Shown: piece by piece, positions 1 through 64,000 of the stretch
How the letters are laid out: each line of letters starts with the position of its first letter
Position numbering within the stretch: position 1 is the first letter of the stretch
Origin: a virus
Taxonomy: Duplodnaviria > Caudoviricetes
DNA length: 64,000 nucleotides
Strand: one strand, 5' to 3'
IMG/VR virus record: IMGVR_UViG_3300024272_002379
Notes under the pieces: generated by a model
Seen by the model: only the letters and a program-made list of their open reading frames with translations
What the model was told of the DNA's origin: nothing
Database searches by the model: none
Program-made: the position numbers and the translations under genes

Positions 1-169
1 CAGGATTATCAGTTACAATGTATTCAAGAGCTTCATTTTTAGTCATGTTAAAGTTTTTCATGACATAGTTAACTCTTTTATCTAATTGATTATCGAGAGG
101 GGTGAGTAATTTAATGACCTCATCTAATTGAGCATCATTTAACCCCATTATAGTTTGACTAGCTGCCAT
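1..169 (-). CDS. hypothetical protein, N-terminal part (runs off window start)
   Basis: ATG at 169 with AGGAG SD; open frame MAASQTIMGLNDAQLDEVIK... to position 1. Confidence 0.7.
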   Translation of the reverse strand, partial: MAASQTIMGLNDAQLDEVIKLLTPLDNQLDKRVNYVMKNFNMTKNEALEYIVTDNP

Positions 170-181
170 ATAGTCTCTCCT

Positions 182-700
182 TTATATAGCACCTCTGTAA
201 TAAGTACGAGCTTCGTTTCCTAGTACAGATTGTGTATTTAAACCATTACTTCGAATAGCATTCAAGCTACGTTGCCTCATAGTATATCCTGCTTGTGTCA
301 TTTCAAAATAACCAGAGCCAAGTTTTCCTTTGTTCCTATATGCTTGATTCATTGTTTTGGCTGTATGCTGTGCTGAAGCAGAAATTAATTTAGTACCTGC
401 CGTTACTCCAATATATGCTGCCATCATGCCAACATTACCAGCAACACCCATCGCTGTACCTAATTTACCAGCACCAAATACTTTTGTTGCAGTATTGGTT
501 ATTGCAGAACTTGCTCCGCCAAATACAGCTTCACCAAACACAAAAGAACCTGCTGCTTTAGCAACTGAAACAGCTTTGCTATTACCTTGTTCTCTAGCAT
601 AATTATAATCACCCACAGCTCCAATGACGTTAACTGCGTCGCCAACAAAACTGCCAACATCTAACCCTTGTAACGCTGTTTTAATCATTGCTCCTGCCAT
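182..700 (-). CDS. Gly/Ala-rich hypothetical protein, possibly virion-associated
   Basis: ORF track; GGAGG SD; tightly packed leftward operon. Confidence 0.8.
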   Translation of the reverse strand: MAGAMIKTALQGLDVGSFVGDAVNVIGAVGDYNYAREQGNSKAVSVAKAAGSFVFGEAVFGGASSAITNTATKVFGAGKLGTAMGVAGNVGMMAAYIGVTAGTKLISASAQHTAKTMNQAYRNKGKLGSGYFEMTQAGYTMRQRSLNAIRSNGLNTQSVLGNEARTYYRGAI

Positions 701-702
701 AA

Positions 703-1125
703 TTATCTACCTCCCATATTATACAAAGCAGATATGAGTGCTGAATTGGCTCCGTAATCGTCTATTTTTCCCATAATTCCTGGGGATGCTACTACATCAT
801 CAGCAAGTTCAGAAAATGCGACTGGATTACCTCCAGAAATGCGGCGGATTGCTTGACCAGCACCCGTCCCATGTGGAGCTATTGTACTATGCATATAACT
901 GGCTGAAACTTTACCTAATGATGCCCTATTGTGTCCTTTAAGTCCCTCATTTGCCAAATTAAAGGCACCCATACCTCCAAAAACAAGGGCGGCTCCTGTG
1001 CCTGTCATTTTTCTTCTCACAAGAAGAGCTGATAGACCACCGCCTCCAGCAACAGTATTTTCTACTGTTAATGCTTTACCTACTCCAATAACTCCATCAG
1101 CAACTTGTTTCATTGTCATTGCCAT
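703..1125 (-). CDS. Gly/Ala-rich hypothetical protein
   Basis: Start refined to ATG 1125 (MAMTMKQV) behind GGAGGTG SD. Confidence 0.75.
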   Translation of the reverse strand: MAMTMKQVADGVIGVGKALTVENTVAGGGGLSALLVRRKMTGTGAALVFGGMGAFNLANEGLKGHNRASLGKVSASYMHSTIAPHGTGAGQAIRRISGGNPVAFSELADDVVASPGIMGKIDDYGANSALISALYNMGGR

Positions 1126-1939
1126 TATTTTCACCTCCAGAATCCATAACTGTATGGATTTCAGACTTACCTTCTTCATTAATAACTGCTTCTTCTATTA
1201 TAATTTCACCGTTATCATCAAATTCTACATCACTAATGTTGATAATTTTCTGAGTCTTTTCCAGTTCTTTTACTTGCTGGAATATCTTAATTGCAGTATC
1301 AGATGCTGATTCTTTACGCTTATCAGCAGCTTTATCTTTACGTGTAGCGTTAAGCTGATTAAGAATTTTAATCTTTCTATCTTGTAAAGTCATTAAGAAT
1401 TCTGTTTCAGGAGCTACTATTTTACCAAAATAAGGCTGACATTTCTTATCTATATCAAGTAATGTATCAGCCATGAAATCTCCATTTAACGCTATTTTAT
1501 TTTCCGCTCTCAGTATCTGTACCTCAATATTTACCAAATCTTTAATTAAAGTAGCATCAACGAGGTCTTTTGAGTCAATCATATCATTGGATGTATCTAT
1601 TTCAAAATGCATACACCACTGCTCATATCTTGATAAAATAGCAGCGATTTCCATTGGGCATCTTTGACCTAATTTACGCTGAGCAGGACTAACCATACAT
1701 ACATCTTTATATGCACAGTCAACATCTCTACATATAATAGGAACAGATGCAAACATTCCATGTTTAGAGGAATAAACCCTGTTCATGTTTCCAATTTCTC
1801 TAATAACAGCAGGGTCTATTCCCCACATGGCTGTGGTTATTTCAGTACCAGATTTATTGGCAAGGTCTGGTAATGTATTATTATTGTTATATTCTACAGG
1901 CTGATTTACATTCATGCCTTGCGTTAAAGTATCACTCAT
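1097..1939 (-). CDS. hypothetical protein with Cys cluster (C-x4-C-x4-C...CPxE) and coiled/acidic C-terminus
   Basis: 280-aa ORF, AGGAG SD. Confidence 0.8.
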   Translation of the reverse strand: MSDTLTQGMNVNQPVEYNNNNTLPDLANKSGTEITTAMWGIDPAVIREIGNMNRVYSSKHGMFASVPIICRDVDCAYKDVCMVSPAQRKLGQRCPMEIAAILSRYEQWCMHFEIDTSNDMIDSKDLVDATLIKDLVNIEVQILRAENKIALNGDFMADTLLDIDKKCQPYFGKIVAPETEFLMTLQDRKIKILNQLNATRKDKAADKRKESASDTAIKIFQQVKELEKTQKIINISDVEFDDNGEIIIEEAVINEEGKSEIHTVMDSGGENNGNDNETSC

Positions 1940-1949
1940 AAATATTCTC

Positions 1950-2519
1950 CTATAAAAATGGCACTCCTGCTATATCTTTTCTACCATAACTATCAGCAGT
2001 TAAAGTTCCTCCAGTTAAATATCTTCCACCAATTGTTGCTCCAGCATACGCTCCTACTGCTGTTGCAATACGGGTATTTCTAATGTGTTTATCTGGATTC
2101 ATAAAGTAAGCCGCTGGATACTTCAAGGCTTTGTCTGGTATAGACATAGAACTAGCGTCTACTCCTTTAGATATTTCTTTCTGAGTAACAGTTTTAGCTC
2201 TTTCGATAACTTTGTCTACTGGTTTGTCTGTGTATTTGGCAATGTCTTCACTTAATGAATTTATTGCCGTATCATAATTTTTAGCAGTAACAGTTTTAGC
2301 CATTCTAACAGCTTCTGCTTCTGGTATGTTTATACCCTGAAACATAGAAGCTAAGCTTTTTTGTATGTTTTCATTATGTAAAGACCCAGCAAGTTTTGCA
2401 TTACTGGATATAGTCTGGTTTAATTCATTAGCAGTAGGAACAACAGCTTTACCCCATTTGCTATTTGCAACAGATGAAGCTATATCTTGAATGGTGTCAC
2501 CTATAGCTTTTTTATTCAT
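1950..2519 (-). CDS. hypothetical protein
   Basis: ORF in packed operon. Confidence 0.8.
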   Translation of the reverse strand: MNKKAIGDTIQDIASSVANSKWGKAVVPTANELNQTISSNAKLAGSLHNENIQKSLASMFQGINIPEAEAVRMAKTVTAKNYDTAINSLSEDIAKYTDKPVDKVIERAKTVTQKEISKGVDASSMSIPDKALKYPAAYFMNPDKHIRNTRIATAVGAYAGATIGGRYLTGGTLTADSYGRKDIAGVPFL

Positions 2520-2531
2520 AACATCACGTCC

Positions 2532-2834
2532 TTATCTTAAACCTTTAGCTATTGCTAACGCTACACCAGCAGCACTTCCGCCTACCGCACCAAGACCAGC
2601 TCCATTAAGACTTCCACTAGCCCCGCTTCCGATTCCTTCATCTATATTCATTGCTAATCCAGCGGCTGCTCCTACTGTAGCTCCACCGATTATACCTGTT
2701 CCAACTTTTTGAGCAGTATCTAATGTAATATTTCCACCTAATTTTCCTACTCCCTTATAAACGCCATAACTTGCTGCTCCTGATGCATCAGTTAAAAAAT
2801 TTCCAACTACTCCAGGTAATTTACCGATTTTCAT
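2532..2834 (-). CDS. glycine-zipper-like small protein
   Basis: GxxxG repeats; AAGGAG SD. Confidence 0.75.
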   Translation of the reverse strand: MKIGKLPGVVGNFLTDASGAASYGVYKGVGKLGGNITLDTAQKVGTGIIGGATVGAAAGLAMNIDEGIGSGASGSLNGAGLGAVGGSAAGVALAIAKGLR

Positions 2835-2854
2835 AGTACTACTCCTTTCTTATA

Positions 2855-3205
2855 CTATATTATATTGAAACCACCACGATTTTCGTATCCTTGCTCTGGT
2901 GATTTTCCATACTTAATTTTATTCTTCATTCTTTTATATACATTATTATTAGAAGCACGTTTATTGCCCCCAATAATAGTATTACCGTACACATCATATC
3001 CTGATGCAGCCATTTTTGCTTGCATATTAACATTACCCGAAGTAAGTGACGAATACGACTGTACGGTTCCATTATATTTAGTACGTTGATTATCTAATTC
3101 AACTCTTATTTGTCTTGAAAGCTCAGCTTTGATTTCGTTGTTATTCAAAGCAGCTAATATAAGTCTTACAACTTCTTGGCTGACTCCTTGATATGGATAC
3201 CACAT
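2855..3205 (-). CDS. hypothetical protein
   Basis: Start refined to ATG 3205 behind GAGGTG SD. Confidence 0.7.
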   Translation of the reverse strand: MWYPYQGVSQEVVRLILAALNNNEIKAELSRQIRVELDNQRTKYNGTVQSYSSLTSGNVNMQAKMAASGYDVYGNTIIGGNKRASNNNVYKRMKNKIKYGKSPEQGYENRGGFNII

Positions 3206-3216
3206 AATAGTCACCT

Positions 3217-3765
3217 CTAATCATCATCACCAAATAGGAGAGCTCCACCAGCTATACCGACTCCGCCAGCAATACCTGCCGCTAGTAATGTATTGTCATC
3301 TGCCCATTCTTTTACGCCAGACCAAAATCCTGCTCCAGATTCAGCGGCCTCTTCAGCCACTTCCATAGGTGCTGGTAATAATCTATCGCTAAATTCGGCT
3401 GCACTAGTTCCGTTACGTCTTCTAGCTTCAGCATATTCTTTATTGCTGATACTTTCCCATTTTTGTTTTCGTTTTGAAACTCCTAATGGTTGTCTTTCGA
3501 AAATTTCAGTACCGTCTTGCACTCTTGAACGGTAAGCATAATTCGGAGGACCAGCTTTACTTACACTCTTAGTTGCGGCTTCTGCTGTCTCTCCAAGTAT
3601 CTTTTTCTGCATTGCATTAGCAGCTTTTGCTCCAGAAACAAGTCCCTTACCTGTACCTTTCACAACTCCACCTACTGCCCCAACAGCGGTAGCACCTGCA
3701 AAACCAACTACAGCACCAGGAGCTTGAACAATACCGCCAAGTACTTTTCCTACAAGATTAGCCAT
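3217..3765 (-). CDS. Gly/Ala-rich hypothetical protein with C-terminal hydrophobic segment
   Basis: Start refined to ATG 3765 behind GAGGTG SD. Confidence 0.75.
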   Translation of the reverse strand: MANLVGKVLGGIVQAPGAVVGFAGATAVGAVGGVVKGTGKGLVSGAKAANAMQKKILGETAEAATKSVSKAGPPNYAYRSRVQDGTEIFERQPLGVSKRKQKWESISNKEYAEARRRNGTSAAEFSDRLLPAPMEVAEEAAESGAGFWSGVKEWADDNTLLAAGIAGGVGIAGGALLFGDDD

Positions 3766-3776
3766 TTTATTCACCT

Positions 3777-4073
3777 CTATTCGTTACAATATTGTTCTTG
3801 AATCTTTTGATTCATAATTGATTCACATTTTGGGCAACAAATTCCAGGTTTTTCTTTTCTACGGATAAAATATTCGCCACAACATTGAGGGCAAATTACT
3901 TTTTTATCCTTTCTCATGTCTTTATTATAAGTAGGAATATCATTTTCGTTACGAATTCTCTGTATACTTACTCTGTTATATTTAATTATATCAGCAATTT
4001 CAGAATCCTTCAATCCTTCTTCTTGTGATAATCTTCTAATTTCGTTTACTATAATAGGACTTGTTACGCTCAT
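3777..4073 (-). CDS. HTH plus zinc-ribbon putative transcription regulator
   Basis: GLKDSEIADIIKYNRVSIQRIR (HTH-like) followed by CPQC...CPKC. Confidence 0.65.
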   Translation of the reverse strand: MSVTSPIIVNEIRRLSQEEGLKDSEIADIIKYNRVSIQRIRNENDIPTYNKDMRKDKKVICPQCCGEYFIRRKEKPGICCPKCESIMNQKIQEQYCNE

Positions 4074-4075
4074 AT

Positions 4076-4234
4076 TTACCACCTTTCTTTGAATCTATAT
4101 CCAACTGCACCAATTATATTACCAATGTGGATACAAATCTGAAATTCATCTATATCTGTAAGATATGCTATTGAACATGTAATCCCAATCATGTCGGTCT
4201 TTTCAAACACCAAATAAAATCCTTTTTTCTTCAT
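4076..4234 (-). CDS. small hypothetical protein (52 aa)
   Basis: Read manually: MKKKGFYLVFEK...ERW*; GGAGG SD. Confidence 0.6.
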   Translation of the reverse strand: MKKKGFYLVFEKTDMIGITCSIAYLTDIDEFQICIHIGNIIGAVGYRFKERW

Positions 4235-4351
4235 TTTAATTACCTCCATATCTTATAATATACCTGATTTTTACTATAAAATGCAACATTATCTTGCTAT
4301 TTTAGGGCGAAGCCCTCCGCTATATAACTCTTTTTTTGTAATATATGACAA

Positions 4352-4385
4352 CAAAAAAGCCCTAGATTTCTCTAGGGCTAGTTTC
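4352..4385 (-). terminator. intrinsic terminator
   Basis: AGCCCTAGA/TCTAGGGCT hairpin with T-tract on minus strand. Confidence 0.55.
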
Positions 4386-4634
4386 TTGGGAAAATAACTA
4401 TATAATGTTTGGAATATAGGGTTATATGTCCTTGTTCGGACATATTTATAATAACATTAAAATTGCACTTGTACAAGAAAAAATTTTATATATATATTTT
4501 TCAAGTCAAAGGTTAAAAATTAAAGACCAGTTTGGATATCTAACCCCACTGGTCTTTTTTGAAAAAGGAATTGTGTAGTTAGATTAACACCTCTTGTAGT
4601 ATACCCTGCCTTGCGAAGCAAGGCAACTGGTAAA

Positions 4635-4799
4635 TTATGTATGGTTAAATAAGTACTGTTTTATATCTTCAAATTCAAATCTGTTCACATCTTTTAAAAC
4701 ATCGTTTACTTGAGTATAAGCTGTAAGTAAATCAATCTGATTATCTTTCATGTATCGAAATATCATTTCTGATACCTCTTTAATACTGAGTTTTCTCAT
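4635..4799 (-). CDS. small hypothetical protein (54 aa)
   Basis: Read manually: MRKLSIKEVSEM...NHT*; AGGAGG SD. Confidence 0.6.
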   Translation of the reverse strand: MRKLSIKEVSEMIFRYMKDNQIDLLTAYTQVNDVLKDVNRFEFEDIKQYLFNHT

Positions 4800-4986
4800 A
4801 TTAAATTACCTCCTGTTCTATGATATACCACTTTTTGTTTCAAATTGCAAATTTGATACTGTTTTTGACAGGGGGTGTAGCTCCCGCAGGGAGCTAGAAA
4901 CCTAGTAAAATCAAGGGTTTTCAGGCTTTTATTAACAATTTTTGAAACCTAATGTAACGCACTTATAGTCTGTACTGTGCTATGTT

Positions 4987-5000
4987 CGAACGTGTGTTCG
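4987..5000. promoter_or_regulatory. LexA/DinR SOS (Cheo) box
   Basis: CGAACGTGTGTTCG, exact match to the Firmicutes consensus CGAACRNRYGTTCG, in the divergent intergenic region. Confidence 0.65.
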
Positions 5001-5145
5001 AGCAGTATAGGGTATTTTTATATATATATTTTTGGGGGTGACCTGCTTTTAAATCTTTGTGATGTTCTTTAGTTCGATACCACACCCCTATGTGAGAAGA
5101 TTGAACAACAAGGAACAAATAAAATTATATTAGGAGGTCATCATT

Positions 5146-5355
5146 ATGACAAAATTAGTAAAAACAGTAGTAAAGGCAGTAGTAGCAACAGGAGCATTTG
5201 TATTATCTTACAAAACAGGTGAATGCATTGGACGTGCAGTACAAGAAAGTGACAGTATTGATGTAGCAGACAAAGAGATAGTAACAACTGTAAGCTGTTT
5301 CGCATCAGGATATGCTATAGGTGCTATTGCTAAACGTATCATTAAACACATATAA
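5146..5355 (+). CDS. small hypothetical (membrane?) protein
   Basis: AGGAGG SD; first rightward gene. Confidence 0.75.
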   Translation: MTKLVKTVVKAVVATGAFVLSYKTGECIGRAVQESDSIDVADKEIVTTVSCFASGYAIGAIAKRIIKHI

Positions 5356-5372
5356 GAAAGGAGGAAGATAAT

Positions 5373-5465
5373 ATGAGTAAGTATAGTCTATATGTGGCAG
5401 ACACATATGTAGTAATCACATGGTTTATGAATGGTAAACTGTGCCAGTACAGAATAAACGCATAA
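5373..5465 (+). CDS. small hypothetical peptide (30 aa)
   Basis: AAGGAGG SD; MSKYSLYVAD... Confidence 0.5.
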   Translation: MSKYSLYVADTYVVITWFMNGKLCQYRINA

Positions 5466-5483
5466 AAAGAAAGGTTAAATAAG

Positions 5484-5753
5484 GTGAATATTATGACAAG
5501 ATTATTAGCAAAGGTAGTATTAGGTAAAAGAAAAGCAGGAGAAATTGGATATTACAAGAGATTAGCCATGGTAGAACGCAATATTAAGAGTGCTATATAC
5601 ACAGTAGTTGCATCTATACTCATGCTCGCACTCATGTTAGGTACATTACTAGCATGGGCTGCTGGTCCAGTAGATGGTTATGTATACAAAGATGGACATG
5701 CAGATGGCACAGGTATTTACTACTATATGAAAGAAGGTGATATTAATGAATAA
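5484..5753 (+). CDS. hypothetical membrane protein
   Basis: One hydrophobic helix. Confidence 0.7.
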   Translation: MNIMTRLLAKVVLGKRKAGEIGYYKRLAMVERNIKSAIYTVVASILMLALMLGTLLAWAAGPVDGYVYKDGHADGTGIYYYMKEGDINE

Positions 5754-6165
5754 TAGTACTTACATTAATGGTTATAGGGTATCCCTTACTACACATGCAA
5801 AAGAACGTATTATAGAAAGATTTAAAGCTTTATCTATTGCATTCCCTACAGATGAGGAATACATAGACCTTGCTATAAGTGGTATAGAGCAGATAATAAA
5901 TAACCCATTCATGGATAAGTACCTCTATAACCTTATTAGTAATAGTAAGCATAATGATGAGAATGTTCTCGTATATGACGAGGTTAATAAAGTGGTATAT
6001 GCACTAGTAGTAAAACCATATCAGAATGGTCGTATTGTAGTAAAGACTATGGGTACAGAACACGATATTGAATGGTTATACGCTGACAGATTTCAAAGAT
6101 TATGCTGGATATACAAAGATGTATTCAAATTCAGCACTTTAAATGGAAATGTTACATGGTTTTAA
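5746..6165 (+). CDS. hypothetical protein with BECR/RelE-like HAKERxxER motif
   Basis: LTTHAKERIIERF...VVKTM pattern. Confidence 0.6.
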   Translation: MNNSTYINGYRVSLTTHAKERIIERFKALSIAFPTDEEYIDLAISGIEQIINNPFMDKYLYNLISNSKHNDENVLVYDEVNKVVYALVVKPYQNGRIVVKTMGTEHDIEWLYADRFQRLCWIYKDVFKFSTLNGNVTWF

Positions 6166-6184
6166 GAAACAGGAGGAAAATACA

Positions 6185-6463
6185 ATGGTAAAAGAATTAG
6201 ATGGAAAATATATTGAAGTAATCGGTTGGGTAGAAGACGTATATGATATAGTAAAAATGTTTGAACAACGTGGAGCTATATTGGTTTACTTTGGAAAAAG
6301 AACTTGGTTAGGAACCATAAATCATGAAGGTATCGCTATAGGACGTGCAGGGTCACCATACAAACAATGTATGATTGCAATCCAGATAACAAAGGAACTT
6401 TATAAGGAAGTAGAAATGGATTTGGTAGACTTTGAATTTCCTGACCCATATTTTTTGGAATAA
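6185..6463 (+). CDS. hypothetical protein
   Basis: AGGAGG SD before ATG 6185. Confidence 0.7.
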   Translation: MVKELDGKYIEVIGWVEDVYDIVKMFEQRGAILVYFGKRTWLGTINHEGIAIGRAGSPYKQCMIAIQITKELYKEVEMDLVDFEFPDPYFLE

Positions 6464-6541
6464 CAATATTGCTATAGTTAGAAGGCATCTCTACGGAGGT
6501 GTCTTTTATAGTGTAGCAATACACTAATAAATAACAAGGAG

Positions 6542-6736
6542 GTGATTCCTATGGATGAGGAACGCACGCTACTAAGTATAGCTAACACATATGCTAGTAG
6601 TATGACACAAAAAGAATTGGATTTGTGGAAACAACTTCTAAAAGATAGCACTGATAGAAGAGCATACCGCATATTCAATAACGGTCACTGGTACGATACC
6701 AGGAAAGAATACTTTATCAATTACAAAGAAAGGTAA
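6542..6736 (+). CDS. hypothetical protein
   Basis: AAGGAGG SD. Confidence 0.65.
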   Translation: MIPMDEERTLLSIANTYASSMTQKELDLWKQLLKDSTDRRAYRIFNNGHWYDTRKEYFINYKER

Positions 6737-6748
6737 AAAGGTGATTTT

Positions 6749-7822
6749 ATGAAGATTCAGTTTGGCAGAGGATTAAGAACAGTAAATGAAAAGGATTTAT
6801 TCGCTATTGATGTAATACCCACATGGGTAGATATTCCTTACGACATCGTTAAGAAATATGAGGATTTTATCACAGAACTTTGTGAACAAAGTGGGACTAT
6901 AGGCAGATTCAATGAAGCTGTTTATAAAGATATAGTGGCATATGCTACAGAACTTATTAACCCAGTAAAAGAAGAAATGGAGGACACAGATATGGGTACA
7001 ACAACAATTAATGAAACAACTAACAACACAAATGAAATGGAGGAAACAACAATGACAGGAACAGTAAAAGGAAACGTAGAATTAGCAGTGGAAGAAATGA
7101 TGAGTAAGTTTGTAGAAGCTAAAGAAAACATTAAGGTTAATGTTGGTGAAACAGCAGAGGAATACATTGAAAGAGTAGATGACTCAGTTGATGTAATGAA
7201 AGGTGCTCTTGGTAATGTACTTGATGTTCTTGACAAAACATTAGGCTATACAATCTTAAAAGACAGTATCCTTGAAATTATGGAAGCTGGCACTACAGGT
7301 AAATCTTCTAAGAAAGACTTATTTAAAATGGCTAAGAGATGTCGTGAGTTATTAGAAGAAGAAATTGATAACCTTGAATTCTGGGGAGACCAGGAATCAT
7401 TAGCAAAGGCTGTTCAATTAAAAGCTCTTACTGAAGCTGACAGAGATAAATCTGTATTTGAAGCATTCGTATCAGGATGTATTCATATTGCAAAGAGAGT
7501 AGCACGTAAGTTACGTAAATGGTTCCAGGTAGATAACGAGAAATCTGTTGTTGGTGCTATTTGCAGAAGTATTTCTGGATTTACAAAAGCCATTCGTGCT
7601 GGTGTTAAAATCGTATGGAATACAGCTAAGTTTGCAGTATCATTCATCATTGCTGGTGCTGTAAAGGTTGGTGACTTTATCGTAAGAACATTTAAATCTT
7701 TATTCATTAAGATGAAAGAATGGGCTACTGTTCAGTATCAGAAACTTTCTAAAGAAGATGCTGAAGATGATTTTGCAGAAGAAGACTTCATTATTGATGA
7801 AGAAGTTGTCATTGCAGATTAA
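6749..7822 (+). CDS. hypothetical protein with amphipathic C-terminal helices and acidic tail
   Basis: 357-aa ORF; internal in-frame SD+ATG at 6992 and 7052. Confidence 0.8.
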   Translation: MKIQFGRGLRTVNEKDLFAIDVIPTWVDIPYDIVKKYEDFITELCEQSGTIGRFNEAVYKDIVAYATELINPVKEEMEDTDMGTTTINETTNNTNEMEETTMTGTVKGNVELAVEEMMSKFVEAKENIKVNVGETAEEYIERVDDSVDVMKGALGNVLDVLDKTLGYTILKDSILEIMEAGTTGKSSKKDLFKMAKRCRELLEEEIDNLEFWGDQESLAKAVQLKALTEADRDKSVFEAFVSGCIHIAKRVARKLRKWFQVDNEKSVVGAICRSISGFTKAIRAGVKIVWNTAKFAVSFIIAGAVKVGDFIVRTFKSLFIKMKEWATVQYQKLSKEDAEDDFAEEDFIIDEEVVIAD

Positions 7823-8024
7823 TCATTAATATTACTGGTCCAATGAGTATATATGACCTTAAACTATTTTACTCACTGACATACATATACTAAAAATTAC
7901 CCCTAGTTGAACTTGAAATTACTCGCTGTGTATTTCTTGAAGAGCTAGGGGTAAGTATTTTACCCTTAACTACAATGAGAACTCAGTTTTACGTGCATGA
8001 TGAGCACAGAAAGGATGGTCTATT

Positions 8025-9257
8025 ATGACAACAAATGAAAGAATTCAGGAACTTATCAACTTAGTAAATCGTTATGACTGCTACATTGAGTATATTGATG
8101 ATTATCGTCAATACAAACAGGCAGAACGTGCTAATGGAAATATTGAGGCACGTTTTATCGAAGTATGTTCAGAACTTGGCATGGAAGTAACTTCATCTGA
8201 TTTTCACAATGTTTTATGGAAATCACGCTATGACACCATAGAAGAGGCTGTTAATAAACTTTTACAAGACAAAGGCTTTAATAAGGAGGAAACCAATATG
8301 ACAACAAACACAACACCAGCAAACAACACAAATAAGGAGGAAACAAAGATGATTACTAATACTGCAAGCAAGGCATTGGATATGGTTGAGCACATGAAGA
8401 AAGGTGAAACTACTTACAAGAAATCAAACTTAGCATTAGTGTTACTCAATATCAATACTGTTACAGAAAGATTAATGTATGTATGGGATAATGTCCAGCA
8501 CGTAACTCGCACATCAGATGAACTTTATATTAGCAAGGAGGACTTAGCTCAGTTCTTATTTGATGCAGACATTATTCAGCGTCACTTATCCAAAACAGAA
8601 CTCAAGAAGATTAAAAGACAGAAATTAGTAGATACTCTGTCTACTGCTGTTAATAATCTTATCAAGGCTGGTGTTATTACCCCTATGAAAACTGTAACCT
8701 TTGAAGAAGCTGAAAAGATAGTAGCCGCAATGCCTCCTGTAAAAGAACACACCCATGTTGCATACGGAAAGACTACTTCTATGGATATACTCGAACAGGT
8801 TATTCGCAATGCTAATAAGAACAATGACCGCAACTTCATTAGTGATTGGATGCTCACAAGTATTATCTCTAAGATAGTTACTGGTAACCCATTAAAAGGA
8901 TATGAGGATGGTGAACTTGTAGAATACTACAAAGCATTTACCGAAGCTCAGAAAGATAACATCAATGAGATAAAAGCAGAGTTCTTAAGAAAGAGTAATT
9001 TTATTCCTGTTAAAGATAAACATGATGAGAATAAAAACTCAGGATATATTATTCCAGCAGCATCATTAGTATATGGTAGACATATTTGGTTGGGATATGC
9101 ATGTGTATATCGCTTGAAAAAGGATATGAATGCTAGATACGAAGTATCCCTTAACGGCATCAAGAATACACAGACTGGTGAAACAACATTATTTACACTT
9201 GAAAACAAAGCAACATTATTCGCTAAATTAGACAGCGAGTATGTATTTATTGGGTAA
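8025..9257 (+). CDS. hypothetical protein (410 aa)
   Basis: AGAAAGGATGGT SD; internal in-frame SD+ATG at 8298 and 8349. Confidence 0.8.
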   Translation: MTTNERIQELINLVNRYDCYIEYIDDYRQYKQAERANGNIEARFIEVCSELGMEVTSSDFHNVLWKSRYDTIEEAVNKLLQDKGFNKEETNMTTNTTPANNTNKEETKMITNTASKALDMVEHMKKGETTYKKSNLALVLLNINTVTERLMYVWDNVQHVTRTSDELYISKEDLAQFLFDADIIQRHLSKTELKKIKRQKLVDTLSTAVNNLIKAGVITPMKTVTFEEAEKIVAAMPPVKEHTHVAYGKTTSMDILEQVIRNANKNNDRNFISDWMLTSIISKIVTGNPLKGYEDGELVEYYKAFTEAQKDNINEIKAEFLRKSNFIPVKDKHDENKNSGYIIPAASLVYGRHIWLGYACVYRLKKDMNARYEVSLNGIKNTQTGETTLFTLENKATLFAKLDSEYVFIG

Positions 9258-9311
9258 TAACTAAAAGCGGCCCGTTAGGGCCGCAACTCTACAAGAAAGG
9301 ATGGTACTATT

Positions 9312-9740
9312 ATGAATACAATATTTGACAAGTTTCTTACAATCCAGCACTGTGATTACTATGCTAATCAGGTAGCTAAAAAGCTTAATCTAAAGACTTA
9401 CTCATATTACTGGGATAATTCTTCTCAAATGCAGTTTCCTGGTAATTCTAATATCTTAAACTGGGGTGTTCTTAAATCATATGAGCCGTGGCGTATTAAG
9501 TTTAACTTAACTAAACCAGCTACTATTATGAAGATGGGATTAGAAGAATATGTATCTAAGAACCATGAGTTAAGATTTAATTTAACTATAAAGGGACTAA
9601 GTATTATCTATGTTATACAGTTTTATAATCCTAGTGATGATGGTTCTATGAATGCTGTAATAGATGAGAATACTAAATGTCTCTATGTAGAAGATAAGAC
9701 CACAGGGCAGTATTCTTTTGCCTTCGGCCCTGAGGTATAG
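9312..9740 (+). CDS. hypothetical protein
   Basis: AGAAAGGATGGT SD. Confidence 0.75.
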   Translation: MNTIFDKFLTIQHCDYYANQVAKKLNLKTYSYYWDNSSQMQFPGNSNILNWGVLKSYEPWRIKFNLTKPATIMKMGLEEYVSKNHELRFNLTIKGLSIIYVIQFYNPSDDGSMNAVIDENTKCLYVEDKTTGQYSFAFGPEV

Positions 9741-10534
9741 AGGTGTGCTTGTAACCTTGATAGGTACTAAACTGAACTACGTTCAGTTTAGCAGATATTT
9801 TCTTAAAAGTCAAGAGGTAACTCAAATAAAATCAGAGCGTTATCTGCTGTGTAAAGATAGCGGTTTAACGGAGCCACAAGACTATATTCCGTGGCACACG
9901 GACATTTATACGGGGATTTTGATATATCAACCCCTAATTTGTCTGTCCGTGGCGAACAATCTTAGGATTAGTAGCCCTCACAATGGAGCAAATTCTTGCG
10001 TAATAAGGCCCTTCGGGATTGAGTTGGCGTTACAAAGTCCGTAGAGATGAGATGATAATAGAATATTATACAGTCTCTCGACGAGGGTAGCTGGTCATCT
10101 TATTCTATTTTTGAGTATTTTATAACAAAATGTAACATAGTACTACTCATCGTAGTGTTACATTCTATATGAGGAGATATTCTCTTATATAGGTTATATT
10201 CCCCTCTTGACTCTATATACATGTATCTTATTACCTCTATTATATGGCTATGGTATGCTATGTTATTTATTATATACTATAGCCATTTTATATATTCATT
10301 TATCTAAGGTTTTCTTATATTCATATCTTATCTTTATGCCATATATTCTTTTATGGTTCTTAGAGATTTTATTCTATATTATTTAGGTTTTTAAGTTAAA
10401 TTATCTCTCCCTTCGGACTTAAATAATATACATGGTTTATTTCAAATATGTCGGAGGGTTTGAGGAATTTCTTTTAATTAGTATGGATTATCACCATATC
10501 TAACAGGCTATCGCCTGGTTTAAAGATTGGAGGA

Positions 10535-10873
10535 ATGTATATTATGGATGAAAGATTTGTTGCTATTATTGTATCTGCTATTATCGCTATTATATTTGCT
10601 TTAATATATCAGAGTATTGAAGATGCTTTCTTTACTGTGAAATATGATGAAGAAAATGATGAGGATGATACAGTAGAATACGAATTCATTGATGAAGACC
10701 TTTATCCTGGTTGTTTTGTTTATGACACTATTACAGGAGAAATCGTACAATACACTGGTGTTCATCTGGGTGAAGACAATAATAATTACGCTACCTGTGT
10801 ATCTATGAAAGATAATACAGTTCGCTATTATTATTGTTTATTTGAAACTATATTACATGTAAGACAGAAGTGA
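10535..10873 (+). CDS. hypothetical membrane-anchored protein
   Basis: N-terminal TM helix; GGAGG SD. Confidence 0.7.
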   Translation: MYIMDERFVAIIVSAIIAIIFALIYQSIEDAFFTVKYDEENDEDDTVEYEFIDEDLYPGCFVYDTITGEIVQYTGVHLGEDNNNYATCVSMKDNTVRYYYCLFETILHVRQK

Positions 10874-10915
10874 TGAGCTGTCTTTAAAGAAAAAACGAAA
10901 GGTTGGTATACTATT

Positions 10916-13900
10916 ATGACAAACATTAATTTTGAAGATTTAAAGGTAACTGAATTGAAAGAGCTTTGCAGAAAGGCTAACATTAAAGGCTATTCTCGTA
11001 TGAAGAAAGCTGAACTCGTTGATGCTCTCAATAATAATAAAGAGGCTAAGAAAGTTATTCTTAATGAGGCTAAGACATTTGCTAAAAATGAATTAGGACG
11101 TGACTTTGGTAAAGCTGTATCTTTCTGGAAACAGTTACGTAGCATTAAATTCATGACTGCTAACGACTATACTGAAATGGTTGATAACTGGAAAATCCTT
11201 ATCAGTTTATTCCATATCGCTGAAGTTGACGGTACTCAGAATCGTGCTTTAACCGACTCTCTTATGGGTACTGCTGAATCTCTTCGTGATATCTTCTGTC
11301 CTGGAACTGATATCAGTGGTTATTCTGATGACGAACTTAAAGAGTTTATCGAATCATCAATCGAAGAGTTTTCATTATCTGTATTCTCTAAACGCTTAAA
11401 GAAAGAGAATACTGAAATCATTAAAATGAGCATGGACCATATTTCATTTAATGACCAGGGATTGGCATACTTTGACTCTACTAAAGCATCTAAATTCACT
11501 GGCAAAGAGGTTAGAGCTCATAAAACTGATATGCGTATCGTGGAATCATCTGAAGACGGTATCTCTCGTATGCTTATGAGCAGAGGATTATCATCTATCA
11601 CTGTATTTATGGGTAAAACTGCTCAGAAAGAAGAAGAGATGAAACTCATTAATGACTGTAAGAGAAACATCTTCAAAAATGGTTTTGTTGACATCTCTAC
11701 TGGCAAGCATTATATGTTCGCATTCCAGAATCCATCATCATGTCGTAAATCTAACTTCATGTTTGTTGAGGCAAACGACTGGAATGAAGTAGTTTCATTA
11801 TGGCTTGAGATTACTGGTCTTAAGACATGGGAAGAATTCCAGCGTGCATTCTTTGATGATGAGGGTAAAGTAGTTATGGCTAAGTTATTGGCTAGAATTT
11901 CTACTAGAGGTTCTAACTCATTTAACTTATCAAAGATTAGTCCTGTGTGGGCTGATAAGATTGCGAAATCTAATATCAGATATTGTAAAGACCCATCATG
12001 GACAATTAAGAGACCTTTCAAAACAATGAAAGGACCTGGTTGTATGGAAATGCAGGAAGACGTTGAACGTACAGTTACTCCTGGTGACGGTCAGATGATT
12101 GGCTCATTTGAATTCCATGCTCTTATGGCAGTTGCTTTAAGAGTTATCTCAGAGAATGAATACAATGAGTTCTCTATGTTATGGGAGAAAGCCAATAAGG
12201 ACGTTAAGAATGTAAAAGAGGGTTCTCGTCTTTACAAACTTATTAAGAAAATCCCAGGTGTATTCCAGCTTCGTCATGGTGAAAAGAAAGGTATCTGTGT
12301 AAGATACAATATTGAGGCTATTGATGAACTTAAGGATGTAAATGCTATCGTACCAGACAGTGTTCGTAAGTTCGTAGCTGGTGAATGGGATGAGTTCCCA
12401 TTGGAAATTTGTAATTATATCAAGAAGAAAGACCAGTGGGTAGCTTTAAATCCACAGTTCATTCAGGCTCTTGAATATGAAAATCCAAATGCTTTATTAC
12501 CTATTGTTAAGTTCTGGTTTGATTACATGAAAGACTCTCTCAGCGATATTGCTAAAGCTCAGCAGTTCCATGGTATTATTAAGAACTCTGATGATGAGGA
12601 GAATAAAACAATTGCTGGTAATCTTGTTACAGCTATGCGTACTTCATCTGATTTAATTGATGATGCACAGATTTGTAACTGGAGAAAAGACCAGTATCGT
12701 AAATTCATTTCTGATATGAAAATCGGTAGAATATTAGTTCCTGGTCAGTATACTTATATGGTATGTGACCCAGCATTCATTATCAATCAGGTATTTGGTC
12801 TCGATTTACCTCATCTTGCAGAGGGTGAATATTACCACAATGGTAAAGAATGTGAATGTGGATTATTCAGAAGTCCATTAATTCATCCAAGTGAGGCTCA
12901 GAGAGTTAAGTTATCTAACAATGAGGCTTATTGGTACATGCAGGATGTAATCGTCTTTAATGGTAAAGACGGTGCATGGGATAGAATGTCTGGGGCAGAT
13001 TTTGATGGAGATACCTGTGCTGTTATCACAAACGACACTGATTTTGGTAAGATTGTTGTTGACGGTATCAGACAATTATCATTTGATATCTGGGAAGAGG
13101 CACAGAAAGCTGTAAAGAAACCATTTAATATGGATAACTTTATTGAACATCTTGTAACTTCTGCTAAAGTTGATAGAACTGGTGTTATTACCAATTATGC
13201 TTCTAAAGCATTGGATATTAGTAATCATTTAAAGAGTGCTGTATACTTTGCTAAGTTATTAGGCTGTGAGAATATCACATTAATTCACCCACAGGCATTT
13301 GGTGAAAAGCTCGGTAGTGATTTCCAGCCTAAGACTGGTATTATTGATGGTGTGAAGACATTCATGCTCAAAGGATTTGTTGAGGCTAAATATAATTCAC
13401 AGACAAGACGTGTTGAATTTGCAGACACTGGTTTTGTTGGTACATTTGATTTCGATAAAATCCTTGAAATTGCAGATAATTATCTTAACCTTGTAGAGAT
13501 TTTAAGAATCTTACAGGGTAGAGAGATTGATGGTGCTAAGACTGGTGTATATGCAGAGGGTGTATCTGGTAATGACTTCATTGATGCTGTTAAGATTAAA
13601 TTCACTCCTCATGAAATGATTGTACGTCAGGAAACATTGGATAGAGAAGTTGCTTTATCTTCTAAATGTAATGAGTATTGGTCATTATCTCCTCTTGCAC
13701 GTATTCATGATTATGTAGTAATGCATGAAAATGAGATTATGGACTATTTAACAAATGGTTCTAATAAAATCTTCTTACTTCAGTCATTACTTACAGATGA
13801 GGAAGCTAATGCAATGAATACACCATATTTAATGCAGGATGGTAGTTATAAAACTCTTATTGACATTATGGCTATTCGTAAGAAAGCATATAACTCTAAG

Positions 13901-14650
13901 ATTTATGACACTATGAAGAATCTTACAGGTGATGATGCTTCTAATACTTTGAAAGAAATCAAAGATGTTGAGGTTGATGACTTGAATGAATTAGCTACAG
14001 CATTAAATATCAGCACCGAAATCGTAGCTGTTGCAGGCTATATTGCAACATACACTAAAGACAGTAAGCAGGGCGAGGGCTTGACATATGCATGGTTATT
14101 ATTCGATGAATTATTATCAGTATTTAGCCGTGGCAACAAGAAATTTGAGCTTTTCAGATTACCTTCTTCTGTTGAGAATGCTTATATTGAAAATAAGGTT
14201 CTCTATGTCAATGGGAACAAATACATCAACATTAATGCAAATGATTGCAATAACGTTGTAATTCAGGTAATTAATGGTAGACCTTACGGTTTAATCCACA
14301 AGCTTGTGGATAAAGTAGCATCTCCTAGAAAGAGCAACGTTACTTATGGTAGTGCAGTATATACTATTGGTACTTTAGGATTTAAATATCACATTGTAAG
14401 TGAGAATCCTAAAGATGAGTGGAAGAAACTTGTCAAAGAAAATGGTTATGTATTCGACATTACTATGGATGCTACAAATCGTGCAGTTATCAGCATTAAT
14501 GGCAAATCTATTTCTGCTCTTATGAGTGTTGGTGCAAGCTTTGACTTAATGAATAAGAAAGTTAAACTTGTAAATGATATGCAGAATCCTATTAAGGAAA
14601 CAAATGCATCTATTACAAATCTTGCTGTTATTATCATTGGCGAGGCTTAA
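10916..14650 (+). CDS. single-chain two-barrel DNA-dependent RNA polymerase (YonO-like, eukaryotic RdRP-related) with N-terminal Rho-N/HeH domain
   Basis: Catalytic SGADFDGD; RdRP-family motifs DGQMIG, FQLRHGEKKG, RSPLIHP; N-terminal LKVTELKELCRKANIKGYSRMKKAELVDAL. Confidence 0.85.
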   Translation: MTNINFEDLKVTELKELCRKANIKGYSRMKKAELVDALNNNKEAKKVILNEAKTFAKNELGRDFGKAVSFWKQLRSIKFMTANDYTEMVDNWKILISLFHIAEVDGTQNRALTDSLMGTAESLRDIFCPGTDISGYSDDELKEFIESSIEEFSLSVFSKRLKKENTEIIKMSMDHISFNDQGLAYFDSTKASKFTGKEVRAHKTDMRIVESSEDGISRMLMSRGLSSITVFMGKTAQKEEEMKLINDCKRNIFKNGFVDISTGKHYMFAFQNPSSCRKSNFMFVEANDWNEVVSLWLEITGLKTWEEFQRAFFDDEGKVVMAKLLARISTRGSNSFNLSKISPVWADKIAKSNIRYCKDPSWTIKRPFKTMKGPGCMEMQEDVERTVTPGDGQMIGSFEFHALMAVALRVISENEYNEFSMLWEKANKDVKNVKEGSRLYKLIKKIPGVFQLRHGEKKGICVRYNIEAIDELKDVNAIVPDSVRKFVAGEWDEFPLEICNYIKKKDQWVALNPQFIQALEYENPNALLPIVKFWFDYMKDSLSDIAKAQQFHGIIKNSDDEENKTIAGNLVTAMRTSSDLIDDAQICNWRKDQYRKFISDMKIGRILVPGQYTYMVCDPAFIINQVFGLDLPHLAEGEYYHNGKECECGLFRSPLIHPSEAQRVKLSNNEAYWYMQDVIVFNGKDGAWDRMSGADFDGDTCAVITNDTDFGKIVVDGIRQLSFDIWEEAQKAVKKPFNMDNFIEHLVTSAKVDRTGVITNYASKALDISNHLKSAVYFAKLLGCENITLIHPQAFGEKLGSDFQPKTGIIDGVKTFMLKGFVEAKYNSQTRRVEFADTGFVGTFDFDKILEIADNYLNLVEILRILQGREIDGAKTGVYAEGVSGNDFIDAVKIKFTPHEMIVRQETLDREVALSSKCNEYWSLSPLARIHDYVVMHENEIMDYLTNGSNKIFLLQSLLTDEEANAMNTPYLMQDGSYKTLIDIMAIRKKAYNSKIYDTMKNLTGDDASNTLKEIKDVEVDDLNELATALNISTEIVAVAGYIATYTKDSKQGEGLTYAWLLFDELLSVFSRGNKKFELFRLPSSVENAYIENKVLYVNGNKYININANDCNNVVIQVINGRPYGLIHKLVDKVASPRKSNVTYGSAVYTIGTLGFKYHIVSENPKDEWKKLVKENGYVFDITMDATNRAVISINGKSISALMSVGASFDLMNKKVKLVNDMQNPIKETNASITNLAVIIIGEA

Positions 14651-14724
14651 TAATAATTATACTCCCTGTACTGCTAACGCAGTATGGGGAGTATTTGATT
14701 TTATGAAAGGAATGGTAAATAATT

Positions 14725-14988
14725 ATGAGAAGAAGAGTTGAAAATGACAAAATGGCATGTGGAAGAATGAAAGAAGATTACTTTAAGAGTTGCAGAAATC
14801 CAGATTACACATGGAAAAGTAATCGTCTTGTATTTACTGGAATTAAGTTTTTCTGGCACAGAAACAAACCAGTAATACACATTCATTATGAAATTGTATG
14901 TAGAAAATGTGGTCACACAAGACAGTCAGGTAATTGCTTTGGATTGCCAGTCATTAAAGAATTAATCACAGGTAAAATATGTTTTTAA
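14725..14988 (+). CDS. hypothetical Cys-containing protein
   Basis: ORF with CRKCGH; AAGGA SD. Confidence 0.6.
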   Translation: MRRRVENDKMACGRMKEDYFKSCRNPDYTWKSNRLVFTGIKFFWHRNKPVIHIHYEIVCRKCGHTRQSGNCFGLPVIKELITGKICF

Positions 14989-15000
14989 GGAGATGATTAT

Positions 15001-15813
15001 ATGATTACATTAGGCTCTTTTAAAGATATTTCAGATGAATATGATGAGGTATGGCTTATTGTACGTTCATTACAAAATACTCCATATGTTCCAAATACAA
15101 GTGTTTATCACGTTCCAGCATTAAGTCCATCGCCAGAATTGTTTCAAGATTATCTGGCATGGAGAGATGCTGGTATGTGGAATAAAGATATGTTTGAGAA
15201 ACGATATAAGCCACGTTTCTTAGAAGAAATGAAAAATATGATAGCTAAATGTGCATTAAACACACTGAAAAAACGCAGTAAGGATAAGCATATTCTACTT
15301 GCTTGTTATTGTAGAGATGAGGAAATGTGTCATAGAAGTCTTGTTTACCAATTGGTACAAGAAATGCAAGAAACATTTTATTTATTAATAGCAGGTTCTC
15401 GTGAATATGTTAATTATAATGAAATGTGTAAGGTTACTGATTTCTTGCTAAAGAATCAGGTTGCACAGAACAAACGCATTGTGATTGTATCTGGAGGTGC
15501 AAGAGGTGCTGATGCAATGGCAGAAAGATATGCAAAAGAAAGAGGATACCATTGTGAAGTATTTCCTGCTAAATGGTATAAAGATGACGGTAGCTATGAT
15601 AAAAGTGCTGGCTATCGCCGTAATGAAGATATGCATTTATTCTTAGCTGGCCCTTCGGACAAGGAAAGAGGTTGTGTCTGTTTCTGGGATATGACTTCAA
15701 AAGGAACTAAACATAATTTTAGTCTTTCTGTTAAATACGGTAATCCATTAAGAGTTTACGACGTTATTAATCACAGGTTCTTGTCAGAGGAAGAGGTAAA
15801 GCAGTACTCCTAG
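15001..15813 (+). CDS. DUF488-like domain fused to YspA/SLOG (DUF2493-like) domain
   Basis: LSPSPEL...LACYC..E..CHR; then IAGSR...IVSGGARGAD...AGYRRN...FWDMTSKGT. Confidence 0.75.
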   Translation: MITLGSFKDISDEYDEVWLIVRSLQNTPYVPNTSVYHVPALSPSPELFQDYLAWRDAGMWNKDMFEKRYKPRFLEEMKNMIAKCALNTLKKRSKDKHILLACYCRDEEMCHRSLVYQLVQEMQETFYLLIAGSREYVNYNEMCKVTDFLLKNQVAQNKRIVIVSGGARGADAMAERYAKERGYHCEVFPAKWYKDDGSYDKSAGYRRNEDMHLFLAGPSDKERGCVCFWDMTSKGTKHNFSLSVKYGNPLRVYDVINHRFLSEEEVKQYS

Positions 15814-15829
15814 CGGAGTACAATTGGAA

Positions 15830-15875
15830 TAAAAACCACCATCCTTTCTTTTACTACAGGGACTCATCATCCCTT
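15830..15875 (+). ncRNA. putative anti-SD antisense sRNA (copy 1)
   Basis: ACCATCCTTTCTT plus GGGACTCATCATCCC hairpin, complementary to the 8025/9312/10916 leaders; motif repeated at 22829-22888. Confidence 0.5.
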
Positions 15876-15877
15876 AC

Positions 15878-15910
15878 GGGCTGAGCTAATGCTCAGCCCT
15901 CTATTTTTTT
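15878..15910 (+). terminator. intrinsic terminator
   Basis: GGGCTGAGC/GCTCAGCCC hairpin plus T-tract. Confidence 0.7.
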
Positions 15911-15956
15911 AATCAGATTTAATTCGACGTGGCTTTTATACCAGATTGGAGGTTTT

Positions 15957-16223
15957 ATGGAGTACAATAACAGAACTCAATATTATAAAGGAGTTCCTAT
16001 TAAATTAATTATATATACTGAAAAGCATTTTGCACGTTTAAAAGCTAAACGCTTTATATTAGGAGACCCAAAAGCTCATCAAAATATTTGGATACCTAAT
16101 CAATACTTAGAACCTAATGGTTCATTAAAACCTGGTGTCGATATAGATTTCATTTTTAAAAAAGCATATCAGCAAAAGAAATTCTATTACGCACGTATCA
16201 ATATTAATCCAATGTTATGGTAG
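15957..16223 (+). CDS. hypothetical protein
   Basis: GGAGG SD. Confidence 0.7.
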   Translation: MEYNNRTQYYKGVPIKLIIYTEKHFARLKAKRFILGDPKAHQNIWIPNQYLEPNGSLKPGVDIDFIFKKAYQQKKFYYARININPMLW

Positions 16224-16231
16224 GAGGAATC

Positions 16232-16384
16232 ATGAAAAAGTATAGAATAAAATACAAAGAATACATATCAAAAGAAATTCACTATGCAGAAATTATTGCA
16301 GAATGTAGTCAAGATGCAGTTGATATTTTCTTTGATAATTATAGTGGAATGTTTTTAGACATAGAATTTGTAGACTACGTATAG
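16232..16384 (+). CDS. small hypothetical protein (50 aa)
   Basis: AGGAGG SD; MKKYRIKYKE... Confidence 0.6.
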   Translation: MKKYRIKYKEYISKEIHYAEIIAECSQDAVDIFFDNYSGMFLDIEFVDYV

Positions 16385-16396
16385 GAGGTATATATA

Positions 16397-16561
16397 ATGA
16401 GTCCAAAAGTAAGAATTAGACCATTTGCAAATATAAATTTATGTAGCAAATGCGGTTGTCCAGTACCACGATTAGGCGTATCTTTACGTACAGATTTTGG
16501 TAGTGTTGCTACTAAGACACCATTTATTTGTCCTAAATGCAAAAAGAAAAAGAAGAGGTGA
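16397..16561 (+). CDS. small zinc-finger protein (54 aa)
   Basis: AGGAGG SD; CSKC...CPKC. Confidence 0.6.
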   Translation: MSPKVRIRPFANINLCSKCGCPVPRLGVSLRTDFGSVATKTPFICPKCKKKKKR

Positions 16562-16565
16562 TATT

Positions 16566-16907
16566 ATGTTAGATAAAGACAAAGTTATAGAAAAAATGTC
16601 AGAATGTGATTTCACAGTTGCATCTTATAGCATGGGACCTAACGATACCATTAAAGCAATTCATTTTCAATCAGAACCATTTATCAGAAGAGGAAAGGTT
16701 CTTATTCCTTCTTTTGGTTGCAATATCTATCTTGAAGAAGATGAATTTGAATTTAAATATATTGTACCTGGTTCCATAAACATATTATGTACTCCTAAAT
16801 GTAGTTCATTCGAAAGTATGAATGGAGACCATTTTAAAAGAATATACGTAAAGTTTGAAGACCAAGTACGAATACTTTATAGAGCTTTTGGAGGAGATTA
16901 TGCTTGA
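16566..16907 (+). CDS. hypothetical protein
   Basis: Start refined to ATG 16566 behind GAGGTG. Confidence 0.7.
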   Translation: MLDKDKVIEKMSECDFTVASYSMGPNDTIKAIHFQSEPFIRRGKVLIPSFGCNIYLEEDEFEFKYIVPGSINILCTPKCSSFESMNGDHFKRIYVKFEDQVRILYRAFGGDYA

Positions 16908-17379
16908 ATTAAGAGGTAATTATGACATATTTGATTTGCCACAGAACGGCGAGGCTATGTGTGTTACCACTAATGGCATTGTTAAAGCAGACGGTCATGC
17001 CGTTATGGGTGCAGGAATTGCTAAGCAAGCAAATGAAAAGTTTAACATATCAGCACGATTAGGTCAGTATCTTACACAGTACGGCAATCGTGCTTTTAAT
17101 ATGGGTAAATTTTCAAATGGTTCCAGGTGTTTTACTGTTTTTACATTGCCTACAAAACATGATTGGAAACAAGATAGTGATATTACTCTTATCTGTAAAT
17201 CATGCGAACAACTTGTGGAAATGTGTGATAAGTTTGGCATTACCAAATGTTATCTTACGCCACCAGGTTGTGCAAATGGTCATCTTAATTATGAACGACT
17301 TGTCAAACCATGGATATCCATGATACTTGATGACAGATTTATAGTAGTTGATAATCGCACTAGCTTTAAAATATGTTAG
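16900..17379 (+). CDS. macrodomain (ADP-ribose binding/hydrolase) protein
   Basis: TTNGIV..DGHAVMGAGIAKQ...PTKHDW...PPGCANG motifs. Confidence 0.75.
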   Translation: MLELRGNYDIFDLPQNGEAMCVTTNGIVKADGHAVMGAGIAKQANEKFNISARLGQYLTQYGNRAFNMGKFSNGSRCFTVFTLPTKHDWKQDSDITLICKSCEQLVEMCDKFGITKCYLTPPGCANGHLNYERLVKPWISMILDDRFIVVDNRTSFKIC

Positions 17380-17448
17380 CAATGCCCCTATCGGGGCATT
17401 TGCGAAATAAACATAATATTTTACACAAACAATGAGGGAGGTATAATA

Positions 17449-17607
17449 ATGGCTCATCCAAACATCGCTGTTGCCATGGTTGTGGAATACATAGTCACAA
17501 GTGGTTTGTACAGCTTCAAATCATTAGCTGAAGAGACTCAGCAGAAACTTATAGGTGCATATGGAGCAGATTTTGAAAAAGAAGTTAATGCACAATTAGC
17601 ACTGTAA
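17449..17607 (+). CDS. small hypothetical protein (52 aa)
   Basis: GGGAGG SD; MAHPNIAVAM... Confidence 0.6.
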   Translation: MAHPNIAVAMVVEYIVTSGLYSFKSLAEETQQKLIGAYGADFEKEVNAQLAL

Positions 17608-17621
17608 AACCCAGAGGAGGT

Positions 17622-18101
17622 ATGAATATGTCATTTGGTGTTATACCAGAAGTAATTGACTGTCCTCAATGCAGATTTCCAGCTCACAAAGACGATTATC
17701 ATGTCGTTGGTGAAGAAAGAGTAGTCTGTAACTGGTGTGGGTACACCCATACGAAAAGTGCAAGCGGAACAGAATCAAGTAGAGGATATGGAAGTATTCA
17801 TTACACTCCTAAAAACGAATCTACAAATGGTTCCAATCAAACGGAGAATATTGTCCGTCTTAAAAATCCGTTGGACTTAGTAGGTAGACATAAAACCATT
17901 ATGGAAATAGAAAAAGACTTTGATATTAACAATTCTTCATTCTATGTATGGAATGAAGAAACGCAAAGTCTTGAATGTCTAATCGGAAAGTTACCCAGAA
18001 CCATAGACGAGGAATACGAGGAACGCAAGCAAGAAATTCAATATGAAATTGAAATGCGTTACACTCAAGGAATAAACTTATCAGACTGTAAAGATTTTTA
18101 A
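17622..18101 (+). CDS. zinc-ribbon hypothetical protein
   Basis: CPQC...CNWCG. Confidence 0.75.
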   Translation: MNMSFGVIPEVIDCPQCRFPAHKDDYHVVGEERVVCNWCGYTHTKSASGTESSRGYGSIHYTPKNESTNGSNQTENIVRLKNPLDLVGRHKTIMEIEKDFDINNSSFYVWNEETQSLECLIGKLPRTIDEEYEERKQEIQYEIEMRYTQGINLSDCKDF

Positions 18102-18170
18102 ATCACTTATCGTGACTATGTAACAGGTCTACCGACCTAATTAAAATTCTTTACTATCAAGGAGGTTAAC

Positions 18171-18623
18171 ATGGAGAATGTAAAAGTATTAAACGTACAG
18201 GTTGAGCCTGCTAACGCAAGTACAGAAGATTTGCGTAAAACAGTTGAGGCTACAGCCCAAGCAGTAAAGGAAAGTCTTGATAGCTTTTCAGATGAAGTTC
18301 CAACAGAATCAGAAGAGACTAAAGCAAGAAATTTCCTAAATATGTTCACTGATTATATCAAAGGAGAATCATTCAAGAAAGATATCAATGATACAGCAAA
18401 GAAATATGGTGTTCCACCTAAAAAGCTTGCTGAAAATTTCTTTGAGAAAGCATTAGGCACAGTTGGTGACGTATTAGGTATCGCAATCGGAACTGTTGGT
18501 AACGCAGGTCATACACTTATTGATATTCTTGCAACCATTGCTCATGGTGCTGTTAATGTAATTATTAGTGTAGCTAACGCATTAGCAAGACTTGTTACTT
18601 TCAACAAAACATGTATTGCTTAA
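18171..18623 (+). CDS. hypothetical protein
   Basis: AAGGAGG SD. Confidence 0.8.
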   Translation: MENVKVLNVQVEPANASTEDLRKTVEATAQAVKESLDSFSDEVPTESEETKARNFLNMFTDYIKGESFKKDINDTAKKYGVPPKKLAENFFEKALGTVGDVLGIAIGTVGNAGHTLIDILATIAHGAVNVIISVANALARLVTFNKTCIA

Positions 18624-18770
18624 TAAAGAGGCAAGCCCCTATCGGGGCTTAGATGAATAGCAATATTCAAAACACCGTGCCTATCGGCACGACAATAGAG
18701 TGGTCTAGCCTGTTCCACTTTAATATTACGGGTTTAACTATTAATCGTTTTTCCAAAAGGAGGAAATTTT

Positions 18771-19460
18771 ATGAAGACATCAGTTTTAGACGCAAGAACA
18801 GTAGCTATTGTTAGAGACCTTGAAGTAAAACAGGTACAGGGAGCAAATGGTACATTTGAAAGCAAAAGCATCCTTATGCGTATCGCTGTAGACCGTGACT
18901 ATAAAGTTACACGTACAGAAAACGGTAAAACAATTAGCGAATATCCAACAGATTTCTGGTTAGCAAAAGCTACAGGTAATGTTGCTCAGGCAATTTCTGA
19001 TTATTGCACAGCTAAGAAAGAAGACGGCAAACTTGTTTCTCGTCACTTATTACTTTCTGGTAGCTTTGAAACATATCAGAAGAATCGTAACGTAAAAGAA
19101 ACAGTTCAGGTTAACATCAATGGACAGCTTTACAACATCGCTGTTGATTTACAGGTTCCAGACGTTAATACAATTTTCATGATTGACGAGTTCAAGTTCC
19201 TTGACCGCAATCCAGAAAACGTAGGAACAACAGCAACACCAGTGGCTACAGCTTCTGTTACACCTGTTGCTACCCCAGTAACACCTGTTGCTCAGCCAGC
19301 TATGACAACACCAGTTGCACAGCCAGTAGCAGTAGCACCAGTGGCACAGCCAGTTGCAACAATTCCTGTTGCTCAGCCTGCTGTAGATATGGGAGCAACT
19401 ATGAACCCACCAGTTGTAGATAGTAACTTTACACCTGCTGGACAGACAGCTCCGTTCTAA
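18771..19460 (+). CDS. ssb: single-stranded DNA-binding protein (OB fold) with PVA-repeat linker
   Basis: IAVDRDY...DFWLAKATG..AQAISDY SSB-like pattern; low-complexity linker ending in APF. Confidence 0.65.
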   Translation: MKTSVLDARTVAIVRDLEVKQVQGANGTFESKSILMRIAVDRDYKVTRTENGKTISEYPTDFWLAKATGNVAQAISDYCTAKKEDGKLVSRHLLLSGSFETYQKNRNVKETVQVNINGQLYNIAVDLQVPDVNTIFMIDEFKFLDRNPENVGTTATPVATASVTPVATPVTPVAQPAMTTPVAQPVAVAPVAQPVATIPVAQPAVDMGATMNPPVVDSNFTPAGQTAPF

Positions 19461-19527
19461 GATTTAAGTATCACCCCTCTCCTAGTGAATTGCTAGGAGA
19501 GGGATTTACTTTTTATGTAATATCATG

Positions 19528-19556
19528 TTGCACTTCTTTTTTCCTTAGGATATAAT
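19528..19556 (+). promoter_or_regulatory. sigma-A promoter
   Basis: TTGCAC-17-TATAAT. Confidence 0.6.
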
Positions 19557-19579
19557 AATCACTAGAAAGAGGTGATATT

Positions 19580-20098
19580 ATGAATCCTATTAACATCGAA
19601 GAGGCTCTTGAAAAAGATGAAAACATTCAGGCTGGAATGAACGAGTACAAAGCAATGGAACAAAAAGCAAATAGCGTTGCAGAAGAAATATCTTCTACAC
19701 TAATTGAATCTATTGTTAAAGAAGAGGGAAAATTTAATATCAGTACGGCTATTTTAGCAGTTGCTAAATCCTTATCTCATTTAACTTCTTACATGTATGA
19801 TACTGAAGAAGAATTTTTAATTGACGTTAAGAAAGCAAGAACAGCTACTGTATCTGATATCATACCAGCTTTACTTGACCCACAACCATGTGGAAATTGT
19901 GAAGATTGTAAAAATGGTGACCCATTAGATTGTCAGAATCCAGTTGTTAGAGGTGACTATACAACTAGCAGATTTCTACCAATTCTTTGTAATATGATAA
20001 TTGAGTATGACTTATTCAATAAGATATTACATATGCATACGGTAGGTAAGGAGACAAATCTCGACGAGGCTTCTATAAAAGAAAGTGAGGAAAGCTAA
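19580..20098 (+). CDS. hypothetical protein with Cys cluster
   Basis: CGNCEDC...C. Confidence 0.75.
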   Translation: MNPINIEEALEKDENIQAGMNEYKAMEQKANSVAEEISSTLIESIVKEEGKFNISTAILAVAKSLSHLTSYMYDTEEEFLIDVKKARTATVSDIIPALLDPQPCGNCEDCKNGDPLDCQNPVVRGDYTTSRFLPILCNMIIEYDLFNKILHMHTVGKETNLDEASIKESEES

Positions 20099-20099
20099 A

Positions 20100-20597
20100 A
20101 TGGCAATTTCAGAAACATATTACAGCGAAATGGAAAAACAGCGTAAAGGTTATCTTGATATCAATGCTTACGATTTTTATTTTAATAAGATGCGTCCTTT
20201 CTTAGAGGATATACTTATGAAATGTCGTACAGATGAGGAGCTTACAAGAACAATTTACAAAGTAATGAATGCAAGCGACTCATTCTGTCAGAGAAAGCAA
20301 TATGATTTACTTGCGGAATCATTTGATGTGCTCGAAGTAGCTATTACAGATAAGAATTACTTCAATGGAGTTATGAAAAAAGCTCCAGAATCAGAAAAAG
20401 AAATGGTACGTGAACTTATCGGTAAAATTGCTGATTTACGCATGATTATTAAATGTGAACCAAAGCAGGAACCAGAAGAAAAAGCTACCAAAGACAGAAT
20501 CGGTTATTCCCCTATCGGGGAAAATGAGGATTACTCTCACAGAAACATGGCTACATTAAATGAGCCTACTCCAAAGAGACGAATCCCAAACGTATAA
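20100..20597 (+). CDS. hypothetical protein
   Basis: Start refined to MAISETY. Confidence 0.75.
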   Translation: MAISETYYSEMEKQRKGYLDINAYDFYFNKMRPFLEDILMKCRTDEELTRTIYKVMNASDSFCQRKQYDLLAESFDVLEVAITDKNYFNGVMKKAPESEKEMVRELIGKIADLRMIIKCEPKQEPEEKATKDRIGYSPIGENEDYSHRNMATLNEPTPKRRIPNV

Positions 20598-20622
20598 TAA
20601 AAGAATAAGGAGTAAACGAACT

Positions 20623-21498
20623 ATGGAATTCAGACCAATGTCATCAGATGAGATTAAGAATCTCTCTACTGAAGAGAAGAAAGAATTTGTTCGTGCTCTA
20701 CTAAGTGAAAGCAGCCACGTAACGGCTGCTTTTATTGACCCAGAAACAGGTAAAAGTTATAACTTTTCTGAGTTAGTAGAGGCGAAAGGCGAAGAAGAGG
20801 CTATTGATATTATTATCAAAGTTCTTGAATCATCAAGTACTAAAACTATGGCTCTCACAGGAGAACAGGTTAATGAACTTCTGTCAAAAGCAAGAAAAGG
20901 CGAATGTACAGAAGACGAATTAGACATGTTAAAAATGATTTTATCATCATCTAAGCTTGAGGATACAGACTTTATGCAGTTCCAGGAAAGCTTTATGGCT
21001 ATGTTGTTAGATTTGACTAATTACGCACAGAAAGAAATCGGTTACAAACCAAGTCTTTATGATGTTGTTACACCAATTTCTATTTTAACCACAGTTAGTG
21101 GATTATTATCTGAAACAAGTTCAATACACAAATATGCACATATGAGTCCTCCTGCATTAACCAATATGGTTAATCAGCTCGGAAAAGATATCTATGATAC
21201 ATGGAAAGCTTCTTGTACATCTGAAGTAGATAAGGAACTTGTTATTTTAGGATTATTCCATTTAATTGAGAAATTAGCCATTGAATGTTCAGTTGAATTA
21301 CATGATGCAAAAGAAATCGCTACTTCATTAAGTGTACCGATTAGAGATATTAGTGATGATAACGAATGTGAATGCTGTGGCGATTGCAATTGTGAAAACG
21401 AAAACCATAATGGTTCCAATATCATCAAGCCTCATGTATTTAATGCATCACAAAATGAAGACGAAGACATGAGAGACTCTCTTAAAGAGGATAATTGA
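20623..21498 (+). CDS. hypothetical protein
   Basis: AAGGAG SD before MEFRPM. Confidence 0.75.
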   Translation: MEFRPMSSDEIKNLSTEEKKEFVRALLSESSHVTAAFIDPETGKSYNFSELVEAKGEEEAIDIIIKVLESSSTKTMALTGEQVNELLSKARKGECTEDELDMLKMILSSSKLEDTDFMQFQESFMAMLLDLTNYAQKEIGYKPSLYDVVTPISILTTVSGLLSETSSIHKYAHMSPPALTNMVNQLGKDIYDTWKASCTSEVDKELVILGLFHLIEKLAIECSVELHDAKEIATSLSVPIRDISDDNECECCGDCNCENENHNGSNIIKPHVFNASQNEDEDMRDSLKEDN

Positions 21499-21523
21499 CA
21501 TCAATAATCATACTCTATATAAT
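21495..21523 (+). promoter_or_regulatory. consensus sigma-A promoter upstream of tmRNA
   Basis: TTGACA-17-TATAAT. Confidence 0.8.
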
Positions 21524-21639
21524 CTTTTTATTAGCCCTGGCGGGCTAATTAAGGTGTTTGGTGTGATATGATTTTCCATTAAAGTTTTCCGCATTGAACT
21601 TTGGCACAGCCTTTCCCTAAATCAATGCGGACTCTTTCT

Positions 21640-22014
21640 GGGCCTGTAATGGTATCGACAGGGGCATGAAAGTTATGAGTTCGTCCGAGTGGTGACGCTA
21701 TCACCAACTTTAAAATTAAACGCAAACAGACCAATGTTAGCGGCTGCCTAGTTGCAGCTACCAAAACACAGTAAGATATTGCTGGTAACTGTTGAGGTTC
21801 AAAAACTAGCATAGTATAAGAAGTTCTCTGTATACAACTTAGTGAACAGAGTGGTGGAGCAAGTAAGAAACCTTACTAGCCTAGTATCTCAGGTCTGGAA
21901 GACGATAGCCAGTGAGTGAAAGCTGAGATGAAATAACTCATTTAAGTTCGTAACGACGTAAAGACTTATAATGAATAATGTTTTTGGACACGGGTTCGAC
22001 TCCCGTCAGGTCCA
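21640..22014 (+). ncRNA. ssrA: tmRNA; tag peptide (A)ANRPMLAAA
   Basis: GGGCCTG..GGTATCGAC 5' end with G3:U70; GACACGGGTTCGACTCCCGTCAGGTCCA 3' end; resume codon GCA at 21722, TAG at 21749. Confidence 0.92.
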
Positions 22015-22042
22015 CTCTATATTACTATAAGGAGACACAAAT

Positions 22043-22828
22043 ATGAAATTTCAAAAGTTTTTGGTAACTGCTCTTCTGTTAACTTTAGTTTTATATTCTA
22101 CATATTATTGGAATGAACAAAGTAAAACAGAAATCATACAAGCCGTTAACCAGTCTAGTAATGAAATATTAGAAAAAGAAAATAAAGTTGAAACCATAGT
22201 AGAAACTGTGTACATAGACAGAAAAGATAGAGACCATGAGAATTACTCTATTCTTCAACTTGATGTAAAAAGTATTTCTCAGCTTCCAGAGCTTCCAACT
22301 GGATGCGAAGTTACATCATTAGCTATTGTTTTAAACTACTTAGGATATGAGGCAGATAAAGAAATTCTTGCTGATACATATTTACCTAAAGGACCAATTG
22401 GAGAGACCCATCCCGACGTGGCTTTTATAGGTAATCCTAGAGATGCTTATGCTTATGGTGCTAACGCACCTGTATTGGTTAAAACTGCAAATGATTATTT
22501 AGCAGATATGAAATCCGACTATAAAGCTCACAATATTACTGGTACAGATTTTAAAGACTTACTTAGTTATGTAAATGATGGTTATCCAGTAATGATATGG
22601 GAAACAATTGGTTTTCTTGAACGTTATCCATCTACAAAATGGGTTATTGACAACAGAGAGTTTCAGTGGTATGCTAATTTCCATTGTATGGTGTTAATTG
22701 GTTATACAGATAGTGACTATATCTTATTAGACCCTCTGGATGAAAAGAATGAAGTTCATTTTGTAAATAAAGAACTTGTTGAAAAACGATATGACGAGCT
22801 TGCAAAGCAGGCTATTGTTATATATTAG
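22043..22828 (+). CDS. membrane-anchored peptidase C39-like protein
   Basis: N-terminal TM; QLPELPTGCEVTSL...HCMVLIGY...DP. Confidence 0.8.
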   Translation: MKFQKFLVTALLLTLVLYSTYYWNEQSKTEIIQAVNQSSNEILEKENKVETIVETVYIDRKDRDHENYSILQLDVKSISQLPELPTGCEVTSLAIVLNYLGYEADKEILADTYLPKGPIGETHPDVAFIGNPRDAYAYGANAPVLVKTANDYLADMKSDYKAHNITGTDFKDLLSYVNDGYPVMIWETIGFLERYPSTKWVIDNREFQWYANFHCMVLIGYTDSDYILLDPLDEKNEVHFVNKELVEKRYDELAKQAIVIY

Positions 22829-22888
22829 GTCATAATTAAGACCATCCTTTTGTAAAAAGATTTTTATACGGGTCTCATCAACCCGTAT
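22829..22888 (+). ncRNA. putative anti-SD/anti-start-codon antisense sRNA (copy 2), directly 5' of tRNA-Pro
   Basis: GTCATAAT-TA-AGACCATCCTTT complementary to 8010-8029; CTCATCA loop complementary to TGATGAG at 7998 and 10871. Confidence 0.55.
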
Positions 22889-22963
22889 CGGAATGTAGTT
22901 CAGCTTGGCTAGAACGCTTGTTTTGGGAACAAGAGGTCGCAGGTTCGAATCCTGTCATTCCGA
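22889..22963 (+). tRNA. tRNA-Pro(UGG)
   Basis: Cloverleaf; CTTGT-TTTGGGA-ACAAG; GGTTCGAATCC. Confidence 0.9.
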
Positions 22964-23172
22964 CTAAGACTTTTTGTTACCTCTAAGGCATTCTCTTATA
23001 CGGGTTCCGTATGGGGGATATAAGGAGCGAGGCGAACCTGAATCTTCCAGTCTCTAAAGAAGAATGAAGTGGCGTTTATGGTTATTATTTCCTTTGTACG
23101 ACAACAAAGAAATTTAATTCTTTTTCATTTTTTGGTGTTCCTTTAGGAATAAAGCTGTCTAACGACAGCTAA

Positions 23173-23252
<80 letters not shown>

Positions 23253-23339
23253 TTTTCAAAACGCCATAGTTTTGGAAAACCTCGTTTGTGTAAAAAATCA
23301 TCGAACCTGGCAGTGTATAGGTTAACTGCCACCCCACAT

Positions 23340-23412
23340 GCCCCAATTGCACAGTTGGTAGTGCGACTGATTTGTAATCAGTAGGTCGGCGGTTCGAGTC
23401 CGTCTTGGGGCT
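23340..23412 (+). tRNA. tRNA-Thr(UGU)
   Basis: ACTGA-TTTGTAA-TCAGT; GGTTCGAGTCC. Confidence 0.88.
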
Positions 23413-23857
23413 TTGTTACATAAGCATTTATGCCCTAAGTAGCAGATAGACATAAATGTGTAACAAAACGATGGTCTGCTATAATCGGTAAAGTTGTTCT
23501 ATCCTGTATAGAGGTTATTGGGTCCGATTCAGGTAAAACTAACGAAACAGGACGATTTATTGGCGTACTTTAGTGAAAGCAGAGTCGAGTAACTAAAGAG
23601 AAAATCAATACCCAGTTCATCATTCTTTCTGGGTTACGTGAGACGTTAGTATGGTCTCGCCGTAAAGATTAAGCTGTGATATAGTATCAAAGCTATATTG
23701 CGGAATCAGGTAGGATATTTATATCAGACCTAACGTATACATAAGTTAAAACGAAGGTAATCCAACAGTGAACCGCAGTACAGAAGGTGGGCCTAGTGTT
23801 TGTAATACAAAGTTAGACCGTGCGGGGCTAATGCATGTTTCTTATGATACGGTATAT

Positions 23858-23940
23858 GCAGCGTTGTGATAATGGTAGTCGGGCGGTCTTGAAAACCGTT
23901 GTGTCGAAAGGCATTGGGAGTTCAAGTCTCTCACGCTGCG
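23858..23940 (+). tRNA. tRNA-Ser(UGA)
   Basis: GCGGT-CTTGAAA-ACCGT; long variable arm; G73. Confidence 0.85.
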
Positions 23941-24079
23941 TTTGGCTAAGCATAGGTAGCCGTACCCAGATGACGAAACGACAGTCGTCATATAACAAGC
24001 CTATTGCAGTTTATCATGTACTAAACATGAAGGCTCTTCTGTTTTAGATGCCAGTCTGTGCAGGAGGGCCGAAGTCTCT

Positions 24080-24168
24080 GGAGTGTTACTCAAGTTGGTG
24101 AAGAGGGAACCCTGCTAAGGTTCTAGCGTCCATTATGGGCGGCGAAGGTTCGAGTCCTTCACACTCCG
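24080..24168 (+). tRNA. tRNA-Ser(GCU)
   Basis: GAACC-CTGCTAA-GGTTC; long variable arm; G73. Confidence 0.88.
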
Positions 24169-24434
24169 TTAAGGCTGAAGTGCAATGCTAAATTTTTATG
24201 TAATAGCACGCCCGTAAAAGACGTTGAGGTTGAGGACAATGAGTATGGAAGTGGCCTTTCGAGGCCTAACACGAAAGTTTGACAATAAGTACCGAATGCA
24301 TAAGATTGACCCATCTAAATGCTACGTCAGTGGGAGGAACTTATGTAAATACGTTGATACTACGAAGAAGTATCTGCTTGGAAAACGAATAGGTCATTCC
24401 CGTTTCTAGCATTTCTGTACGAAAACAGAATTAA

Positions 24435-24528
24435 CGGAAGGTAGCCTAGTGGCTAGGCTTGTTGCGAAAAAACGGGTGAAAGCAACTGGAAACGCCGTTT
24501 GACGTGAGTTCGAATCTCACTCTTCCGT
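24435..24528 (+). ncRNA. tRNA-like RNA with 16-nt anticodon-position loop and possible pseudoknot
   Basis: Acceptor CGGAAGG/TCTTCCG, D-arm, T-arm GTGAG-TTCGAAT-CTCAC; no canonical anticodon loop. Confidence 0.65.
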
Positions 24529-24708
24529 CTATATCATCAATATCAACTTACAACAGCCATGGTAATGTTGTGAGAGCGTCATAGGAAGACGTTCTTCCTA
24601 CTTCAAAGAGACTGGAGTATGCAACAATAGCTGATGAGGCTCATGACCCCATAAATTGCAGGATAAATAAACAGCGTCTGCTGAAAGATGACAAAGATGA
24701 TATTATTT

Positions 24709-24782
24709 GGACCATTAGCTCAGTTGGTCAGAGCGGTCGGCTCATAACCGATTGGTCCTTGGTTCGAGTCCAAGATGGTCCA
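24709..24782 (+). tRNA. tRNA-Ile2/Met(CAU)
   Basis: GGACCAT acceptor; GTCGG-CTCATAA-CCGAT; resembles Firmicutes Ile2. Confidence 0.85.
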
Positions 24783-24832
24783 CTAAGAACTCAATACGCC
24801 TCTTAACAATGCGGACCACGTTGAGTCAAAAA

Positions 24833-24957
24833 CCTGGGGGAGCTGTGGCAAGCAGCCATCTGATAAATGGTGAGTTAAAATATGAAGATACTTTATATCG
24901 GCATATTACTATGGTGAAAACCCATTCATTAACTAGGTTCGATTCCTGGCTCCAGGA
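24833..24957 (+). ncRNA. tRNA-Ile(GAU)-like RNA with ~55-60-nt insertion in the variable region
   Basis: CCTGGGG/CTCCAGG acceptor; CCAT-CTGATAA-ATGG; CTAGG-TTCGATT-CCTGG. Confidence 0.6.
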
Positions 24958-25112
24958 CTATAATGCCTAACGGCATTAATATGGAATAGAAACCCCAATC
25001 AATTCCGTGTCAAACGAATTTCAAGACTACCAGGGGGAACCTAACAAGGCTGTTATTTGTGCTGCTTGTGGCGTTAGGCTGGTAGAAGTAACCTACCCCA
25101 ATTACAATTAAA

Positions 25113-25817
25113 TATTGTGCTTTAAAATGCACACATATATCCTGGTGAAGATTGTTTAATCAACATGCCAGGGCATATCTACAGTAAGTATGAAATAATA
25201 TTCGTTACAGGCTTAGCCAGTATGTTTATTATGTAATACTGAGACGTATGAGAACATGGGATACTTTGTTCGGTAGTGCGTTTAACGGATATAAATCAAG
25301 TCCTAAGGACGTGGTGAAGTTCTGTTATGAAGAAGGGAACCCTTCAAACGATTGATATGGCGTAACTTATACATAACGATTAGTGTGACATGCTTTTGGT
25401 GAACAGAATAGACGCTCTCTGTGAGAGAATAACCCTGGGAACTGGATGAGCTGGTAACTCATTACAGATGGCAGGGAATTACCAAACAAGTTCATTCGCT
25501 GTGATACCGAGACAACTCGGAGTATAACGAAAGCATAAGTCGCAAGTAGCCTAAGGCGATAAAAGAGAATATAACAGTGATAAGATGAATGAATGTATCA
25601 TCAAAACATATTCTGAACGATTCGGGTGAAAGCTGGAGGTGCCAATCCTTCATGGGTTTTAGACTGATAAAAGGCTGTTAACCTTTATCAGTTGGGGCAA
25701 GAAGTATGGAAGTCATGAGCCATGCTCAGACTTGTCTCCCCATTCGCATAATAAATCACAATGTATATTTTATAAGATGAATAAAAGTCTATATGGTGTG
25801 TGTTTTAAAGCACAATA
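25113..25817 (+). ncRNA. large ornate ncRNA (GOLLD/ROOL-like)
   Basis: ~700 nt, ORF-free, closed by a ~20-bp terminal stem TATTGTGCTTTAAAATGCACAC/GTGTGTGTTTTAAAGCACAATA; lies inside a phage tRNA cluster. Confidence 0.55.
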
Positions 25818-25836
25818 CTAACAGCAACGGAAACTA

Positions 25837-25865
25837 TTGACATTCCATTGCTGTTTTTGTATAAT
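25837..25865 (+). promoter_or_regulatory. consensus sigma-A promoter upstream of tRNA-Tyr
   Basis: TTGACA-17-TATAAT. Confidence 0.75.
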
Positions 25866-25877
25866 TACAATCAATTC

Positions 25878-25961
25878 GGGTAGGTAGACCGTAGTTGGTA
25901 GCGGGCCAGACTGTAAATCTGGTGCCTTCGGGCTCCGTTAGTTCGATTCTGACCCTGCCCA
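25878..25961 (+). tRNA. tRNA-Tyr(GUA)
   Basis: CCAGA-CTGTAAA-TCTGG; variable arm GCCTTCGGGC. Confidence 0.88.
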
Positions 25962-26148
25962 TTTACATCAAGGACGGTTGGTGACAATTTATTTGTCAAA
26001 GGGATAAGGGCAATACATGTTACCGCTTATCGTGTAGATGTGTAGTGCAAAGTGTATTGGTGTGAGATTGTTTCCATATTAGAGAAACAGCCAATCTTAA
26101 ATGTGAAATATCTAATTAGAGAAGGATAAAGTAACAGCTTTGTATTAT

Positions 26149-26220
26149 AGAATATTAGCTTTAACGGCAAAAGCACACGGCTGATAACCGTGGTCAGCGG
26201 TTCGACTCCGCTATATTCTG
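26149..26220 (+). tRNA. tRNA-Ile(GAU)
   Basis: CACGG-CTGATAA-CCGTG; GGTTCGACTCC; atypical G discriminator. Confidence 0.8.
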
Positions 26221-26441
26221 TTCTTTGTGAGTGTGACTACTTACAATGACCTAAAACGGCTCGTAAACTTGTAGAAAGGGCAGGCCGACGGGTAAGAGTG
26301 CCGCAAGTACCAAATAACCCTGAGGGTAAAACTGGGTTCGCCTCTTTTTGAGCACGGGATGCAGAAAAGAATAGACATCTCTCAAAGTTTAGGTAAATAA
26401 ACAGCTTAGGTTGGTAACCTCTTAGTCAGAAATAACCATAT

Positions 26442-26514
26442 TGGGTATTAGCTCAGTCGGCAGAGCACATGGCTGTTAACCATGGTGTCGTAGGTTCGAG
26501 CCCTACATACCCAG
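26442..26514 (+). tRNA. tRNA-Asn(GUU)
   Basis: CATGG-CTGTTAA-CCATG. Confidence 0.9.
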
Positions 26515-26816
26515 TTTAAATCAAACTGAAACGAGTCAGGCCCAATCGCTCGATTAAGTATGTGAGGAAAGTGAGGTTGGTTGCCAGCTTACTCAAGACT
26601 TCGTGTGCTTGAGGACAGCCCATTTATGGGTCCCCACTGGTTGTAAAATGTCTTCGCATTTAAAGTGGTGTTGTAAAATACATTCCGCTTAATCTTTAGT
26701 TTGGTTTTATTTGGAGAGACATGTTGTAGCGGTTTCTACGTATGTACAAAGGCTCTGGACAAGTCTTATTTTTTGAAACAGCAAGCGTGCGATTATCAGG
26801 TTAGTCTCTCCAGTAT

Positions 26817-26890
26817 AGCGGGGTAGAGCAGTCAGGCAGCTCGCAAGGCTCATAACCTTGAGGTCATAGGTTCAAATCCTATCCCCGCCA
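26817..26890 (+). tRNA. initiator tRNA-fMet(CAU)
   Basis: A1:C72 mismatch; CAAGG-CTCATAA-CCTTG; GGTTCAAATCC. Confidence 0.88.
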
Positions 26891-26963
26891 CTCATGAAAA
26901 CAAGTGATTGTTTTCTGATATCAGGCATTTATCGGGTTCGAATAGATGTAGGTATTGTTTTTA

Positions 26964-26998
26964 ATCCCCAGTCGAAAGGCTGGGGTATTTTATTTTTG
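26964..26998 (+). terminator. intrinsic terminator ending the tRNA cluster
   Basis: CCCCAGTC-GAAA-GGCTGGGG plus T-rich tail. Confidence 0.7.
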
Positions 26999-27088
26999 TT
27001 GACATTATCTAATCGCTGTGATATATAGTATTTATAGGCATAGAGAGCTTATTACAGTATATTTCACTTAGAGAGGAGATTATCAATC

Positions 27089-27367
27089 ATGAACAAAACA
27101 GAATTAGCAAAAGCTATTGTAGCTGATAATAGCTACAACATTACTCAGGCATGTGCAGAAGAAATGATTAATTCATTCATCAGCAATGTAAAGAAAGAAG
27201 TAGCAGCAGGTAACAAAGTACAGTTAATCGGATTTGGTACATTCGAATCAGCAGAAAGAGCTGAAAGAACAGGCAGAAATCCACAGACTGGAGCAGAGAT
27301 GACTATTCCAGCTTGTAAGGTTCCAAAGTTCAAAGCAGGACAGGCATTCAAAGATGCTGTTAAATAA
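27089..27367 (+). CDS. hup: HU family DNA-binding protein
   Basis: MNKTEL...VQLIGFGTFE..ERAERTGRNPQTG...PKFKAG. Confidence 0.95.
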   Translation: MNKTELAKAIVADNSYNITQACAEEMINSFISNVKKEVAAGNKVQLIGFGTFESAERAERTGRNPQTGAEMTIPACKVPKFKAGQAFKDAVK

Positions 27368-27442
27368 TTAAAGTACATATAAGACAGGACATGTTTCGCA
27401 AGATTCATGTCCTGTTTTTGTTTTATACAAAGGAGGTAACAA

Positions 27443-27859
27443 ATGAAATCATTAGAACAAATCAAAGAAAGTCAGAGACTTATAATTTCAAGAACAGGTG
27501 TAGACGGTGGCATGGGCGAGATTCACATGCCACAATGGAAAGGTAGCGTTATTTGGAGTTTTGGTGGTGGTTGGGACCATGTTTCGGTATGCCCATACAA
27601 GTCCAACGTAACACCATCATGGGACGATATGTGCAGATTAAAAGACATTTTCTTCAATGATGATGAATGTGTCGTACAGTATCATCCACCTAAAACTGAA
27701 TATGTAAATAATGCAACTAACTGTTTGCATTTATGGAGACCAATTGACGTAGAAATGCCACAACCACCATCTATTATGGTAGGTATTAAAAAAGGCCAGA
27801 GTATGGCAAGTGCAAGAACCGAAATAAACAAATTATACGAGGAGGCATATCATGAATAA
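27443..27859 (+). CDS. conserved phage protein (DUF7694-like)
   Basis: GWDHVSV...PSWDDMC..KDIFF...YHP...YVN...CLHLW. Confidence 0.75.
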   Translation: MKSLEQIKESQRLIISRTGVDGGMGEIHMPQWKGSVIWSFGGGWDHVSVCPYKSNVTPSWDDMCRLKDIFFNDDECVVQYHPPKTEYVNNATNCLHLWRPIDVEMPQPPSIMVGIKKGQSMASARTEINKLYEEAYHE

Positions 27860-28328
27860 AGAAATACAAAGCAAAATAGAAATGTGTAGCAAATTGCTTA
27901 TCATATGGTTTGGACAGGAACGAGACGGTGTAGATTTTTCCAATCATGATAAAGAGATTAAACAGTTATTCATCTCTCAGGTTTTGCTAAAAAGATTTGA
28001 AGTATTTGGTATTAACATTGTTATACCTGACCCTTTATTAGCTATCTTATCATGTTGTACGGATAGCAATCCAGGTCAATCTCAGGTTATCCTTAAAGAT
28101 TTACTGAATCATATTAAGAAAATAAAAGGTCCAATTCCAGATGGTTATGTTATTCAAAGTATGGACTTCAGTTTGTGCTTCCCTATGAATTTTCCTATTA
28201 CTGAAATTCCAGAAGTTAATGCTAAATATGAATCTATGTGGATTGGTCAGAAAATTGAAAGAACTGGTACTTTTTCATCGGATAATTTATGCGATACTCC
28301 TGAATGGTGGAAGGAGGTAATGGAATGA
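27852..28328 (+). CDS. hypothetical protein
   Basis: ORF track; GAGGAGG SD. Confidence 0.75.
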   Translation: MNKEIQSKIEMCSKLLIIWFGQERDGVDFSNHDKEIKQLFISQVLLKRFEVFGINIVIPDPLLAILSCCTDSNPGQSQVILKDLLNHIKKIKGPIPDGYVIQSMDFSLCFPMNFPITEIPEVNAKYESMWIGQKIERTGTFSSDNLCDTPEWWKEVME

Positions 28329-28537
28329 TAGTAGTTTTAAAAGGAATCATTGGTAGAGGAATTAACGGCGTTGCAGAAATGCGTATAACAACTGATGATG
28401 AAATTGACCTTACAAAACCAGTTGTTAAATTTAAAGGTGAAATTGAACGCATGGATAGTTACTGGAAAGACCATCCACTTGCAGGAGAAAGAGTATTTAC
28501 CGTAAAAACAGACAATATTGTATGTTTAGTAGATTAG
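28325..28537 (+). CDS. hypothetical protein
   Basis: ATGA overlap with the upstream gene. Confidence 0.65.
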   Translation: MIVVLKGIIGRGINGVAEMRITTDDEIDLTKPVVKFKGEIERMDSYWKDHPLAGERVFTVKTDNIVCLVD

Positions 28538-28546
28538 GAGGTTAAT

Positions 28547-28888
28547 ATGGCAGATTATACACAAGACTGTTGGAAGTGCCATTGGTGTTGGCTGGGAAGA
28601 TGTATGGACGGCTCTCACTATGGACAGGATGTTTCCGTTAAAAAAGACCAGCCAAAAGACTGCCCAGCATATATTACCAAAGAGGAATGGAATAAAACTT
28701 ATGTACCACCTATGAAACAAGAACGTTGTATGGAACTTTTAAATGCAATGATTGACAACCTATCGGTTGCCGAAAAGTATTCAGAAATTATTAAGCACTT
28801 ACTTCATATTGGATTTACAAAAGAAGAACTGATTAATTACTTTAATTTTACTGAATCGGATATAGAAGAAGCTCTAACAAACAATTAG
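28547..28888 (+). CDS. hypothetical protein with N-terminal Cys cluster
   Basis: CWKCHWC..C; AGGAGG SD. Confidence 0.7.
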   Translation: MADYTQDCWKCHWCWLGRCMDGSHYGQDVSVKKDQPKDCPAYITKEEWNKTYVPPMKQERCMELLNAMIDNLSVAEKYSEIIKHLLHIGFTKEELINYFNFTESDIEEALTNN

Positions 28889-28901
28889 TAGGAGGTATTA
28901 T

Positions 28902-29105
28902 ATGAAAGACCGTATTTCATTTAACATGACAAATGGCGATGTATATCGAGACATACACACTATTAATGGAACAAAAGTGAGTACTTTAGAAACTCATCGA
29001 GATTTGTCAGCAATTGTCGATTCATGCGATAGGATATGTATTGAGTTTTCTCATTCAGGCAGTGCTATCGTTAAAACATCATGCATTTCCTCTATTAATT
29101 TATAA
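28902..29105 (+). CDS. hypothetical protein
   Basis: AGGAGG SD. Confidence 0.65.
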   Translation: MKDRISFNMTNGDVYRDIHTINGTKVSTLETHRDLSAIVDSCDRICIEFSHSGSAIVKTSCISSINL

Positions 29106-29116
29106 GGAGGTACGCA

Positions 29117-29872
29117 ATGAAAAAACATCTTTATACAGTACTGACCTTTATGGTCATTCTCGTAATATGGTACAATGCATCATTGATTGCAAATCCATTA
29201 TTCATTCCTAATCCACTAGCAGTGTGGAATGATTTTAAAATACTTGTATCAGATGGCTCTATCTTTATTCATCTTATTTATACCTTCAGGAGAATTATGG
29301 TTGCTACATGCTTATCAGGACTTGTCGCACTACCGTTAGGGTTATTGGTGCGTAATTTCAAAATAGCAAAAGCAACCATTTATCCTGTAATTATGCTATT
29401 ACGTTATATACCTGTAACAGCATTCTATCCATTGCTTATTATGTGGGTTGGTATTGAAGAGGAAATGAAAGTAGCTTTTCTGTTTATCGCATGTTTTGTT
29501 TACATGCTCCCATCAGTAGTTCTTGCTCTTGATGAAGTAAACGACCAGCTTATTGATACAGGATTGACTATTGGAATGAGTAAATTACAAACTATCACCA
29601 GAATTCAATTACCATCTACATTACCTAGTATTATGAACAGTTTTGTTATGATGGTTGGTATTGGCTGGACATATTGTGCAGTAGTAGAAACAATCAATGC
29701 CAAATATGGATTAGGCTACGTAATCCATCAGGCAACCGCTAGAGGTAAAACTGATTTGGTATTCATGGCTATTATTGCCATTATGATTGTTAGCTTTGTG
29801 TTTGATAACACTTGTAAATTTTTAATCCATAAGGTATTTAAATGGAGGTACGTTAATGATAAAACTAAATAA
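29117..29872 (+). CDS. ABC transporter permease (NitT/TauT/SsuC family)
   Basis: Multiple TM helices; LRYIPVTAFYPLLIMWVGI; EAA-like loop. Confidence 0.88.
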   Translation: MKKHLYTVLTFMVILVIWYNASLIANPLFIPNPLAVWNDFKILVSDGSIFIHLIYTFRRIMVATCLSGLVALPLGLLVRNFKIAKATIYPVIMLLRYIPVTAFYPLLIMWVGIEEEMKVAFLFIACFVYMLPSVVLALDEVNDQLIDTGLTIGMSKLQTITRIQLPSTLPSIMNSFVMMVGIGWTYCAVVETINAKYGLGYVIHQATARGKTDLVFMAIIAIMIVSFVFDNTCKFLIHKVFKWRYVNDKTK

Positions 29873-30452
29873 TGTATCAATAGGCTACAATTGTCTTGCA
29901 ATTCGGAAAGATTTAAATTATAATTTCCATCAAGGTAAGATTTATGGAATCTTAGGAGAATCAGGTTGTGGCAAGACAACATTGTTAAAGACCATTGCTG
30001 GATTAATAAGACCCGTGAAAGGCTCAATAAGATGTGATATTCCTAAAAGAGAAATTTACATGATGCACCAGTCTTACACATGTTTTGATTGGTTATCATG
30101 CTTAGATAATATCTTGATAACGGAACGCATCAAACATCATAAAATTACGGACGAAATTAGAAATAAAGCAATGGAAATGCTTAAGGCTGTTGGTCTTGAA
30201 GACCATGCAGACAAATACCCAACACAGTTATCTGGCGGACAGAGACAAAGATTAGCGTTAGCACGCACGCTATTCACTTCACCTAGACTGATTTTAATGG
30301 ATGAACCATTATCAGCATTAGATGAAGAAACCCGTACAGCAATGCAGGATTTAATCCTGGATATACATAAGAAAACCTATAACACAATCATCATGATTAC
30401 ACATAGCAAATCCGAAGCGGATAAAATGTGTGATGAGATTATTAACTTTTAA
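29856..30452 (+). CDS. ABC transporter ATP-binding protein
   Basis: GESGCGKT, LSGGQRQR, LMDEP, H-loop. Confidence 0.92.
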   Translation: MIKLNNVSIGYNCLAIRKDLNYNFHQGKIYGILGESGCGKTTLLKTIAGLIRPVKGSIRCDIPKREIYMMHQSYTCFDWLSCLDNILITERIKHHKITDEIRNKAMEMLKAVGLEDHADKYPTQLSGGQRQRLALARTLFTSPRLILMDEPLSALDEETRTAMQDLILDIHKKTYNTIIMITHSKSEADKMCDEIINF

Positions 30453-30466
30453 GGGAGGACAAAACA

Positions 30467-31015
30467 ATGGCTAGTTTTCTTGAAAGAATGGGCTTAGTTG
30501 AAAAAACTGAAGAAGAAACATTCGACTACGAACCAACTGAATATGAAGTAGAAACAGATGAATCTGTTGATGTAAACCTTGAAGGAGTATCCAAAGAAAA
30601 TTTACAGACAAATCTGATTTCTGAAATTTACAATGCGAATGGACTGTCTGATATGTCTAATTCTATTTTTAAAGCAGAAGAAATCAGCAAGAGTTTACCA
30701 GCTACAATGACAACTGAAGCAAAGAAAGCTTCTGTAGTAGGTATTCTTGGTTCATTCGGTCTTACAGTCGAAGGATTAATCGAAGATGCATCCACAAGAG
30801 CATTTATGCTCGGAGGAGCAGCAACACGTATTACAGAAGATAATACAGCAGTTATTAACGCAAAGAAATTAGAAATCGAAGAAGCGAAAAAGCTTATCGA
30901 ACAGTGCGAAAAGACAATCGCAGAACATGAACAGGTTATCGCTACATCCATGGATTTAATCGAGGATGAAGTAAAGCGTATCACTGGTCTTAAAGAATTT
31001 TTAGGAGGTAAGTAA
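30467..31015 (+). CDS. coiled-coil hypothetical protein in ABC/PspA operon
   Basis: GGGAGG SD; C-terminal coiled coil. Confidence 0.75.
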   Translation: MASFLERMGLVEKTEEETFDYEPTEYEVETDESVDVNLEGVSKENLQTNLISEIYNANGLSDMSNSIFKAEEISKSLPATMTTEAKKASVVGILGSFGLTVEGLIEDASTRAFMLGGAATRITEDNTAVINAKKLEIEEAKKLIEQCEKTIAEHEQVIATSMDLIEDEVKRITGLKEFLGGK

Positions 31016-31017
31016 TT

Positions 31018-31764
31018 ATGATTACTTTAACACAGATGATTTATGCTACCATAATCATTATTGTGGTAGTGGCATTAATTGTTTCAGGCAAATTACGTGC
31101 ATTAGGTAAGGCGTTTCTTAATCTTTTCGTGGAAGATTTAGCGGCATCTCCAGAAGGAGCTGAGGCTTTATTTAACCAGAAAATTGAAGAAGTTGAAGAT
31201 AAGTATCGTAAGGCTAACGATGTTTTCTCAAGAATCGCTGGTGAACGTACAAACTGCAAGAAACAGGTAGAGAATTTAAACGCTAGATTAAAAAGAGTAG
31301 AGTCTGTTTGTGAACAGTTAGCTCAGGCTCAGGATGTAGAAAGTTTAAAAATTAAAGCTTCTGAACGTGCAGAAATCGTAGAAGAAATTAAGCTTCATGA
31401 AGAAACATTAGTAACACTTGAAGCTGCATTAAAAGACGCAACTGAAGCAAGAAATGCTTGCGAAGAAAATCTTAACGAGCTGAGAAAACAGAAGAAACAG
31501 GTTGTTACAAAGATGAAACGTAACAGAGATATGAAGGCAGTTTATGATGACCTTAATGGCATCGGTGCTGGTGACCATACTTCTAAATTACTTGATAAAG
31601 TAATTGAAAGAGGTACTGATTTAAACAATCTCGTTACAGGTTCCAAAGAGGCTTATGATTCTAAGACCTCTACAAAATCAAGAAAGATTGACCAGAAACT
31701 CAGTGCTTCTGAAAACGATGCATATGTTCAAAGTTTACTGGGCAAGTACAGCAAAAAGTCATAA
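31018..31764 (+). CDS. PspA/IM30-like coiled-coil protein with N-terminal TM
   Basis: TM helix followed by a long coiled coil typical of the PspA family. Confidence 0.6.
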   Translation: MITLTQMIYATIIIIVVVALIVSGKLRALGKAFLNLFVEDLAASPEGAEALFNQKIEEVEDKYRKANDVFSRIAGERTNCKKQVENLNARLKRVESVCEQLAQAQDVESLKIKASERAEIVEEIKLHEETLVTLEAALKDATEARNACEENLNELRKQKKQVVTKMKRNRDMKAVYDDLNGIGAGDHTSKLLDKVIERGTDLNNLVTGSKEAYDSKTSTKSRKIDQKLSASENDAYVQSLLGKYSKKS

Positions 31765-31782
31765 CATCAGGAGGGAATTATT

Positions 31783-33378
31783 ATGAAACAGTACAGAATT
31801 ACAGGTAAGGCAAAAATTTTAATCATTGTCTTTGTTATTGTAGTATTGGCAGGACTTATCGGCGGTGGCTTAAAAACAGGCCTTATCAAAAACGACATCA
31901 AAGATGGTGGTAGTAATACAGTAGTATCTCAGGACAGCAATACAGGTTCTAACAAAAAAGAAGAATCTAATGCTACAGTAAAACCAGAAGTAACAGATAC
32001 AATTAACCTCTCATTAGATGAGTGGATTGGTTGGAAATCTATTGTAGATGCTAATGGTGATTTAACAACAGATGCAGAAGAAGCTTTTGCTTTAATGGGT
32101 ATCAATGTAAACATTCATGTTATGAATGATGCCACACAGTCAAGTAATGCATTAATCAAAGGTGATTTGGATGCTGCTGGTTATACAATCAACAGAACTG
32201 CATTCTTATCTTCTAAGTTTAAAAATGCTGGCGTAGATGTTGTAATGCCATTCATTACTAACTATTCTAACGGCGGTGACGGTATTATCGCAAAATCAAG
32301 TATCAAATCAGTTAATGACTTAGTTGGTGCTAAAATCGGTGTACCAGAATTCTCTGAGGCTCAGACATTAGTTGTTTGGTTTGTAAACAATTCTAACTTA
32401 ACTCAGGCAGAAAAAGATACAATTATCGACAATCTTATTATGTTTGCAACTCCAGATGAAGCCGCTAAAGCGTTCTTCTCAGGACAGGTTGATGTAGCTG
32501 CTACATGGGAACCATATTTAACACAGGCTGAAAATATGACAGATTGCCATATCTTATTTAGTACAGCAAGTTCTTCAAATCTTGTAATGGATGGTATCTT
32601 ATTCCGTAAGGATTTCGTAGATGCTAATCCAGAAACTGTAGAAAAATTCATTATGGCTTGTTTAATGGCTGCTGATAAATATGAAACAGATTTCGATGCA
32701 ATCAGAAAAGTTATGCCTATGTATTCTACAATGTCTGATGAAGACATTAAGGCAAACTGTGTTGCTGCTAAGTTAACAACATGGAAAGATAATGCTGATT
32801 TATTAAACGGAACTGCTAAGATTATGTACACAGACATGTGTGAAGTATGGCAGTCTATCGGTGAAGAAGTCGATGCAAGTATCGTAGATACTTTATTTGA
32901 TGATAAATACATTCAGAATATCGCTTTTAATTTCAGCAGTACAGATTCATCTTATGATACAGGTAAAACTCAGGTAACAGAAGAGAATAAACAGATTATT
33001 GCTGATACACAGGCATTACTTGGCGGTACAGCATCTGTAACATTCGAGAAGAATACAGCTAAATTCTCTGATTCTGCCGCTGCTTCTGCTGAACTTAATA
33101 AGTTTATTGAAATGGCAAAAGTACTTGACGGTGCTATTATCGAGATTGCTGGTAATACAGACCCAAATCCTAACAGCGACCCTCTCGATGAGTACAATAA
33201 GAAATTGTCTTCTCAGAGAGCTGAAGCTGTTAAGAATTACTTCATCATGAACGGTATTTCTGCTGATAGAATTGTTACGGTTGGTAACGGTTCAAGCAAT
33301 CCTATCGTTGATAACGATACAGAAGAGCATCGTGCAATGAATCGTCGTACAGACGTATCATTTAAAATTATTGAATAA
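31783..33378 (+). CDS. ABC substrate-binding protein (NMT1/SsuA-like) fused to C-terminal OmpA-like peptidoglycan-binding domain
   Basis: SNGGDGII...DVAATWEPY; IAGNTD...NKKLSSQRAEAVKNY...NRRTD. Confidence 0.85.
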   Translation: MKQYRITGKAKILIIVFVIVVLAGLIGGGLKTGLIKNDIKDGGSNTVVSQDSNTGSNKKEESNATVKPEVTDTINLSLDEWIGWKSIVDANGDLTTDAEEAFALMGINVNIHVMNDATQSSNALIKGDLDAAGYTINRTAFLSSKFKNAGVDVVMPFITNYSNGGDGIIAKSSIKSVNDLVGAKIGVPEFSEAQTLVVWFVNNSNLTQAEKDTIIDNLIMFATPDEAAKAFFSGQVDVAATWEPYLTQAENMTDCHILFSTASSSNLVMDGILFRKDFVDANPETVEKFIMACLMAADKYETDFDAIRKVMPMYSTMSDEDIKANCVAAKLTTWKDNADLLNGTAKIMYTDMCEVWQSIGEEVDASIVDTLFDDKYIQNIAFNFSSTDSSYDTGKTQVTEENKQIIADTQALLGGTASVTFEKNTAKFSDSAAASAELNKFIEMAKVLDGAIIEIAGNTDPNPNSDPLDEYNKKLSSQRAEAVKNYFIMNGISADRIVTVGNGSSNPIVDNDTEEHRAMNRRTDVSFKIIE

Positions 33379-33391
33379 TTGAATATTGTGT

Positions 33392-33424
33392 AAGACCCTA
33401 GTTAATAGCTAGGGTCTTTTTTAT
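33392..33424 (+). terminator. intrinsic terminator
   Basis: AAGACCCTAG/CTAGGGTCTT plus T-tract. Confidence 0.7.
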
Positions 33425-33439
33425 TGGAGGTGTGGTGGA

Positions 33440-33862
33440 TTGATAAAGAAAACTCAACCATATGAAAAGTTAGTGGATTATGTAAAGGACAATCCACAAA
33501 AAGGATTAACCATTCCACATACAGAAATTGAAACAATTATCGGAATTCCTTACAAAAGTAGCAGATACTCATATCATGTTACTAAGGCAAACGATAAATT
33601 AACACAGGTTTCATTAAGACTGGAACCAATTAACGGATTTGGTTACCGTATCATTCAGGATAATCAGTATGTTGACAGTATGCGTAAATCGTACAATATG
33701 GCAGTTAGAAACATTCAAAAAGCAAAATTCATTGCTGACAATACTGATGTTACAACTTTAAATGTTGGCGAACATATGGAATGGCATACTGTATCGCTAA
33801 AGATTAAGAACGCTCAAAGTGCATTAGATGCGATTTTACCAAAACCAACAAATATCCCATAG
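33440..33862 (+). CDS. winged-helix-like protein (candidate accessory gene of RAMP locus)
   Basis: TTG start with GGAGG SD; IPHTEIETIIGI...LRLEPINGFGYRII wing motif. Confidence 0.65.
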   Translation: MIKKTQPYEKLVDYVKDNPQKGLTIPHTEIETIIGIPYKSSRYSYHVTKANDKLTQVSLRLEPINGFGYRIIQDNQYVDSMRKSYNMAVRNIQKAKFIADNTDVTTLNVGEHMEWHTVSLKIKNAQSALDAILPKPTNIP

Positions 33863-33872
33863 GAGGGAACAA

Positions 33873-34334
33873 ATGGCAAACGAATATAATTATGATGCTG
33901 CGATAAAAGTAATTCTTGACGCATTTACAGTAGGAACAAATGTTACATATGAACAATTAGAAGTTGCAATGGGATTAAAATCTCCTATTACATCAGCAAC
34001 TCCTGCAAACAATTGTGCTCTTTCAAAACTTAAACGTCGTCTTAAAGAAGAACATGGCTTAGTTATGAAAAGTGCCAATGTAAAAGGTGGCGAAAACAAT
34101 TACTATGTCATTTCTAAAGTTAAAGATAATGTAATTAGCAAGAAAGAATCCAATTCAGATAAGGATTCTAATTATGAAGCTTTATCAAAAAACAATCAGA
34201 AACTCTACATGGAATTGGAAAATGCAAAAGCTGCTAACGCAGCATTACAGGAAAAATATATTGCATTGCAGGAAAAAGAACTGGAGTATATTACAATCAT
34301 CCAGTCTTTAATGGCTCTTGCAGGCATCGCATAG
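33873..34334 (+). CDS. winged-helix-like protein with C-terminal coiled coil
   Basis: VTYEQLEVAMGL...LKRRLKEEHGLVMKS...NYYVI. Confidence 0.65.
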   Translation: MANEYNYDAAIKVILDAFTVGTNVTYEQLEVAMGLKSPITSATPANNCALSKLKRRLKEEHGLVMKSANVKGGENNYYVISKVKDNVISKKESNSDKDSNYEALSKNNQKLYMELENAKAANAALQEKYIALQEKELEYITIIQSLMALAGIA

Positions 34335-34344
34335 GAGGTATTCT

Positions 34345-34845
34345 ATGGCAATAGTAGGAGAATGGATACCACAGTCTGGCTACAAAGGTAAAGCAGATGC
34401 AAACAAAGTAGCTTACGAAATTGAAACCATTGGAATCAGTAACACTACGGATGAGTTTAATACTCAGGAAATGGTAGATTATGCTCGTAATAATCCAGGG
34501 TCAGAATTACATAAGTTATTTGAATGGAACGATAGCGTTGCTGCTGAAGCATATCGAAATCAGCAAGCACGAGATATTTTACGTTTCTTAAAAATTACTG
34601 TTGTTGATGATACGACTCAGACTAAAAATCCTACATTAGTTAGGTATTTTGTTAGTACTGGTAATCATGATGGTATGTATAAGAAAACAGAACCTATATT
34701 CCAGAATGCTTCAGAAGCAGATAGGGTATTAGAAAATATGAGAAGAGACGCTGAAAACTTTATTAATAGATACAAAGCATATCTCAGTCTCAATCCAAAT
34801 TTATCTAACGCTATTACAGCTTTACAGGCAGTTGTTAATCCTTAA
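34345..34845 (+). CDS. conserved phage protein (LHxxFEWxDxxAAExYRxxQAR family), candidate accessory of RAMP locus
   Basis: MVDYARNNPGSELHKLFEWNDSVAAEAYRNQQARDILR; AGGAGG SD. Confidence 0.75.
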   Translation: MAIVGEWIPQSGYKGKADANKVAYEIETIGISNTTDEFNTQEMVDYARNNPGSELHKLFEWNDSVAAEAYRNQQARDILRFLKITVVDDTTQTKNPTLVRYFVSTGNHDGMYKKTEPIFQNASEADRVLENMRRDAENFINRYKAYLSLNPNLSNAITALQAVVNP

Positions 34846-34852
34846 GTTTTAT

Positions 34853-35567
34853 ACCTTGCTGTATATATATTGGCTTTAATTGGTCAATGAAAATACAACA
34901 AATTAGGACAAACCAATCCAGCAGAGAACATTATCAGCATACTACAGGACATAAGCAGGATAGGACATCACAAACGGCTCGTTAGAGCCTTTATATATAC
35001 AGCAAGGTTGTTGTATAAAGCTCATTATAGGACAGAATAGCTCATAGCAGATGATATCATTAAAATACATAATAACACAAAGTCTTTTATAATCTCTTAT
35101 ATGTATATCGACTTTAAATGCTTAGAGTCAATATACATGTAAGAGAGGACAGGACAACTCAGTGCATTTCTACCACAACAAATGACAATGTATAACAAAG
35201 CAGAGGGGCGATTTTCGCCCCATTTTTATGAATACATATATTGGCTTTAATGGTCAATAGAACAATACAGTGCAGAGCAGTATATAATAGCTCAGTTAAG
35301 AATACCATAGCATAACACAAATGGCTCTTAGAGCCTTTATATGTGTTCATAAATAGATATATTGACTTTAGCAGTCAATAAGCTCAAAAGACCGTAGAAC
35401 AGGACAGCTCATTACAAAGTAGTTCAGGTTAAAACAAGCGAAAACAAAGGCTCGTTAGAGTCAATGTATGTGTTTATGAAACACAAAAGCACAAAGACAG
35501 CATAATACATGTCAGTGCAACATAGGATATTACAAATCATTACAAAATCCTATTGAAAATCAATAGG
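34853..35567 (+). repeat. array of six 5-nt-periodic (NNNYA)n tracts separated by four conserved hairpin cassettes; candidate guide-RNA array
   Basis: Tracts at about 34891-34972, 35020-35079, 35147-35202, 35260-35319, 35382-35446, 35481-35544; cassette motif TATATTGRCTTTA...TTAGAGYC. Confidence 0.85.
35205..35228 (+). terminator. intrinsic terminator-like hairpin within the array
   Basis: GGGGCG-ATTTT-CGCCCC-ATTTTT. Confidence 0.6.
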
Positions 35568-35585
35568 TAGAAAGCGAGACGCATT

Positions 35586-36242
35586 ATGGCAGCTAAAGTT
35601 ACAGAAGAAGTAAAAGAGATTCAGAACAAAATTAATTTCGCTACAGCAACAATTACAATTGTTGGCGATAGTGACCTTATTCTTAACAAAATGAGAGATA
35701 GCACTACTCAGGAACTTGCAGATAAACAGGAAGGTAAAGTACAGGGTACAAAGAAACCTGTAAACATGTACGAGCATCTTGTTGGTTCCATTCATTGGCT
35801 CAAGGGAGAAGAAACAGACTATACAGAAGAAGGCTGGTTGAATGCATTAAAGAATAATGTTCCAGGTTATCCATCTTCAGGTATGAAGAAAGCATTATGT
35901 GATGCTGTTGTTCGTGTATTAGGCGAAACATATAGCACAAAGTTCAATGCTAACGTACAGATTCTTAATAGCTTCTTACCAATCGAATTTGGTTCAAGTG
36001 CTTATGATAAATCATTATTTAGCCCTCAGAAGGGTAGTCCAGTTCTTTGTTACAGAAATGTATTCAGAGATTGGAAAACAACATTTACAATTAAATATAT
36101 TCCAGACAATTATTCATTAGACCGTATCATCGAAGTTATTAACTGTGCAGGTTTTGCATGTGGTATCGGTAGCCACAGACCATCAAGTAAAGGTGGCTCC
36201 AACGGTATGTTCCACGTAGAATCCGTTATGGAAGTAGTTTAA
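35586..36242 (+). CDS. stand-alone RAMP/Cas7-like RRM-fold protein
   Basis: N-terminal strand TITIVGDSDLIL; PGYPSSGMKKAL helix; FRDWKTTFTI strand; C-terminal G-rich loop GFACGIGSHRPSSKGGSNGMFHV. Confidence 0.7.
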   Translation: MAAKVTEEVKEIQNKINFATATITIVGDSDLILNKMRDSTTQELADKQEGKVQGTKKPVNMYEHLVGSIHWLKGEETDYTEEGWLNALKNNVPGYPSSGMKKALCDAVVRVLGETYSTKFNANVQILNSFLPIEFGSSAYDKSLFSPQKGSPVLCYRNVFRDWKTTFTIKYIPDNYSLDRIIEVINCAGFACGIGSHRPSSKGGSNGMFHVESVMEVV

Positions 36243-36249
36243 GTACATA

Positions 36250-36980
36250 TGGGAAGGAAAACCCTATAATAAACCGCTAAGATGAAGGCAGACCAAGGCT
36301 GTTGCAGGACCTGAAAAGGCGTTCGCACTTAGATGTAATAAAAGCGAAGATTAGGAGACTCATATGCAAAACCCTGACATATGACATGGAGAAATACCGT
36401 TGAATGCAACCAGGTAGTTAAGATTTTATACCGACAGAAACGACCGTTACTGCGTAGCTCAAAGTCGGAAGTTTACTTAATTGAAATAAAAAACAAATAG
36501 AGAGCAAAGGTAACAGCTAAGATATTACGACCTCATGGGTGCCAACCACGCACACGAATCCGTATTAAATCTGACGTAGAGGCAAGTTCACTTAGATGCA
36601 ATCAAGAACTTTAGCGTGGGTGCTTCACAACTGCATAAATATTTTGAGAAGGAAAACTCGCTATCAAACCGCTAGGTTATGGGTCCCTTACCATGTTTAA
36701 AGACCTTGAACTCCTAGAGCGTAAGCATTTGTAACAAAAGTTTTAAAATTGAATAGTGGCTTTAGTGGTTTGATGGAAACCATCTCCCAGGAGGGGACTG
36801 GTGCGAATGAACCCAGGAGACAGGACTAACTCCTTACACCAGCGAGTCTTGAATTAGACCGCTCGGAGAAACGATGCCCAGCTAAGTTTTCAGAGGGATA
36901 AGGTATGCTTTGCAGGAAACCCTCGGTGCTGTTTGCCTATTTCTCCTACCAGGCTTCTTAGATGCAATAAAAAGACCGAT
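36250..36980 (+). ncRNA. structured ncRNA region with five tandem pseudoknot modules
   Basis: Covarying CTAAG/CTTAG, TTAAG/CTTAA and CTAGG/CCTAG pairs followed by TGNAAY-AAA. Confidence 0.6.
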
Positions 36981-37241
36981 AAAACAAAATAGGATATAGT
37001 TGGTAATATACGTAGTTTCGGGTTCGAGGAACCATTTTCTGTACCATCCACAGGAATAAACGAAGAGGAATTACAAGTACATTGGCGACAAGGTGTGCGA
37101 ACAAAGACGACCATTACAGTCATTCATGGTTAATCGTGTACAAAATGTATGAGAGTATCATATGCACTGCTCTCATACTACTTGTCGAACGAAATAAGTA
37201 TTGAAATATTTTTCAAATCTGTTACAATATATAACACATAT

Positions 37242-37313
37242 AGGGCTATCGCCAAGCGGTAAGGCACAGGATTTTGATTCCTGCATCCGTTGGTTCGAAT
37301 CCAACTAGCCCTG
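37242..37313 (+). tRNA. tRNA-Gln(UUG)
   Basis: GCCAAGCGGTAAGGC D-arm; CAGGA-TTTTGAT-TCCTG. Confidence 0.9.
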
Positions 37314-37398
37314 TTCATAGTGGTCAGTGTTAATGCACACTGTAAATAAAGTAGCCTCTCGATTGGCTTTCAATGGTCAGCTTTAACCACTATAACAT

Positions 37399-37573
37399 AC
37401 ACGGGTTGTCTGAGCTGGTGAGAGATGATATCTTATCAATAGGCCAGTGAACTAGGTGCCAACCACTCTGATTAGAGTAGGGACATGTGAAAGTTATAAG
37501 GGAAGGAACGCTGATACGTAGCATTGTTTTGGTAACTTGATGAGTAGTAGAGGTTCGATTCCTTGCCCGTGTG
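37399..37573 (+). ncRNA. tRNA-like RNA with a ~120-nt domain replacing the anticodon arm
   Basis: ACACGGG/CCCGTGT acceptor; GGTTCGATTCC T-loop; CTTATCAA/TTGATGAG internal stem. Confidence 0.55.
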
Positions 37574-37588
37574 TTAAAGACCAAGCAA

Positions 37589-37661
37589 AGGTAAGTAGCT
37601 CAGTTGGGAGAGCACCCTGCATTGAGCGGGGTCGTCGCAGGTTCGAGTCCTGCCTTGTCTT
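37589..37661 (+). tRNA. atypical tRNA (loop CATTGAG, nominal UUG anticodon without U33)
   Basis: TAGCTCAGTTGGGAGAGC D-arm, GCAGG-TTCGAGT-CCTGC T-arm, weak acceptor stem. Confidence 0.6.
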
Positions 37662-37823
37662 GATATAAGCTGAAGTCTTGAAGCCAAGTATAGTCATGCG
37701 GTGGGTGGATATTTACATTAGGTCCAATGAGATTAGACTTTAGTATCTATCAAATAGAACTGTTGACTAAAAATAATGCCCAGCAAAAACCATATGCTGG
37801 GCTATTTTATTGGAGGAAATTAT

Positions 37824-38372
37824 ATGAATTTAATAGTAACTCTTTGCCTTATATGTATTTTTATTGAAATATATCATGTCTGTTACCATGATTACATATA
37901 TAATCAGATATTTAATCCAATGTCAAAAAGACATGAAATGATTAAGGCATATCAAGATTTATGGCGTAGCCATGTAAAATTCGTAAAAGGCTATAGAGAC
38001 AATAAGAAAAAAGAAGAAATCAGCCTTGAGGACATTGAGGCTATACAAAAACTAACACAATTTACAGAACATTTTGGAACAAAAAGCTCATTCTTTAAGA
38101 AAGAATTCGTAGATTATTTTGGCTCTCTAATGGTTGGTAAATTTGTTCTTCAGCAGTTCATTGAGATTGCGTATTCAATTATTATTATCATTATAGCGTT
38201 AAACTTACCAATTGGTATAGGACTTGTATTTTACATATTTATGATATTAATTTCATATTTCGCTCAGCAAAACGAAAAAGCCAATGCTGAAGATAAAATT
38301 AAATATCTCTACATAGCAGATACAATAATCTGCATTACGGTGTACTTTGTAATTATTTTTGCATATTGTTAA
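37824..38372 (+). CDS. hypothetical membrane protein
   Basis: Several TM helices; GGAGG SD before ATG 37824. Confidence 0.75.
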   Translation: MNLIVTLCLICIFIEIYHVCYHDYIYNQIFNPMSKRHEMIKAYQDLWRSHVKFVKGYRDNKKKEEISLEDIEAIQKLTQFTEHFGTKSSFFKKEFVDYFGSLMVGKFVLQQFIEIAYSIIIIIIALNLPIGIGLVFYIFMILISYFAQQNEKANAEDKIKYLYIADTIICITVYFVIIFAYC

Positions 38373-38417
38373 CACTTAGCCCCTTCCTAACGGAAGGGGC
38401 TTAAAATCTTATAGGAG

Positions 38418-39107
38418 GTGAATATCATGGGTAAGATATCAGGCGAGGTATCAAAAGGACTCGGAACAGCTATTGCAGAAGTACAGGAAAAGTTAGGTAT
38501 CACACCTGTAACTGAAGATTCTTCTGTAACACCAGAAGATTTACTTAATTCTGGAGTAAAAGCAAAACGAAAAAGAAGAACAAAAGCTGAAATGGAAGCC
38601 GCTCGTCAAGAAGCTAATTCTGAAGGAAATTCATTATTTGAGTCTTTAGTTGCATCTGGCAAAGAAGAAGAGGTAAGACCAAAGAATCATGAAGAATTCT
38701 GTGAATTAGAATTAAAGAAAGCTCACGAGAAAGGTTTACCTGACCCAGATTTTGACTTTAGAGCTTTTTATGAAAAAGGCCAAACTGCATATTATGTACG
38801 TGTTCAGGAAAGACTTGGTGAAAAGGAAATCATTAAGGTATTTTTAAGAACAATATACCCTAGAACAATGATTGGTTCTGAAGAAAAATCTTGTTGTCAT
38901 TGTATAGGTTACCATGAAAGAGACCGTGTTTTCGATACACCAAGAGAAGCACAAGCTTTCTATGATTCTATCACTATAGCCTCTAAATACGCTGAAGAGC
39001 CCAAATCGGAACGGAAAAAGCGTAGGGGTGCAGTTGATGACTTAGAAGAAGAAAACGGCGATTATCAGCTAAATACGAGCTTAGAGGAGATAATGAATGA
39101 AGATTAA
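38418..39107 (+). CDS. hypothetical protein with KRKRRTKAEMEAA motif
   Basis: ORF track; AGGAGG SD. Confidence 0.75.
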   Translation: MNIMGKISGEVSKGLGTAIAEVQEKLGITPVTEDSSVTPEDLLNSGVKAKRKRRTKAEMEAARQEANSEGNSLFESLVASGKEEEVRPKNHEEFCELELKKAHEKGLPDPDFDFRAFYEKGQTAYYVRVQERLGEKEIIKVFLRTIYPRTMIGSEEKSCCHCIGYHERDRVFDTPREAQAFYDSITIASKYAEEPKSERKKRRGAVDDLEEENGDYQLNTSLEEIMNED

Positions 39108-39273
39108 AACCTTTATATGTACAAAAATCAATCAGGAGCACTTAAAAAACGTTGAAAAAGAAGTAAATGCTTTTACTGCTAAACACAAAGTAGTAGATAT
39201 CAAAGTTAATACTACATCTAATAATTATGGAGCTGTTGTTGTTTATACTGTAATTTATGAAGGAGAAGAATAA
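39097..39273 (+). CDS. small hypothetical protein (58 aa)
   Basis: Read manually: MKIKTFICTK... Confidence 0.6.
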   Translation: MKIKTFICTKINQEHLKNVEKEVNAFTAKHKVVDIKVNTTSNNYGAVVVYTVIYEGEE

Positions 39274-39458
39274 TGGGCAGAAGTGAGTTAATCATTTATG
39301 ATGAAAACCTTCGTGTTAAAGAATCCATTACATGGAAAATACAGCAAAAAAGTCTCACTCTTCATCTAAGAGATGCAAAAGGAAACCCTGTAGCTAGAGC
39401 TAATGTACCTTTTGATACAATGAAAAAATTTATATTAGACAACAACAAAATGAAATAG
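39273..39458 (+). CDS. small hypothetical protein (paralog of next gene)
   Basis: ITW...R..KG.PVARA similarity to 39467. Confidence 0.7.
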   Translation: MGRSELIIYDENLRVKESITWKIQQKSLTLHLRDAKGNPVARANVPFDTMKKFILDNNKMK

Positions 39459-39466
39459 GAGGAGCT

Positions 39467-39655
39467 ATGGCTAACTATTTAAGAGTACCAGATACAGACT
39501 CGCATATTACATGGAGACAAGGTGTAACAAGCGATAGAAAAGGTGAAGCGTTAGACTTTACTGTAAGAAAACAAGATGGTACGCCAATTGCTAAAGCAAA
39601 AATTACAGCAGAACAGTTACATGCTTATATCTGTATGCATAACACAATGAAATAG
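39467..39655 (+). CDS. small hypothetical protein (paralog of previous gene)
   Basis: AGGAGG SD. Confidence 0.7.
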   Translation: MANYLRVPDTDSHITWRQGVTSDRKGEALDFTVRKQDGTPIAKAKITAEQLHAYICMHNTMK

Positions 39656-39664
39656 GAGGAATTC

Positions 39665-40051
39665 ATGAAAGACATTAAAAGAGTTTTAAAGTTCACCAAA
39701 TATGATACATACAATAGCATTAGAAAAGTAGCTGATGATATTGTTATATCATTAATGAACAATGAAACATTTAACAGACCACGTACATTTACATCAACAA
39801 TAGTGGTAAATCCTATATATCAGATAGGTGTTGGATTAGGCATTTTTATACCAAAATGTAGAGAGTATGGAGTTGAGAAAGATGAAAGATACATGCTTTA
39901 TGATATCAAAATCTATCAGGTTTTGGGTAATCGAAAAAGCAGAATATCTATCGCTCAAAATGAACAGCTAAGACAAATTGTATTAGGCAATGATATTGTT
40001 GAGCAAGAAGAAATTATTAAAATAGAGGAGGAGTCCGATGGTAAGCTTTGA
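39665..40051 (+). CDS. hypothetical protein
   Basis: AGGAGG SD. Confidence 0.75.
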   Translation: MKDIKRVLKFTKYDTYNSIRKVADDIVISLMNNETFNRPRTFTSTIVVNPIYQIGVGLGIFIPKCREYGVEKDERYMLYDIKIYQVLGNRKSRISIAQNEQLRQIVLGNDIVEQEEIIKIEEESDGKL

Positions 40052-40400
40052 AGATTTATCGCCTGAAGACCAGGCAAAAGTATTAGAAGAAGCAAAGCAG
40101 TTAGTTGATAAGGAAAACATTCGTAAGCACGCTGTTGCAATGTATGGTTTAAAGAAAAAAGAACTCACAAATGATTATCTTGAAATCATTTATAAATCAT
40201 TAGGGTTGAAACCAGGCCCTGAACAGTCTGCAATAAGACAGCGATACATATCCATGGTTAATTATCTATACAAGATAGCCATTAATGGTAAATATCGTGG
40301 CGAAAACGTAAAAGCCATGTCAACGGAAGAAGAATGGATTGCTTATCAGGATGTTTCTAATAAAGTTAAAACTTTATTGGTAAGCTGTTCAAAAAAGTAG
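40038..40400 (+). CDS. hypothetical protein
   Basis: GAGGAG SD. Confidence 0.75.
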   Translation: MVSFEDLSPEDQAKVLEEAKQLVDKENIRKHAVAMYGLKKKELTNDYLEIIYKSLGLKPGPEQSAIRQRYISMVNYLYKIAINGKYRGENVKAMSTEEEWIAYQDVSNKVKTLLVSCSKK

Positions 40401-40410
40401 GAGGTATGCT

Positions 40411-40674
40411 ATGAACGAAAATAAGTTATTGGCAGACATCTGGAAAATTAAAACATTACAGGAAATATTCAGTAGTGCAGAAATTTTTACATATACAGAA
40501 TCATTCATTATTGATGCATTTGCTGAAAAACACCACATCAAAAACGAGAATAGTGAACTTATCTTACTGTTAGAAGAAATGTATACGAAAAATCCAGATA
40601 AGATTCCTACTATCATGGAATTATTGGAAATCTGTAAAGAAAGCAATTTGATTGAGGAGGTAGAAAATGGCTAA
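40411..40674 (+). CDS. hypothetical protein
   Basis: AGGAGG SD. Confidence 0.7.
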   Translation: MNENKLLADIWKIKTLQEIFSSAEIFTYTESFIIDAFAEKHHIKNENSELILLLEEMYTKNPDKIPTIMELLEICKESNLIEEVENG

Positions 40675-41080
40675 GTTTAATATTTACGCCGTTGCTTACG
40701 GCATTAATCCAGAAACAAAACAACCTACATTCTGTCATAAATTTCGTACATGGGATGAATGTAAACCTTATGTAGTTGGAGTTGAGGGAGCGAAATACAA
40801 AGGATTCTTCACTGAAACCGAGGCTGATATGTGGTTGGAAAAAACTGTTCAGGATTTGGTTCAGGTTAATGAAAAAGACAAAGAAACTGAATATGTACCA
40901 GCTATTGAAATCATTGCTGCTCATGGTGTGGATGAATTTGAGGTACTGTGTGCTAATCTTCACTTAGATTCTCATACCGTTACACAGTTTCTTAAGAAGC
41001 AGTTTGTTGAGCAATACAGATTCCTTTGTGATAATACAATTGATGTATCTGATATATCAACTAAAACATCAACCGAATAA
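40667..41080 (+). CDS. RNase H1 N-terminal hybrid-binding (viroplasmin-like) domain protein without catalytic domain
   Basis: IYAVAYG...FRTWDECKPYVVGVEGAKYKGFFTETEA. Confidence 0.75.
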   Translation: MAKFNIYAVAYGINPETKQPTFCHKFRTWDECKPYVVGVEGAKYKGFFTETEADMWLEKTVQDLVQVNEKDKETEYVPAIEIIAAHGVDEFEVLCANLHLDSHTVTQFLKKQFVEQYRFLCDNTIDVSDISTKTSTE

Positions 41081-41108
41081 CTTTGTCTTGAGCCGAATGG
41101 ACATAGTT

Positions 41109-41153
41109 TCTCCCCCTAGCCCCGAAAAAATAAAAGCTAGGGGGAGATTTTTA
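41109..41153 (+). terminator. intrinsic terminator
   Basis: TCTCCCCCTAGC/GCTAGGGGGAGA plus T-tract. Confidence 0.65.
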
Positions 41154-41753
41154 CTTTGTCTCTCGCATTAAGACAGTATCTTTAGTTTGACTGTTATCTC
41201 AAACAATCCTCATACCCACATCCATGACGTTCCGTATGTGTAATCTCTAAATATAGATAACTAACATATACATCTATATGTTATTCAAGTATTTATATTA
41301 TCATTGAGATAATGGTATGAGCTCCCTATTTTTATATCATGGCCCACGAACCCGTCGTCTGTTTTATTATTGAAATAATGAGGATGACCGACGTAGCTTC
41401 CTCTACAGTATGCGTAAGATACTCCGCTATACTGCAACCGAGATTTTCTGAATGAGCTCTCGACACCACTACCGTTTATTATCCTGTGTGCGTCACCACA
41501 GTTATCTATTATTATACAGGTTTAATCCTGTCGTATTTACTAATAATCTAGTATAATCACTTAAAGCTGATTGGCACTTATCGTCTATCTGGGTTATTTT
41601 ATTATACGTAGCATATAGACTTTATCTACGTAATGATTATAAGTATTAATACATTTTTGATATGTATGCACATGTCTATGCAATTTTTGACATTAAAAAA
41701 GACCGTATCTGAATGATACAGTCATACTTAATACACATATCTTGTAAAGAATA

Positions 41754-41782
41754 TTGACAACACTATGGCAAAATGCTATAAT
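41754..41782 (+). promoter_or_regulatory. consensus sigma-A promoter with extended -10
   Basis: TTGACA-17-(TG.)TATAAT. Confidence 0.75.
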
Positions 41783-41964
41783 TATATAAATTCAATACAT
41801 TTCTATGTTTGGTATTCACTCTACCATTCAGAACCTAACTTGATACTTGCAATATCAATTAGGAGTTTTGTATTAATGCTATGGTAGCATAGCTACCAAT
41901 GAAAGTCAAGCTCATTCTTCGGAATGAGCTTTTTCTATGAGCAAAAATAAAAGGAGGTAACACC

Positions 41965-42126
41965 ATGATACTTAAAGCTGGAGAATCGTATACTGTAGAG
42001 CTTATAGTTACTATAGAAGAAGATGTTGATGAAGCAGTAATAGATGCTACAATTACAAATGCTCTCTATAATGATACACCAACAGAATCATTGACTATTG
42101 GCCATTATGAAGAGTTAACTATATAA
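41965..42126 (+). CDS. small acidic hypothetical protein (53 aa)
   Basis: AAGGAGG SD; MILKAGESYT... Confidence 0.6.
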   Translation: MILKAGESYTVELIVTIEEDVDEAVIDATITNALYNDTPTESLTIGHYEELTI

Positions 42127-42156
42127 AATTCCTAACGGAATAGTAAATAGAATATT

Positions 42157-42468
42157 ATGGAGGACAATACAATGTTCAATCTTATTCAAAGTACTCCAAT
42201 GTCTGGAGATTGTACCTGTGGATATATTGTGGATTTGCACAATGACTATACTGTTAATGAATTCATTCAAGAAGTGTTAACCGAACATAAAAAAGAATGG
42301 GGATGTTTTAGAATCAACGAAGGAGTTCATCGGAATAGAGGAATTCGTTGGTACAGATATGGAAGATTAGAGTCTGGCATGATACCAGAAGAACTTTTAG
42401 ACATGAAAATAGAAAAAGTTACCGCTAGAGGCGGTTGGTCCGCAATGGACTACACTATTACAATTTAG
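42157..42468 (+). CDS. hypothetical protein
   Basis: ORF track (true start probably MFNLIQ). Confidence 0.7.
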   Translation: MEDNTMFNLIQSTPMSGDCTCGYIVDLHNDYTVNEFIQEVLTEHKKEWGCFRINEGVHRNRGIRWYRYGRLESGMIPEELLDMKIEKVTARGGWSAMDYTITI

Positions 42469-42480
42469 GAGGACAAACTA

Positions 42481-42858
42481 ATGTTAATATTTTCAAACGT
42501 TGCATTATTTGAGAGAGTGTACGACGCTGCTGCAAAGTGTTATCCAGAACTTAAGGATGGCATTATCGTTGTTGACTTAAATGGTACTGATAATCTTAGT
42601 ATCTTTGAAGGAACTGGGGAAGACCTGGGAAAATATAAATTATCCTTAAAAATGGAAGAAAGTTACATTGAAAACGTTAAGTCTATTGCATTAGGCTTTG
42701 CAATGATTGTATGTCACAATAAACATGGTCAGATGGATTCTAAAAATATGACACAGGAACAGCAGGATGACCTTGTAAAAGTAACAACTAACATCATTGA
42801 AGCGTATGCAGATATTCCATCTCATGGAGAAATGGCATATGAGACAGGAGCGGTGTAA
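42481..42858 (+). CDS. hypothetical protein
   Basis: AGGAGG SD. Confidence 0.75.
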   Translation: MLIFSNVALFERVYDAAAKCYPELKDGIIVVDLNGTDNLSIFEGTGEDLGKYKLSLKMEESYIENVKSIALGFAMIVCHNKHGQMDSKNMTQEQQDDLVKVTTNIIEAYADIPSHGEMAYETGAV

Positions 42859-43313
42859 TGGTTAAAGAGATTCTTAAGGTAACTACACATAATGATGAGG
42901 TTGAAGCATTTTTAAGTCAACCATGTAAAAAAATAACAGATATCAGAAAAGCTAGAGAAATCGTTAAAGATTTGATTGACACAGCTTTACATAATAACGA
43001 ACACAATGGTACAAAATGTTGCGGACTTGCCGCAAATCAGATTGGTATCAATGCCAGAGTTATTATTGCTCAAATGCCTAATGGTAAATTTGAACCATTT
43101 ATTAATCCAGTTATTGTGGACCACTCAAAAGCAATAACTCAGAGTACAGAAGGATGTATGTCATTAGAAGGAACACGAGAAGTTCCTCGCTATCATAGTA
43201 TTATACTTATGGCTCAGGATATCAGTGGTAGATGGAACAAAAGAAAATTTACAGGATTTACAGCTATTGAGCTTCAGCATGAGATTGACCACACAAACGG
43301 CGTTTTGATTTAA
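42858..43313 (+). CDS. def: peptide deformylase
   Basis: GLAANQIG, EGCMS, QHEIDH motifs. Confidence 0.92.
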   Translation: MVKEILKVTTHNDEVEAFLSQPCKKITDIRKAREIVKDLIDTALHNNEHNGTKCCGLAANQIGINARVIIAQMPNGKFEPFINPVIVDHSKAITQSTEGCMSLEGTREVPRYHSIILMAQDISGRWNKRKFTGFTAIELQHEIDHTNGVLI

Positions 43314-43375
43314 TATTTACAATTGACACAGAAATTGGGGAATTTCTATACTCATTTAGTAAAGGAGGAAAAGAA

Positions 43376-43657
43376 ATGAACCTAGAAAATTTCAATGTAA
43401 ACGTAAATCAAGTTGCCACAGTTGTAACTGAACATACATTTTGGATTGGCGAAGATGCTAATATTGAGGTTGTTGTTGATTTATATGAACACAACGGCAG
43501 CTATCAAATAATGGCTCTTCTTAATGGTAGCGAAGAAATTGACACAATAGATTACGAAGGCTCCATTGACGATACAGATGAAGTTCTGGCAACCATGGAA
43601 AAACTGGTAAACGACAATGAAGATTACATTTTGGATTTAGCATTGTGGAATGATTAG
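43376..43657 (+). CDS. highly acidic small protein
   Basis: AAGGAGG SD; TTGACA-18-TATACT promoter upstream. Confidence 0.75.
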   Translation: MNLENFNVNVNQVATVVTEHTFWIGEDANIEVVVDLYEHNGSYQIMALLNGSEEIDTIDYEGSIDDTDEVLATMEKLVNDNEDYILDLALWND

Positions 43658-43683
43658 GCAGATGAAAATCTGCCTTTTTATTT

Positions 43684-43923
43684 TTGGAGGTAACCATGAA
43701 AGTAATTGGCACCAATGATGAAATAACATATTTAATGATGCAATGCCAAAACACAAAGTACGCATGTGAAGAATGCGTATTGTATAAATTTTGTTCTAAA
43801 GACATGTTTATACGTATGAAACCTGCAACTTTAGATGCTATCGAAACAGGAAAATATCAATCTATTCTTATATCGAAAGGAGATGATGAAGATGCCAGTA
43901 GAACACAGCAATCCAGTAATTAA
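43684..43923 (+). CDS. hypothetical protein
   Basis: ORF track; Cys cluster. Confidence 0.65.
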   Translation: MEVTMKVIGTNDEITYLMMQCQNTKYACEECVLYKFCSKDMFIRMKPATLDAIETGKYQSILISKGDDEDASRTQQSSN

Positions 43924-44764
43924 GGATTTAACTGACAAGATAGTAAGTGCTTTAAAAAGTCAAGGATTTGTGATTCAAAGATATGATGCATATTCAACAC
44001 ACTCCGTATATTTGAAATTAGATTATGGAGTGTGTAACACTATTCGGATTAGTGACCATGAAGGAAAACAGCACCTTAAGTACAGATACAATTTAATTAT
44101 TGGTGGAGAAGACAACATTACCGACGAAGAATATACAAGATATTTCTTCAACGAGAATAGTGTAAGTAGCTTATTGAATCAGATTTTATTTGATAAAACC
44201 ATAAAACTTCAAAAGTATGGTAAAACATCATACAAAAATTTTATGGTTAGAAATATGCTAGACCATAGAAACGAAAAAGGTTTTTGGAGAGACGCTAAGT
44301 TAATCACCAAAGGAATAAATGATGATTTGACAGAAACACAAGTCTCTAGGAGATATTCATCAAACCCATTTTCAACTCAAGATGATGTTATGACACTTAG
44401 ACAAATGCCAGATGGTACTTATGCATGTGGGCCAGACGTGGTATTGAACGAATATAAAAAAGTAGTTGTCAATCAGATGAATTTAGATGCAAACGCAAAA
44501 TTTCATCCAAACGAAAAGGTAAGAGTAACAGCTAGTTTTAATGAATTAGTTAATTATTATATGAGTGCCAACGAAACTATTAATCAGGCTAAAACACATG
44601 CATTACAAATCTTAAGTAAAGGATTTGACACTGAAGAGTACGATGTTGGAACTGTTATAGGTGCAACTCAGTGTGACGAAGGAATGTTCTATACATTAGA
44701 ATTGCCATTAATTCCAATGGAATTTTTGCCTGAAAGTTTTATTAGTAAATTAGGAGGTATCTAA
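43835..44764 (+). CDS. hypothetical protein (IRISDH motif)
   Basis: ORF track; true start probably near 43892. Confidence 0.75.
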   Translation: MLSKQENINLFLYRKEMMKMPVEHSNPVIKDLTDKIVSALKSQGFVIQRYDAYSTHSVYLKLDYGVCNTIRISDHEGKQHLKYRYNLIIGGEDNITDEEYTRYFFNENSVSSLLNQILFDKTIKLQKYGKTSYKNFMVRNMLDHRNEKGFWRDAKLITKGINDDLTETQVSRRYSSNPFSTQDDVMTLRQMPDGTYACGPDVVLNEYKKVVVNQMNLDANAKFHPNEKVRVTASFNELVNYYMSANETINQAKTHALQILSKGFDTEEYDVGTVIGATQCDEGMFYTLELPLIPMEFLPESFISKLGGI

Positions 44765-44964
44765 TGGATAAAGAAACAGCAGAACTTTTAAAAGGTGCAT
44801 TAGAAGTAGTAAACAAGGTTGAAGACCCTGAGCTACATAGCATGATTGAAAAATTTGATTACACTCCAGCTCCTGAACTGACATTAAATATTAATGAATA
44901 TCTTAATATTTATAATTGGTTAAAAGAGCTGGAACTGTATAGAAAAATATGTGGACCGCTATAA
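44764..44964 (+). CDS. hypothetical protein
   Basis: AGGAGG SD. Confidence 0.65.
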   Translation: MDKETAELLKGALEVVNKVEDPELHSMIEKFDYTPAPELTLNINEYLNIYNWLKELELYRKICGPL

Positions 44965-44979
44965 ACAGGAGGAAATACT

Positions 44980-45483
44980 ATGAAAACATTTCAAAAGACA
45001 AGTAACGGATATACACTCGAAATCATTATTGATGATGAAGAGTTACTTAAGAAACTGGACAAAGAAATACAGACATATCAGCATTTACTGGAAAAGCACG
45101 CTGAGCATGAAAAAGAACGAGTAGAGGCAGAAGAAAACAATAATGACGATTATTACGATTATCGTTGGGAATATAATATGCAGTCAGTTTACGGAGACCC
45201 AGAATCTGACTATTGTACTCCAGAAGAAATTATCAGAGACCTTAAAGAGTTCAAAAAGATTATTACTGATGCGGTAAATGGCGATGGTTCTGAATTATGG
45301 GCTAAGGTATCTCTTAAGAAAAATGGTACATTTAAGAAAACAGGTAAACCTACATTAAAAGAAGCTATCAATGGTTCTTACTGGGAAGATAGCTATGGCT
45401 GGAACGCTCAGGTTTTAAGACTTGAACCTACTGATGATACTCATGTTCATCTCAAATTAAGTCATGTTACGTTGCATTATTAG
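44980..45483 (+). CDS. hypothetical protein
   Basis: AGGAGG SD. Confidence 0.75.
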   Translation: MKTFQKTSNGYTLEIIIDDEELLKKLDKEIQTYQHLLEKHAEHEKERVEAEENNNDDYYDYRWEYNMQSVYGDPESDYCTPEEIIRDLKEFKKIITDAVNGDGSELWAKVSLKKNGTFKKTGKPTLKEAINGSYWEDSYGWNAQVLRLEPTDDTHVHLKLSHVTLHY

Positions 45484-45503
45484 GAGGTTGTTAAGGAGGT
45501 AAT

Positions 45504-46085
45504 ATGTTCGGAGAACCATACGAAATACCACAGCCAGAATATTATACCTTCGTTTATGAGGAACCAGATAACGGCTGGTGGTTAAAGATTGACTCAATAG
45601 AAAAATTGGGCGATTACATGATGAAAACTGAAGCAATGTACGGAGATTGCATGGAAGAGTATATGAGATATGCATTTCATCAGGAAGAGAATGAAGAAAA
45701 TCGTCTAAAGCTTAGTAATAGACTTCAGGCTATTATTATGTTTGGAGAAAGAAGACATCTTACTATTATTGATGCTATTATCCAGTTTAGAATGTGTGTA
45801 TTTTCTCAAATGTGTGAAGTTATAAGAGAATCTGGATATATAGTAATCAATAAAGTAGGTGGTTATCATCGTGGTCCAGTAGAGCATTCACAGTTTGTAA
45901 ACAGAAAAACATTTACTTGGCCTGATTTTCAGGAAAATGACATTCGTATATCTCAGTTTCCAGGAGGAGAACATTATTATGTTCGCATTGGTGACATGGA
46001 GCTTCATGAGAATGGTGCCATTAAATGGAACACTAGAGAGGAAGCTTTAACGGTAGCAAGAAGATATATCTCAAAGGAAGGGTGA
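45504..46085 (+). CDS. hypothetical protein
   Basis: AAGGAGG SD. Confidence 0.75.
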   Translation: MFGEPYEIPQPEYYTFVYEEPDNGWWLKIDSIEKLGDYMMKTEAMYGDCMEEYMRYAFHQEENEENRLKLSNRLQAIIMFGERRHLTIIDAIIQFRMCVFSQMCEVIRESGYIVINKVGGYHRGPVEHSQFVNRKTFTWPDFQENDIRISQFPGGEHYYVRIGDMELHENGAIKWNTREEALTVARRYISKEG

Positions 46086-46089
46086 TATC

Positions 46090-46290
46090 ATGTCTAACGA
46101 CGAACAATATATTGGTTCAATGTCTCCAACAATAGGAGTCAAAGAACACAGAGAGCTATTGCAAGTTACAAAACAAGTAGGTTTTTTACTTACACAAGAA
46201 GAATTTGCAAAAATAATGGCTGTCTATATGCAAACATTGGATAGAGTTTTTAAAGAAAATGGATTAGCGGAGGTAGAAGATGAAGATTAA
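46090..46290 (+). CDS. hypothetical protein
   Basis: ORF track. Confidence 0.65.
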   Translation: MSNDEQYIGSMSPTIGVKEHRELLQVTKQVGFLLTQEEFAKIMAVYMQTLDRVFKENGLAEVEDED

Positions 46291-46990
46291 ATCAGTAAAC
46301 AATGATTTGAAGAAATACGGTTATCCAACAGAGATGGAATACAATAATCACAATTTCAATGGACATCAGATTGGTGTAGCTGTATGTATTAAAAACAATG
46401 TAACAGGATTAATCGAAGAGAATTTCCTATCAGAAAGTCTCGGTGATAAAGCAAGTAGAGATTCGCTTCTGTCTGAATTACTTGCAGATGAAAATATAAC
46501 ATTAATTCCAGATATCATTACACAGTTTGACAGAGAAAATGGCGGTTTAATACCTAAAACAATTTATTATATTCCATATGTTGTAGAAAATCATTCAAGA
46601 TTTATTCCAACAGTAACGAATGATAACATTGTGGATTCTTGCAATGCTTCTTACGACATCAAGATAGAACTTCTTTTTACAGAAGAAGAAGTAAGTCGTT
46701 ATTTGGTAATACCATTTAAAACAAGGAATATATCCGTAATGGATTTGGTGTATAACCTATTTGAAGGTGACAGAGAAGATTTGAAAGAAGTTGGTATTGA
46801 ATGGCAAGACGGTTCAGACGATACAGAAGCAGGTTATACTCTTGACTTTTACACCAACACAGGTGAAAGATATAATCTTGTATTCAGTAACGGAGAAAGA
46901 TTAAGAGACGCAATTGCATCAATGCGTTTAATTGATATCGTATGCCATATAGATGGCGAGGACGAAGAAGATGGAAACAAATCTGAATAA
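46280..46990 (+). CDS. hypothetical protein
   Basis: GGAGG SD. Confidence 0.75.
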   Translation: MKIKSVNNDLKKYGYPTEMEYNNHNFNGHQIGVAVCIKNNVTGLIEENFLSESLGDKASRDSLLSELLADENITLIPDIITQFDRENGGLIPKTIYYIPYVVENHSRFIPTVTNDNIVDSCNASYDIKIELLFTEEEVSRYLVIPFKTRNISVMDLVYNLFEGDREDLKEVGIEWQDGSDDTEAGYTLDFYTNTGERYNLVFSNGERLRDAIASMRLIDIVCHIDGEDEEDGNKSE

Positions 46991-47669
46991 AATAAAAGAA
47001 ATGGCTAAACTTTTCTTGCATTTGCCTATACAAGAAGACAAACATCTACATCCGTTACTATGTGTTCACCATCCTTTTTTAGCTAGTTGTACAACATGTA
47101 TTAATCATGAATTTGTTAATCTCTTAGAAAATCCAGAAAGGTTATCAGATTTTCATGAGTACATGGAAGAACAAATAGATAAAGGTGATTTATGTAAGAT
47201 TTATGTTCTTATTAGAAAACCATATCGTTTAACCTTTTTAAAGCACTGTGAACCATATTTATCACCAAAAGATTTAGCTGAATATTTTGCAGATGCATGG
47301 GTTGCAAGCGAAAACCCAAATCAGGATGCAAATTGTCCAATTCCGTATCTAGTCAGAATGTTTAAGAAATGTAGCAAAGAACATCTTATGACAGAAGAAG
47401 ATTACGAAGTATATCAATCATTGCCTGAAACATTTACCATATATCGTGGTGTTGCAGTTGGAAGAAATCCAAAAGGATTATCATGGACTCAAAATTTCGA
47501 AAAAGCAAAATGGTTTTCTGAAAGATTTGACAGAGAAGATAAAAAAGGTTATATTCAGAAAGCAACAGCAAAGAAAGAAGATGTTCTAGCATACTTTAAT
47601 ACACGAGGAGAAGATGAAATCGTATATGACAGTAGAAAACTAGAAATATCTGTTTTTGAAGAGGTGTAA
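46971..47669 (+). CDS. putative ADP-ribosyltransferase-fold protein (R-S-E type)
   Basis: TIYRGV...GLSWT...RGEDEIV. Confidence 0.55.
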   Translation: METNLNKIKEMAKLFLHLPIQEDKHLHPLLCVHHPFLASCTTCINHEFVNLLENPERLSDFHEYMEEQIDKGDLCKIYVLIRKPYRLTFLKHCEPYLSPKDLAEYFADAWVASENPNQDANCPIPYLVRMFKKCSKEHLMTEEDYEVYQSLPETFTIYRGVAVGRNPKGLSWTQNFEKAKWFSERFDREDKKGYIQKATAKKEDVLAYFNTRGEDEIVYDSRKLEISVFEEV

Positions 47670-47672
47670 GTC

Positions 47673-49462
47673 ATGTTAACAATAACCCAATTGCCGAATA
47701 AAAAGTTAAGCATCAAGGCAGATTACTTTTATCGACAAAGAATCAAAGAGATTCCAACAGCTACTTTTGATTCCGTTACAAGACAATGGATAATCGAAGA
47801 TTTCATGCTTGGTACATTAGAGCATCATTTTAATGGTGAGCTGGTATATAAAACTCCTCGATGGGTTATTCTTAACCAGTCTATGCCAGATATGTCTGCT
47901 ATGTATCAAATATCAGATGCATCCATAACAGCTCCTCAGTTAAAACTAAAACCATATGATTATCAAGATTATGGTATTCGTTTTATGATAGACAAAATAT
48001 TACAGAAAGGATTTGTTCTAAACGCAGACGACGTTGGATTGGGAAAAACAATTCAGACCATTGCAACGTTAAAATGGTTTATAGAAAATCGTGGCGTTAG
48101 AAAAATACTTATCATCTGTAAGAAGTCTATTAAGAAACAATGGCTTGATGAAATTCAAAAGTTTACAGATTTAGGCAACGTTTTTGTAATGGAGCGTACT
48201 GGCACAACTCCAGCTCAACGTAAAAAGTCATATGATGCATTTAATAATGCTTCTGATGCAATCCTGGTTACAAACTATCATACCTTTTTAAATGACACAA
48301 ACTTATTCCAAAACATGAATATAGATTTTGTAGTTATTGACGAAGTACATAGTGTTAAGGCTAGGACTGGCAAACTGAATAATAATATTTCAAAGATTAC
48401 AATGGGAAAACCCACTGTATTCTTAACAGGTACTCCAATTATGTCTAAGCCAGAAGATATCTTTGGCATTGTACAAATGGTAGCACCTAAATATTTTGGT
48501 AAATGGACAGATTTTAGCGATACTTCTTAACCATTGACCGTAATGGTAGATTTGGAGTAAGAGTTGTTGGAGCTAAAAACCTTGATATTTTAAGAAATAT
48601 GGTGCAAGATATTGTTATAAGACGTACTGAGTACGAAGTATCTATTCAGTTGCCAAAAACCCTTATTAACGAAATGAGATGCACAATGGATTCTGTGCAA
48701 GAAAGTCTGTTGATGGAAATACAAAAGACTCAAGATACAATAGCAGAATCACTGGATAAACTAAAAGTAAATGGAGTTATTCCAGATTATCATCAGGAAA
48801 AAGCAGGTCAGTTAGAGGCTAAATCTAAAGGATTGATTGCTGCTAGACAAGCAGCATCTACAGACCCTAGATTGTTCTTAATGAGTTATTCTAAAATGAT
48901 GAAAGATACATTTGGAAAACTCGTACCATCATCATATAAGATGTCTAGTAAGGTAGAATCCATTCTTGATGTAGTTGAAGATATCCTTGCAAACGGAGAT
49001 AAGGTAATCTTATTTACTAAGTTTAGAACTTGTGCTGAAATGATTGCTAATGATATTCGAAAGGAATTGAAAGAAAACGTTCTTCTATATACAGGTGCCG
49101 AATCAGAAACAGATAGAGAAATGAATGTAGATTTCTTCAAGAATACAACCATTTACAATATCTTGATTGGTACTGAAGCAATGGCGGAAGGTTTAAATCT
49201 TCAGTGTGCCAAATATGTCATTAATATTGACCAACCAGACACTCTTGCTATCAAAACACAGCGTATTGGTAGAGCGAGAAGAGCAGGTTCTCAGTTTAAC
49301 AATGTAATTGTATATGATATGATTACATCAAGCACAGATAAGGCACACTCAAAAGATGAAGAAAGACTTCAGAATATCATGAACAATCAGGATTTAACAG
49401 ATGCATTGGTATCAATAGATGAAGCTCAACGTCAAGCATTAATAGAAGCTATGAGGAGGTAA
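47673..49462 (+). pseudogene. SNF2-family helicase interrupted by a 1-nt frameshift near 48524 (sequencing error or pseudogene)
   Basis: DDVGLGKT, DEVH, TGTP in 47673-48530; GLNLQ, QRIGRARR in 48599-49462; open -1 frame LTIDRNGRFG bridges the gap. Confidence 0.8.
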
Positions 49463-49465
49463 AAC

Positions 49466-49630
49466 ATGGTTCAAACAGTTGGAGAAATCATAGAAGAACT
49501 CATAAGTGTTAAGGATAGACTTTCACCAGATTTATGGGGAACAGAAATAGATGCTATCAATAATGCTTGTAATATTCTTAATCATAATTTTGATAGAATG
49601 GTCACTTCAGATAAGTTAACGGAGGTTTAG
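49466..49630 (+). CDS. small hypothetical protein (54 aa)
   Basis: GAGGAGG SD; MVQTVGEIIE... Confidence 0.6.
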   Translation: MVQTVGEIIEELISVKDRLSPDLWGTEIDAINNACNILNHNFDRMVTSDKLTEV

Positions 49631-49632
49631 GT

Positions 49633-49980
49633 ATGAGAGTAATAGGTATATCAACAGGATATACTCCAGGAGTATACATTATATGGGAAGTTCCACATGA
49701 AAACATTACAGGATACGAAGTGTATCGTAATGGACAAATGATTGCTTCATCATTATTGGAATCTGAAGAAGAAAGAGCTGAATTTGTTCAGCCTACAGTA
49801 TTTGACCATGACCATCAAACAAATCTTTTCAAAAAAGACTCTATTTTTAAACTGATGTACGTCGATGAAGATGTGCATAGATATCAGTTTTATGAGTATA
49901 AAGTAGTAGCAAAAAGAATTGTAGATGGTGTTGTCATGGAAGAAATAACATCTAACGATGTTCATATCACAGCGAATTAG
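49633..49980 (+). CDS. fibronectin type III-like protein
   Basis: IIWE...ITGYEVYRNG...YVD...YEYKVVA. Confidence 0.6.
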   Translation: MRVIGISTGYTPGVYIIWEVPHENITGYEVYRNGQMIASSLLESEEERAEFVQPTVFDHDHQTNLFKKDSIFKLMYVDEDVHRYQFYEYKVVAKRIVDGVVMEEITSNDVHITAN

Positions 49981-49991
49981 GAGAAAACACG

Positions 49992-50531
49992 ATGTTAAAT
50001 GATATATTTGCAAAGTATGTCAAACCAGCATCCAAAAATGAATCCCTAGTGAACGAAAGTATATGTGAGAAATGTGGCGGAGATTGTTGTAAAACAATGG
50101 GATGCCACATTTCTCCTTTTGATTTAAGGGAAATTTCAGAACAATCCATCATTAACTTTATAGATGAAACAGGATGCGTATCTATAGATTGGTGGGAAGG
50201 CAACCCTATTACAAATGAACATGACGGAACAAAAGGATTTTATCTACGCATTAGAAATGTAAATAGTGCGATAGTTGACCCAGCATACAAACGCCAATGT
50301 TCTATTTTGACAGATAAAGGATGCCCTCTTGCTTTTGAGTATAGACCAAAAGGAGCAAGAGAATTGGTTCCAGGCTTGTTGCAATGTAGCCCAGATTATT
50401 CTAAGCAACAATGTGCTATTGACTGGTATCAATATATAGACATCTTATCGAATGTTTATGATTATTATGTTTCAAAAGGAGAAGTAGCATCTCCAGATTT
50501 TGATTGGATTATTGAGATGTTAGGGTTATGA
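49992..50531 (+). CDS. YkgJ/CxxCxxCC family Cys-cluster protein
   Basis: CEKCGGDCC...CSIL...GC...RP. Confidence 0.7.
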   Translation: MLNDIFAKYVKPASKNESLVNESICEKCGGDCCKTMGCHISPFDLREISEQSIINFIDETGCVSIDWWEGNPITNEHDGTKGFYLRIRNVNSAIVDPAYKRQCSILTDKGCPLAFEYRPKGARELVPGLLQCSPDYSKQQCAIDWYQYIDILSNVYDYYVSKGEVASPDFDWIIEMLGL

Positions 50532-50866
50532 TGGATAAAGTAGAGAAATTTATTTCAGGAATGAAAGAAGTGTTCCCTGAAGAATTAGAATTTACTTTCT
50601 ACAGAGGATATTGTTACTGGTTTGCATTTATTCTTGCGGAAAGGTTTAAGGGAGATATTTGGTTCAACTCAAAGACCGTTCATTTTGCTACGAAAATAGA
50701 TGGACAGTTGTATGATATATTTGGAAAAGTAAAGCTTGGTATTTGCCCCGTAAACGGTGAAGATGATTACAGTGAAAACGATTGGTCAAGCTGGGCAGAT
50801 TACCAAATTTCACATCACGATGTAGTTGAATCAATAGTAAATTCCTGCATAAAAAAGACATGTTAA
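50528..50866 (+). CDS. hypothetical protein (GxCYWFA...H...YDI, papain-like triad pattern)
   Basis: ORF track. Confidence 0.7.
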   Translation: MMDKVEKFISGMKEVFPEELEFTFYRGYCYWFAFILAERFKGDIWFNSKTVHFATKIDGQLYDIFGKVKLGICPVNGEDDYSENDWSSWADYQISHHDVVESIVNSCIKKTC

Positions 50867-51225
50867 AGAAAATATACGACAGTAATGGAATTATGACAAT
50901 AATTGATACACAAACTGGTCAAAAATATAGTGAGTTTGAGTATGATGATTTTCAAACCGATAGTTATTTGTCAGATGATGGAGTTATATCATCTCTGGCC
51001 CCACCAACAGCAGAAGAACTAGGACGCCAAGTAGTTTTTATGCAAAAAAGAATAGCTGATTTAGAATACGAAATACGGCGATTAGGTCGTGCAGTTCATT
51101 CAGATATGGAGTTTCTTGATAACAAAGTCATTGAAATAGAGGACAGAGTACAAGAGCATACAGGTTCATTTCATGCAATGCTTATATGCGGAAAGGATAA
51201 TTCAAATGAAAGTAATATTTCTTGA
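50860..51225 (+). CDS. hypothetical coiled-coil protein
   Basis: ORF track. Confidence 0.65.
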   Translation: MLKKIYDSNGIMTIIDTQTGQKYSEFEYDDFQTDSYLSDDGVISSLAPPTAEELGRQVVFMQKRIADLEYEIRRLGRAVHSDMEFLDNKVIEIEDRVQEHTGSFHAMLICGKDNSNESNIS

Positions 51226-51769
51226 TGTTGATGGAGTGTTAAATTCAGAGTATTGGTATAAGAAAAATCATGAAAAACATCCCGAATTATGCCGTGTAGA
51301 TACAGCAATTGACCCACGATATGTGCGTAATTTAAGAAAAATTGTAAAACGTACAGGAGCTAAAATCGTATTATCTGCTACCTGTCGTGGTGTTGTCCGC
51401 AAGGATAAAACGCATTATTTGCACAAGATTCTTAAAAAATACGGACTGGAAATCTACGATTATACACTACGATTAAGTGGAGAACGAGGTTATGAAATTC
51501 AAGATTGGCTTGATAAACATAAAGATGTAACTAATATTGTAATTCTGGATGATGATTCAGATATGTTACATCTTTCTAAGTATCTAGTACAAACTTTAAG
51601 TGGACCATACATTAAAAAGAAAGATGGTACAGAAAAAAGGGATACTTCACCATTTGGCTGGTTAAGAGAAGGTCTAAGCTTCAAGGCAACTCGACAAGCT
51701 ATTAAAATGCTTCGTCGTCCATATGTAAATATTTATGCCACCAAGAGTGTGCATCGTAAAAGTTTTTAA
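51206..51769 (+). CDS. HAD-superfamily phosphatase (RNA-repair Swiss-Army-knife type)
   Basis: MKVIFLDVDGVLN...IVLSAT...RGYEI...VILDD. Confidence 0.8.
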   Translation: MKVIFLDVDGVLNSEYWYKKNHEKHPELCRVDTAIDPRYVRNLRKIVKRTGAKIVLSATCRGVVRKDKTHYLHKILKKYGLEIYDYTLRLSGERGYEIQDWLDKHKDVTNIVILDDDSDMLHLSKYLVQTLSGPYIKKKDGTEKRDTSPFGWLREGLSFKATRQAIKMLRRPYVNIYATKSVHRKSF

Positions 51770-51821
51770 TAACTCCCTAACGGGAGTTATTTGGTTATAA
51801 AACTTAGGAAGGAGAATAAAA

Positions 51822-52571
51822 ATGTTCGATTTACAAATTGCAAGCATCGAATTAAAAATGCCTGTGCAAGATTTTGAAACAGCATTACGTGATTGTATTG
51901 ATGATTATCACGAAGACATGGATTATGCAATAAAACCAATGAGAACAAGACATGGTAAAAACATGTATAAAATCACCATTGACAATACACAGAGTTCAAC
52001 AATCGAAATTGTTGGTGAGCAGGATGATGTATCTGGTGATATTTATTTGCATCCATTCAAACTTTCAAATATGAACGAAAGTTTTTACAAAGTCAATTAC
52101 AGTGATTCAAGTATTGCAGGAACAGATTCAGACCCAAGTATGTTCTTTTGTCATGCGATGAATGAAATCTGTAGAAATCAAAAAGGTAGTTTTGCTTATA
52201 TCGACGCTAAAGGAAACACAACCATTATAAGAGATGGTTCAACAAAGAGAGGCTCATCAGTTGCTCTGGTAGATTCAGAAGGCAACGTTTATTCATGCGT
52301 CGGAGCAAAAAGTGTAAAAGGCGTAACAGATAGTTCGGATTTCACTGTTAGAAAACCAATTAATGAATGGCTGGGAGAAAACCCAGAAGTACAAAGAGCA
52401 ATCGCCAAATTACCATTAGCAGATAAAATGAATTACATTGGCAAATATCTTATCAGTGCAAAGCTGAATGAAGAAATTGACGCCGACGAATTTACAGATA
52501 TATTCTGTCAAGCAGGTTTATTTGGATTCACAGAACAGTCTGTGTTAAATATTTATAAGTTAATTATGTAG
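51822..52571 (+). CDS. hypothetical protein
   Basis: AAGGAG SD. Confidence 0.75.
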   Translation: MFDLQIASIELKMPVQDFETALRDCIDDYHEDMDYAIKPMRTRHGKNMYKITIDNTQSSTIEIVGEQDDVSGDIYLHPFKLSNMNESFYKVNYSDSSIAGTDSDPSMFFCHAMNEICRNQKGSFAYIDAKGNTTIIRDGSTKRGSSVALVDSEGNVYSCVGAKSVKGVTDSSDFTVRKPINEWLGENPEVQRAIAKLPLADKMNYIGKYLISAKLNEEIDADEFTDIFCQAGLFGFTEQSVLNIYKLIM

Positions 52572-52975
52572 TGGAGGAATTAATTATGCAAAATTTAGAT
52601 GTAAGATATTTTGTTGACGAAGAAAAGAAAATCGTTGTATGTAAAATCGAGTGTTGCTGTCACGAGCTGATTATTGATATGGCTCGTAAAGGATGGCCTG
52701 GAGATGAAGCATTATTGCTTAACCACTGTTACACTGGCAAAGCAAAGTGTTCTTCTGAAGATACATTTGATGTTGAACTCGGTAAGAAAATCGCATTCAA
52801 ACGTGCTATTGCAAAATTAAATGTAGCGAAGAAGAGAACATTAACAAGATTCATTTCAGAATTCGCAAAAGTTCAGGCGAAATTAGAAAAAGACGCTAAA
52901 GCTTTAGCGGACAAGTATGAAACAACAGCGACTCGACAGGAAGAGTCTATTGCACATATGTTAAAGGAGGTATAA
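52571..52975 (+). CDS. conserved phage protein (GxAKC..EDxFD...GKxIAxxRA)
   Basis: Motif common in phage hypotheticals. Confidence 0.7.
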   Translation: MEELIMQNLDVRYFVDEEKKIVVCKIECCCHELIIDMARKGWPGDEALLLNHCYTGKAKCSSEDTFDVELGKKIAFKRAIAKLNVAKKRTLTRFISEFAKVQAKLEKDAKALADKYETTATRQEESIAHMLKEV

Positions 52976-52979
52976 CAGA

Positions 52980-54365
52980 ATGGCATCAGCATCTAGCAAT
53001 TTAGATTTCAGCGGTTTTGATGATTTATTTAAGGACATGGGTGTAAGCGAAAGCCCTTCTAATGCTGCTATGGAAGCATCAATCGCAAATGAGCAGAATG
53101 TTACAGCACAGCCAGTGCAGGTTGATGGAATTCAGATTCAGAATGTAAATGCACCTATTAATCCAGCACTTGTTCAGTCTGGTCAGGTGAAAATGCAGCA
53201 GATTTTCGTAGAAATGAACAATCTTTTCGTAGAAAGAGATACATTGATTAAGTTAATGCAGTTAGCTGTTGTTACAGGTACTAACCTTTTAATGTTAGGC
53301 CCTCCTGGTACTGCTAAATCAGCTATTACTTATGAACTTTGCGGTAGAGTAGAAAATGCTAACTACTTCCAGTGGATGTTAAATAAGACTTCTGACCCAT
53401 CAGAAGTATTTGGTCCATTCTCTGTTAAAGAAATGGAAAATGATAAATTCATGCGTATTACAACAGGTAAGTTACCTGAGGCACATATTGCGTTCATGGA
53501 TGAGGTATTTAAATCAAATGCCCCTACCTTAAATGCATTGTTAACTATTATGAATGAACATATCTTCTACAACGACGGTAAGCCACAGCCTGTTCCGTTA
53601 ATCTCTATGTTCGGTGCTTCTAATGAGCCACCAGAAGATGAAACTTTGGATGCTATGTACGACCGTTTCATTTTCCGTATCAATGTTCAGTACATTCATG
53701 ATGCAGCTAACAAAAAGCGTATGCACGCTAACTATGTAGACAACAGAGCTGGTTTACTCGGTCTTGCAGGTAAGACTACAATTACTTTAGCTGAATTACA
53801 GGCTTTACAGGAAGCTTCTAAATCAGTAAAAGTTCCAAAAGATATTATCAACAAGTTCATTCGTCTTATCAGTGATTTAGACCGTCAGGCTATTCACGTA
53901 TCTGATAGACGTCAGAATGAATGTTTCAAGGTAATGCAGGGTAACGCAGTTCTTGCAGGTAGAAACGTAGTAGGTCTTGATGACTTTAAATCTCTCATCT
54001 ATGTATTATGGGAGAAAGAAGAGCACATTCCTATGATTGAATCTGCAATTCTTAAGATGGTTAATCCTTATGATGACCGCTTCAAAGAACTTAAAGAGAA
54101 CTTCAGTCAGGTTAAGACAGATATCGACAGCATCTCAGATTCATCTCAGAAATCTAAGAAAGCAATCGAATCTAAGGGTGTAATCGAGAAAATCGTAAGC
54201 AAGACAAACAAGCTCATCAACGAAGCATCTAAGAATGGTAAAGATGTAACTGAATTTACAGAGTTCAGAGATGAAATGATTCAGTACAATCAGAAATTAA
54301 TCTCTGCTGCTCTCGGTACTGCATTCGGTGGCTTTGGTGATGATGATAGCGATAGTCCCTGGTAA
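52980..54365 (+). CDS. MoxR/RavA-family AAA+ ATPase
   Basis: GPPGTAKS, EVFGP, FMDEVFK, GASNE, DRF, SDRR. Confidence 0.9.
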   Translation: MASASSNLDFSGFDDLFKDMGVSESPSNAAMEASIANEQNVTAQPVQVDGIQIQNVNAPINPALVQSGQVKMQQIFVEMNNLFVERDTLIKLMQLAVVTGTNLLMLGPPGTAKSAITYELCGRVENANYFQWMLNKTSDPSEVFGPFSVKEMENDKFMRITTGKLPEAHIAFMDEVFKSNAPTLNALLTIMNEHIFYNDGKPQPVPLISMFGASNEPPEDETLDAMYDRFIFRINVQYIHDAANKKRMHANYVDNRAGLLGLAGKTTITLAELQALQEASKSVKVPKDIINKFIRLISDLDRQAIHVSDRRQNECFKVMQGNAVLAGRNVVGLDDFKSLIYVLWEKEEHIPMIESAILKMVNPYDDRFKELKENFSQVKTDIDSISDSSQKSKKAIESKGVIEKIVSKTNKLINEASKNGKDVTEFTEFRDEMIQYNQKLISAALGTAFGGFGDDDSDSPW

Positions 54366-54450
54366 TTCGCTAAAATATACGACAACATTTACCATTAACA
54401 ACAATGCAGTTGTTAATATGACTTTTTATTAACCAGAAAGGGAAAAATAA

Positions 54451-56286
54451 ATGGGAAACTTAGACAATTTAGGTTTTGATGAATTATTGGAAGAACTTGA
54501 TGAGATTGCAAATATCTCACAGTCTTCTGTTTCAACAAACAGTGTTTCGCCAGCTCAGAAAAAGGTTGGTGGTTTTCAGGATATGTCATCAGAAGAAATT
54601 GAGCAGTTTCAGAGTTCCCAGGAATATAAAGAGTATAAAGCAGATATTGAAGAGGCTGTAAGTACACCTGCAAATTTTAAAGGTAAGACTGTTCAGGAAA
54701 TTATGGGTTTATCCAATAGAAAAGATACTATTGGATATTCCTATAATGCATTGGAGCATTATGATGTTGACATTGACATCTATCAGGACATTGTTGACCA
54801 GTCACCTGTTATGCAACAGACGTTGGAAGAGGGCGAGGAACTTCTTCCAACGTTTAAGTATTTACATCAAGATATCTTCTTAAGTCTTTATAAGTATAAA
54901 GCAAGAGTACTTCCTGAGACAGAAATGCACATTTCTACACGTATGAATCGTGGTATTATTAGTAATTTGATTAACACACCAGAGTATATCTCATTGCGTC
55001 AGACTTGTCGTATGGACCAGTTTAATGCTGCATTAGGTACAGAGATTATTGGTAGAGAAGCTATTGACATTCTAAGAGAAGCCATTGATAAAATCAAAGA
55101 CCTTCAGAAAAAGAAAGATGCAATGGACAGACTTCTTGAAGAAGAAGAAAAGATGGATGCTCTCATGGAAGAAATTGGCGATATTGATGAGCTAATCGAA
55201 GATGCTAAGCGTCAGGGTAATGGTGCTTATGCCGCTCAGCTTGCTGCTGATAGACAAGCTAAAGAAGAGGCCGTTGCTCGACTTAAAGCAATGGCTAACA
55301 AGATTGCTGAAGAATGTGACGAACTTCTTGATGATGATGAATTAGCATCTGAAGTAAGTACTGTTATGGGTAGTACATTATCCCAGACAGGTCAGGAAGT
55401 ACAGGAAGTATCTGACTTATGTCAGGCATGGGGATTAGGTACTGGTGAAAACTGTCACGTTGCTTTCCAGAACAAGAAAGATGCAATTGAGCGTATTAGA
55501 CGTTCCTCTAAATTAAATAAGCTTACTGATTTAGTTGGTAGATTTAAAGAATCTGCCATTACTGAACAGAAAAAGAAAGCTAAACATGGTGCAGTTGAAA
55601 TTAAATCTGTAACTGTTGGTAGTAGAGTAGAAGATACATTACCTTCAGACAGAATGAATCTTTGCAATGACACAACAAAGAAAGATTTCTATCGTCGTAT
55701 GACAGAAAATCAGTTGATGACATACAGCAAAGAGGCACACAAACAGAAGAACAAAGGTCCAATTATCGTATGTGTTGATACTTCTGGTTCAATGCAGGGT
55801 GATGAGGAAATCTGGAGTAAAGCTCTTACTGTAGGTATTCTTGAAGTTGCTCAGATGCAGAAACGTGACTTTGCTTGTATTATTTACAGTAGTCATGCTG
55901 ACGCACCAATTGTTATCAAGAAAGATGAAATTGCTCCTCAGAAGATTATTAATTGTGCCGAACGATTTCATAATGGCGGTACAAGCTTCGAGGCACCATT
56001 AAATGAAGCCCTTGAGTTAATTAAGGACTCAACATTTAAGAATGCTGATATCGTATTCATTACTGACGGTGATTGTTACGTATCAGATAGTTTCAGTCGT
56101 AAATTCAAACAGATGAAAGAAGAGAAAGACTTTAAGACTCTCGGTGTATTAGTAAACATGGGTAGAGGTCATGTATCTGATAGCAGCTTGAAAGAATTCT
56201 GTGATAGTATTACACTAGTTAGTGATATTGCAGATTTGAAGGATAGTAGTTCAGATGTAAATAAGTCTATCTTTGGTGCATTATAA
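54451..56286 (+). CDS. vWA domain protein (ViaA/CoxE-like), partner of the MoxR ATPase
   Basis: KGPIIVCVDTSGSM...GGT...ADIVFITDG MIDAS. Confidence 0.9.
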   Translation: MGNLDNLGFDELLEELDEIANISQSSVSTNSVSPAQKKVGGFQDMSSEEIEQFQSSQEYKEYKADIEEAVSTPANFKGKTVQEIMGLSNRKDTIGYSYNALEHYDVDIDIYQDIVDQSPVMQQTLEEGEELLPTFKYLHQDIFLSLYKYKARVLPETEMHISTRMNRGIISNLINTPEYISLRQTCRMDQFNAALGTEIIGREAIDILREAIDKIKDLQKKKDAMDRLLEEEEKMDALMEEIGDIDELIEDAKRQGNGAYAAQLAADRQAKEEAVARLKAMANKIAEECDELLDDDELASEVSTVMGSTLSQTGQEVQEVSDLCQAWGLGTGENCHVAFQNKKDAIERIRRSSKLNKLTDLVGRFKESAITEQKKKAKHGAVEIKSVTVGSRVEDTLPSDRMNLCNDTTKKDFYRRMTENQLMTYSKEAHKQKNKGPIIVCVDTSGSMQGDEEIWSKALTVGILEVAQMQKRDFACIIYSSHADAPIVIKKDEIAPQKIINCAERFHNGGTSFEAPLNEALELIKDSTFKNADIVFITDGDCYVSDSFSRKFKQMKEEKDFKTLGVLVNMGRGHVSDSSLKEFCDSITLVSDIADLKDSSSDVNKSIFGAL

Positions 56287-56302
56287 AATAGGAGGTTATA
56301 CC

Positions 56303-56902
56303 ATGAAAGCAGATGAAGTTATTTCAAAAGCCGAGCTTTTTGCAATGGGTTTTATTTCTAAAATTCAGGATAAAAGCGAACAGCCTGGAAGAAGACAGGC
56401 ATATTTTCTTGACAACCAGGAAGAGTTAAAATTATACATGGGTGCTTTGCAGAAAATCATTAAAGTGGAAGACGAATCCGCACTTACTGATGATGACCTG
56501 GTATTAGTGCAGAGAGCCGAGGAAACTCTTAGTAAGTTAAAGCTTGCTATGGATGAGTTCCAGAAAGAATTAATCATTCAGGATACAGTTTCAGAAGAAG
56601 ACACAACAGCGGTCTTTACAGAAGAAACTCTTAGCAATGCTATGAAGACAAATAAGACTACACAGGAAATTTCCGCAAACATGACAGCAATTGCTGAACA
56701 GCAGAAAGCTGCTGCTAATATCGGTTACAATTATGCTTTAGTATGTGATGGAGCGATTAACTTAATCGGAGCTCAGGATAAAGCTCAGTTAAACGATTCT
56801 ATTAATGCTATTGCAAATGCAGGTAATTTTAAGAGCATCCAGTTGTATGAACTGAAATTTACTCCTGTTCCTCTTAAGAAGAAAACTGTTCTTACAGTGT
56901 AA
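56303..56902 (+). CDS. hypothetical protein
   Basis: AGGAGG SD before MKADEV. Confidence 0.75.
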   Translation: MKADEVISKAELFAMGFISKIQDKSEQPGRRQAYFLDNQEELKLYMGALQKIIKVEDESALTDDDLVLVQRAEETLSKLKLAMDEFQKELIIQDTVSEEDTTAVFTEETLSNAMKTNKTTQEISANMTAIAEQQKAAANIGYNYALVCDGAINLIGAQDKAQLNDSINAIANAGNFKSIQLYELKFTPVPLKKKTVLTV

Positions 56903-56914
56903 AGAGGTGATTTT

Positions 56915-57892
56915 ATGAGTAATGTTTTGTGTAAAACAAATCAGGAAATACCACAGGATATGCTCTTAGGAAATCTTTTATTTACAAATTTAATTGATAT
57001 GCAGATAGCAGACAGTGATTTGTCTGCTATCTTTCAAAAGAACAATATTCCTGAGCGTTACGTAAAAAAGATTTCCCCATCAGATGCATTCCGTAGAGCA
57101 TCAGCCAGCATTAAAAATCGTATCATGTACATTACTGCAACCAATGGCAATGGTAATGACAAGGTACGTGTTGAAATTGACGAAATCAAAAGTGATGTGG
57201 ACTCCATCAAGAGAATTATCGGAATTAAAAGAGTGAACGAAGTCAGTGAAGACATCACATATGAACCAATGGGTGAAATCATTTTTAACAGAGCAGGTGG
57301 TACTTGCGTTGCTACTCCATATTTGGTTCCTGGTGACGCTGATTATCAGCAGTTTAGAGATTTATGTGACGAAGTAGAAAATAAATACTCCGAATGGTCT
57401 GTGTACCACAATAAGGATACGGTAAGAAACATTATTAACCGTATTATTGCTGACACTCATCCAGTAAATCTAATGCCAACTGGTTTATGTAAATTTGTTC
57501 CGTCAGGTTCTACAGATTTACTTTATCACCTTAAAGAAGCATTATCTGATATGTCTCTTTATAGAGCAAAAACATCAAATGGCGGTGATAACATTATGGA
57601 AATCATTCCAGTTATCGACACCGAAGAACAAAGAGCATTAATCGAAAAGAATTTCACGGCAGAAATTACAGAAGAACTCTTTGGATTCACTCAGGAACTC
57701 AAAGAGGTCTTATCCAAAAAACAGACATTAAGTACACGTACCGCTACAGCTTATGTTGAAAAATTCAACGTATTAAGAAACAAGGCAAAAGAATACGAGA
57801 GTTTGTTAGGAATCTATGTTGATTCTATTTATCAGCAAATTACAGACTCATTAGCCCTTGTTGATGATAACGTAGAGGATGCTACAGAGTAA
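56915..57892 (+). CDS. DUF6744/DUF3150-like protein
   Basis: PSDAFRRA motif; adjacent to MoxR-vWA. Confidence 0.55.
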   Translation: MSNVLCKTNQEIPQDMLLGNLLFTNLIDMQIADSDLSAIFQKNNIPERYVKKISPSDAFRRASASIKNRIMYITATNGNGNDKVRVEIDEIKSDVDSIKRIIGIKRVNEVSEDITYEPMGEIIFNRAGGTCVATPYLVPGDADYQQFRDLCDEVENKYSEWSVYHNKDTVRNIINRIIADTHPVNLMPTGLCKFVPSGSTDLLYHLKEALSDMSLYRAKTSNGGDNIMEIIPVIDTEEQRALIEKNFTAEITEELFGFTQELKEVLSKKQTLSTRTATAYVEKFNVLRNKAKEYESLLGIYVDSIYQQITDSLALVDDNVEDATE

Positions 57893-57893
57893 T

Positions 57894-58298
57894 ATGTACG
57901 AATATATTAAAGGCTCTAAGGTTTTAATGGAAGAACACATGCTTTCTGCAACTGAACTTGCAAAAATGTATGGTCTTTACACATTAAATAACAATCCTAA
58001 TGGGTTATTAGTATGTTGCGTTCTTGCGGATTATGTTGAGGCTAACAATTTAAATGTAGCTGAATATTATTACCCTCATGGCCGTGGTGTCATGAGGGTA
58101 TATCCATCTCTTGTGTATAGAAAATCGTTAACAGATTTTGTGTTCGATTTAGAAGAAGACACAGAATATACTTATGTTACAAAAGGTAAACGTGAGAAAC
58201 GCAAAATAAATTATAAGTTTAAGAAACAAAAGTGCGGTACAATTATATCTATGACAGAAAGGAGATATACAAATGTCAGAGAACAAAGAGGTAAATAA
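57894..58298 (+). CDS. putative DNA-binding protein
   Basis: LSATELAKMYGL HTH-like start. Confidence 0.6.
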   Translation: MYEYIKGSKVLMEEHMLSATELAKMYGLYTLNNNPNGLLVCCVLADYVEANNLNVAEYYYPHGRGVMRVYPSLVYRKSLTDFVFDLEEDTEYTYVTKGKREKRKINYKFKKQKCGTIISMTERRYTNVREQRGK

Positions 58299-59070
58299 CA
58301 AGGTATGTCCTGATTGTGGCGGAAAAATGTTCATGGCTACCATTACAAGAAGTTGTGTAGTAGAAGTTATCGCCCCAGAGAAAGAAGGGGAAGAATCTTG
58401 TTATAAGATTTTAAAAGAAAACGAAAACAAATACGATATTAACGTTATTATGTGTGCTAGATGCAGAAAAGAACTCTCAGAAGAAGAGTTGGTTACAGGT
58501 GTAAAATGTGTAGAATGCGGTAAAATTGTTAGCCCAAATGACGTTGATGAGAAAGGTGTTTGCGATGTATGTAACGCAAAGCATCAGCGTGCTGAATTAC
58601 AGAATGCTTCAAGAGAAGATTTAATCAAAATGCTTCTTGATGCAGAAAGAAAAGCAAATCCTGTAGCTTCAAAAATTGAAAAACAGATTCAGAAAGCTAC
58701 TGAAGTTGAAGTACCTGCTGACCAAACTGTTGCTGAAGAGATTCCTTCAGAACAGACAACTGAAGAAACTTCAGATGTAAAACCTACAAAAAGAGCAAAA
58801 GCTCCAAGAGGAAAGAAAGCAAAAGAAGTAGTGGAAGATGCTGATACTTCTGTAACTGAAGAATCGGTTACTACAGAAGTTCCAGCAGAAGAACCTACAG
58901 AATCAGTTGAAGCAGTAAATGATTTAGCAAATCAGCAGGAAGCACCATTTCCTGAAATGAATCTTCCAGAAGAATCAACTCCAACTCCTGTTGTTGAAAC
59001 ACCAGTTGCAGAAGAGCCTATTGGTGCTCCAGGATTTCAAATGTTCGATGATGGAGATGAACCGTTTTAA
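58273..59070 (+). CDS. multi-zinc-ribbon protein with acidic tail ending DDGDEPF
   Basis: Four CxxC pairs; SSB-like C-terminal tip. Confidence 0.7.
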   Translation: MSENKEVNNKVCPDCGGKMFMATITRSCVVEVIAPEKEGEESCYKILKENENKYDINVIMCARCRKELSEEELVTGVKCVECGKIVSPNDVDEKGVCDVCNAKHQRAELQNASREDLIKMLLDAERKANPVASKIEKQIQKATEVEVPADQTVAEEIPSEQTTEETSDVKPTKRAKAPRGKKAKEVVEDADTSVTEESVTTEVPAEEPTESVEAVNDLANQQEAPFPEMNLPEESTPTPVVETPVAEEPIGAPGFQMFDDGDEPF

Positions 59071-59077
59071 TTAATGT

Positions 59078-59118
59078 TAATAGGCAGAGATAGTTAATAT
59101 CTCTGCCTATTATTTATT
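59078..59118 (+). terminator. intrinsic terminator
   Basis: TAATAGGCAGAGATA/TATCTCTGCCTATTA. Confidence 0.6.
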
Positions 59119-59128
59119 TCGAAAGGAA

Positions 59129-59899
59129 ATGTATATGATTGACAATAATGCGATTATGCAAGAAATGCTTGCTAATAATGAAAATTGTAGAATTATTCAG
59201 GATGGTGCTCAGGTAATAGCAAAACTTAGACCTCTTGCTGTCACTCAATCATTAATTGGTAAATTATCTGGAAATGATATAGAGCAAGGAATATCGCTTA
59301 TTTCACGACAGACATCTTTATCTAATCTTAAGACAGGTTTATATCGTCAATGTTCGAATACAAATTGCATAGCAAAAGATAAATGTGTTTTTAGGGCCAT
59401 ACCTAACGGTAACACTAATGCTGATGTTGTATTTGTAAGTAAAATGCCTACTCAATATGAAATGTGTAATATGACTAGTCATTGTGATAGAAATGGAGTA
59501 TTCTTAACTTTGATTTTAAGTAAGATGAATGTTTCAAGAGATTCTATATATTGCACCGATGTAATTAAATGCAATACCCAGTTAGATGAACAATCATATG
59601 ACGAATGCATTAGAACTTATCTTGAACGTGAAATTGAATATGTTTCACCAAAAATAATCATATGCAACGGGTTATCTGTTCTTAAAGCCTGTATTAAATC
59701 AGGAATACTAAGCGACTTGTCATTGGATGTCACTTATGGTAAGATATACAATACTAGATTATCGTCAGGATTGCCAGTAAAAGCAATTGCGATATACGAT
59801 TTAGATACGGTACTACAGAAAACAGGAGAAAATTACGAAAAGTGCAAGACAGAATTATGGACACAAATTCTATCAGCATTTAAAGAATTATCAGTTTAG
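59129..59899 (+). CDS. uracil-DNA glycosylase family-4-like protein (divergent)
   Basis: GNTNADVVFV...YCTDVIKC...C..YLEREIEYVSPKIIICNG. Confidence 0.7.
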   Translation: MYMIDNNAIMQEMLANNENCRIIQDGAQVIAKLRPLAVTQSLIGKLSGNDIEQGISLISRQTSLSNLKTGLYRQCSNTNCIAKDKCVFRAIPNGNTNADVVFVSKMPTQYEMCNMTSHCDRNGVFLTLILSKMNVSRDSIYCTDVIKCNTQLDEQSYDECIRTYLEREIEYVSPKIIICNGLSVLKACIKSGILSDLSLDVTYGKIYNTRLSSGLPVKAIAIYDLDTVLQKTGENYEKCKTELWTQILSAFKELSV

Positions 59900-59911
59900 G
59901 AGGAAGTAAAC

Positions 59912-60220
59912 ATGGACGCAAGTAAAATCAAAATCAATGGTGCAAGAGTTCTTGTAAAAGAAGAAAGATTAAGTGACACCACTACTTCTGGCATTATTAT
60001 GCCAGGTAGAGACAAACAGCAGACCAACAAGGGTAAAGTACTTATCGTAGGAGATGGAGCTATCCTTGAAAACGGAACTAAAATTCCAGTTCAGGTAAAT
60101 GTAGGTGATACAGTTATCTATTCAAGTTTTAGCGGTTCTCCAATTAAGCAGGATGCTAACGATGAAGATGTATATTTAATTCTTAATGAAAGAGATATTC
60201 TGTGTGTTGTTACAGAATAA
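59912..60220 (+). CDS. groES: co-chaperonin GroES
   Basis: RVLVK...TTSGIIMP...GKVLIVGDG...VNVGDTVIY...YLILNERDIL. Confidence 0.92.
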   Translation: MDASKIKINGARVLVKEERLSDTTTSGIIMPGRDKQQTNKGKVLIVGDGAILENGTKIPVQVNVGDTVIYSSFSGSPIKQDANDEDVYLILNERDILCVVTE

Positions 60221-60267
60221 TAATTAAGGCTCATGGAAACATGAGCCTTTTATTTTGGAGGTAAACA

Positions 60268-60576
60268 ATGACAACAATTAAACGTAAGCAGATTAATAAC
60301 GTTAGTGGAGAAATTATCGAAACTAAAACATATGACTGCGAAGATTTTACAGATGCTGTTGAGGTTATAGAAAAACTTCGAAAAGCAGACTTAGCAAGAT
60401 ACACTCTTCTTATGACAAAATACCCAGATTTATTTTATGACGATTGTCATAATTATACTTCGTATACTTTTGTTGTTGGAGATACTGAAATTTCATGTGA
60501 AATTGAAGATGCATTAGAAGATGCTTGCTTGGAATTTTTGATACCGTATCAGTTAAATTTACCGCTAGAAAAATAG
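60268..60576 (+). CDS. hypothetical protein
   Basis: GGAGG SD. Confidence 0.7.
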   Translation: MTTIKRKQINNVSGEIIETKTYDCEDFTDAVEVIEKLRKADLARYTLLMTKYPDLFYDDCHNYTSYTFVVGDTEISCEIEDALEDACLEFLIPYQLNLPLEK

Positions 60577-60584
60577 GAGGTAAT

Positions 60585-60752
60585 ATGAAAAAGTTTTTTA
60601 AGATTTTATTTCAACTTTTATTGGCGATATTGCTTGCACTTTTACTTATTAGGATAATCAGTGGTCTTATTCGATTATCAACTATTATTTGTGTAGTATT
60701 GGTTTGTGCAGCATGTATCTCCTTATCATGGTTCTTTTCAAGAAAGAGGTGA
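60585..60752 (+). CDS. small two-TM membrane protein
   Basis: AGGAGG SD; two hydrophobic helices. Confidence 0.65.
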   Translation: MKKFFKILFQLLLAILLALLLIRIISGLIRLSTIICVVLVCAACISLSWFFSRKR

Positions 60753-60758
60753 TAACCC

Positions 60759-61508
60759 ATGATGATTAAGATTACAGAGAAGTGCTCAATGCATTGTAAA
60801 CATTGCCTAAATGATGCAACCTCTTGCGAAAATCATATGGACTTCCATACATTCAAGAAAGCAGTTGCTTTCCAGAAAATGTATGGTGGTCCTTTTTGTA
60901 TTATTACAGGAGGAGAGCCAACTGAACACCCACTTTTTGCCTATTTTATAGGTTTTATAATGGAAGAGTTGAAAGATTGTTTTATTACCGTAACAACAAA
61001 TGGGGTATGGATGCAAGATAATGAATCTTTTATACGCAATATGAATGAAGTATATGGAGTACGTCTCATGTTTCAGGTAACAAATGATGAGAGGTATTAT
61101 CCAACTCGCATTGACTTATCTCTTCCTGTATTTAATTTAGACAATGTTGTAGTGTGCGAAGAGATTGCACAAATTTATCCACAAGGAAGGGCTCTATATA
61201 ATAACTTACCATGGGAATCTAAAGGTAGTAAATGCTTTAACATACGTGCAATAACTCATCAAGTAGAGGTTAAGGATTTACGTATCATTATCGGAATGCT
61301 TGCAGTAAAACAAAAATTTTGCACACCTCATATTGGTATTAATGGCTGCATAAAACTAGGTGAAAGTGATTTATGCCCAGCATGTAGTCACATTGACAAA
61401 TCACATGACGAAATAATAAAAGACATATTGGAATTTCGCTGTGATGGTTGTAAACATGTAAATGATAATTTGCCACAAGAATACAGAAAGATAATAGGCG
61501 AACCATAG
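60759..61508 (+). CDS. radical SAM protein
   Basis: CSMHCKHC, GGEP, TTNG; C-terminal Cys cluster. Confidence 0.88.
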   Translation: MMIKITEKCSMHCKHCLNDATSCENHMDFHTFKKAVAFQKMYGGPFCIITGGEPTEHPLFAYFIGFIMEELKDCFITVTTNGVWMQDNESFIRNMNEVYGVRLMFQVTNDERYYPTRIDLSLPVFNLDNVVVCEEIAQIYPQGRALYNNLPWESKGSKCFNIRAITHQVEVKDLRIIIGMLAVKQKFCTPHIGINGCIKLGESDLCPACSHIDKSHDEIIKDILEFRCDGCKHVNDNLPQEYRKIIGEP

Positions 61509-61516
61509 GAGACAAT

Positions 61517-62281
61517 ATGCAATATATAAACGAAAGTAATATGGATAATTTTAAGAAAATAGATAGTTCTTCATGGGAAACTTTAAAGAGCAATGTCTAT
61601 TTACGTCTTATAAATATCAAAACCTTAGACAAATTTGGTGATGACATTGCTTACTTAAAATATCTTGATTTAGCTATTGTATTTTCTGTTCAGGAAAAAA
61701 GAAGTCAATCAATGCTTTCACATATGTTGACAAATGCAGAATTACAAAGTTTTGGTATAACCGTTGAAGACGCATATAGAGAAGCGTTTGATAATACAAA
61801 GCACGACAAGAAAAGAAGAATTATGACATTCAAAGAGAGCACATTAAAGAATAATGTCATGTATCCTGTTTTAACTTTCCCTAGTGGAATGACGTTAGGA
61901 ACTGGTGGAACTTCGATAAACAATTGTGGTCTTATTGAAGATGTAGACCCTAATGACAATACGGAAAACATTCTTATGCTTTGTAATAAATACGACATTT
62001 TCGGAGCTGCATATATGATTGTACCAAGCATTTTAGAGGAAATATATGAAAGATTCGATTATGAAAATTTTTATATAATTCCATTATCTATTCATGTAGT
62101 TATGTGCGTTAAGGGTTCTTATGTAACACGAAATAAGAAAATTTATGAAGCTGAAGACGACTTATTAGATATGATAGAAGCATATAATGACCAAAACAAT
62201 AAGTCCTGGCAAGATATACTATCGTATAAAATATATTATTATATGGGTGATGACGGTAAGAAACTATTCCTCATCAAATAG
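61517..62281 (+). CDS. DUF5688-like protein
   Basis: LRLIN...YLDLAIVF...FGAA...FYIIPLSIH. Confidence 0.6.
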   Translation: MQYINESNMDNFKKIDSSSWETLKSNVYLRLINIKTLDKFGDDIAYLKYLDLAIVFSVQEKRSQSMLSHMLTNAELQSFGITVEDAYREAFDNTKHDKKRRIMTFKESTLKNNVMYPVLTFPSGMTLGTGGTSINNCGLIEDVDPNDNTENILMLCNKYDIFGAAYMIVPSILEEIYERFDYENFYIIPLSIHVVMCVKGSYVTRNKKIYEAEDDLLDMIEAYNDQNNKSWQDILSYKIYYYMGDDGKKLFLIK

Positions 62282-62295
62282 AAAGGAGTTTTAAA

Positions 62296-63489
62296 ATGTT
62301 TAATATTAGTATTGAACAAAAAGTGCTTGCTAAAGCATTAGAGTATCTTGAGCCAACCGTTGGAAAGAACGCTATGGGATTAGGAGATAATTGTGTCTCT
62401 ATGAGAACAACGGGTAATGGTTCTATCGAAATGTATACCACAAATACGGTTGAGTTTACAAAATTAGAGGCTATTGTTGCAGTCGGTGGCAACACTCAGG
62501 ATGTAGCTCCATATGTGGATTTTAAGAGATTTAAAGCTATTGTTATGTCTATCCCAGCTAATGAAGTTATATCTCTTGAGGCAAACGTGAATGACTTATT
62601 AATCAATTTTGCATTAAAGAAAACACCGATAACATTAGTTGGTTGCACAAATGGTATGATACCGTTACCAAGTAATCAGTTCCCATCTGCAAACATGATT
62701 ACGGTTCCAAAACAGTTTATCAAACAGGCAGTTGAAAATGTATGTAGTATTATTACTGATAATGTTTCAGCTCCAATTTATAACTGTATGAGAATTTTTA
62801 CAACAGCTATGAGCGTAGAAGTAACTGCTGTTGATATGACAAGTAAACGTACATTTGCACAAACTGGTACGACAACTAACAACAATCCTCAACAGGATAT
62901 ACTTATTGAAGCATCTAAATTAAAGAAATCTCTAAAGTTATTCGAAGATTACAACGAAATGGAATTCTATATGGATGCCAATATGGTGAAGGTTGATGGA
63001 ACAGATATAGTTCCTCAATATAGTCAGCACGCTAACGGTATGATTAGTGGTATAAGTTATTATTCAAGAAGATTGAATGGAGCTTTCCCTGCTAATATTA
63101 AAGCTAATTTCACACCAATGCCTACTGAGTTTTCGGAAATAAACAAGGAAGACGTTGCTAATTGTTTCGCAAGAGTGAAAGCTATTGAAGACCAGGTATC
63201 TGGTGGTATTGTAACTTTTGAAATCAATGGAAGTAATGTTGGCATCTCAATAAATTCTTCATATGGAAATATTGAAGATAGCATTACTGCCGAAAATGCC
63301 ATTGCAAAAACATTCAGAACTATGTTCAAATATGAGAACCTTAATGATATAATGAAGGTAATTGGCACTGATACATTTGAAATAGGTGTGTTACCAAATC
63401 ACCCATCAAATTATGTCATAAAACAAAAGGGTAGCGATGAAATTATGTTTACTATATCTGGAATGGCTGGAGCATCTGCTACACCTTAG
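62296..63489 (+). CDS. dnaN: DNA polymerase III beta-clamp-like sliding clamp
   Basis: 397 aa with three-domain pattern; SRRLNGAFP corresponds to DnaN SRLIEGxFP. Confidence 0.7.
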   Translation: MFNISIEQKVLAKALEYLEPTVGKNAMGLGDNCVSMRTTGNGSIEMYTTNTVEFTKLEAIVAVGGNTQDVAPYVDFKRFKAIVMSIPANEVISLEANVNDLLINFALKKTPITLVGCTNGMIPLPSNQFPSANMITVPKQFIKQAVENVCSIITDNVSAPIYNCMRIFTTAMSVEVTAVDMTSKRTFAQTGTTTNNNPQQDILIEASKLKKSLKLFEDYNEMEFYMDANMVKVDGTDIVPQYSQHANGMISGISYYSRRLNGAFPANIKANFTPMPTEFSEINKEDVANCFARVKAIEDQVSGGIVTFEINGSNVGISINSSYGNIEDSITAENAIAKTFRTMFKYENLNDIMKVIGTDTFEIGVLPNHPSNYVIKQKGSDEIMFTISGMAGASATP

Positions 63490-63508
63490 AAGGAAAGGTG
63501 AGTAAAAA

Positions 63509-64000
63509 ATGGCAGTGAAGAAAACAATTGCCGTACTTGGTCCAGATGGAGTTTATCTTAGTCATTGTACATGGAATAGGGCATTAAGCCTACTGGAATC
63601 TAAAAGAGCCATTAGACTTGATGCCACTACTGTACGTTTAAAGCAAACAAAGAAAGAACGCATAAGAAAAAAGCATGACATAATTGCTGAATCAAAAAGA
63701 ATCTGTTATATTTGTAATACTCAAATCCCGATTGAGGAAACTGCAACTATTGACCACATTATTCCAAAGTCAAGGGATAGAAGAGCAGATGTATACTCAA
63801 ATATGAGATGTTGCTGTAGTCGTTGTAATAATGACAAAGGAAATATGACACTTTCTGAATATGTAGAACATATGTTAAAACACAGAGAGGATTATTTGTA
63901 CATCTCAGACAAGCGGCTAAGATATCTTGAAAGATTTGCACAATGCTATGAAGAAGAATTCTATAGCCAAAAGAGGATACATATAAAAGATTTAAAGACA
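63509..64000 (+). CDS. HNH endonuclease with N-terminal RRXRR/PLMP-like segment (runs off window end)
   Basis: Read manually: MAVKKTIAVLGPDGVYLSHC..RALSLL...CYIC...TIDHIIPKS...N...CCSRCNNDKG. Confidence 0.8.
   Translation, partial: MAVKKTIAVLGPDGVYLSHCTWNRALSLLESKRAIRLDATTVRLKQTKKERIRKKHDIIAESKRICYICNTQIPIEETATIDHIIPKSRDRRADVYSNMRCCCSRCNNDKGNMTLSEYVEHMLKHREDYLYISDKRLRYLERFAQCYEEEFYSQKRIHIKDLKT

Follow-up and report, generated by a model that had tools for sequence, protein, structure and literature searches.

The 60 bases that separate a peptidase gene from tRNA-Pro in a large uncultured phage (positions 22829-22888, here called copy 2) form a real, conserved feature that co-evolves with the leaders of early genes. 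We lean towards reading them as one of two paralogous plus-strand anti-leader modules, which together would act as a two-site antisense repressor of early-gene translation. Most likely, these modules switch off translation of a set of early genes that includes the phage RNA polymerase (RNAP), a regulatory role that we read from the sequence. By its predicted design, each module combines a single-stranded stretch complementary to Shine-Dalgarno (SD) sequences, which in copy 2 also covers a start codon, with a downstream hairpin carrying a [C/U]UCAUCA loop.

The window, i.e. the whole stretch of 64,000 nucleotides analyzed here, derives from an uncultured gut phage of ~210 kb. It is AT-rich (35% GC), and from ~5.1 kb onward all of its genes lie on the plus strand. 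Gut-metagenome contigs of ~209-214 kb carry proteins identical or related to those of the window, while a public phage collection showed similarity to it at the tRNA level only and single-protein scans of viral contigs gave no match. Syntenic loci of the relatives (labeled L001 and so on) were obtained via the peptidase and polymerase proteins. PHROGs and Pfam returned no function for genes 8025, 9312, 6749, 14725 and 5146. The landmarks of the window that matter for copy 2 are the following:

Gene 8025, plus strand: 410 aa, no family, preceded by several small genes.
Gene 9312, plus strand: lies between gene 8025 and the small ORF 10535-10873.
10916-14650, plus strand: YonO/RdRP-type single-subunit RNA polymerase with a Rho_N domain, 1244 aa.
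15001-15813, plus strand: DUF488-YAcAr gene, 3' of the RNAP gene and preceded by an 87-aa gene.
21495-21523, plus strand: sigma-70-type promoter TTGACA-17-TATAAT (12/12), heading the unit of tmRNA, C39 peptidase, copy 2 and tRNA array.
21640-22017, plus strand: tmRNA, after a further gene block 3' of the DUF488-YAcAr gene.
22043-22828, plus strand: Peptidase_C39_2 gene, of which copy 2 is the 3' untranslated tail.
22829-22850, plus strand: anti-TIR stretch of copy 2, reading GTCATAAT-TA-AGACCATCCTTT, with GTCATAAT as the anti-ATG and AGACCATCCTTT as the anti-SD part.
22866-22888, plus strand: hairpin of copy 2, 8 bp with the 7-nt loop CUCAUCA, composed of ATACGGGT (22866-22873), CTCATCA (22874-22880) and ACCCGTAT (22881-22888).
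22889-22964, plus strand: tRNA-Pro(UGG), the first tRNA of the array.

The tRNA array also holds a ROOL RNA (25117-25810). The tag encoded by the phage tmRNA is ANRPMLAAA, and tag sequences differ widely between relatives. Several tRNA-like ARAGORN calls in relatives have odd anticodon loops, namely L020 22839-22933 ('ttag', 4-base), L016 22469-22544 ('ccct', 4-base) and L012 22071-22164 ('ag', 2-base); these could be frameshift or suppressor tRNAs, or mis-calls.

A sequence-only reading of this DNA had claimed that 22829-22850 is complementary, over 20 bp with a 2-nt bulge, to the SD and ATG of gene 8025. This is correct: its reverse complement matches positions 8010-8029 (AAAGGATGGTCT|ATTATGAC) at 20/20 bases, in two segments of 12 and 8 around the bulge. 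The pattern AAAGGATGGTCT-N0-2-ATTATGAC occurs at only two sites in the 64 kb, the gene 8025 leader and the complement of copy 2, and at none in 100 dinucleotide shuffles. The same stretch is less fully complementary to the SD/ATG regions of genes 10916, 14725, 5146 and 9312. ARAGORN and Rfam agree on 22889 as the start of tRNA-Pro, so that copy 2 abuts the tRNA directly, as the same reading had noted. Because the hairpin end at 22888 adjoins this start, general tRNA biology leads us to expect RNase P cleavage at 22888/22889, and the hairpin would then form the 3' terminus of the released RNA.

The complementarity behind the second contact proposed earlier, between the loop CTCATCA and TGATGAG motifs in the leaders of gene 8025 and of the polymerase gene, is also borne out, and in both leaders the motif sits in a hairpin:

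7993-8029, plus strand: gene 8025 leader, with hairpin GUGC-AUGAUGA-GCAC (7993-8007) followed by SD and AUG (8010-8027).
9267-9314, plus strand: gene 9312 leader, with a GC-rich hairpin and AAGAAAGGATGGT, a 13-nt complement of the second module (copy 1).
10861-10918, plus strand: RNAP gene leader, with hairpin 10861-10884 (loop AAGUGAUGAG), SD at 10897-10907 and AUG at 10916.

In the polymerase leader, TGATGAG (10871-10877) lies wholly inside the 10-nt loop of a 7-bp hairpin. In the gene 8025 leader (7998-8004), its final G is the first stem base of the GTGC/GCAC hairpin, which has only 4 bp and differs from the minimum-energy fold predicted there. Across nine phages, all six predicted pairs of the RNAP leader hairpin show compensatory changes around an invariant TGATGA, and the 8025-type leaders of relatives keep (N)TGATGA between GGGC/GCCC-type stems. 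CUCAUCA and (N)UGAUGA(G) loops, as a kissing interaction would need, are presented on hairpins with covarying stems in both partners, though with its 4 bp the hairpin of gene 8025 is a weak one.

In the window, L012, L025 and L026, a conserved upstream ORF of ~100 aa uses the first TGA in the loop of the RNAP leader as its stop codon, so that in these four phages part of the loop motif has another reason to persist. The stop of ORF 10535-10873 within the loop likewise places the RNAP leader hairpin in a position for translational coupling, and suggests either such coupling or that ribosomes terminating there unfold the hairpin. L009, L010, L011 and L020 keep the hairpin with no called gene ending there (in L009 the ORFs were examined directly). 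The small ORF itself is conserved among four phages (98-114 aa, hydrophobic N-terminus, 28-39% identity).

Self-cleaving ribozymes were seen in the early region of relatives, with none in the window: Pistol ribozymes in L009 (2712-2771), L020 (2932-2995) and L025 (1477-1540), and a Twister-P5 ribozyme in L020 (3329-3403). A hammerhead III-like element in L026 (6666-6721) scored 20.4 bits, below threshold, and similar CTGATGA...CGAAAC sequences occur in L009, L011, L020 and L025. This hammerhead-like ribozyme lies just 5' of the 8025-type leader hairpin in the relatives.

A search with the loop motif revealed a second plus-strand copy of the same architecture at 15836-15874 (copy 1). It is located at the 3' end of the RNAP operon, in the 3'UTR of the DUF488 gene:

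15836-15852, plus strand: anti-SD stretch of copy 1, CCACCATCCTTTCTTTT, in the RNAP-operon 3'UTR.
15858-15874, plus strand: hairpin of copy 1, AGGGA-CUCAUCA-UCCCU.
15878-15910, plus strand: intrinsic terminator ending the RNAP-operon transcript, directly 3' of copy 1.

Copy 1 contains no complement of an ATG, i.e. there is no ATG on its minus strand. Both copies and their orthologues align to one consensus, ACCATCCTTTCTT-N (spacer)-GGGn-CTCATCA-nCCC. An occurrence of CCATCCTTTTTT at 47069 was discarded as a further copy since it sits within coding sequence and is best taken as a chance match.

The complementarity is directed at a defined set of genes, as an unbiased scan of the whole window confirmed. 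When the 114 predicted ribosome sites were ranked, the top five for copy 2 were those of genes 8025, 10916, 14725, 5146 and 9312, all plus-strand genes of the 5-15 kb block, and early genes are separated from the rest with p = 0.004 for copy 2 and p = 0.003 for copy 1 (Mann-Whitney). Cofolding with early leaders yielded binding energies of -16 to -26 kcal/mol (z of -4.5 to -7), with -25.8 kcal/mol (z = -7.0) for copy 2 and gene 8025. The partial match to the RNAP leader, which had also been proposed from the sequence, is borne out by -20.9 kcal/mol (z = -5.6). Copy 1 binds the RNAP leader with a ddG of -13.9 (z = -3.7), and the leaders of 9312 and 8025 better still. In the cofold models pairing involves the linear parts, and both hairpins keep their fold. 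Canonical GGAGG sites of later genes gave z ~ 0, like shuffled controls, and the ribosome site of the peptidase gene itself gave z = 0, which argues against copy 2 being a generic anti-SD or a mimic of the 16S tail. What copy 2 matches is the SD variant of the early genes (GGATGG/GGTTGG) together with their ATTATGA start context.

We further built a covariance model (R1) from the plus-strand modules only. R1 found exactly two plus-strand matches in the window (E ~ 1e-10), and on its minus strand only the leaders of 9312, 8025 and 10916. Across the relatives, 22 of 24 minus-strand matches at E <= 1 end just 5' of a called early-gene or RNAP start.

Copies 1 and 2 are syntenic in relatives whose polymerases share 54-82% identity with that of the window (lowest ~54-60%). 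Copy 1 is found at the end of the RNAP operon in L001, L009, L010, L011, L012, L020, L025 and L004/L026, in L010 directly after the RNAP stop codon, and in every case a terminator comes next, with a conserved motif, TTCGACGWGGCT, behind it. Copy 2 precedes the first tRNA in L001, L004/L026, L011, L012, L016, L020 and L025, with stems ATACGGGT, GCGGGT, GCGGGA or GCGGG among relatives. The distant relatives L015, L016, L023 and L024 showed no clear leader/anti-leader pairs, the copy 2 homologue of L016 being the exception. The TCATCA core of the module loops is invariant, apart from copy 2 of L009. In the module hairpins, 93% of cells are paired vs 75% in shuffles, and double-sided changes were counted in 12 cells vs 4.1 expected, a value reached by 0/500 shuffles; sliding the register lowers pairing to 35-52%. 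Copy 1 of L004/L026 and of L025 has a weak or different stem, and erosion is also seen in copy 2 of L009, where the loop is UAUC, in L001, which lacks the anti-ATG, and in L007, which retains the hairpin alone, flush with tRNA-Pro.

These eroded forms bear on a simpler explanation, in which the hairpin is a processing or stability element only, either insulating tRNA folding or, once RNase P has cut, protecting the peptidase mRNA at its 3' end, with the likeness to inverted leaders being a relic of an inverted duplication. The isolated hairpin of L007 and the UAUC tetraloop of L009 would fit it, as would the hairpins found before other tRNAs of the array (e.g. 23153-23170 before tRNA-Leu) and the number of antisense 11-mer matches between the whole array (22829-27088) and the rest of the window, which is that expected by chance (110 vs 101 +/- 14). 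The last result also led us to drop the idea that every spacer of the tRNA array carries an anti-TIR stretch. A relic, however, would neither keep its loop unchanged and complementary to those of the leaders at two separate loci over ~50% protein divergence, nor stay complementary to the diverging leaders of each individual phage. We therefore judge this explanation improbable.

Two further observations were made within the array. An isolated spacer match of 23086-23097 to 63834 was rejected as unsupported, and TTTGTTACCTC (22973-22983, just 3' of tRNA-Pro) is an 11-nt complement of the SD/start of gene 27443 (27433-27443), a single match at chance frequency. The spacer between tRNA-Pro and tRNA-Leu (23040-23112) is a conserved structured segment, GAATGAAGTGGCGTTTATG followed by a hairpin around TTGTACGACAACAA, whose stem covaries in L001, L007 and L010 and which matches no Rfam family.

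The tracking of each phage's own leaders by its anti-TIR stretch is seen in the following pairs:

Window: anti-TIR AGACCATCC, matching leader GGATGGTCT.
L026/L004, copy 2: anti-TIR TAATCCTTTCT...CATAG, matching polymerase leader TAGAAAGGATTA...ACTATG.
L025, copy 2: matching the 8025-type leader GAAAGGAGTCTxTATG at 15/16.
L010, copy 1: anti-TIR ATATCATCCTTT, matching leader AAAGGATGATAT.
L012, L025 and L026, copy 1: following the RNAP leader variants of these phages and complementing both halves of a split polymerase SD (GAAAGG ... GGTGAxx).

Co-varying examples are GGATTA/TAATCC in L026, GAAAGGAGTCT in L025 and GGATGAT/ATCATCC in L010. To quantify this, the anti-TIR segment of each phage was paired with the polymerase and 8025 ribosome sites of every phage and the duplex energies were calculated; the test was restricted to this segment because long internal loops inflate duplexfold matrices of the whole element. 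Cognate pairs were more stable than non-cognate ones for copy 2 (-24.6 vs -19.6 kcal/mol, permutation p = 0.0006) and for copy 1 (-21.7 vs -18.0 kcal/mol, permutation p = 0.003), p values that are indicative given that they stem from 7-8 phages related to one another. The loop-loop contact shows little true covariation since the loop core is invariant; by inspection, the positions flanking the loop core can pair in only about one half to three quarters of the phages, and one double change was found in L026 (8025-type leader TGATGAA, copy 1 TTCATCA). The check for covariation in related phages that had been suggested from the sequence came out in favor of the pairing, both for the stems of modules and leaders and for the anti-TIR stretches. 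Concerted evolution via repeated inverted duplication or gene conversion, and not selection for pairing, could in principle account for it.

As the same double-stranded motif is found in both orientations, one might also think of sites acting at the level of DNA, that is, for binding, nicking or recombination by inverted repeats flanking the early region, or as single-strand hairpin promoters used by the phage polymerase, hairpin promoters being known from the virion RNAP of phage N4. The G-U wobbles, 7 by plus-strand rules and 10 by minus-strand rules, are uninformative overall as a strand test and leave the minus strand possible. We nevertheless consider a DNA-level role very unlikely: the loop is conserved and the arms vary, where a dimeric operator would show the reverse; co-varying SD or anti-SD stretches are physically joined to the motif; each locus keeps a single orientation in all assemblies; and the copy 1 stem of L009, the only one that clearly requires plus-strand RNA, pairs in no other form.

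The genomic context points to the plus strand for both modules: the 12/12 promoter heads the unit of copy 2, a plus-strand terminator follows copy 1 and all neighboring genes are plus-strand genes, while upstream of the two copies the minus strand showed no promoter-like site. The tmRNA and peptidase genes are missing from L010 and L012, where a promoter and a [C/T]TCATCA hairpin are nevertheless kept before the tRNAs. In L012, the promoter, a non-coding stretch of ~190 nt that includes the module, and tRNA-Pro follow one another, an arrangement that looks like a stand-alone RNA unit ending at the tRNA. The opposite strand had been offered as an alternative in the sequence-only reading, as a minus-strand leader driving the minigene ATG-ACC-TAA, or else an antisense transcript into the peptidase gene. 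Such a leader does read as hairpin, SD, ATG and stop in the window, and folds at -16.9 kcal/mol (z = -3.9). The minigene is not conserved, however, with no ATG in L001 and a length of 2 to 5 codons in the other relatives; copy 1 has no ATG at all, and tRNA-Pro or a terminator occupies the position where a promoter would be expected. We thus find this alternative hardly credible. A K-turn or C/D-box reading of UGAUGA was also discarded, as there is no D box and minus-strand snoRNA matches are at noise level.

The motif TTCGACGWGGCT occurs in the window at 15920-15934 and 20057-20071, and in relatives at L001 4318, L004 2532, L007 3844, L010 13869, L011 15298, L012 14952, L016 16305, L020 14719, L025 15137 and L026 15683. 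It lies 15-35 nt 5' of the SD of the first gene past the RNAP-operon terminator, is repeated before another gene start, and could serve the phage polymerase as a promoter; at 22414, within the peptidase gene, there is a further copy that the coding sequence probably maintains. Hairpins with C-G-closed UAGC/UAAC/UAAU/UAUC tetraloops recur as well (15804-15821, 14659-14694, 15878-15899, 9267-9284 and 23153-23170). One of them spans the DUF488 stop codon and covaries in all relatives, and most terminators carry the same tetraloop type.

From these data we infer a model of how the modules may be transcribed and processed, how they may pair in vivo and in which direction they may regulate. Copy 1 would be made as the 3'UTR of the RNAP operon and end at the intrinsic terminator, while copy 2 would be the tail of the tmRNA-peptidase transcript, started from the consensus host-type promoter, with its 3' end freed when RNase P cuts off tRNA-Pro. 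The module loop would then kiss the UGAUGA loop of a leader (6-8 possible pairs), and pairing would extend across SD and AUG, over 12 + 8 bp in the case of gene 8025. This would block 30S binding, and RNase III, for which a 12 + 8 bp duplex is long enough, may also cut the duplex of ~20 bp. As a result, the early genes of the 5-15 kb block (5146, 8025, 9312, 10916/RNAP and 14725) would be shut off or come under negative feedback. Since copy 1 is the last segment transcribed in the early/polymerase operon, its feedback would be a delayed one.

Whether a discrete small RNA carries out this pairing is a separate matter. The data are equally compatible with cis action or action inside long mRNAs, and the module may act within long mRNAs, as a 3'UTR in cis or in trans, and not as a discrete sRNA. 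In the strict form of this explanation, pairing would be cis-only or confined to long mRNAs: the polymerase operon mRNA folds back so that its 3'UTR pairs with its own ribosome site, copy 2 acts simply as the end of the peptidase mRNA, and RNase P has an incidental part, there being no separate small RNA linked to the tRNA. It is favored by the match of copy 1 to the leader of the operon that carries it as a 3'UTR, with the most direct arrangement in L010, together with the undefined 5' end of copy 2 and the precedent of icaR, in which a 3'UTR anti-SD pairs with the SD of the same mRNA (PMC3868564). Against it, copy 2 shows no match to the ribosome site of its own gene and has its best targets 12-15 kb away, the terminator-like hairpin at 14659-14694 may part RNAP transcripts from copy 1, and the L012 layout resembles a stand-alone unit. 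On balance, this strict form appears unlikely to us. Of the bipartite kissing-loop repressor first proposed from the sequence, the pairing logic has been strengthened by conservation, the second copy, hairpin covariation, leader co-variation and specificity, whereas the discrete sRNA has not, as the element may act within long mRNAs. Nothing points to the lysis/carrier-state switch suggested along with it.

The module is best described, from sequence comparison, as antisense translational control outside the C4 RNA family. Rfam contains no family that matches the modules or the leader hairpins, and the C4 model (RF01695) had no match at gathering score in the window and none at E <= 10 in 22760-22970 or 15780-15960. 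The likeness to P1 C4 or P4 CI RNA that had been pointed out therefore does not extend to family membership, and the genetic layout differs too. It does extend to the principle, as C4 RNA of P1/P7 is also a phage antisense RNA with exposed segments complementary to a phage ribosome-site region. Maturation of C4 involves RNase P (Hartmann et al. 1995, cited in PMC11143913). In C4, the regulator itself adopts a tRNA-like fold, whereas here a genuine tRNA provides the predicted RNase P site; C4 uses two loops, in place of the one loop and the linear anti-SD/anti-AUG stretch seen here; and its target is an antirepressor, as opposed to early lytic genes including RNAP. Moreover, the C4 regulator lies upstream of its target in the same operon, while the modules lie downstream of and far from theirs, copy 2 by 12-15 kb and under another promoter, copy 1 at the operon 3' end. 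P4 CI RNA differs in acting by transcription termination.

For copy 1 and the RNAP leader, the best analogues are two bacterial mRNAs. In icaR of Staphylococcus aureus, pairing of the 3'UTR with the SD blocks initiation and forms an RNase III substrate (PMC3868564), and a 5'/3'-UTR interaction has been described for hbs of B. subtilis (PMC5737220). The phage modules differ from both in occurring as two copies with a target set and an additional hairpin-loop contact, and in that copy 2 leaves its own mRNA alone. A family of early genes shut off at translation initiation regions also recalls RegA of T4, a translational repressor of early mRNAs (reviewed in PMC3014915), with the difference that RegA is a protein and an RNA is proposed here. 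Complementary loops of 6-8 nt could make the first contact before duplex extension, as in the kissing-loop antisense control of ColE1 (RNA I/RNA II) and R1 (CopA/CopT). Those RNAs are cis-encoded and fully complementary, in contrast to the trans-encoded, paralogous and partially complementary modules. The 3'ETS-leuZ RNA of E. coli is a 3' spacer and, aided by Hfq, serves as a sponge for sRNAs. Like it, copy 2 would be excised from a tRNA precursor by the tRNA-processing machinery, yet as a 5' leader acting on mRNAs; regulatory RNA from a tRNA-precursor spacer, in the form of that sponge, has been reported (bioRxiv 10.1101/2021.04.25.441314). For phages with YonO-type polymerases, the full-text literature search turned up no account of a module of this kind.

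We tentatively propose, as a possibility short of an even chance, that in this clade of ~210-kb gut phages an RNA, and not a RegA-like protein, shuts off the early regulon. The UGAUGA loop and the variant SD (GGAUGG) would serve as the address, and modules placed at the ends of two transcription units, one closed by a terminator and the other by RNase P, would act as a delay timer or as feedback on polymerase synthesis. If true, a large uncultured phage would time or limit its own YonO-type RNA polymerase and neighboring early proteins by RNA-RNA pairing alone, and tRNA processing would set a natural regulatory RNA free from a tRNA array, on the principle that synthetic tRNA-spaced guide arrays use. 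The two-part address of loop and variant SD is short, co-evolves with its targets and is testable by compensatory mutation, and would allow the early regulons of uncultured phages to be predicted from nothing but their sequence.

What the first reader, a model, noticed from the sequence alone, without database searches (positions are those of the whole stretch)
33440..36242. Candidate non-CRISPR RNA-guided system: stand-alone RAMP/Cas7-like gene plus pentamer-periodic array plus accessory genes
Seen: a co-oriented locus of two winged-helix genes, a conserved LHxxFEWxDxxAAExYR gene, a ~715-bp non-coding array of 5-nt-periodic variable tracts held between conserved hairpins, and directly downstream a 218-aa protein with RAMP hallmarks. 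No cas1/2/3/5/6 genes and no repeat-spacer CRISPR array occur in the window. Established: Cas7-type RAMPs polymerise along an RNA with a fixed nucleotide step per subunit. Inference: each tract is a guide RNA coated by the RAMP at one subunit per pentamer, with fixed bases bound by protein and variable bases reading a gapped target, for example to repress competing phages or host genes. From memory, and unverified here, this resembles recently reported phage RAMP plus GGY-NN repeat (VIPR-type) systems. The fixed motif here is YA-centred rather than GGY, so it may be an undescribed variant.
Basis: partly seen in the sequence, partly recalled or inferred. Interest (0 to 1): 0.95.

Follow-up and report, generated by a model that had tools for sequence, protein, structure and literature searches.

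The report
Phage VIPR system with AYA-NN guides
A roughly 210 kb gut phage carries a divergent VIPR system, a CRISPR-like RNA-guided DNA silencer first described in 2026 preprints. Its five-letter guide repeats use a fixed A-Y-A instead of the published G-G-Y, and three guides spell conserved motifs of a rival-phage DNA polymerase, a restriction-system methylase and a pilus gene.

Summary
The 218-aa protein (35586-36242) has a RAMP/Cas7 fold and is a sequence homologue of solved SUSP1 Vipr. The 740-nt non-coding stretch upstream holds six tracts of 5-nt repeats.

The repeat unit is NN-A-Y-A, not the published GGY-NN. The two G-loop residues that read the GG in SUSP1 Vipr are replaced across the family.

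83 of 84 homologous loci carry the same kind of array on the same strand. 83 of 84 also carry the 166-aa upstream gene, a candidate accessory gene. The two "winged-helix" genes are not conserved with the module.

Read as "two bases on, one skipped", three window guides match conserved coding motifs:
- family-A DNA polymerase motif B of about 40-50 kb phages, 31/32 positions;
- type I HsdM, 10 units exact;
- an RcpC/CpaB pilus gene, 24/24.

No match occurs in the phage itself.

Three tracts sit in cassettes closed by a covarying 24-bp stem on the + strand.

VIPR is already published, and a survey preprint lists non-GGY motifs that probably include this one read on the other strand. This scan has also seen VIPR guides against polymerase and restriction genes on other DNA. 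I rate it a new variant of a known kind.

The parts
34345..34845 (+). 166-aa conserved accessory gene (candidate vap), unknown fold
   Evidence: A homologue lies upstream on the same strand in 83 of 84 loci that encode the RAMP. Alignment A2 shows the conserved ELHKCFEW..AAE.YR motif. It matches phrog_15946 of unknown function. Pfam, PDB-sequence and fold searches gave no match.
34846..35585 (+). Non-coding guide (vrRNA-like) array: six NN-AYA pentamer tracts, three stem-closed cassettes, one empty cassette, one internal terminator
   Evidence: The same architecture is present in L001, L002, L081, L083 and L084. Rfam gave no match here.
34854..35007 (+). Cassette 1: 24-bp closing stem (34854-34879 with 34982-35007) around guide U1
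   Evidence: The stem is the RNAalifold consensus and is supported by the pair counts on alignment A4.
34891..34972 (+). Guide U1, 16 units (two are 6-nt units). It decodes to family-A DNA polymerase motif B.
   Evidence: 31 of 32 NN positions match RQKGKIAELALGYGGS in phage polA genes. At least 117 IMG/VR contigs match a 24-base gapped pattern exactly. The target ORF hits PF00476. The window has no match.
35015..35079 (+). Guide U1b, without a closing stem. Units at 35020-35069 decode to the HsdM motif AFGDAYEYL[MI].
   Evidence: The 10-unit pattern matches at least 120 bacterial genome contigs exactly. All parsed hits lie in roughly 530-aa ORFs, and one checked ORF is N6_Mtase plus HsdM_N. 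The flanking units do not match, so the whole tract scores 24-25 of 30.
35094..35147 (+). Empty cassette: closing stem and fused handles with no tract
   Evidence: I read this from the sequence. The homologous cassette in L002 holds a full tract.
35147..35229 (+). Conserved 11-unit tract followed by an intrinsic terminator (stem 35205-35221, then a T run)
   Evidence: The tract is conserved in L001 and L002, whose terminator stems keep pairing despite sequence changes. The terminator scan found it. No target was found.
35225..35353 (+). Cassette 3: closing stem around guide U3 (35260-35319, 12 units). U3 decodes to an RcpC/CpaB pilus-assembly gene.
   Evidence: The + strand folds at -38.1 kcal/mol, z -5.6. 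U3 matches 24/24 NN positions in 13 low-GC metagenome contigs, several labelled human gut, and 23/24 in 4 more. The target hits RcpC PF16976, and the L342 copy lies beside T2SSE and T2SSF genes.
35346..35480 (+). Cassette 4: closing stem around guide U4 (35382-35446, 13 units), target not found
   Evidence: The stem is supported by alignment A4. Two IMG/VR scans with different parts of the guide gave no hits.
35490..35567 (+). Conserved leader tract (11 units, 35490-35544) plus hairpin 35549-35567 just before the RAMP gene
   Evidence: It is conserved in L001 and L002. No target was found, and there is no self-match in the window.
35586..36242 (+). Vipr-family RAMP gene, 218 aa
   Evidence: The family profile hits PDB 36pp 'SUSP1 Vipr protein' at E 1.8e-5. 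13 of 48 homologues hit Pfam RAMPs. The AF2 model matches Csm3 by Foldseek. The protein is 25% identical over 90% of its length to the Vipr-like protein of Pseudomonas phage LESphi2, which sits next to a canonical GGY-NN array.

Best explanation
This is a VIPR-type RNA-guided DNA-recognition system of a roughly 210 kb gut phage.

Shown here:
- The operon has three parts: a 166-aa accessory gene, a guide array and a vipr-family RAMP gene.
- The array forms conserved RNA structure on the + strand. Three guide tracts each sit in the loop of a 24-bp covarying stem.
- Each tract is a run of 10-16 units of the form NN-A-Y-A.
- Read as NN plus one skipped base, guides match conserved codon positions 1-2 of genes that the phage itself lacks. 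These genes are the polA of rival 40-50 kb phages, type I hsdM, and a Tad-pilus rcpC/cpaB gene.

Inferred by homology with SUSP1 VIPR:
- One Vipr protomer binds each unit. It sequesters the fixed triplet and presents the NN bases.
- The NN bases pair with one DNA strand while every third base is skipped.
- The bound filament blocks transcription.

Further inferences:
- The changed fixed triplet (AYA instead of GGY) goes with replacement of the two G-reading residues of the G-loop.
- The cassette stems are cut by a double-strand-specific RNase such as RNase III to release the guides.
For: Protein:
- It has a RAMP fold.
- Its family profile matches solved SUSP1 Vipr at E 1.8e-5.
- It aligns pairwise with the LESphi2 protein that sits beside a canonical GGY-NN array.

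Array:
- The period-5 signal has z up to 9.8.
- The logo is N, N, A (64-68%), Y (82-85%), A.
- 83 of 84 homologous loci have a perfect A-phase run of 12 or more units within 1.6 kb upstream. Over 688 kb there are 314 A runs and 0 T runs.

Strand:
- The closing stems hold 210 Watson-Crick pairs, 13 G-U pairs and 0 A-C pairs on the + strand.
- Pairing is kept in 98.9% of cells, 61 cells show a compensatory change, and 0 of 500 shuffles reach this.
- The + strand folds at z -5.6 and the - strand at z -2.3.
- There is a + strand terminator.

Code and targets:
- U1 matches polA motif B at 31/32 positions, with at least 117 exact contig hits.
- U3 matches at 24/24 positions.
- U1b matches 10 units exactly in at least 120 genomes.
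- Five other 20-base patterns from the same array gave 0, 0, 0, 0 and 1 hits in IMG/VR.
- Only NN at positions 1-2 with skip 1 gives matches of 0.95 or better; other registers and skips gave at most one at 0.9.
- Independent guides from other clades hit other motifs of the same polA gene, for example L017 at 29/30.

Self-avoidance:
- The window holds no match above chance.
- Two complete related genomes have no polA homologue.

G-loop:
- The position of SUSP1 D177 is S or A in 48 of 48 homologues.
- The position of W178 is G, H or R in 48 of 48.
- The position of R179 is R in 45 of 48.
- The roles of these residues come from 10.64898/2026.04.26.720927.
Against: - There is no expression or binding data.
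- Three of the six tracts (U4, the conserved tract and the leader) have no identified target.
- The HsdM match covers only 10 of 15 units.
- The accessory protein has no recognisable fold, so its role is open.
- Silencing rather than cleavage is assumed from the SUSP1 system.
- RNase III processing is an inference from the stem geometry alone.
Confidence: 0.85

Rival explanations
1. The guides are transcribed from the - strand, with unit TRT-NN, and act as antisense RNAs against mRNAs in the manner of type III CRISPR backbones. They would not act on DNA.
For: 8 of the 9 high-scoring guide matches have the + strand of the array in the sense orientation of the target ORF, so a - strand RNA would be complementary to the mRNA. 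The closest structural neighbours are Csm3 subunits of RNA-targeting complexes. TRT-NN resembles the TGH/NN and WGT/NN motifs listed in 10.64898/2026.10.21.760802.
Against: The stems contain 13 G-U and no A-C pairs on the + strand, and an invariant U-G pair would become C-A on the - strand. The + strand folds much better. The intrinsic terminator works in the + direction. The array is co-oriented with the genes in all 84 loci.
Confidence: 0.06
2. The RAMP is an orphan Cas7 that borrows crRNAs from a host CRISPR array, or has a different RNA-binding role, and the periodic array is an unrelated regulatory leader.
For: The fold is closest to Csm3. No direct binding data exist.
Against: The array and the gene are linked in 83 of 84 loci across 42-94% protein identity. 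The sequence profile matches Vipr, not Cas7 families. No cas1 gene or CRISPR array is present. The tracts decode to conserved foreign genes.
Confidence: 0.03
3. The system is a working VIPR, but only against rival mobile elements. On this view the HsdM and RcpC/CpaB matches aim at copies carried by competing phages, plasmids or integrative elements, not at host defence or host surface structures.
For: Published VIPR targets are satellites, prophages and other VIPR loci (10.64898/2026.04.26.720920 and 10.64898/2026.10.15.759431). One RcpC target lies beside IS110 transposase genes. Silencing hsdM after infection would not remove enzyme that is already made.
Against: The HsdM motif hits are in chromosomal contigs of many phyla. 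In L342 the pilus gene lies in an ordinary Tad-type locus with T2SSE and T2SSF genes. Neither point excludes a mobile origin.
Confidence: 0.35

Closest known systems
VIPR systems, type II exemplars Escherichia phage SUSP1 and Pseudomonas fulva prophage (bioRxiv 10.64898/2026.04.26.720920 and 10.64898/2026.04.26.720927)
   Same: Both are phage-encoded and have a single small RAMP homologous to Vipr plus one adjacent accessory gene. Neither has cas genes or a CRISPR array. Guides are 5-nt units with three fixed and two variable bases followed by a conserved 3' handle. Targets are read two bases on and one skipped, aligned to the codon wobble. Guides converge on a rival element's essential gene.
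   Different: The fixed triplet is A-Y-A, not G-G-Y. The G-reading residues D177 and W178 are replaced by S/A and G/H. The array lies between the accessory gene and vipr. Three guides sit in loops closed by a 24-bp covarying stem instead of ending in a pseudoknot tail. Two guides match host-type genes (hsdM, rcpC/cpaB).
Non-canonical VIPR-like arrays in the genomic-language-model survey (bioRxiv 10.64898/2026.10.21.760802: GAC/NN, CAC/NN, WGT/NN, TGH/NN)
   Same: Both are period-5 arrays with a non-GGY fixed triplet next to a Vipr-like fold. TGH/NN and WGT/NN are compatible with the reverse complement of NN-DCA and NN-ACW, that is, of the unit seen here.
   Different: That report gives motifs only, with no strand assignment, targets or processing structure in the text held. 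Its figure S10 is not held, so I could not verify identity with this family.
Class 1 CRISPR backbone subunits (Cas7/Csm3)
   Same: Both have an RRM core, a glycine-rich loop and a thumb. Foldseek E values start at 8.9e-7, with 80 matches at E <= 0.001. Both polymerise along a guide with a fixed step, though for this protein that is inferred.
   Different: There are no partner Cas subunits, no repeat-spacer array and no adaptation genes. The step is 5 nt with three bases sequestered, not 6 nt with one flipped.
Wobble-aligned targeting of a catalytic motif (SUSP1 vrRNA4 on the satellite recombinase, bioRxiv 10.64898/2026.10.15.759431)
   Same: Guides read codon positions 1-2 of an invariant catalytic motif, so escape needs an amino-acid change.
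   Different: Here the motifs are polymerase motif B, an HsdM motif and a pilus-assembly motif, and the footprints are longer (10-16 units against 6).

Membership tests
VIPR (Vipr + vrRNA + vap) | Effector is a small stand-alone RAMP (RRM core, G-loop, thumb) | tested here: met
   The AF2 model has pLDDT 85.9 and its best Foldseek match is Csm3 6xn3_F at E 8.9e-7. 13 of 48 homologues hit PF03787.
VIPR (Vipr + vrRNA + vap) | Sequence homology to a characterised Vipr protein | tested here: met
   The family profile matches PDB 36pp 'SUSP1 Vipr protein' at E 1.8e-5. The protein is 25% identical over 90% of its length to the LESphi2 protein that flanks a GGY-NN array.
VIPR (Vipr + vrRNA + vap) | Adjacent tandem 5-nt repeats with fixed and variable positions, and no CRISPR array or cas genes | tested here: met
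   Supported. The window has no CRISPR-like repeats and two complete relatives have no Cas1.
VIPR (Vipr + vrRNA + vap) | Fixed triplet GGY, or the published variants NNNGG, YNNNG, NNNNG | tested here: not met
   The unit is NN-A-Y-A. The last A is present in 95% of units, Y in 82-85% and the first A in 64-68%. G is rare at all three fixed positions.
VIPR (Vipr + vrRNA + vap) | G-loop residues that read the GG (SUSP1 D177, W178) and R179 | tested here: not met
   The aligned positions are S/A and G/H/R in all 48 homologues. Only R179 is kept, in 45 of 48.
VIPR (Vipr + vrRNA + vap) | Targets specified by NN with one skipped base per unit | tested here: met
   Computationally, U1 matches at 31/32, U3 at 24/24 and U1b at 20/20. 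The control patterns gave 0-1 hits, and alternative skips and registers gave no comparable matches.
VIPR (Vipr + vrRNA + vap) | Invariable structured extension 3' of the repeat tract | tested here: met
   A conserved 3' handle sits in fixed register with the last units. It pairs with the 5' handle. I did not look for a pseudoknot.
VIPR (Vipr + vrRNA + vap) | Accessory vap gene of one of the six described families | tested here: inconclusive
   A conserved 166-aa neighbour is present in 83 of 84 loci. Its fold is unassigned, with only weak winged-helix-like rows. No vap sequences were available to compare.
VIPR (Vipr + vrRNA + vap) | vrRNAs are expressed and co-purify with Vipr; the target is repressed | not testable with these tools
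Class 1 CRISPR-Cas effector (Cas7/Csm3) | Encoded with other Cas subunits and a repeat-spacer array | tested here: not met
   Supported. The neighbouring genes are unrelated to cas genes.

The most novel reading that the evidence does not exclude
A gut-phage VIPR lineage has re-specified the fixed triplet of the guide from GGY to AYA, through S/A and G/H in place of the D and W of the G-loop. This would give an orthogonal protein-RNA scaffold. The lineage also aims guides at host-type genes as well as rival phages: type I restriction hsdM and a Tad-pilus assembly gene. That would make VIPR an RNA-programmed tool for anti-defence and for shutting down a receptor or surface structure.
Probability: 0.4. 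Interest if true: 0.75.

Novelty: new variant of a known kind. Interest (0 to 1): 0.55.

Why it matters
- If the AYA-reading Vipr works as inferred, it shows that the fixed triplet of the VIPR code can evolve along with two G-loop residues. That would give a second scaffold, orthogonal to GGY systems, for programmable DNA binding.
- The stem-closed cassettes suggest a way of processing guides that differs from the described tails, staggered arrays and hammerhead arrays.
- Guides that spell HsdM and pilus-assembly motifs would extend the known use of VIPR from fights between mobile elements to manipulation of host defence and surface structures.
- Several clades converge on the polymerase of one group of temperate-size phages. 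This gives a concrete, testable rivalry in the gut virome.

Tried and rejected
Things that could not be run:
- No whole genome is held for this window.

Searches that found nothing useful:
- Rfam at E <= 1 found only the two tRNAs. There was no hammerhead or other ribozyme in the array.
- No targets were found for guide U4 (two sub-patterns), the conserved tract or the leader tract.
- U3 gave a single high-GC antisense hit in IMG/VR, which I treat as chance.
- The first target scan against the family loci themselves found nothing.

The 166-aa accessory protein:
- Pfam, PDB sequence profile, Foldseek, VIA-align wide and the protein atlas gave no informative match.

Readings I rejected:
- I rejected a protein-coding reading of the array, because it has period 5 and no + strand ORF.
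- I rejected A-tract DNA curvature, because the tracts decode to foreign coding motifs and their flanks covary as RNA.
- I did not include the two upstream 'winged-helix' genes in the system, because they are not conserved with the module.

Other:
- An ungapped handle-pattern search of two related genomes found only one site each, because other handles carry 1-nt indels. It was not informative.
Full report
**What is there.**
Four co-oriented + strand ORFs lie at 33440-33862, 33873-34334, 34345-34845 and 35586-36242. Between the last two is a 740-nt stretch with no + strand ORF. Inside it are six A-rich tracts.

The tracts are strongly periodic. Base autocorrelation peaks at lags 5, 10 and 15, with z of 9.8, 6.6 and 5.1 for A and similar values for C. 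A segmentation into 5-nt units scores about 14 standard deviations above shuffles. In the whole 64 kb window, perfect A-phase runs of 11 or more units occur only here, and there are none for T, C or G.

**The protein.**
The 218-aa product has at least 180 relatives at E <= 0.001 in public data, almost all unnamed.
- A profile of 48 of them matches one solved structure, PDB 36pp 'SUSP1 Vipr protein', at E 1.8e-5 over the C-terminal glycine-rich-loop region.
- 13 of the 48 reach Pfam RAMPs.
- The AlphaFold model (pLDDT 85.9, pTM 0.81) matches Csm3/Cas7 subunits, with the best Foldseek hit 6xn3_F at E 8.9e-7 and 80 matches at E <= 0.001.
- Among isolated phages the only hit is a hypothetical protein of Pseudomonas phage LESphi2: 25% identity, 90% coverage, E 3e-7 against the database and 1e-14 pairwise.
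- The region upstream of that LESphi2 gene is a canonical GGY-NN array.

The window protein is therefore a true homologue of canonical Vipr.

**What VIPR is.**
VIPR is described in 2026 preprints.
- A Vipr RAMP polymerises on a vrRNA made of GGY/NN pentamers.
- It sequesters the GGY and presents the NN.
- It binds double-stranded DNA while skipping every third base, and so silences transcription.
- Seven types are listed, with the repeat variants NNNGG, YNNNG and NNNNG.

**The repeat unit.**
In the window and its closest relatives the logo is:
- N: purine-biased
- N
- A: 64%
- Y: 85%
- A: 95%

Over 158 guides from the wider family, the third position is A in 68% and the fourth is C or T in 82%. 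The architecture is thus three fixed plus two variable bases, as in VIPR, but the fixed triplet is A-Y-A.

The residues that read the two Gs in SUSP1 are D177 and W178. They align to S196 and H197 here. Across 48 homologues those positions are S/A and G/H/R, never D or an aromatic residue, while R179 is kept in 45 of 48. This fits a change in fixed-base specificity, but the link is inferred.

**Linkage.**
In 84 loci encoding homologues of 42-94% identity:
- 83 have a perfect A-phase run of 12 or more units within 1.6 kb upstream of the gene, always on the coding strand. There are 314 A runs and 0 T runs in 688 kb.
- The 166-aa gene is present upstream on the same strand in 83 of 84.
- The 140-aa and 153-aa genes are present in 3 and 0.

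The conserved module is accessory gene, array, vipr. The accessory protein has no assignable family or fold.

**Strand and RNA structure.**
Three window tracts (U1, U3, U4) sit in cassettes whose two flanks pair with each other. An alignment of 15 cassettes from five phages gives a 24-bp helix, made of 16 outer pairs, a 2x2 internal loop and 8 inner pairs.
- 98.9% of cells are paired.
- 13 pairs and 61 cells show changes on both sides.
- 0 of 500 shuffles reach this, and sliding the partner by 1-3 columns leaves 27-56% paired.
- Scored symmetrically, the outer stems hold 210 Watson-Crick pairs, 13 G-U pairs and no A-C pairs on the + strand.
- One U-G pair is invariant.
- The + strand cassette folds at -38.1 kcal/mol (z -5.6) and the - strand at -29.5 (z -2.3).
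- A strong + strand intrinsic terminator follows a conserved tract. Its stem keeps pairing in relatives despite sequence changes.

The RNA strand is therefore the + strand.

Other features of the cassettes:
- The tract register is fixed relative to the 3' handle.
- A long stem closing each guide loop looks like a substrate for a double-strand-specific RNase. That is inference.
- Some changes also fit local hairpins within each handle, so the handles may refold after cutting. This agrees with another first-stage note on this stretch.

**The code and its targets.**
The purine bias at the first variable position resembles the composition of first codon positions (from general knowledge).

*U1.* Its 16 units decode to K-[HQ]-K-G-K-I-A-[DE]-[FL]-A-L-G-Y-G-G-S.
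It matches nothing in the window.
- The hits lie in motif B of a 652-aa family-A DNA polymerase of roughly 40-50 kb phages.
- The full guide matches 31 of 32 positions, with its two 6-nt units each counting as one unit.

*U3.* It matches 24/24 positions in 13 low-GC metagenome contigs, several labelled human gut, and 23/24 in 4 more. The target is an RcpC/CpaB-type pilus assembly gene, and the one copy I checked (L342) lies in a Tad-type locus.

*U1b.* I followed a lead from another first-stage note. It matches the HsdM motif AFGDAYEYL[MI] exactly over 10 units in at least 120 bacterial genomes of many phyla. The flanking units do not match, so the whole tract scores 24-25 of 30.

*Controls.*
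- Five other 20-base patterns from this array gave 0, 0, 0, 0 and 1 hits in IMG/VR.
- In a 1 Mb set of polA loci, only NN at positions 1-2 with one skipped base gave matches of 0.95 or better; other registers and skips gave at most one at 0.9.

*Independent guides.* Guides from other clades hit other conserved parts of the same polymerase:
- L017 at 29/30 (QFYGANRTGRWAGRI);
- L001 at 30/34;
- L038 at 20/22;
- L084 at the C-terminus.

*Self-avoidance.*
- The window has no self-match above shuffled-unit controls.
- Two complete related genomes (210,290 and 208,433 bp) have no polA homologue.

*Orientation.* 8 of 9 high-scoring matches are in the sense orientation of the target ORF. A + strand guide would therefore pair with the template DNA strand and could not pair with the mRNA.

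**Guide turnover.**
- Between phages whose Vipr proteins are 84-89% identical, the handles are nearly identical but the tracts are unrelated.
- The one shared guide, U1 and its L081 counterpart, differs by a 5-nt unit indel and a synonymous Leu change (TT against CT) at the variable positions. Most of the other changes fall in the fixed triplet.
- The window also has an empty cassette (35094-35147) where L002 has a full one.

**Comparison and novelty.**
The kind is known.
- VIPR, its skip rule and wobble-aligned hits on catalytic motifs are in print.
- A survey preprint reports 21 clusters with non-GGY motifs, including TGH/NN and WGT/NN. These fit the reverse complement of this unit. I could not check the figure.
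- This scan has also reported VIPR guides against polymerase motif B and type I restriction genes on other DNA.

What appears new:
- the strand-assigned A-Y-A code, together with the matching G-loop substitutions;
- evidence that the one-base skip rule holds in this lineage;
- the stem-closed cassettes;
- the set of targets.

No expression or binding data exist, and three tracts have no known target.

Noticed in passing
window 36250-36980: About 1 kb of non-coding DNA downstream of the RAMP gene holds repeated modules bracketed by CTAAG...CTTAG, each followed by an A-rich tail. It is conserved in L081 but replaced by other sequence in L001 and L002, and it has no Rfam match. It is not linked to the VIPR module across the family.
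   Followed up: partly
window 37241-37314 and 37588-37662: There are two tRNA-Gln (UUG) genes. Between them, 37359-37382 resembles the 5' handle of the guide cassettes, and a T-arm-like GGTTCGATTCC lies near 37553. ARAGORN calls no gene there.
   Followed up: partly
window 34931-34936 and 34952-34957: Guide U1 contains two 6-nt units (NN-ATCA and NN-AGCA), yet the target register is kept at 31/32. The homologous guide in L081 has ordinary 5-nt units at both places. An extra base in the fixed segment seems to be tolerated.
   Followed up: partly
window 35094-35147: This is an empty cassette: closing stem and fused handles with no guide. The homologous cassette in L002 is full. It may be a footprint of guide loss or exchange.
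   Followed up: partly
family-wide (L001, L017, L030, L038, L081, L084 and the window): 8 of 9 strong guide-target matches are in the sense orientation of the target gene. The published description reports targets on both strands.
   Followed up: partly
window 29117-33378: Just upstream of the locus the phage carries transporter-like genes. The 198-aa ORF at 29856-30452 has Walker A and LSGGQ motifs of an ABC ATPase. The 531-aa ORF at 31783-33378 ends in an OmpA-like motif. L083 has BPD_transp_1 and ABC_tran genes next to its VIPR locus.
   Followed up: no
L343 2050-2420 (Pseudomonas phage LESphi2, OQ594955.1): A canonical GGY-NN array lies directly upstream of an unannotated Vipr-like gene, near the cI/cro region of this clinical-isolate prophage.
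   Followed up: no
L323 4456-11380: One copy of the RcpC/CpaB target gene lies next to split IS110-family transposase ORFs, an AAA ATPase plus subtilase pair and an HTH regulator. This suggests a variable or mobile region.
   Followed up: no

Follow-up and report, generated by a model that had tools for sequence, protein, structure and literature searches.

The features described here occupy a 740-nt gap between two open reading frames (ORFs), encoding 175 and 218 amino acids, in a 64,000-nt stretch of Caudoviricetes DNA (IMG/VR record IMGVR_UViG_3300024272_002379; hereafter the window). All genes around the gap lie on the + strand, and the start of the 175-aa ORF is probably an ATG 27 nt downstream of the annotated one. 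The window is phage-like, with a tRNA cluster, a tmRNA gene, proteins matched only by PHROGs, and 35% G+C. The same pair of genes, with proteins 85%–89% identical, is found on two IMG/VR contigs of 208 and 210 kb, and the same architecture recurs in relatives down to 50% protein identity. Elsewhere, the window encodes a protein of 1244 aa (10916-14650) that combines a Rho_N domain with a eukaryotic-type RdRP domain (PF05183) and may belong with the YonO-like single-subunit RNA polymerases. At 21640-26891, ten tRNA genes follow a tmRNA gene whose tag reads ANRPMLAAA, and two tRNA-Gln genes lie further on, downstream of the 218-aa ORF (37241-37662). The phage also encodes a 531-aa protein in which a periplasmic substrate-binding domain of the NMT1-like type is fused to an OmpA domain (31783-33378). 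At 52980-56286, the gene for a bpMoxR AAA+ ATPase precedes one for a VWA-domain protein, so that this phage carries a MoxR-VWA pair.

Segmentation of the window places six tracts of 5-nt units in the gap, between 34884 and 35562, with 11–15 units each and 74 in total, of which 71 are pentamers and three are 6 nt long (Table 1). Position 5 is A in 71/71 pentamers, a uniformity that is partly built in because the segmentation rewards a terminal A. Position 4 is C in 63% and T in 25% (88% together), position 3 is A in 62%, and position 1 is G in 45%; position 2 is flat, with an entropy of 1.98 bits per unit, and position 1 carries 1.78 bits. Positions 3–5, which we refer to as the scaffold, most often read ACA (27 of 74 units), followed by ATA (13), TCA (10), and GCA (6), and their last base is A throughout and never G. 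The original prediction, made from the letters of the window alone, had described six non-identical tracts in strict 5-nt phase with occasional 1-nt phase slips. The tract sequences it quoted are those found in the DNA, our segmentation arrives at the same number, its slips correspond to the three 6-nt units, and the biases it listed (A at position 5, C or T at 4, G-biased 1, A-biased 3, and a free position 2) agree with our position logo.

A plain A-indicator power spectrum did not distinguish the region; because the As at positions 3 and 5 partly cancel, this indicator is insensitive, and we used the dinucleotide C/T-A (YA) instead. We counted YA dinucleotides spaced exactly 5 nt apart over ten-unit runs across the whole 64 kb. 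Three stretches alone reach 9–10 of 10 (35233-35332, 35375-35459, and 35483-35562), and 34884-34943 and 34998-35092 reach 7–8; no first-order Markov shuffle of the whole window went above 8. Local YA power at period 5 is 0.39 in the region versus 0.14 ± 0.03 in 300 shuffles (z 8.1), so the proposed periodicity holds against shuffled sequence, and at periods 3, 4, 6, 7, 8, and 10 the power is 0.06–0.15. No comparable array exists elsewhere in the window, and a candidate second one at 9741-10920 proved on inspection to contain none. Tandem Repeats Finder reported nothing over the region because the units share phase, not sequence; a search of Rfam gave a chance miRNA as its sole match, and blastn against deposited phages gave none. 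Comparison with related phages, which had been suggested as a check, revealed the same phase with different tract sequences in two relatives of ~210 kb and in two more distant ones.

Table 1. Features of the tract region and its flanking genes
Feature	Position	Strand	Remarks
Candidate accessory (vap-like) gene, 175 aa	34318-34845	+	Conserved position upstream of array
Cassette 1, stem enclosing vr1	34853-35008 (arms 34853-34879, 34982-35008)	+	27-nt arms, 89% complementary
Guide tract 1 (vr1)	34896-34972	+	15 units, including two 6-nt units; predicted target, family-A DNA polymerase
vr1 3' tail hairpin, GGCTC-GTTA-GAGCC plus T-rich run	34976-34989	+	Terminator-like
Guide tract 2 (vr2)	35020-35079	+	12 units, between stems 1 and 2; predicted target, HsdM
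Cassette 2, long stem	35093-35146	+	25-nt arms, 88% complementary, 4 nt apart
Guide tract 3 (vr3)	35147-35202	+	11 units, one of them 6 nt long; also kept in L001 and L002; probable target, C5 cytosine methylase
Intrinsic terminator after vr3	35205-35229	+	7-bp G+C stem plus T run
Cassette 3, stem enclosing vr4 and tail hairpin 35323-35335	35225-35353 (arms 35225-35250, 35328-35353)	+	
Guide tract 4 (vr4)	35260-35319	+	12 units; predicted target, CpaB/RcpC-like gene
Cassette 4, stem enclosing vr5 and tail hairpin 35449-35462	35346-35480 (arms 35346-35370, 35456-35480)	+	
Guide tract 5 (vr5)	35382-35446	+	13 units; target not found
Guide tract 6 (vr6)	35490-35544	+	11 units; also kept in L001 and L002; no target found
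Hairpin after vr6, 8 bp	35549-35567	+	Just upstream of vipr start codon; palindromic; scored in minus-strand reading
vipr, lone Cas7-like RAMP, 218 aa (P0001)	35586-36242	+	Assigned from profile, Pfam in relatives, and fold

Folded as RNA, the region scores z = -9.75 and is predicted to form four long stems, which we term cassettes. Tracts 1, 4, and 5 lie in the loops of 25–27-bp stems, and tracts 2, 3, and 6 lie between the stems, the terminator, and the last hairpin; the second cassette, with a loop of only 4 nt, we regard as empty. The stem of cassette 1 is present in the predicted minimum-energy fold, and its equivalents in relatives are stems with different distal sequences. More generally, equivalent stems of 25–42 nt are found in the related loci L001, L002, L004, and L005, where the distal arms differ and stay complementary. 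Each of the six tracts ends in ACAAA, and five of the six are followed within 1–5 nt by a compact hairpin; these hairpins differ and overlap the long stems. The type that follows vr1 recurs after vr4 and vr5 (family D4), the one after vr6 has a different stem sequence but preserved pairing in L001 and L002, and after vr2 the only candidate tail is a 6-bp stem closing a loop of ~25 nt. The long stems are plausibly sites at which a double-strand RNase releases the guides, and their conserved arms might allow cassettes to be exchanged.

Several features bear on the strand that is read. Across 17 stems with 420 Watson-Crick pairs, G·U pairs number 41 on the + strand versus 5 on the − strand, a bias that indicates RNA-level structure in + strand transcripts. 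The + strand is also favored by the terminators and by co-orientation with the 218-aa ORF, and the stem after vr3 is followed by a T run on that strand only.

The 218-aa protein by itself matches no significant Pfam family. It has about 180 relatives, which share a conserved C-terminal glycine-rich loop, and 18 of 37 family members match the Pfam RAMPs family (PF03787). Searched against the PDB, the family profile hits a single sequence, 36pp_D, the "SUSP1 Vipr protein" (E 2.8e-5), in an alignment that covers only the C-terminal 59 residues and reflects weak or distant homology. The AlphaFold2 model of the 218-aa protein (pLDDT 83.5) resembles Csm3, Cmr4, and type VII Cas7 chains at Foldseek E values of 1e-6 to 1e-4. 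No cas domains were detected in neighboring ORFs, and the array has no CRISPR-type repeats. The gene encodes a lone RAMP outside any CRISPR-Cas locus, of the kind (RRM core, glycine-rich loop, and thumb) that characterizes VIPR, and its match to a Vipr chain leads us to assign the locus to a VIPR system and to name the gene vipr.

VIPR was first described in 2026 as a CRISPR-related phage silencer (bioRxiv 10.64898/2026.04.26.720920), with further papers on its structures (10.64898/2026.04.26.720927) and biology (10.64898/2026.10.15.759431). According to the available text of the first preprint, a VIPR system combines a single RAMP protein, Vipr, with vrRNAs that consist of 9–16 YNNGG units and a structured tail, and it also has an accessory gene, vap; adjacent Vipr protomers of a helical filament hold GGY, and NN pairs with DNA such that every third target base is skipped. 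The same text locates most targets in coding sequence, where the skipped base falls on the wobble position, and describes systems that target satellites and prophages, the type II exemplar being that of Escherichia phage SUSP1 (10.64898/2026.04.26.720920). In the parts of the VIPR preprints available, the characterized system binds double-stranded DNA, SUSP1 residues D177 and W178 read the two guanines of GGY, and published scaffold variants comprise NNNGG, YNNNG, and NNNNG; the natural biology covered in the 2026 preprints comes mainly from a single E. coli phage and a single clade of Pseudomonas prophages.

An HMM alignment places S196 and H197 of our protein at the positions of SUSP1 D177 and W178 in the G-loop (S and G in most relatives), and retains SUSP1 R179 and the thumb arginine R138, as R198 and R157. 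Judged from this alignment, the G-loop substitutions are consistent with a changed RNA specificity. The 175-aa ORF upstream of the array is a candidate for the accessory gene: equivalents 29%–73% identical occupy the same place in L001 and L004–L007, giving six loci in all. The protein has no significant Pfam match and matches only phrog_15946, of unknown function, and its AlphaFold2 model (pLDDT 76) has no fold match in the PDB.

More distant relatives offer further observations on the locus. In L006, whose protein is 42% identical, the vipr locus adjoins a gene of the Tad4 (anti-Thoeris) family and lies near a reverse transcriptase gene with a bAvd-like gene, a diversity-generating retroelement (2609-2959 and 7201-8223), surroundings that look like an anti-defense neighborhood. 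The upstream gap in the relatives of ~42% identity shows weak A-periodicity in L006 (3385-4000) and none visible in L007 (3545-4000), and the scaffold motif may differ again within this protein family.

We decoded each tract by taking unit positions 1–2 as a dinucleotide and placing one wildcard base between units. An independent evaluation of this rule used 117 polymerase loci that had been picked with tract 1 only and scored guides from relatives on them. Two such guides, L001_g1 and L002_g3, taken from the two relatives of ~210 kb, reached at least 80% on 84 and 45 locus-strands, respectively, with best scores on the polymerase loci of 30/32 and 25/28. One of them matches the same polymerase 130 codons upstream, and the other matches a neighboring gene; the matching of these loci by relatives' guides indicates that related phages converge on the same rival group. 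Signal appeared only for positions 1–2 with one skipped base, and none of the 19 other register-by-skip combinations scored. The search with gapped patterns that the original prediction had proposed thus singles out one register of the 20 combinations. Its view that the repeats carry information and are not a slippage microsatellite is likewise borne out, by exact gapped target matches of 30/30, 20/20, and 24/24 bases. Targets with one skipped base, a feature of VIPR, are found here, and because every third base is skipped, a guide reads codon positions 1–2 and ignores the wobble base. The window contains no self-target; its best match is 71%.

All 30 specified bases of vr1 are matched exactly in at least 117 IMG/VR contigs, against a chance expectation that we estimate at about 1e-6 matches. 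The matches listed are all in frame as QKGKIAELALGYGGS, in ORFs mostly of ~650–690 aa (shorter at contig ends), and third codon positions vary freely at the site. Both target ORFs tested (2/2) match PF00476, which makes them family-A DNA polymerases. Among deposited sequences, the nearest relatives are annotated as "DNA polymerase I" and come from temperate Streptococcus phages, and the copy in Streptococcus phage Javan346 matches vr1 at 29/30 bases. On these matches, vr1 is predicted to target the DNA polymerase I of temperate Firmicute phages at a conserved motif.

The first 10 units of vr2 match exactly (20/20) in at least 120 bacterial genomes from many phyla, where our estimate of chance is about one match; the last two units do not match the site. 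Every match listed is in frame as AFGDAYEYL(M/I) or a close variant, in ORFs mostly of ~525–545 aa (shorter where cut), and the two target ORFs tested (2/2) both carry PF02384 and PF12161, the domains of HsdM. The pattern also occurs on nine viral contigs. By sequence match, then, the predicted target of vr2 is the type I restriction-modification methylase HsdM. A between-stem guide of the relative L002 (2186-2260) shares the core GG GA GC TA GA TA with tract 2 of the window, with different flanking units. A different HsdM-like subfamily, with a motif close to "IGDAYEYV", may be what this guide has been redirected to, although the loci gathered contain no target that matches it.

The 10-unit core of vr4 is exact in 20 metagenome contigs, and in 17 of these it falls in ORFs mostly of ~245–286 aa (some cut by the contig end); 12 of the 17 match all 24/24 bases, as DIVDVYAVDPAT. 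The RcpC/CpaB domain PF16976 was found in both target ORFs tested (2/2), and its occurrence together with T2SSE and T2SSF genes in the one neighborhood examined identifies a Tad/Flp pilus locus. Matches in Tad pilus loci lie on contigs of up to 681 kb, and the 11-unit pattern has no match among the 2.9 million viral contigs of IMG/VR. Lipase genes in L251, L257, and L266 (MVEVYAVDPAS in frame) were set aside as candidate targets: only the 10-unit core matches there, and because the flanking vr4 units do not, the resemblance is probably a chance one between peptides. The predicted target of vr4 is accordingly a cpaB/rcpC-like gene of Tad/Flp pilus loci.

With these three, an exact target is in hand for half of the guides (vr1, vr2, and vr4). 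In the antisense direction, vr3 spells a variant of motif X from the C5 cytosine DNA methylases, and we lean toward these as its target. Near-matches of 16–18/22 decode as Q(V/I)GNAVP(P/C) in four loci (L106, L245, L246, and L069), two of which (L245 and L246) belong to PF00145. Exact matches to its 10-unit pattern are absent from IMG/VR and the metagenomes, and in 401 Clostridia genomes, allowing up to three mismatches, vr3 yielded 2 matches versus 4 for the control, and hence no enrichment. A 19/22 match in L247 was discarded, as it does not lie in a methylase. Streptococcus phage Javan346 (L249), which is of the rival type matched by vr1, has adenine and C5 cytosine methylase genes of its own (12173-14598); their presence fits the tentative reading of vr3, although the Javan346 copy itself matches at only 15/22. 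Exact searches of IMG/VR with vr5 (11 units) and vr6 (10 units) returned nothing, and in local scans of the polymerase, HsdM, Tad, and Javan346 loci, vr3 to vr6 and most of the relatives' guides scored at the control level. A single tract of 23 units in L002 (2530-2646) exceeds the published range of 9–16 and may be two guides or a staggered pair.

Taken together, these comparisons make it very probable that the 740-nt gap is a VIPR array of six guide RNAs (vrRNAs), read from the + strand of a phage of ~210 kb; it is a variant whose scaffold has a final A and no GG, and three of its six guides are well decoded. By analogy with the solved SUSP1 complex, Vipr protomers would polymerize along the RNA and grip bases 3–5 of each unit, the (A/T/G)-(C/T)-A scaffold, leaving bases 1–2, which carry the information, exposed. 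The natural matches show that these dinucleotides read a target with every third base skipped, and they would pair with one of its DNA strands. Guides, presumably freed when a double-strand RNase cleaves the stems, would be aimed at phage DNA polymerase I, hsdM, a cpaB/rcpC-like gene, and probably C5 cytosine methylases. If the published type II system is a guide, the effect would be transcriptional silencing of rival phages and of defense and surface genes.

It is possible, if short of probable, that the phage also uses VIPR to reprogram its host, with a re-tooled Vipr on an ACA-type scaffold and stem-cleaved cassettes silencing hsdM, probably C5 methylases, and a Tad pilus gene during infection; the matched hsdM and cpaB copies may not be those of the host. 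Were this so, host reprogramming would amount to RNA-guided anti-defense plus superinfection exclusion. A competing account, to which we give serious weight without holding it probable, keeps the VIPR array but places all of its targets on rival mobile elements (prophages, islands, and conjugative elements) instead of the host chromosome, such that the system would serve inter-element warfare only. The convergence of vr1 and the relatives' guides on temperate phages speaks for this account, as do the vr2 pattern on nine predicted viral contigs and, in the preprint text available, the targeting of satellites and prophages by published systems. It is harder to reconcile with a vr2 pattern that is spread over many phyla, in at least 120 species genomes of bacteria, and with a vr4 11-unit pattern that is absent from 2.9 million viral contigs and present in Tad loci on contigs of up to 681 kb.

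The well-supported targets all lie in coding regions, as they would if the guides were gapped antisense RNAs acting on messenger RNA and not on DNA. We consider this very unlikely. In each of the firm cases (vr1, vr2, vr4, L001_g1, and L002_g3), guide and coding strand read alike, which makes pairing with the mRNA impossible and fits DNA targeting; the strand evidence favors + strand RNA, and the characterized system, as described in the available preprint text, binds double-stranded DNA. Our first reading took the tracts for RNAs that act as a protein sponge or wrap around a ring, as TRAP-bound triplet repeats do, with variable bases that hold no information, a reading suggested by the 5-nt spacing of a YA(G) motif over 11–15 units. 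We dropped it on the RAMP match and the target matches, and now regard it as highly improbable: the dinucleotides spell exact matches of 10–15 codons to conserved genes, far beyond chance, and the neighboring protein is Cas7-like, not a TRAP-like ring. Just as improbable is a slippage microsatellite or compositional artifact of an intergenic region that is indeed A-rich and undistinctive in the plain A-indicator spectrum, since the units are not sequence repeats, phase is kept while relatives' sequences differ, YA periodicity stands at z 8.1, and target matches exist. The preferred reading is that of a VIPR array with informative dinucleotides.

On that reading, the locus confirms the one-base-skip code independently, by computation alone and in a distant clade, and it suggests that the GGY scaffold gripped by Vipr can be replaced by an ACA-like motif ending in A. 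Such a change would matter for how Vipr reads RNA and for the engineering of orthogonal systems. Guides against restriction-modification and pilus genes suggest possible host-directed silencing, and long-stem cassettes, one of them empty, suggest a means of packaging and perhaps exchanging guides; neither appears in the available preprint text.

Among known systems, the TRAP sites of Bacillus trp leaders, with ~11 (G/U)AG motifs at 5-nt spacing in unstructured RNA, are similar in layout; there, however, the spacer bases are informationless and here they encode targets, and the partner proteins are unrelated. The backbone proteins of class 1 CRISPR-Cas (Cas7, Csm3, and Cmr4) are the best structural match to our Vipr, and the two share a logic in which a protein filament coats a guide RNA and hides bases at regular intervals. 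The class 1 period is 6 rather than the 5 seen here, pairing in our array is gapped, and the locus has neither the 24–40-nt direct repeats with spacers nor the further cas genes of class 1 systems. Closer are the non-canonical arrays of an entropy-periodicity preprint (10.64898/2026.10.21.760802), which describes 21 clusters and names the scaffolds GAC, CAC, WGT, and TGH in its text: these are also 5-nt arrays with a non-GGY trinucleotide beside a Vipr-like fold, and the A-ending (A)YA is not among the motifs named in that text.

The SUSP1 VIPR system is the closest parallel. Both loci have a lone RAMP gene beside long non-coding gaps, without cas genes or CRISPR repeats; guides built of 9–16 five-base units (11–15 here), each with a fixed trinucleotide and a variable dinucleotide; one-base-skip targets, mostly at codon positions 1–2; and several guides that converge on one rival phage, with no self-targets. 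The structured 3' element and the small accessory gene of the SUSP1 system have candidate counterparts here. The architectures in the available text of the SUSP1 paper are staggered, hammerhead-interspersed, or single-guide, whereas guides here lie in and between long stems. Our decoded targets include hsdM and a pilus gene, the like of which we did not see in the available text of the first preprint; the words methyl, polymerase, and pilus are absent from the main text, figures aside, of the October 2026 preprint. Finally, the scaffold in our array is (A/T/G)-(C/T)-A, most often ACA, in place of GGY or the published variants that end in G. Other non-GGY VIPR arrays are in print, so this difference does not exclude the array from VIPR.

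What the first reader, a model, noticed from the sequence alone, without database searches (positions are those of the whole stretch)
34853..35480. Switchable hairpin cassettes bracket the tracts, including one empty cassette
Seen: cassettes at 34853-35008, 35225-35353 and 35346-35480 each have a unique long outer inverted repeat (for example ACCTTGCTGTATATA/TATATACAGCAAGGT) around a shared core TTGRCTTTA...TTAGAGYC. Each arm can alternatively fold locally (ATTGRC..GTCAAT on the left, GGCTC-GTTA-GAGYC on the right). The cassette at 35093-35146 has the same core with only a 4-nt loop and no tract. Inference: these stems are processing or loading signals, or scars of a mechanism that inserts and duplicates guides; the empty unit may be a pre-insertion or post-deletion site.
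Basis: partly seen in the sequence, partly recalled or inferred. Interest (0 to 1): 0.75.

Follow-up and report, generated by a model that had tools for sequence, protein, structure and literature searches.

The report
Stem-bracketed guide RNAs in phage VIPR array
The four hairpin "cassettes" are conserved RNA helices that separate the guide RNAs of a phage VIPR system, a recently described CRISPR-like RNA-guided silencer; this array layout, with guides nested inside long stems, is not mentioned in the text of the three VIPR preprints I could read.

Summary
Four 25-27-nt inverted repeats sit at the stated coordinates, with unique outer parts, a shared core and alternative local hairpins. One of them has only a 4-nt loop.

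The 740-nt gap lies between a small conserved gene (a vap candidate) and a Vipr homologue. Vipr is a minimal Cas7-like RAMP; the match to PDB SUSP1 Vipr has E 4e-5. All six non-stem segments are pentamer-repeat tracts with unit A-N-N-x-Y.

I decoded two tracts with the published one-base-skip rule. One loop tract gives a phage DNA polymerase A motif. One tract lying between stems gives the HsdM motif. Each pattern has over 115 exact in-frame database hits. The stems therefore separate guides; they do not only bracket them.

Across 29 cassettes from nine related phage loci the stem is a constant ~26 bp. It has 94% pairing, compensatory changes in 18 of 26 columns, and G.U:A.C of 51:3. This shows plus-strand RNA structure under selection, not scars. 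Both local hairpins also covary.

Loop tracts at orthologous positions are unrelated, while the frames are 74-96% identical. The empty cassette is filled in all five relatives that carry it, so it is most likely a deletion.

The most likely role is as processing helices for a dsRNA nuclease. This is inferred; no RNA-end data were available.

The scan's earlier notes concern this same locus only.

The parts
34345..34845 (+). Conserved 166-aa gene directly upstream of the array (P0002), a candidate VIPR accessory protein (vap).
   Evidence: Homologues (28-87% identical) hold the same position upstream of the array in all loci, including distant ones. The only profile match is phrog_15946. The model has pLDDT 88.6 but gives only weak winged-helix-like fold rows, E >= 0.5.
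34853..35008 (+). Cassette C1 (outer-stem family F1): long-range stem 34853-34879 / 34982-35008 enclosing a guide.
   Evidence: The same outer-stem family is found in L123 and L125.
34869..34888 (+). C1 left local hairpin (ATTGGC ... GGTCAAT), mutually exclusive with the core of the long stem.
   Evidence: covariation TTGGC/GCCAA, TTGAC/GTCAA, TTGGT/ATCAA and others.
34890..34975 (+). Loop guide tract of C1: 16 units A-N-N-x-Y. Units at 34895-34971 decode to QKGKIAELALGYGGS.
   Evidence: The 12-unit pattern has >=117 exact hits in IMG/VR, all in frame in PF00476 DNA_pol_A genes, and 94 of them match all 15 units.
34976..34989 (+). C1 right local hairpin GGCTC-GTTA-GAGCC.
35009..35092 (+). Inter-stem guide tract (between C1 and C2). 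Units at 35017-35066 decode to AFGDAYEYL(I/M).
   Evidence: The pattern has >=120 exact hits in genome contigs, all in frame in HsdM genes (PF12161 + PF02384).
35093..35146 (+). Cassette C2 (family F2), 'empty': a 25-bp hairpin with a 4-nt loop.
   Evidence: The orthologous F2 cassette is filled (84-101 nt between the cores) in L001, L002, L119, L123 and L125.
35147..35204 (+). Inter-stem pentamer tract, near-identical in L001, L002 and L123.
35205..35227 (+). Intrinsic-terminator-like hairpin plus T run, which splits the array into two halves.
   Evidence: It is kept through compensatory changes in L001, L002, L119, L123 and L125.
35225..35353 (+). Cassette C3 (family F4): stem 35225-35250 / 35328-35353, loop guide about 35259-35322, local hairpins at 35240-35258 and 35323-35335.
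35346..35480 (+). Cassette C4 (family F5): stem 35346-35370 / 35456-35480, loop guide about 35381-35448, local hairpins at 35362-35380 and 35449-35462. It overlaps C3 by 8 nt.
   Evidence: The only other F5 cassette found is in L123.
35481..35548 (+). Conserved pentamer tract between the last stem and vipr (87% mean identity between phages).
35549..35567 (+). Small hairpin CCTATTG-AAAAT-CAATAGG just before the vipr ribosome-binding site.
   Evidence: It is conserved in A1.
35586..36242 (+). vipr: a 218-aa minimal Cas7-like RAMP (P0001).
   Evidence: phmmer match to PDB 36pp_D 'SUSP1 Vipr protein', E 4.1e-5 over residues 152-200 including the G-loop. The model (pLDDT 84.5) matches Csm3/Cmr4/Cas7 at E 3e-7. 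One homologue carries PF03787.

Best explanation
The region is the guide array of a VIPR system: a Vipr RAMP protein plus vrRNAs built of pentamer repeats. It is transcribed on the + strand together with the flanking vap-like and vipr genes.

Each 'cassette' is a ~26-bp RNA helix with three parts:
- a family-specific outer stem of 16-17 bp;
- a 2x2 U.U loop, or two U-A pairs in some families;
- an 8-bp shared core, GGCUUUAA/UUAGAGCC.

The helices partition a polycistronic precursor into single guides. Some guides sit in the loops and others sit between neighbouring helices. The unique outer stems keep each left arm paired with its own right arm.

Inferred: the helices are cut by a double-strand-specific host nuclease (RNase III type), which frees loop guides and inter-stem guides at once. 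Once the outer stem is gone, the core re-pairs into the two local hairpins. These then cap the guide as 5' and 3' handles while Vipr polymerises on the A-NN-x-Y units.

The empty cassette is a helix that lost its nested guide and still works as a separator. The conserved frames also act as homology for recombination that deletes, duplicates or swaps guides.

Shown: the RNA-level helices, the guide nature of the tracts, the hypervariable loops in conserved frames, and the filled and empty alleles.

Inferred: the cleavage, the enzyme, the refolding and the capping.
For: VIPR context:
- Vipr homology is shown.
- A vap-like gene is syntenic in all loci.
- The period-5 signal is confined to this gap within the 64-kb window.
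- The published description of VIPR is bioRxiv 10.64898/2026.04.26.720920.

The tracts are guides:
- A loop tract and an inter-stem tract, decoded by the one-base-skip rule, give >=117 and >=120 exact in-frame hits in DNA_pol_A and HsdM genes.
- By my own estimate the chance expectations are roughly 0.001 and 1.

RNA helices on the + strand:
- 29 cassettes give 26 distinct stems with 94% canonical pairing in register, against 29-52% when the partner is slid by 1-3 columns.
- 18 of 26 columns show both-side compensatory changes, 8 of them within the orthologous F2 set alone.
- G.U:A.C is 51:3 overall and 23:3 in the outer stems.
- The + strand folds with z = -10 and the - strand with z = -6.5.
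- A + strand terminator is conserved.
- Cognate arms pair at 0.915 and non-cognate arms at 0.667.

Breadth and length:
- The architecture persists at 42-50% Vipr identity with different core sequences, again with G.U well above A.C.
- The helix length is constant at about 26 bp. From general knowledge, this is above the ~20-22 bp that RNase III needs.

Two conformations:
- Both local hairpins covary.
- The closed form is the minimum-energy fold of all 28 filled cassettes, by a mean of 7.5 kcal/mol. The local hairpins would therefore be favoured mainly once the outer stem is removed.

Other points:
- No ribozyme or other Rfam family is present, and no nuclease-like neighbour was found.
- In the experimentally studied SUSP1 array, every tract is preceded by a simple 14-17-bp hairpin. 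By my arithmetic (12 repeats is about 60 nt, plus the tail), the ~100-nt mature vrRNA reported in the preprint would leave no room for that hairpin.
Against: - No RNA ends, expression or cleavage data are available.
- The host and its RNase III are unknown.
- The phage appears to encode its own RdRP-like RNA polymerase. Promoters therefore cannot be read, and a start site inside a left arm cannot be excluded from sequence alone. The G.U bias does argue that both arms are in one RNA.
- Inter-stem guides would end in half-stems rather than in the two hairpins, so 'capping' cannot be general.
- Two cassettes in L122 lack the right local hairpin.
- L118 carries a hybrid cassette with poorly matched outer arms, so a perfect stem is not strictly required for persistence.
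- G.U counts are partly non-independent. One fixed core U.G and one family-wide U.G account for about 33 of the 51.
Confidence: 0.6

Rival explanations
1. The helices are not cleaved. They are structural scaffolds that present each guide as a closed loop. They set where the Vipr filament starts and stops, or they gate loading: closed means unloaded, and the open form with two local hairpins means loaded.
For: Both conformations are conserved with covariation. The guide ends abut the local hairpins: 5-6 nt after the left one and 4 nt before the right one in C1. The closed form is only a mean 7.5 kcal/mol more stable than the open form, which protein binding could overcome.
Against: Three of the six tracts lie outside any loop and would get no such scaffold, yet one of them decodes to a real target motif. 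A guide tied at both ends seems hard to reconcile with wrapping around target DNA as described for SUSP1 (abstract); that is my inference. The empty hairpin would have no role under this reading.
Confidence: 0.2
2. The inverted repeats act mainly at the DNA level, as recombination frames (attC-like or simple homology arms) that let guides be inserted, swapped or duplicated. On this reading the RNA helices are a by-product.
For: Frames are 74-96% identical while the orthologous loop tracts are at random-level identity, 0.53-0.65 against a baseline of 0.55. L118 differs from L119 by a deletion between two right cores. L125 has a solo right arm. The window has an extra overlapping cassette and lacks family F3. 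A 19-nt guide segment is shared between an F2 cassette and an F3 cassette.
Against: Mismatches are overwhelmingly G.U on the + strand, 51:3, which DNA-level selection would not produce. The unique outer stems are kept by compensatory change. The conserved core lies at the inner end of the palindrome, not the outer end as in attC. No integrase or recombinase was seen among the neighbours examined.
Confidence: 0.1
3. The cassettes are transcription switches. The right local hairpin followed by UUUAUAU acts as a weak terminator, and the long-range pairing acts as an anti-terminator, so the pair tunes how far the polymerase reads into the array.
For: The consensus scan flags GGCTCGTTAGAGCC+TTTATATA and GGCTCTTAGAGCC+TTTATATG as terminator-like. 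The two folds are mutually exclusive.
Against: The stems are only 5 bp and the U tracts are interrupted. In cassettes where the right core is followed by CAAT instead of TTT (C2 and C4 in the window, and the F2 family) there is no U run. The left arm is made long before the right arm, so anti-termination by it would need the left local hairpin to open first. The phage polymerase is probably not the host enzyme.
Confidence: 0.07

Closest known systems
VIPR systems (Vipr + vrRNA), type II as in Escherichia phage SUSP1: bioRxiv 10.64898/2026.04.26.720920, 10.64898/2026.04.26.720927 and 10.64898/2026.10.15.759431
   Same: It has a single small Cas7-like RAMP gene flanked by a long intergenic region. 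Several guides of about 50-100 nt are built of pentamer units. A small accessory gene lies next to it, and the system is phage-encoded. The one-base-skip decoding gives coding-sequence targets in competing phages, here a DNA polymerase A motif. In SUSP1 itself a local 14-17-bp hairpin precedes every tract, which resembles the window's empty cassette.
   Different: The unit here is A-N-N-x-Y with an invariant A. It is not GGY/NN, nor the NNNGG, YNNNG or NNNNG variants named in the preprint. SUSP1 residues D177 and W178, which read the two Gs, align to S196 and H197 here. Half of the guides are nested inside ~26-bp long-range helices with unique outer stems and switchable local hairpins. The held text of the three preprints names only type II arrays, staggered arrays, hammerhead-interspersed arrays and single vrRNAs, and never mentions stems, inverted repeats or RNase. 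Their figures and supplements could not be read. No SUSP1-type pseudoknot tail is evident. One guide matches a host restriction-modification gene (hsdM).
RNase III processing stalks (rRNA operons, phage T7 early RNA, tracrRNA:pre-crRNA in type II CRISPR)
   Same: Long-range or local helices of more than 20 bp are formed by sequences flanking the RNA to be released. The helices contain G.U pairs and small internal loops and are kept by compensatory evolution.
   Different: Cleavage is not shown here. The helices carry a conserved core able to refold into two hairpins, and several helices are arrayed so that both the loops and the inter-helix segments are products.
CRISPR arrays with palindromic repeats processed by Cas6
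   Same: Conserved structured elements alternate with hypervariable guide segments, next to a RAMP gene. Units are lost by recombination between the conserved elements.
   Different: There are no identical direct repeats and no fixed spacer length. No cas1/cas2 or Cas6 was seen among the flanking genes scanned. The conserved elements come as inverted left and right halves that pair across the guide.
Integron attC sites
   Same: They are imperfect inverted repeats with a variable central part and bounded cassettes.
   Different: The conserved core lies at the inner end, not the outer end. Mismatches are G.U-biased on one strand of RNA, and no integrase lies nearby.

Membership tests
VIPR system | A Vipr protein: a minimal single-RRM RAMP with G-loop and thumb, homologous to characterised Vipr. 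| tested here: met
   phmmer to PDB 36pp_D SUSP1 Vipr gives E 4.1e-5, with R138 aligned to R157 and the G-loop aligned. The model matches Csm3/Cmr4/Cas7 at E 3e-7. tblastn finds the felixounavirus and actinophage homologues.
VIPR system | vrRNAs of about 9-16 tandem pentanucleotide units in the intergenic DNA flanking vipr. | tested here: met
   Lag-5 and lag-10 autocorrelation is 0.35-0.50 in all six tracts, against about 0.26 in coding DNA. The tracts hold 10-16 units each, and the signal is confined to this gap.
VIPR system | Conserved GGY, or the published variants NNNGG, YNNNG or NNNNG, in each unit. | tested here: not met
   The invariant base is A and the unit is A-N-N-x-Y. On the other strand it would be R-x-N-N-U. 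This counts as 'a related consensus' at best.
VIPR system | Variable dinucleotides specify a DNA target with one skipped base per unit. | tested here: met
   This was tested in silico only. Two tracts decoded this way give >=117 and >=120 exact in-frame matches in DNA_pol_A and HsdM genes.
VIPR system | An invariant structured 3' tail after the repeat tract. | tested here: inconclusive
   Loop guides end in a conserved ACAAA(T)-GGCUC..GAGCC hairpin. Inter-stem guides end at the next helix or at the terminator. No pseudoknot was looked for.
VIPR system | An accessory vap gene in the locus. | tested here: inconclusive
   A 142-173-aa gene is conserved upstream in all loci. It has only weak winged-helix-like fold similarity, and homology to vap1-6 could not be tested.
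VIPR system | vrRNAs are expressed and co-purify with Vipr. | not testable with these tools
RNase III substrate | A double-stranded RNA helix of about two turns (>= 20-22 bp). | tested here: met
   The helix is a constant ~26 bp across 26 distinct stems, with RNA-level covariation.
RNase III substrate | Staggered cleavage on both arms leaving 2-nt 3' overhangs, dependent on rnc. | not testable with these tools
   No RNA-end data are available and the host is unknown.
Hammerhead-interspersed vrRNA array (published VIPR architecture) | A hammerhead ribozyme between guides. | tested here: not met
   Rfam E-value scan of 34700-37300 found only a tRNA and a chance miRNA row.
CRISPR array | Near-identical direct repeats separated by spacers of fixed length, usually with cas1/cas2. 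| tested here: not met
   The direct-repeat families are only the shared half-cores. Tract lengths are 52-109 nt. The neighbours scanned have no Cas hits.
Integron attC | Conserved R''/R' core sites (RYYYAAC / GTTRRRY) at the outer ends of the palindrome, with an IntI integrase nearby. | tested here: not met
   The conserved core is at the inner end and the outer ends are unique. GTTAGAG occurs in only two of the three filled right arms. No integrase was found among the neighbours scanned.

The most novel reading that the evidence does not exclude
The cassette may be a missing link between simple hairpin separators, as in SUSP1, and CRISPR repeats. It is a structured frame whose two halves pair across a guide. 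It serves both as the RNA maturation signal and as the DNA homology that lets phages swap, delete and duplicate guides without any Cas1-like integrase. On this reading it is a recombination-based, frame-guided form of guide acquisition that targets both rival phages (polA) and host defence (hsdM).
Probability: 0.15. Interest if true: 0.85.

Novelty: new variant of a known kind. Interest (0 to 1): 0.6.

Why it matters
VIPR was described only in 2026. How its guides are matured, and how new guides arise, is not addressed in the parts of the three preprints I could read.

This clade of roughly 210-kb gut or rumen phages offers a clear, testable answer to the first question. Long helices under strong RNA-level selection separate the guides, and no ribozyme or locus-encoded nuclease is present, which points to a host dsRNA nuclease.

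It also gives a lead on the second question. Conserved frames hold unrelated guides at orthologous positions, and deletion, hybrid, solo-arm and empty alleles are caught in closely related genomes.

The clade also extends the code to an A-based pentamer with changed G-loop residues. That would matter to anyone engineering Vipr proteins.

Tried and rejected
Searches and look-ups that gave nothing useful:
- blastn of the region against cultured phages found no match.
- The gapped core pattern scanned in IMG/VR was too loose. Only the two contigs already known had multiple hits and the rest were single chance hits.
- No whole genome is held for the window.
- One look-up returned no DNA because the file was too large.
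- Another contig carrying the identical upstream protein has an identical array, so it gave no polymorphism.
- No supplementary files are held for the VIPR preprint.

Ideas considered and dropped:
- A CsrA or Hfq sponge, suggested by the repeated AGGACA and A-rich tracts. I dropped it once the 5-nt phase and the Vipr homology were found.
- A retron or DGR. No reverse transcriptase was seen among the ORFs I scanned (about 25 of some 80), so this was not checked across the whole window.
- A replication origin with iterons, and a cruciform or attC-type site. Both are rejected by the G.U:A.C asymmetry.
- One promoter per cassette. The sigma-70 scan was at background, 12 found against 12 expected. 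The phage also seems to have its own RdRP-like polymerase, so this remains untestable rather than excluded.

Other negatives:
- The fold search for the upstream protein gave only weak winged-helix rows.
- NCBIfam and PADLOC gave nothing for Vipr or its neighbours.

Full report
**Observation.** The arms are 25-27 nt and 84-89% complementary. The distance between the arms is 102, 4, 77 and 85 nt. The outer parts are unique and the inner core is shared. Exact copies of GGCTCNTTAGAGYC occur only at 34976 and 35449 in the 64-kb window. The 740-nt ORF-free gap 34846-35585 folds far better than shuffles, with z -10.0 on the + strand and -6.5 on the - strand, and the minimum-energy fold contains all four long helices. 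The local alternative hairpins are present as described, except that the third cassette has a 3-nt loop.

**Context.** The gene just downstream (35586-36242, 218 aa) matches the PDB chain named 'SUSP1 Vipr protein' at E 4e-5, across the G-rich loop. Its model (pLDDT 84.5) matches Csm3/Cmr4/Cas7 RAMPs at E about 1e-6 to 1e-7.

A 2026 preprint (10.64898/2026.04.26.720920) describes VIPR systems. They consist of a minimal RAMP (Vipr), an accessory gene (vap) and ~100-nt vrRNAs. The vrRNAs are made of 9-16 pentamer units, lie in the intergenic DNA flanking vipr, and recognise DNA with one skipped base per unit.

The window fits this description:
- Every non-stem segment of the gap has strong period-5 and period-10 autocorrelation, 0.35-0.50 against about 0.26 in coding DNA.
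- An invariant A recurs every five bases, giving the unit A-N-N-x-Y.
- The period-5 signal is confined to this gap.
- The upstream 166-aa gene is syntenic in all related loci. Its fold gives only weak winged-helix-like matches. This is compatible with a vap but is not proof.

**The tracts behave as guides.** I took positions 2-3 of each unit as the variable pair and applied the published skip rule.
- The loop tract of the first cassette spells 15 consecutive codon stems for QKGKIAELALGYGGS. A 12-unit degenerate pattern with 24 fixed bases has at least 117 exact matches in IMG/VR. All are in frame in family-A DNA polymerase genes, and 94 of them match all 15 units.
- The tract between the first and second helices spells AFGDAYEYL(I/M). 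Its pattern has at least 120 exact in-frame matches in HsdM genes of type I restriction-modification systems.

So there are six tracts. Three lie inside loops and three lie between helices. The helices are separators as much as brackets.

**Anatomy across relatives.** The flanking proteins led to nine further loci from ~210-kb phage contigs and shorter pieces, with Vipr 65-92% identical. Together with the window they hold 29 cassettes.

All share one design. Read from the loop outward it is an 8-bp core with a fixed U.G, then two U.U mismatches (14 stems) or two U-A pairs (11 stems), then a 16-17-bp outer stem. The total is a constant ~26 bp.

The covariation evidence over 26 distinct stems is strong:
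- 94% of positions pair in register, against 29-52% when the partner is slid by 1-3 columns.
- 18 of 26 columns show changes on both sides. Eight of these occur within the orthologous F2 set alone.
- Mismatches are G.U on the + strand 51 times and A.C 3 times (23:3 in the outer stems). About 33 of the 51 come from two conserved positions, but the remainder is still lopsided.
- Four more distant loci (Vipr 42-50% identical, different core sequences) show the same bias and the same long-range helices around period-5 tracts.

This is selection on a + strand RNA structure. It is not a DNA palindrome and it is not a scar.

The outer stems fall into families that keep a fixed order: F1, F2, terminator, F3, F4, F5. 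Cognate arms pair at 0.915 and non-cognate arms at 0.667.

**Two conformations.**
- The left local hairpin keeps pairing through TTGGC/GTCAA, TTGGC/GCCAA, TTGAC/GTCAA, TTGAC/GTTAA and TTGGT/ATCAA.
- The right local hairpin keeps pairing through GGCTC/GAGCC, GACTC/GAGTC and GGCTT/AAGCC.
- Both hairpins use core bases that also form the long helix, so the folds are mutually exclusive.
- The closed helix is the minimum-energy state of all 28 filled cassettes, by a mean of 7.5 kcal/mol.
- The hairpins would therefore dominate mainly after the outer stem is removed or held apart.

**Evolution of the array.** Loop tracts at orthologous positions are no more alike than random tracts: 0.53-0.65 against a baseline of 0.55-0.56. 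By contrast the frames are 0.74-0.96 identical, the last tract is 0.87 and the vipr coding sequence is 0.81.

Several rearrangements were caught in closely related genomes:
- L118 and L119 encode the same Vipr protein. L118 has lost one cassette by recombination between two right cores, which leaves a hybrid with poorly matched outer arms.
- L125 carries a solo right arm.
- The window lacks F3 and has an extra F5 cassette that overlaps F4 by 8 nt.
- The window's empty F2 cassette is filled (84-101 nt between cores) in all five relatives that have F2. Loss is therefore the parsimonious reading.

**Comparison with the known system.** In SUSP1 every GGY tract is preceded by a simple 14-17-bp hairpin with a 5-nt loop, and no long-range helix spans a tract. 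The window's empty cassette looks like that separator. The filled cassettes look like separators with a guide nested in the loop.

The held text of the three VIPR preprints names type II arrays, staggered arrays, hammerhead-interspersed arrays and single-guide layouts. It never mentions stems, inverted repeats or RNases. Figures and supplements were not readable. Rfam finds no ribozyme here.

The unit also differs from the published consensus. It has an invariant A rather than G. SUSP1 residues D177 and W178, which read the two Gs, align to S196 and H197 here.

**Mechanism.** The best reading is that the helices are maturation signals in a polycistronic precursor and are cut by a host dsRNA nuclease. 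Several points support this:
- The helix length is constant and above two turns.
- Selection acts at the RNA level.
- No ribozyme and no locus-encoded nuclease is present.
- A single cut through each helix would resolve both loop guides and inter-helix guides.
- SUSP1 has a similar hairpin before every tract, which by my arithmetic the ~100-nt mature vrRNA would leave no room for.

Refolding of the core into two capping hairpins after cleavage would explain why both folds are conserved. None of this is shown. There are no RNA data, the host is unknown, and the phage seems to carry its own RdRP-like RNA polymerase, so promoters cannot be read.

The rivals are uncleaved scaffolds or loading gates, DNA-level recombination frames, and terminator/anti-terminator switches. 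They are weighed in the rivals section. The recombination role is probably real, but as a secondary consequence.

**Verdict.** The finding is real. It belongs to a system published in 2026. It adds an array architecture, and evidence about its evolution, that I could not find in the text of those papers.

Noticed in passing
window 34890-35548: The pentamer unit of this clade is A-N-N-x-Y with an invariant A. It is not the published GGY/NN or its G-containing variants. SUSP1 Vipr residues D177 and W178, which read the two guanines, align to S196 and H197 in this protein.
   Followed up: partly
window 35017-35066: A guide between two helices decodes to the HsdM motif AFGDAYEYL(I/M), found in frame in at least 120 bacterial genomes, mostly Bacillota and gut taxa. 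This suggests the phage uses VIPR against host restriction-modification as well as against rival phages.
   Followed up: partly
window 35481-35567: The last pentamer tract and a small hairpin lie in what would be the 5' leader of vipr. They are 87% identical between phages, more than the coding sequence. This could be an autoregulatory Vipr binding site rather than a guide.
   Followed up: no
window 36243-37240: An ORF-free kilobase lies directly downstream of vipr and before two tRNA-Gln genes. It has no period-5 signal and no Rfam match. A first-stage note reads it as tandem pseudoknot modules.
   Followed up: no
window 10916-14650: A 1244-aa ORF carries a PF05183 RdRP domain (E 2e-23) and an N-terminal Rho_N domain. 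It resembles the single-subunit RNA polymerases of some large phages, so host-type promoter scans may not apply to this genome.
   Followed up: no
window 21640-26891: A tmRNA, a ROOL RNA (231 bits) and eleven tRNA genes are clustered on the + strand. The phage genome is about 213 kb, judging from contigs that carry identical proteins.
   Followed up: no
L375 (SUSP1, NC_028808.2) 1895-1933, 2028-2065, 3454-3486: In the experimentally studied SUSP1 array, each GGY tract is preceded by a G.U-rich hairpin of 14-17 bp with a 5-nt loop. The text of the preprints does not mention it. It may be the type II maturation signal.
   Followed up: partly
L118 2753-2889 versus L119 2572-2889: Two contigs encode the identical Vipr protein but differ by one whole cassette. 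The breakpoint lies inside the shared right core, and the survivor is a hybrid with mismatched outer arms.
   Followed up: yes
window 29117-33378: The phage carries ABC-transporter permease and ATPase genes, a PspA-like gene, and a 531-aa protein that fuses an NMT1-type substrate-binding domain with an OmpA domain.
   Followed up: no
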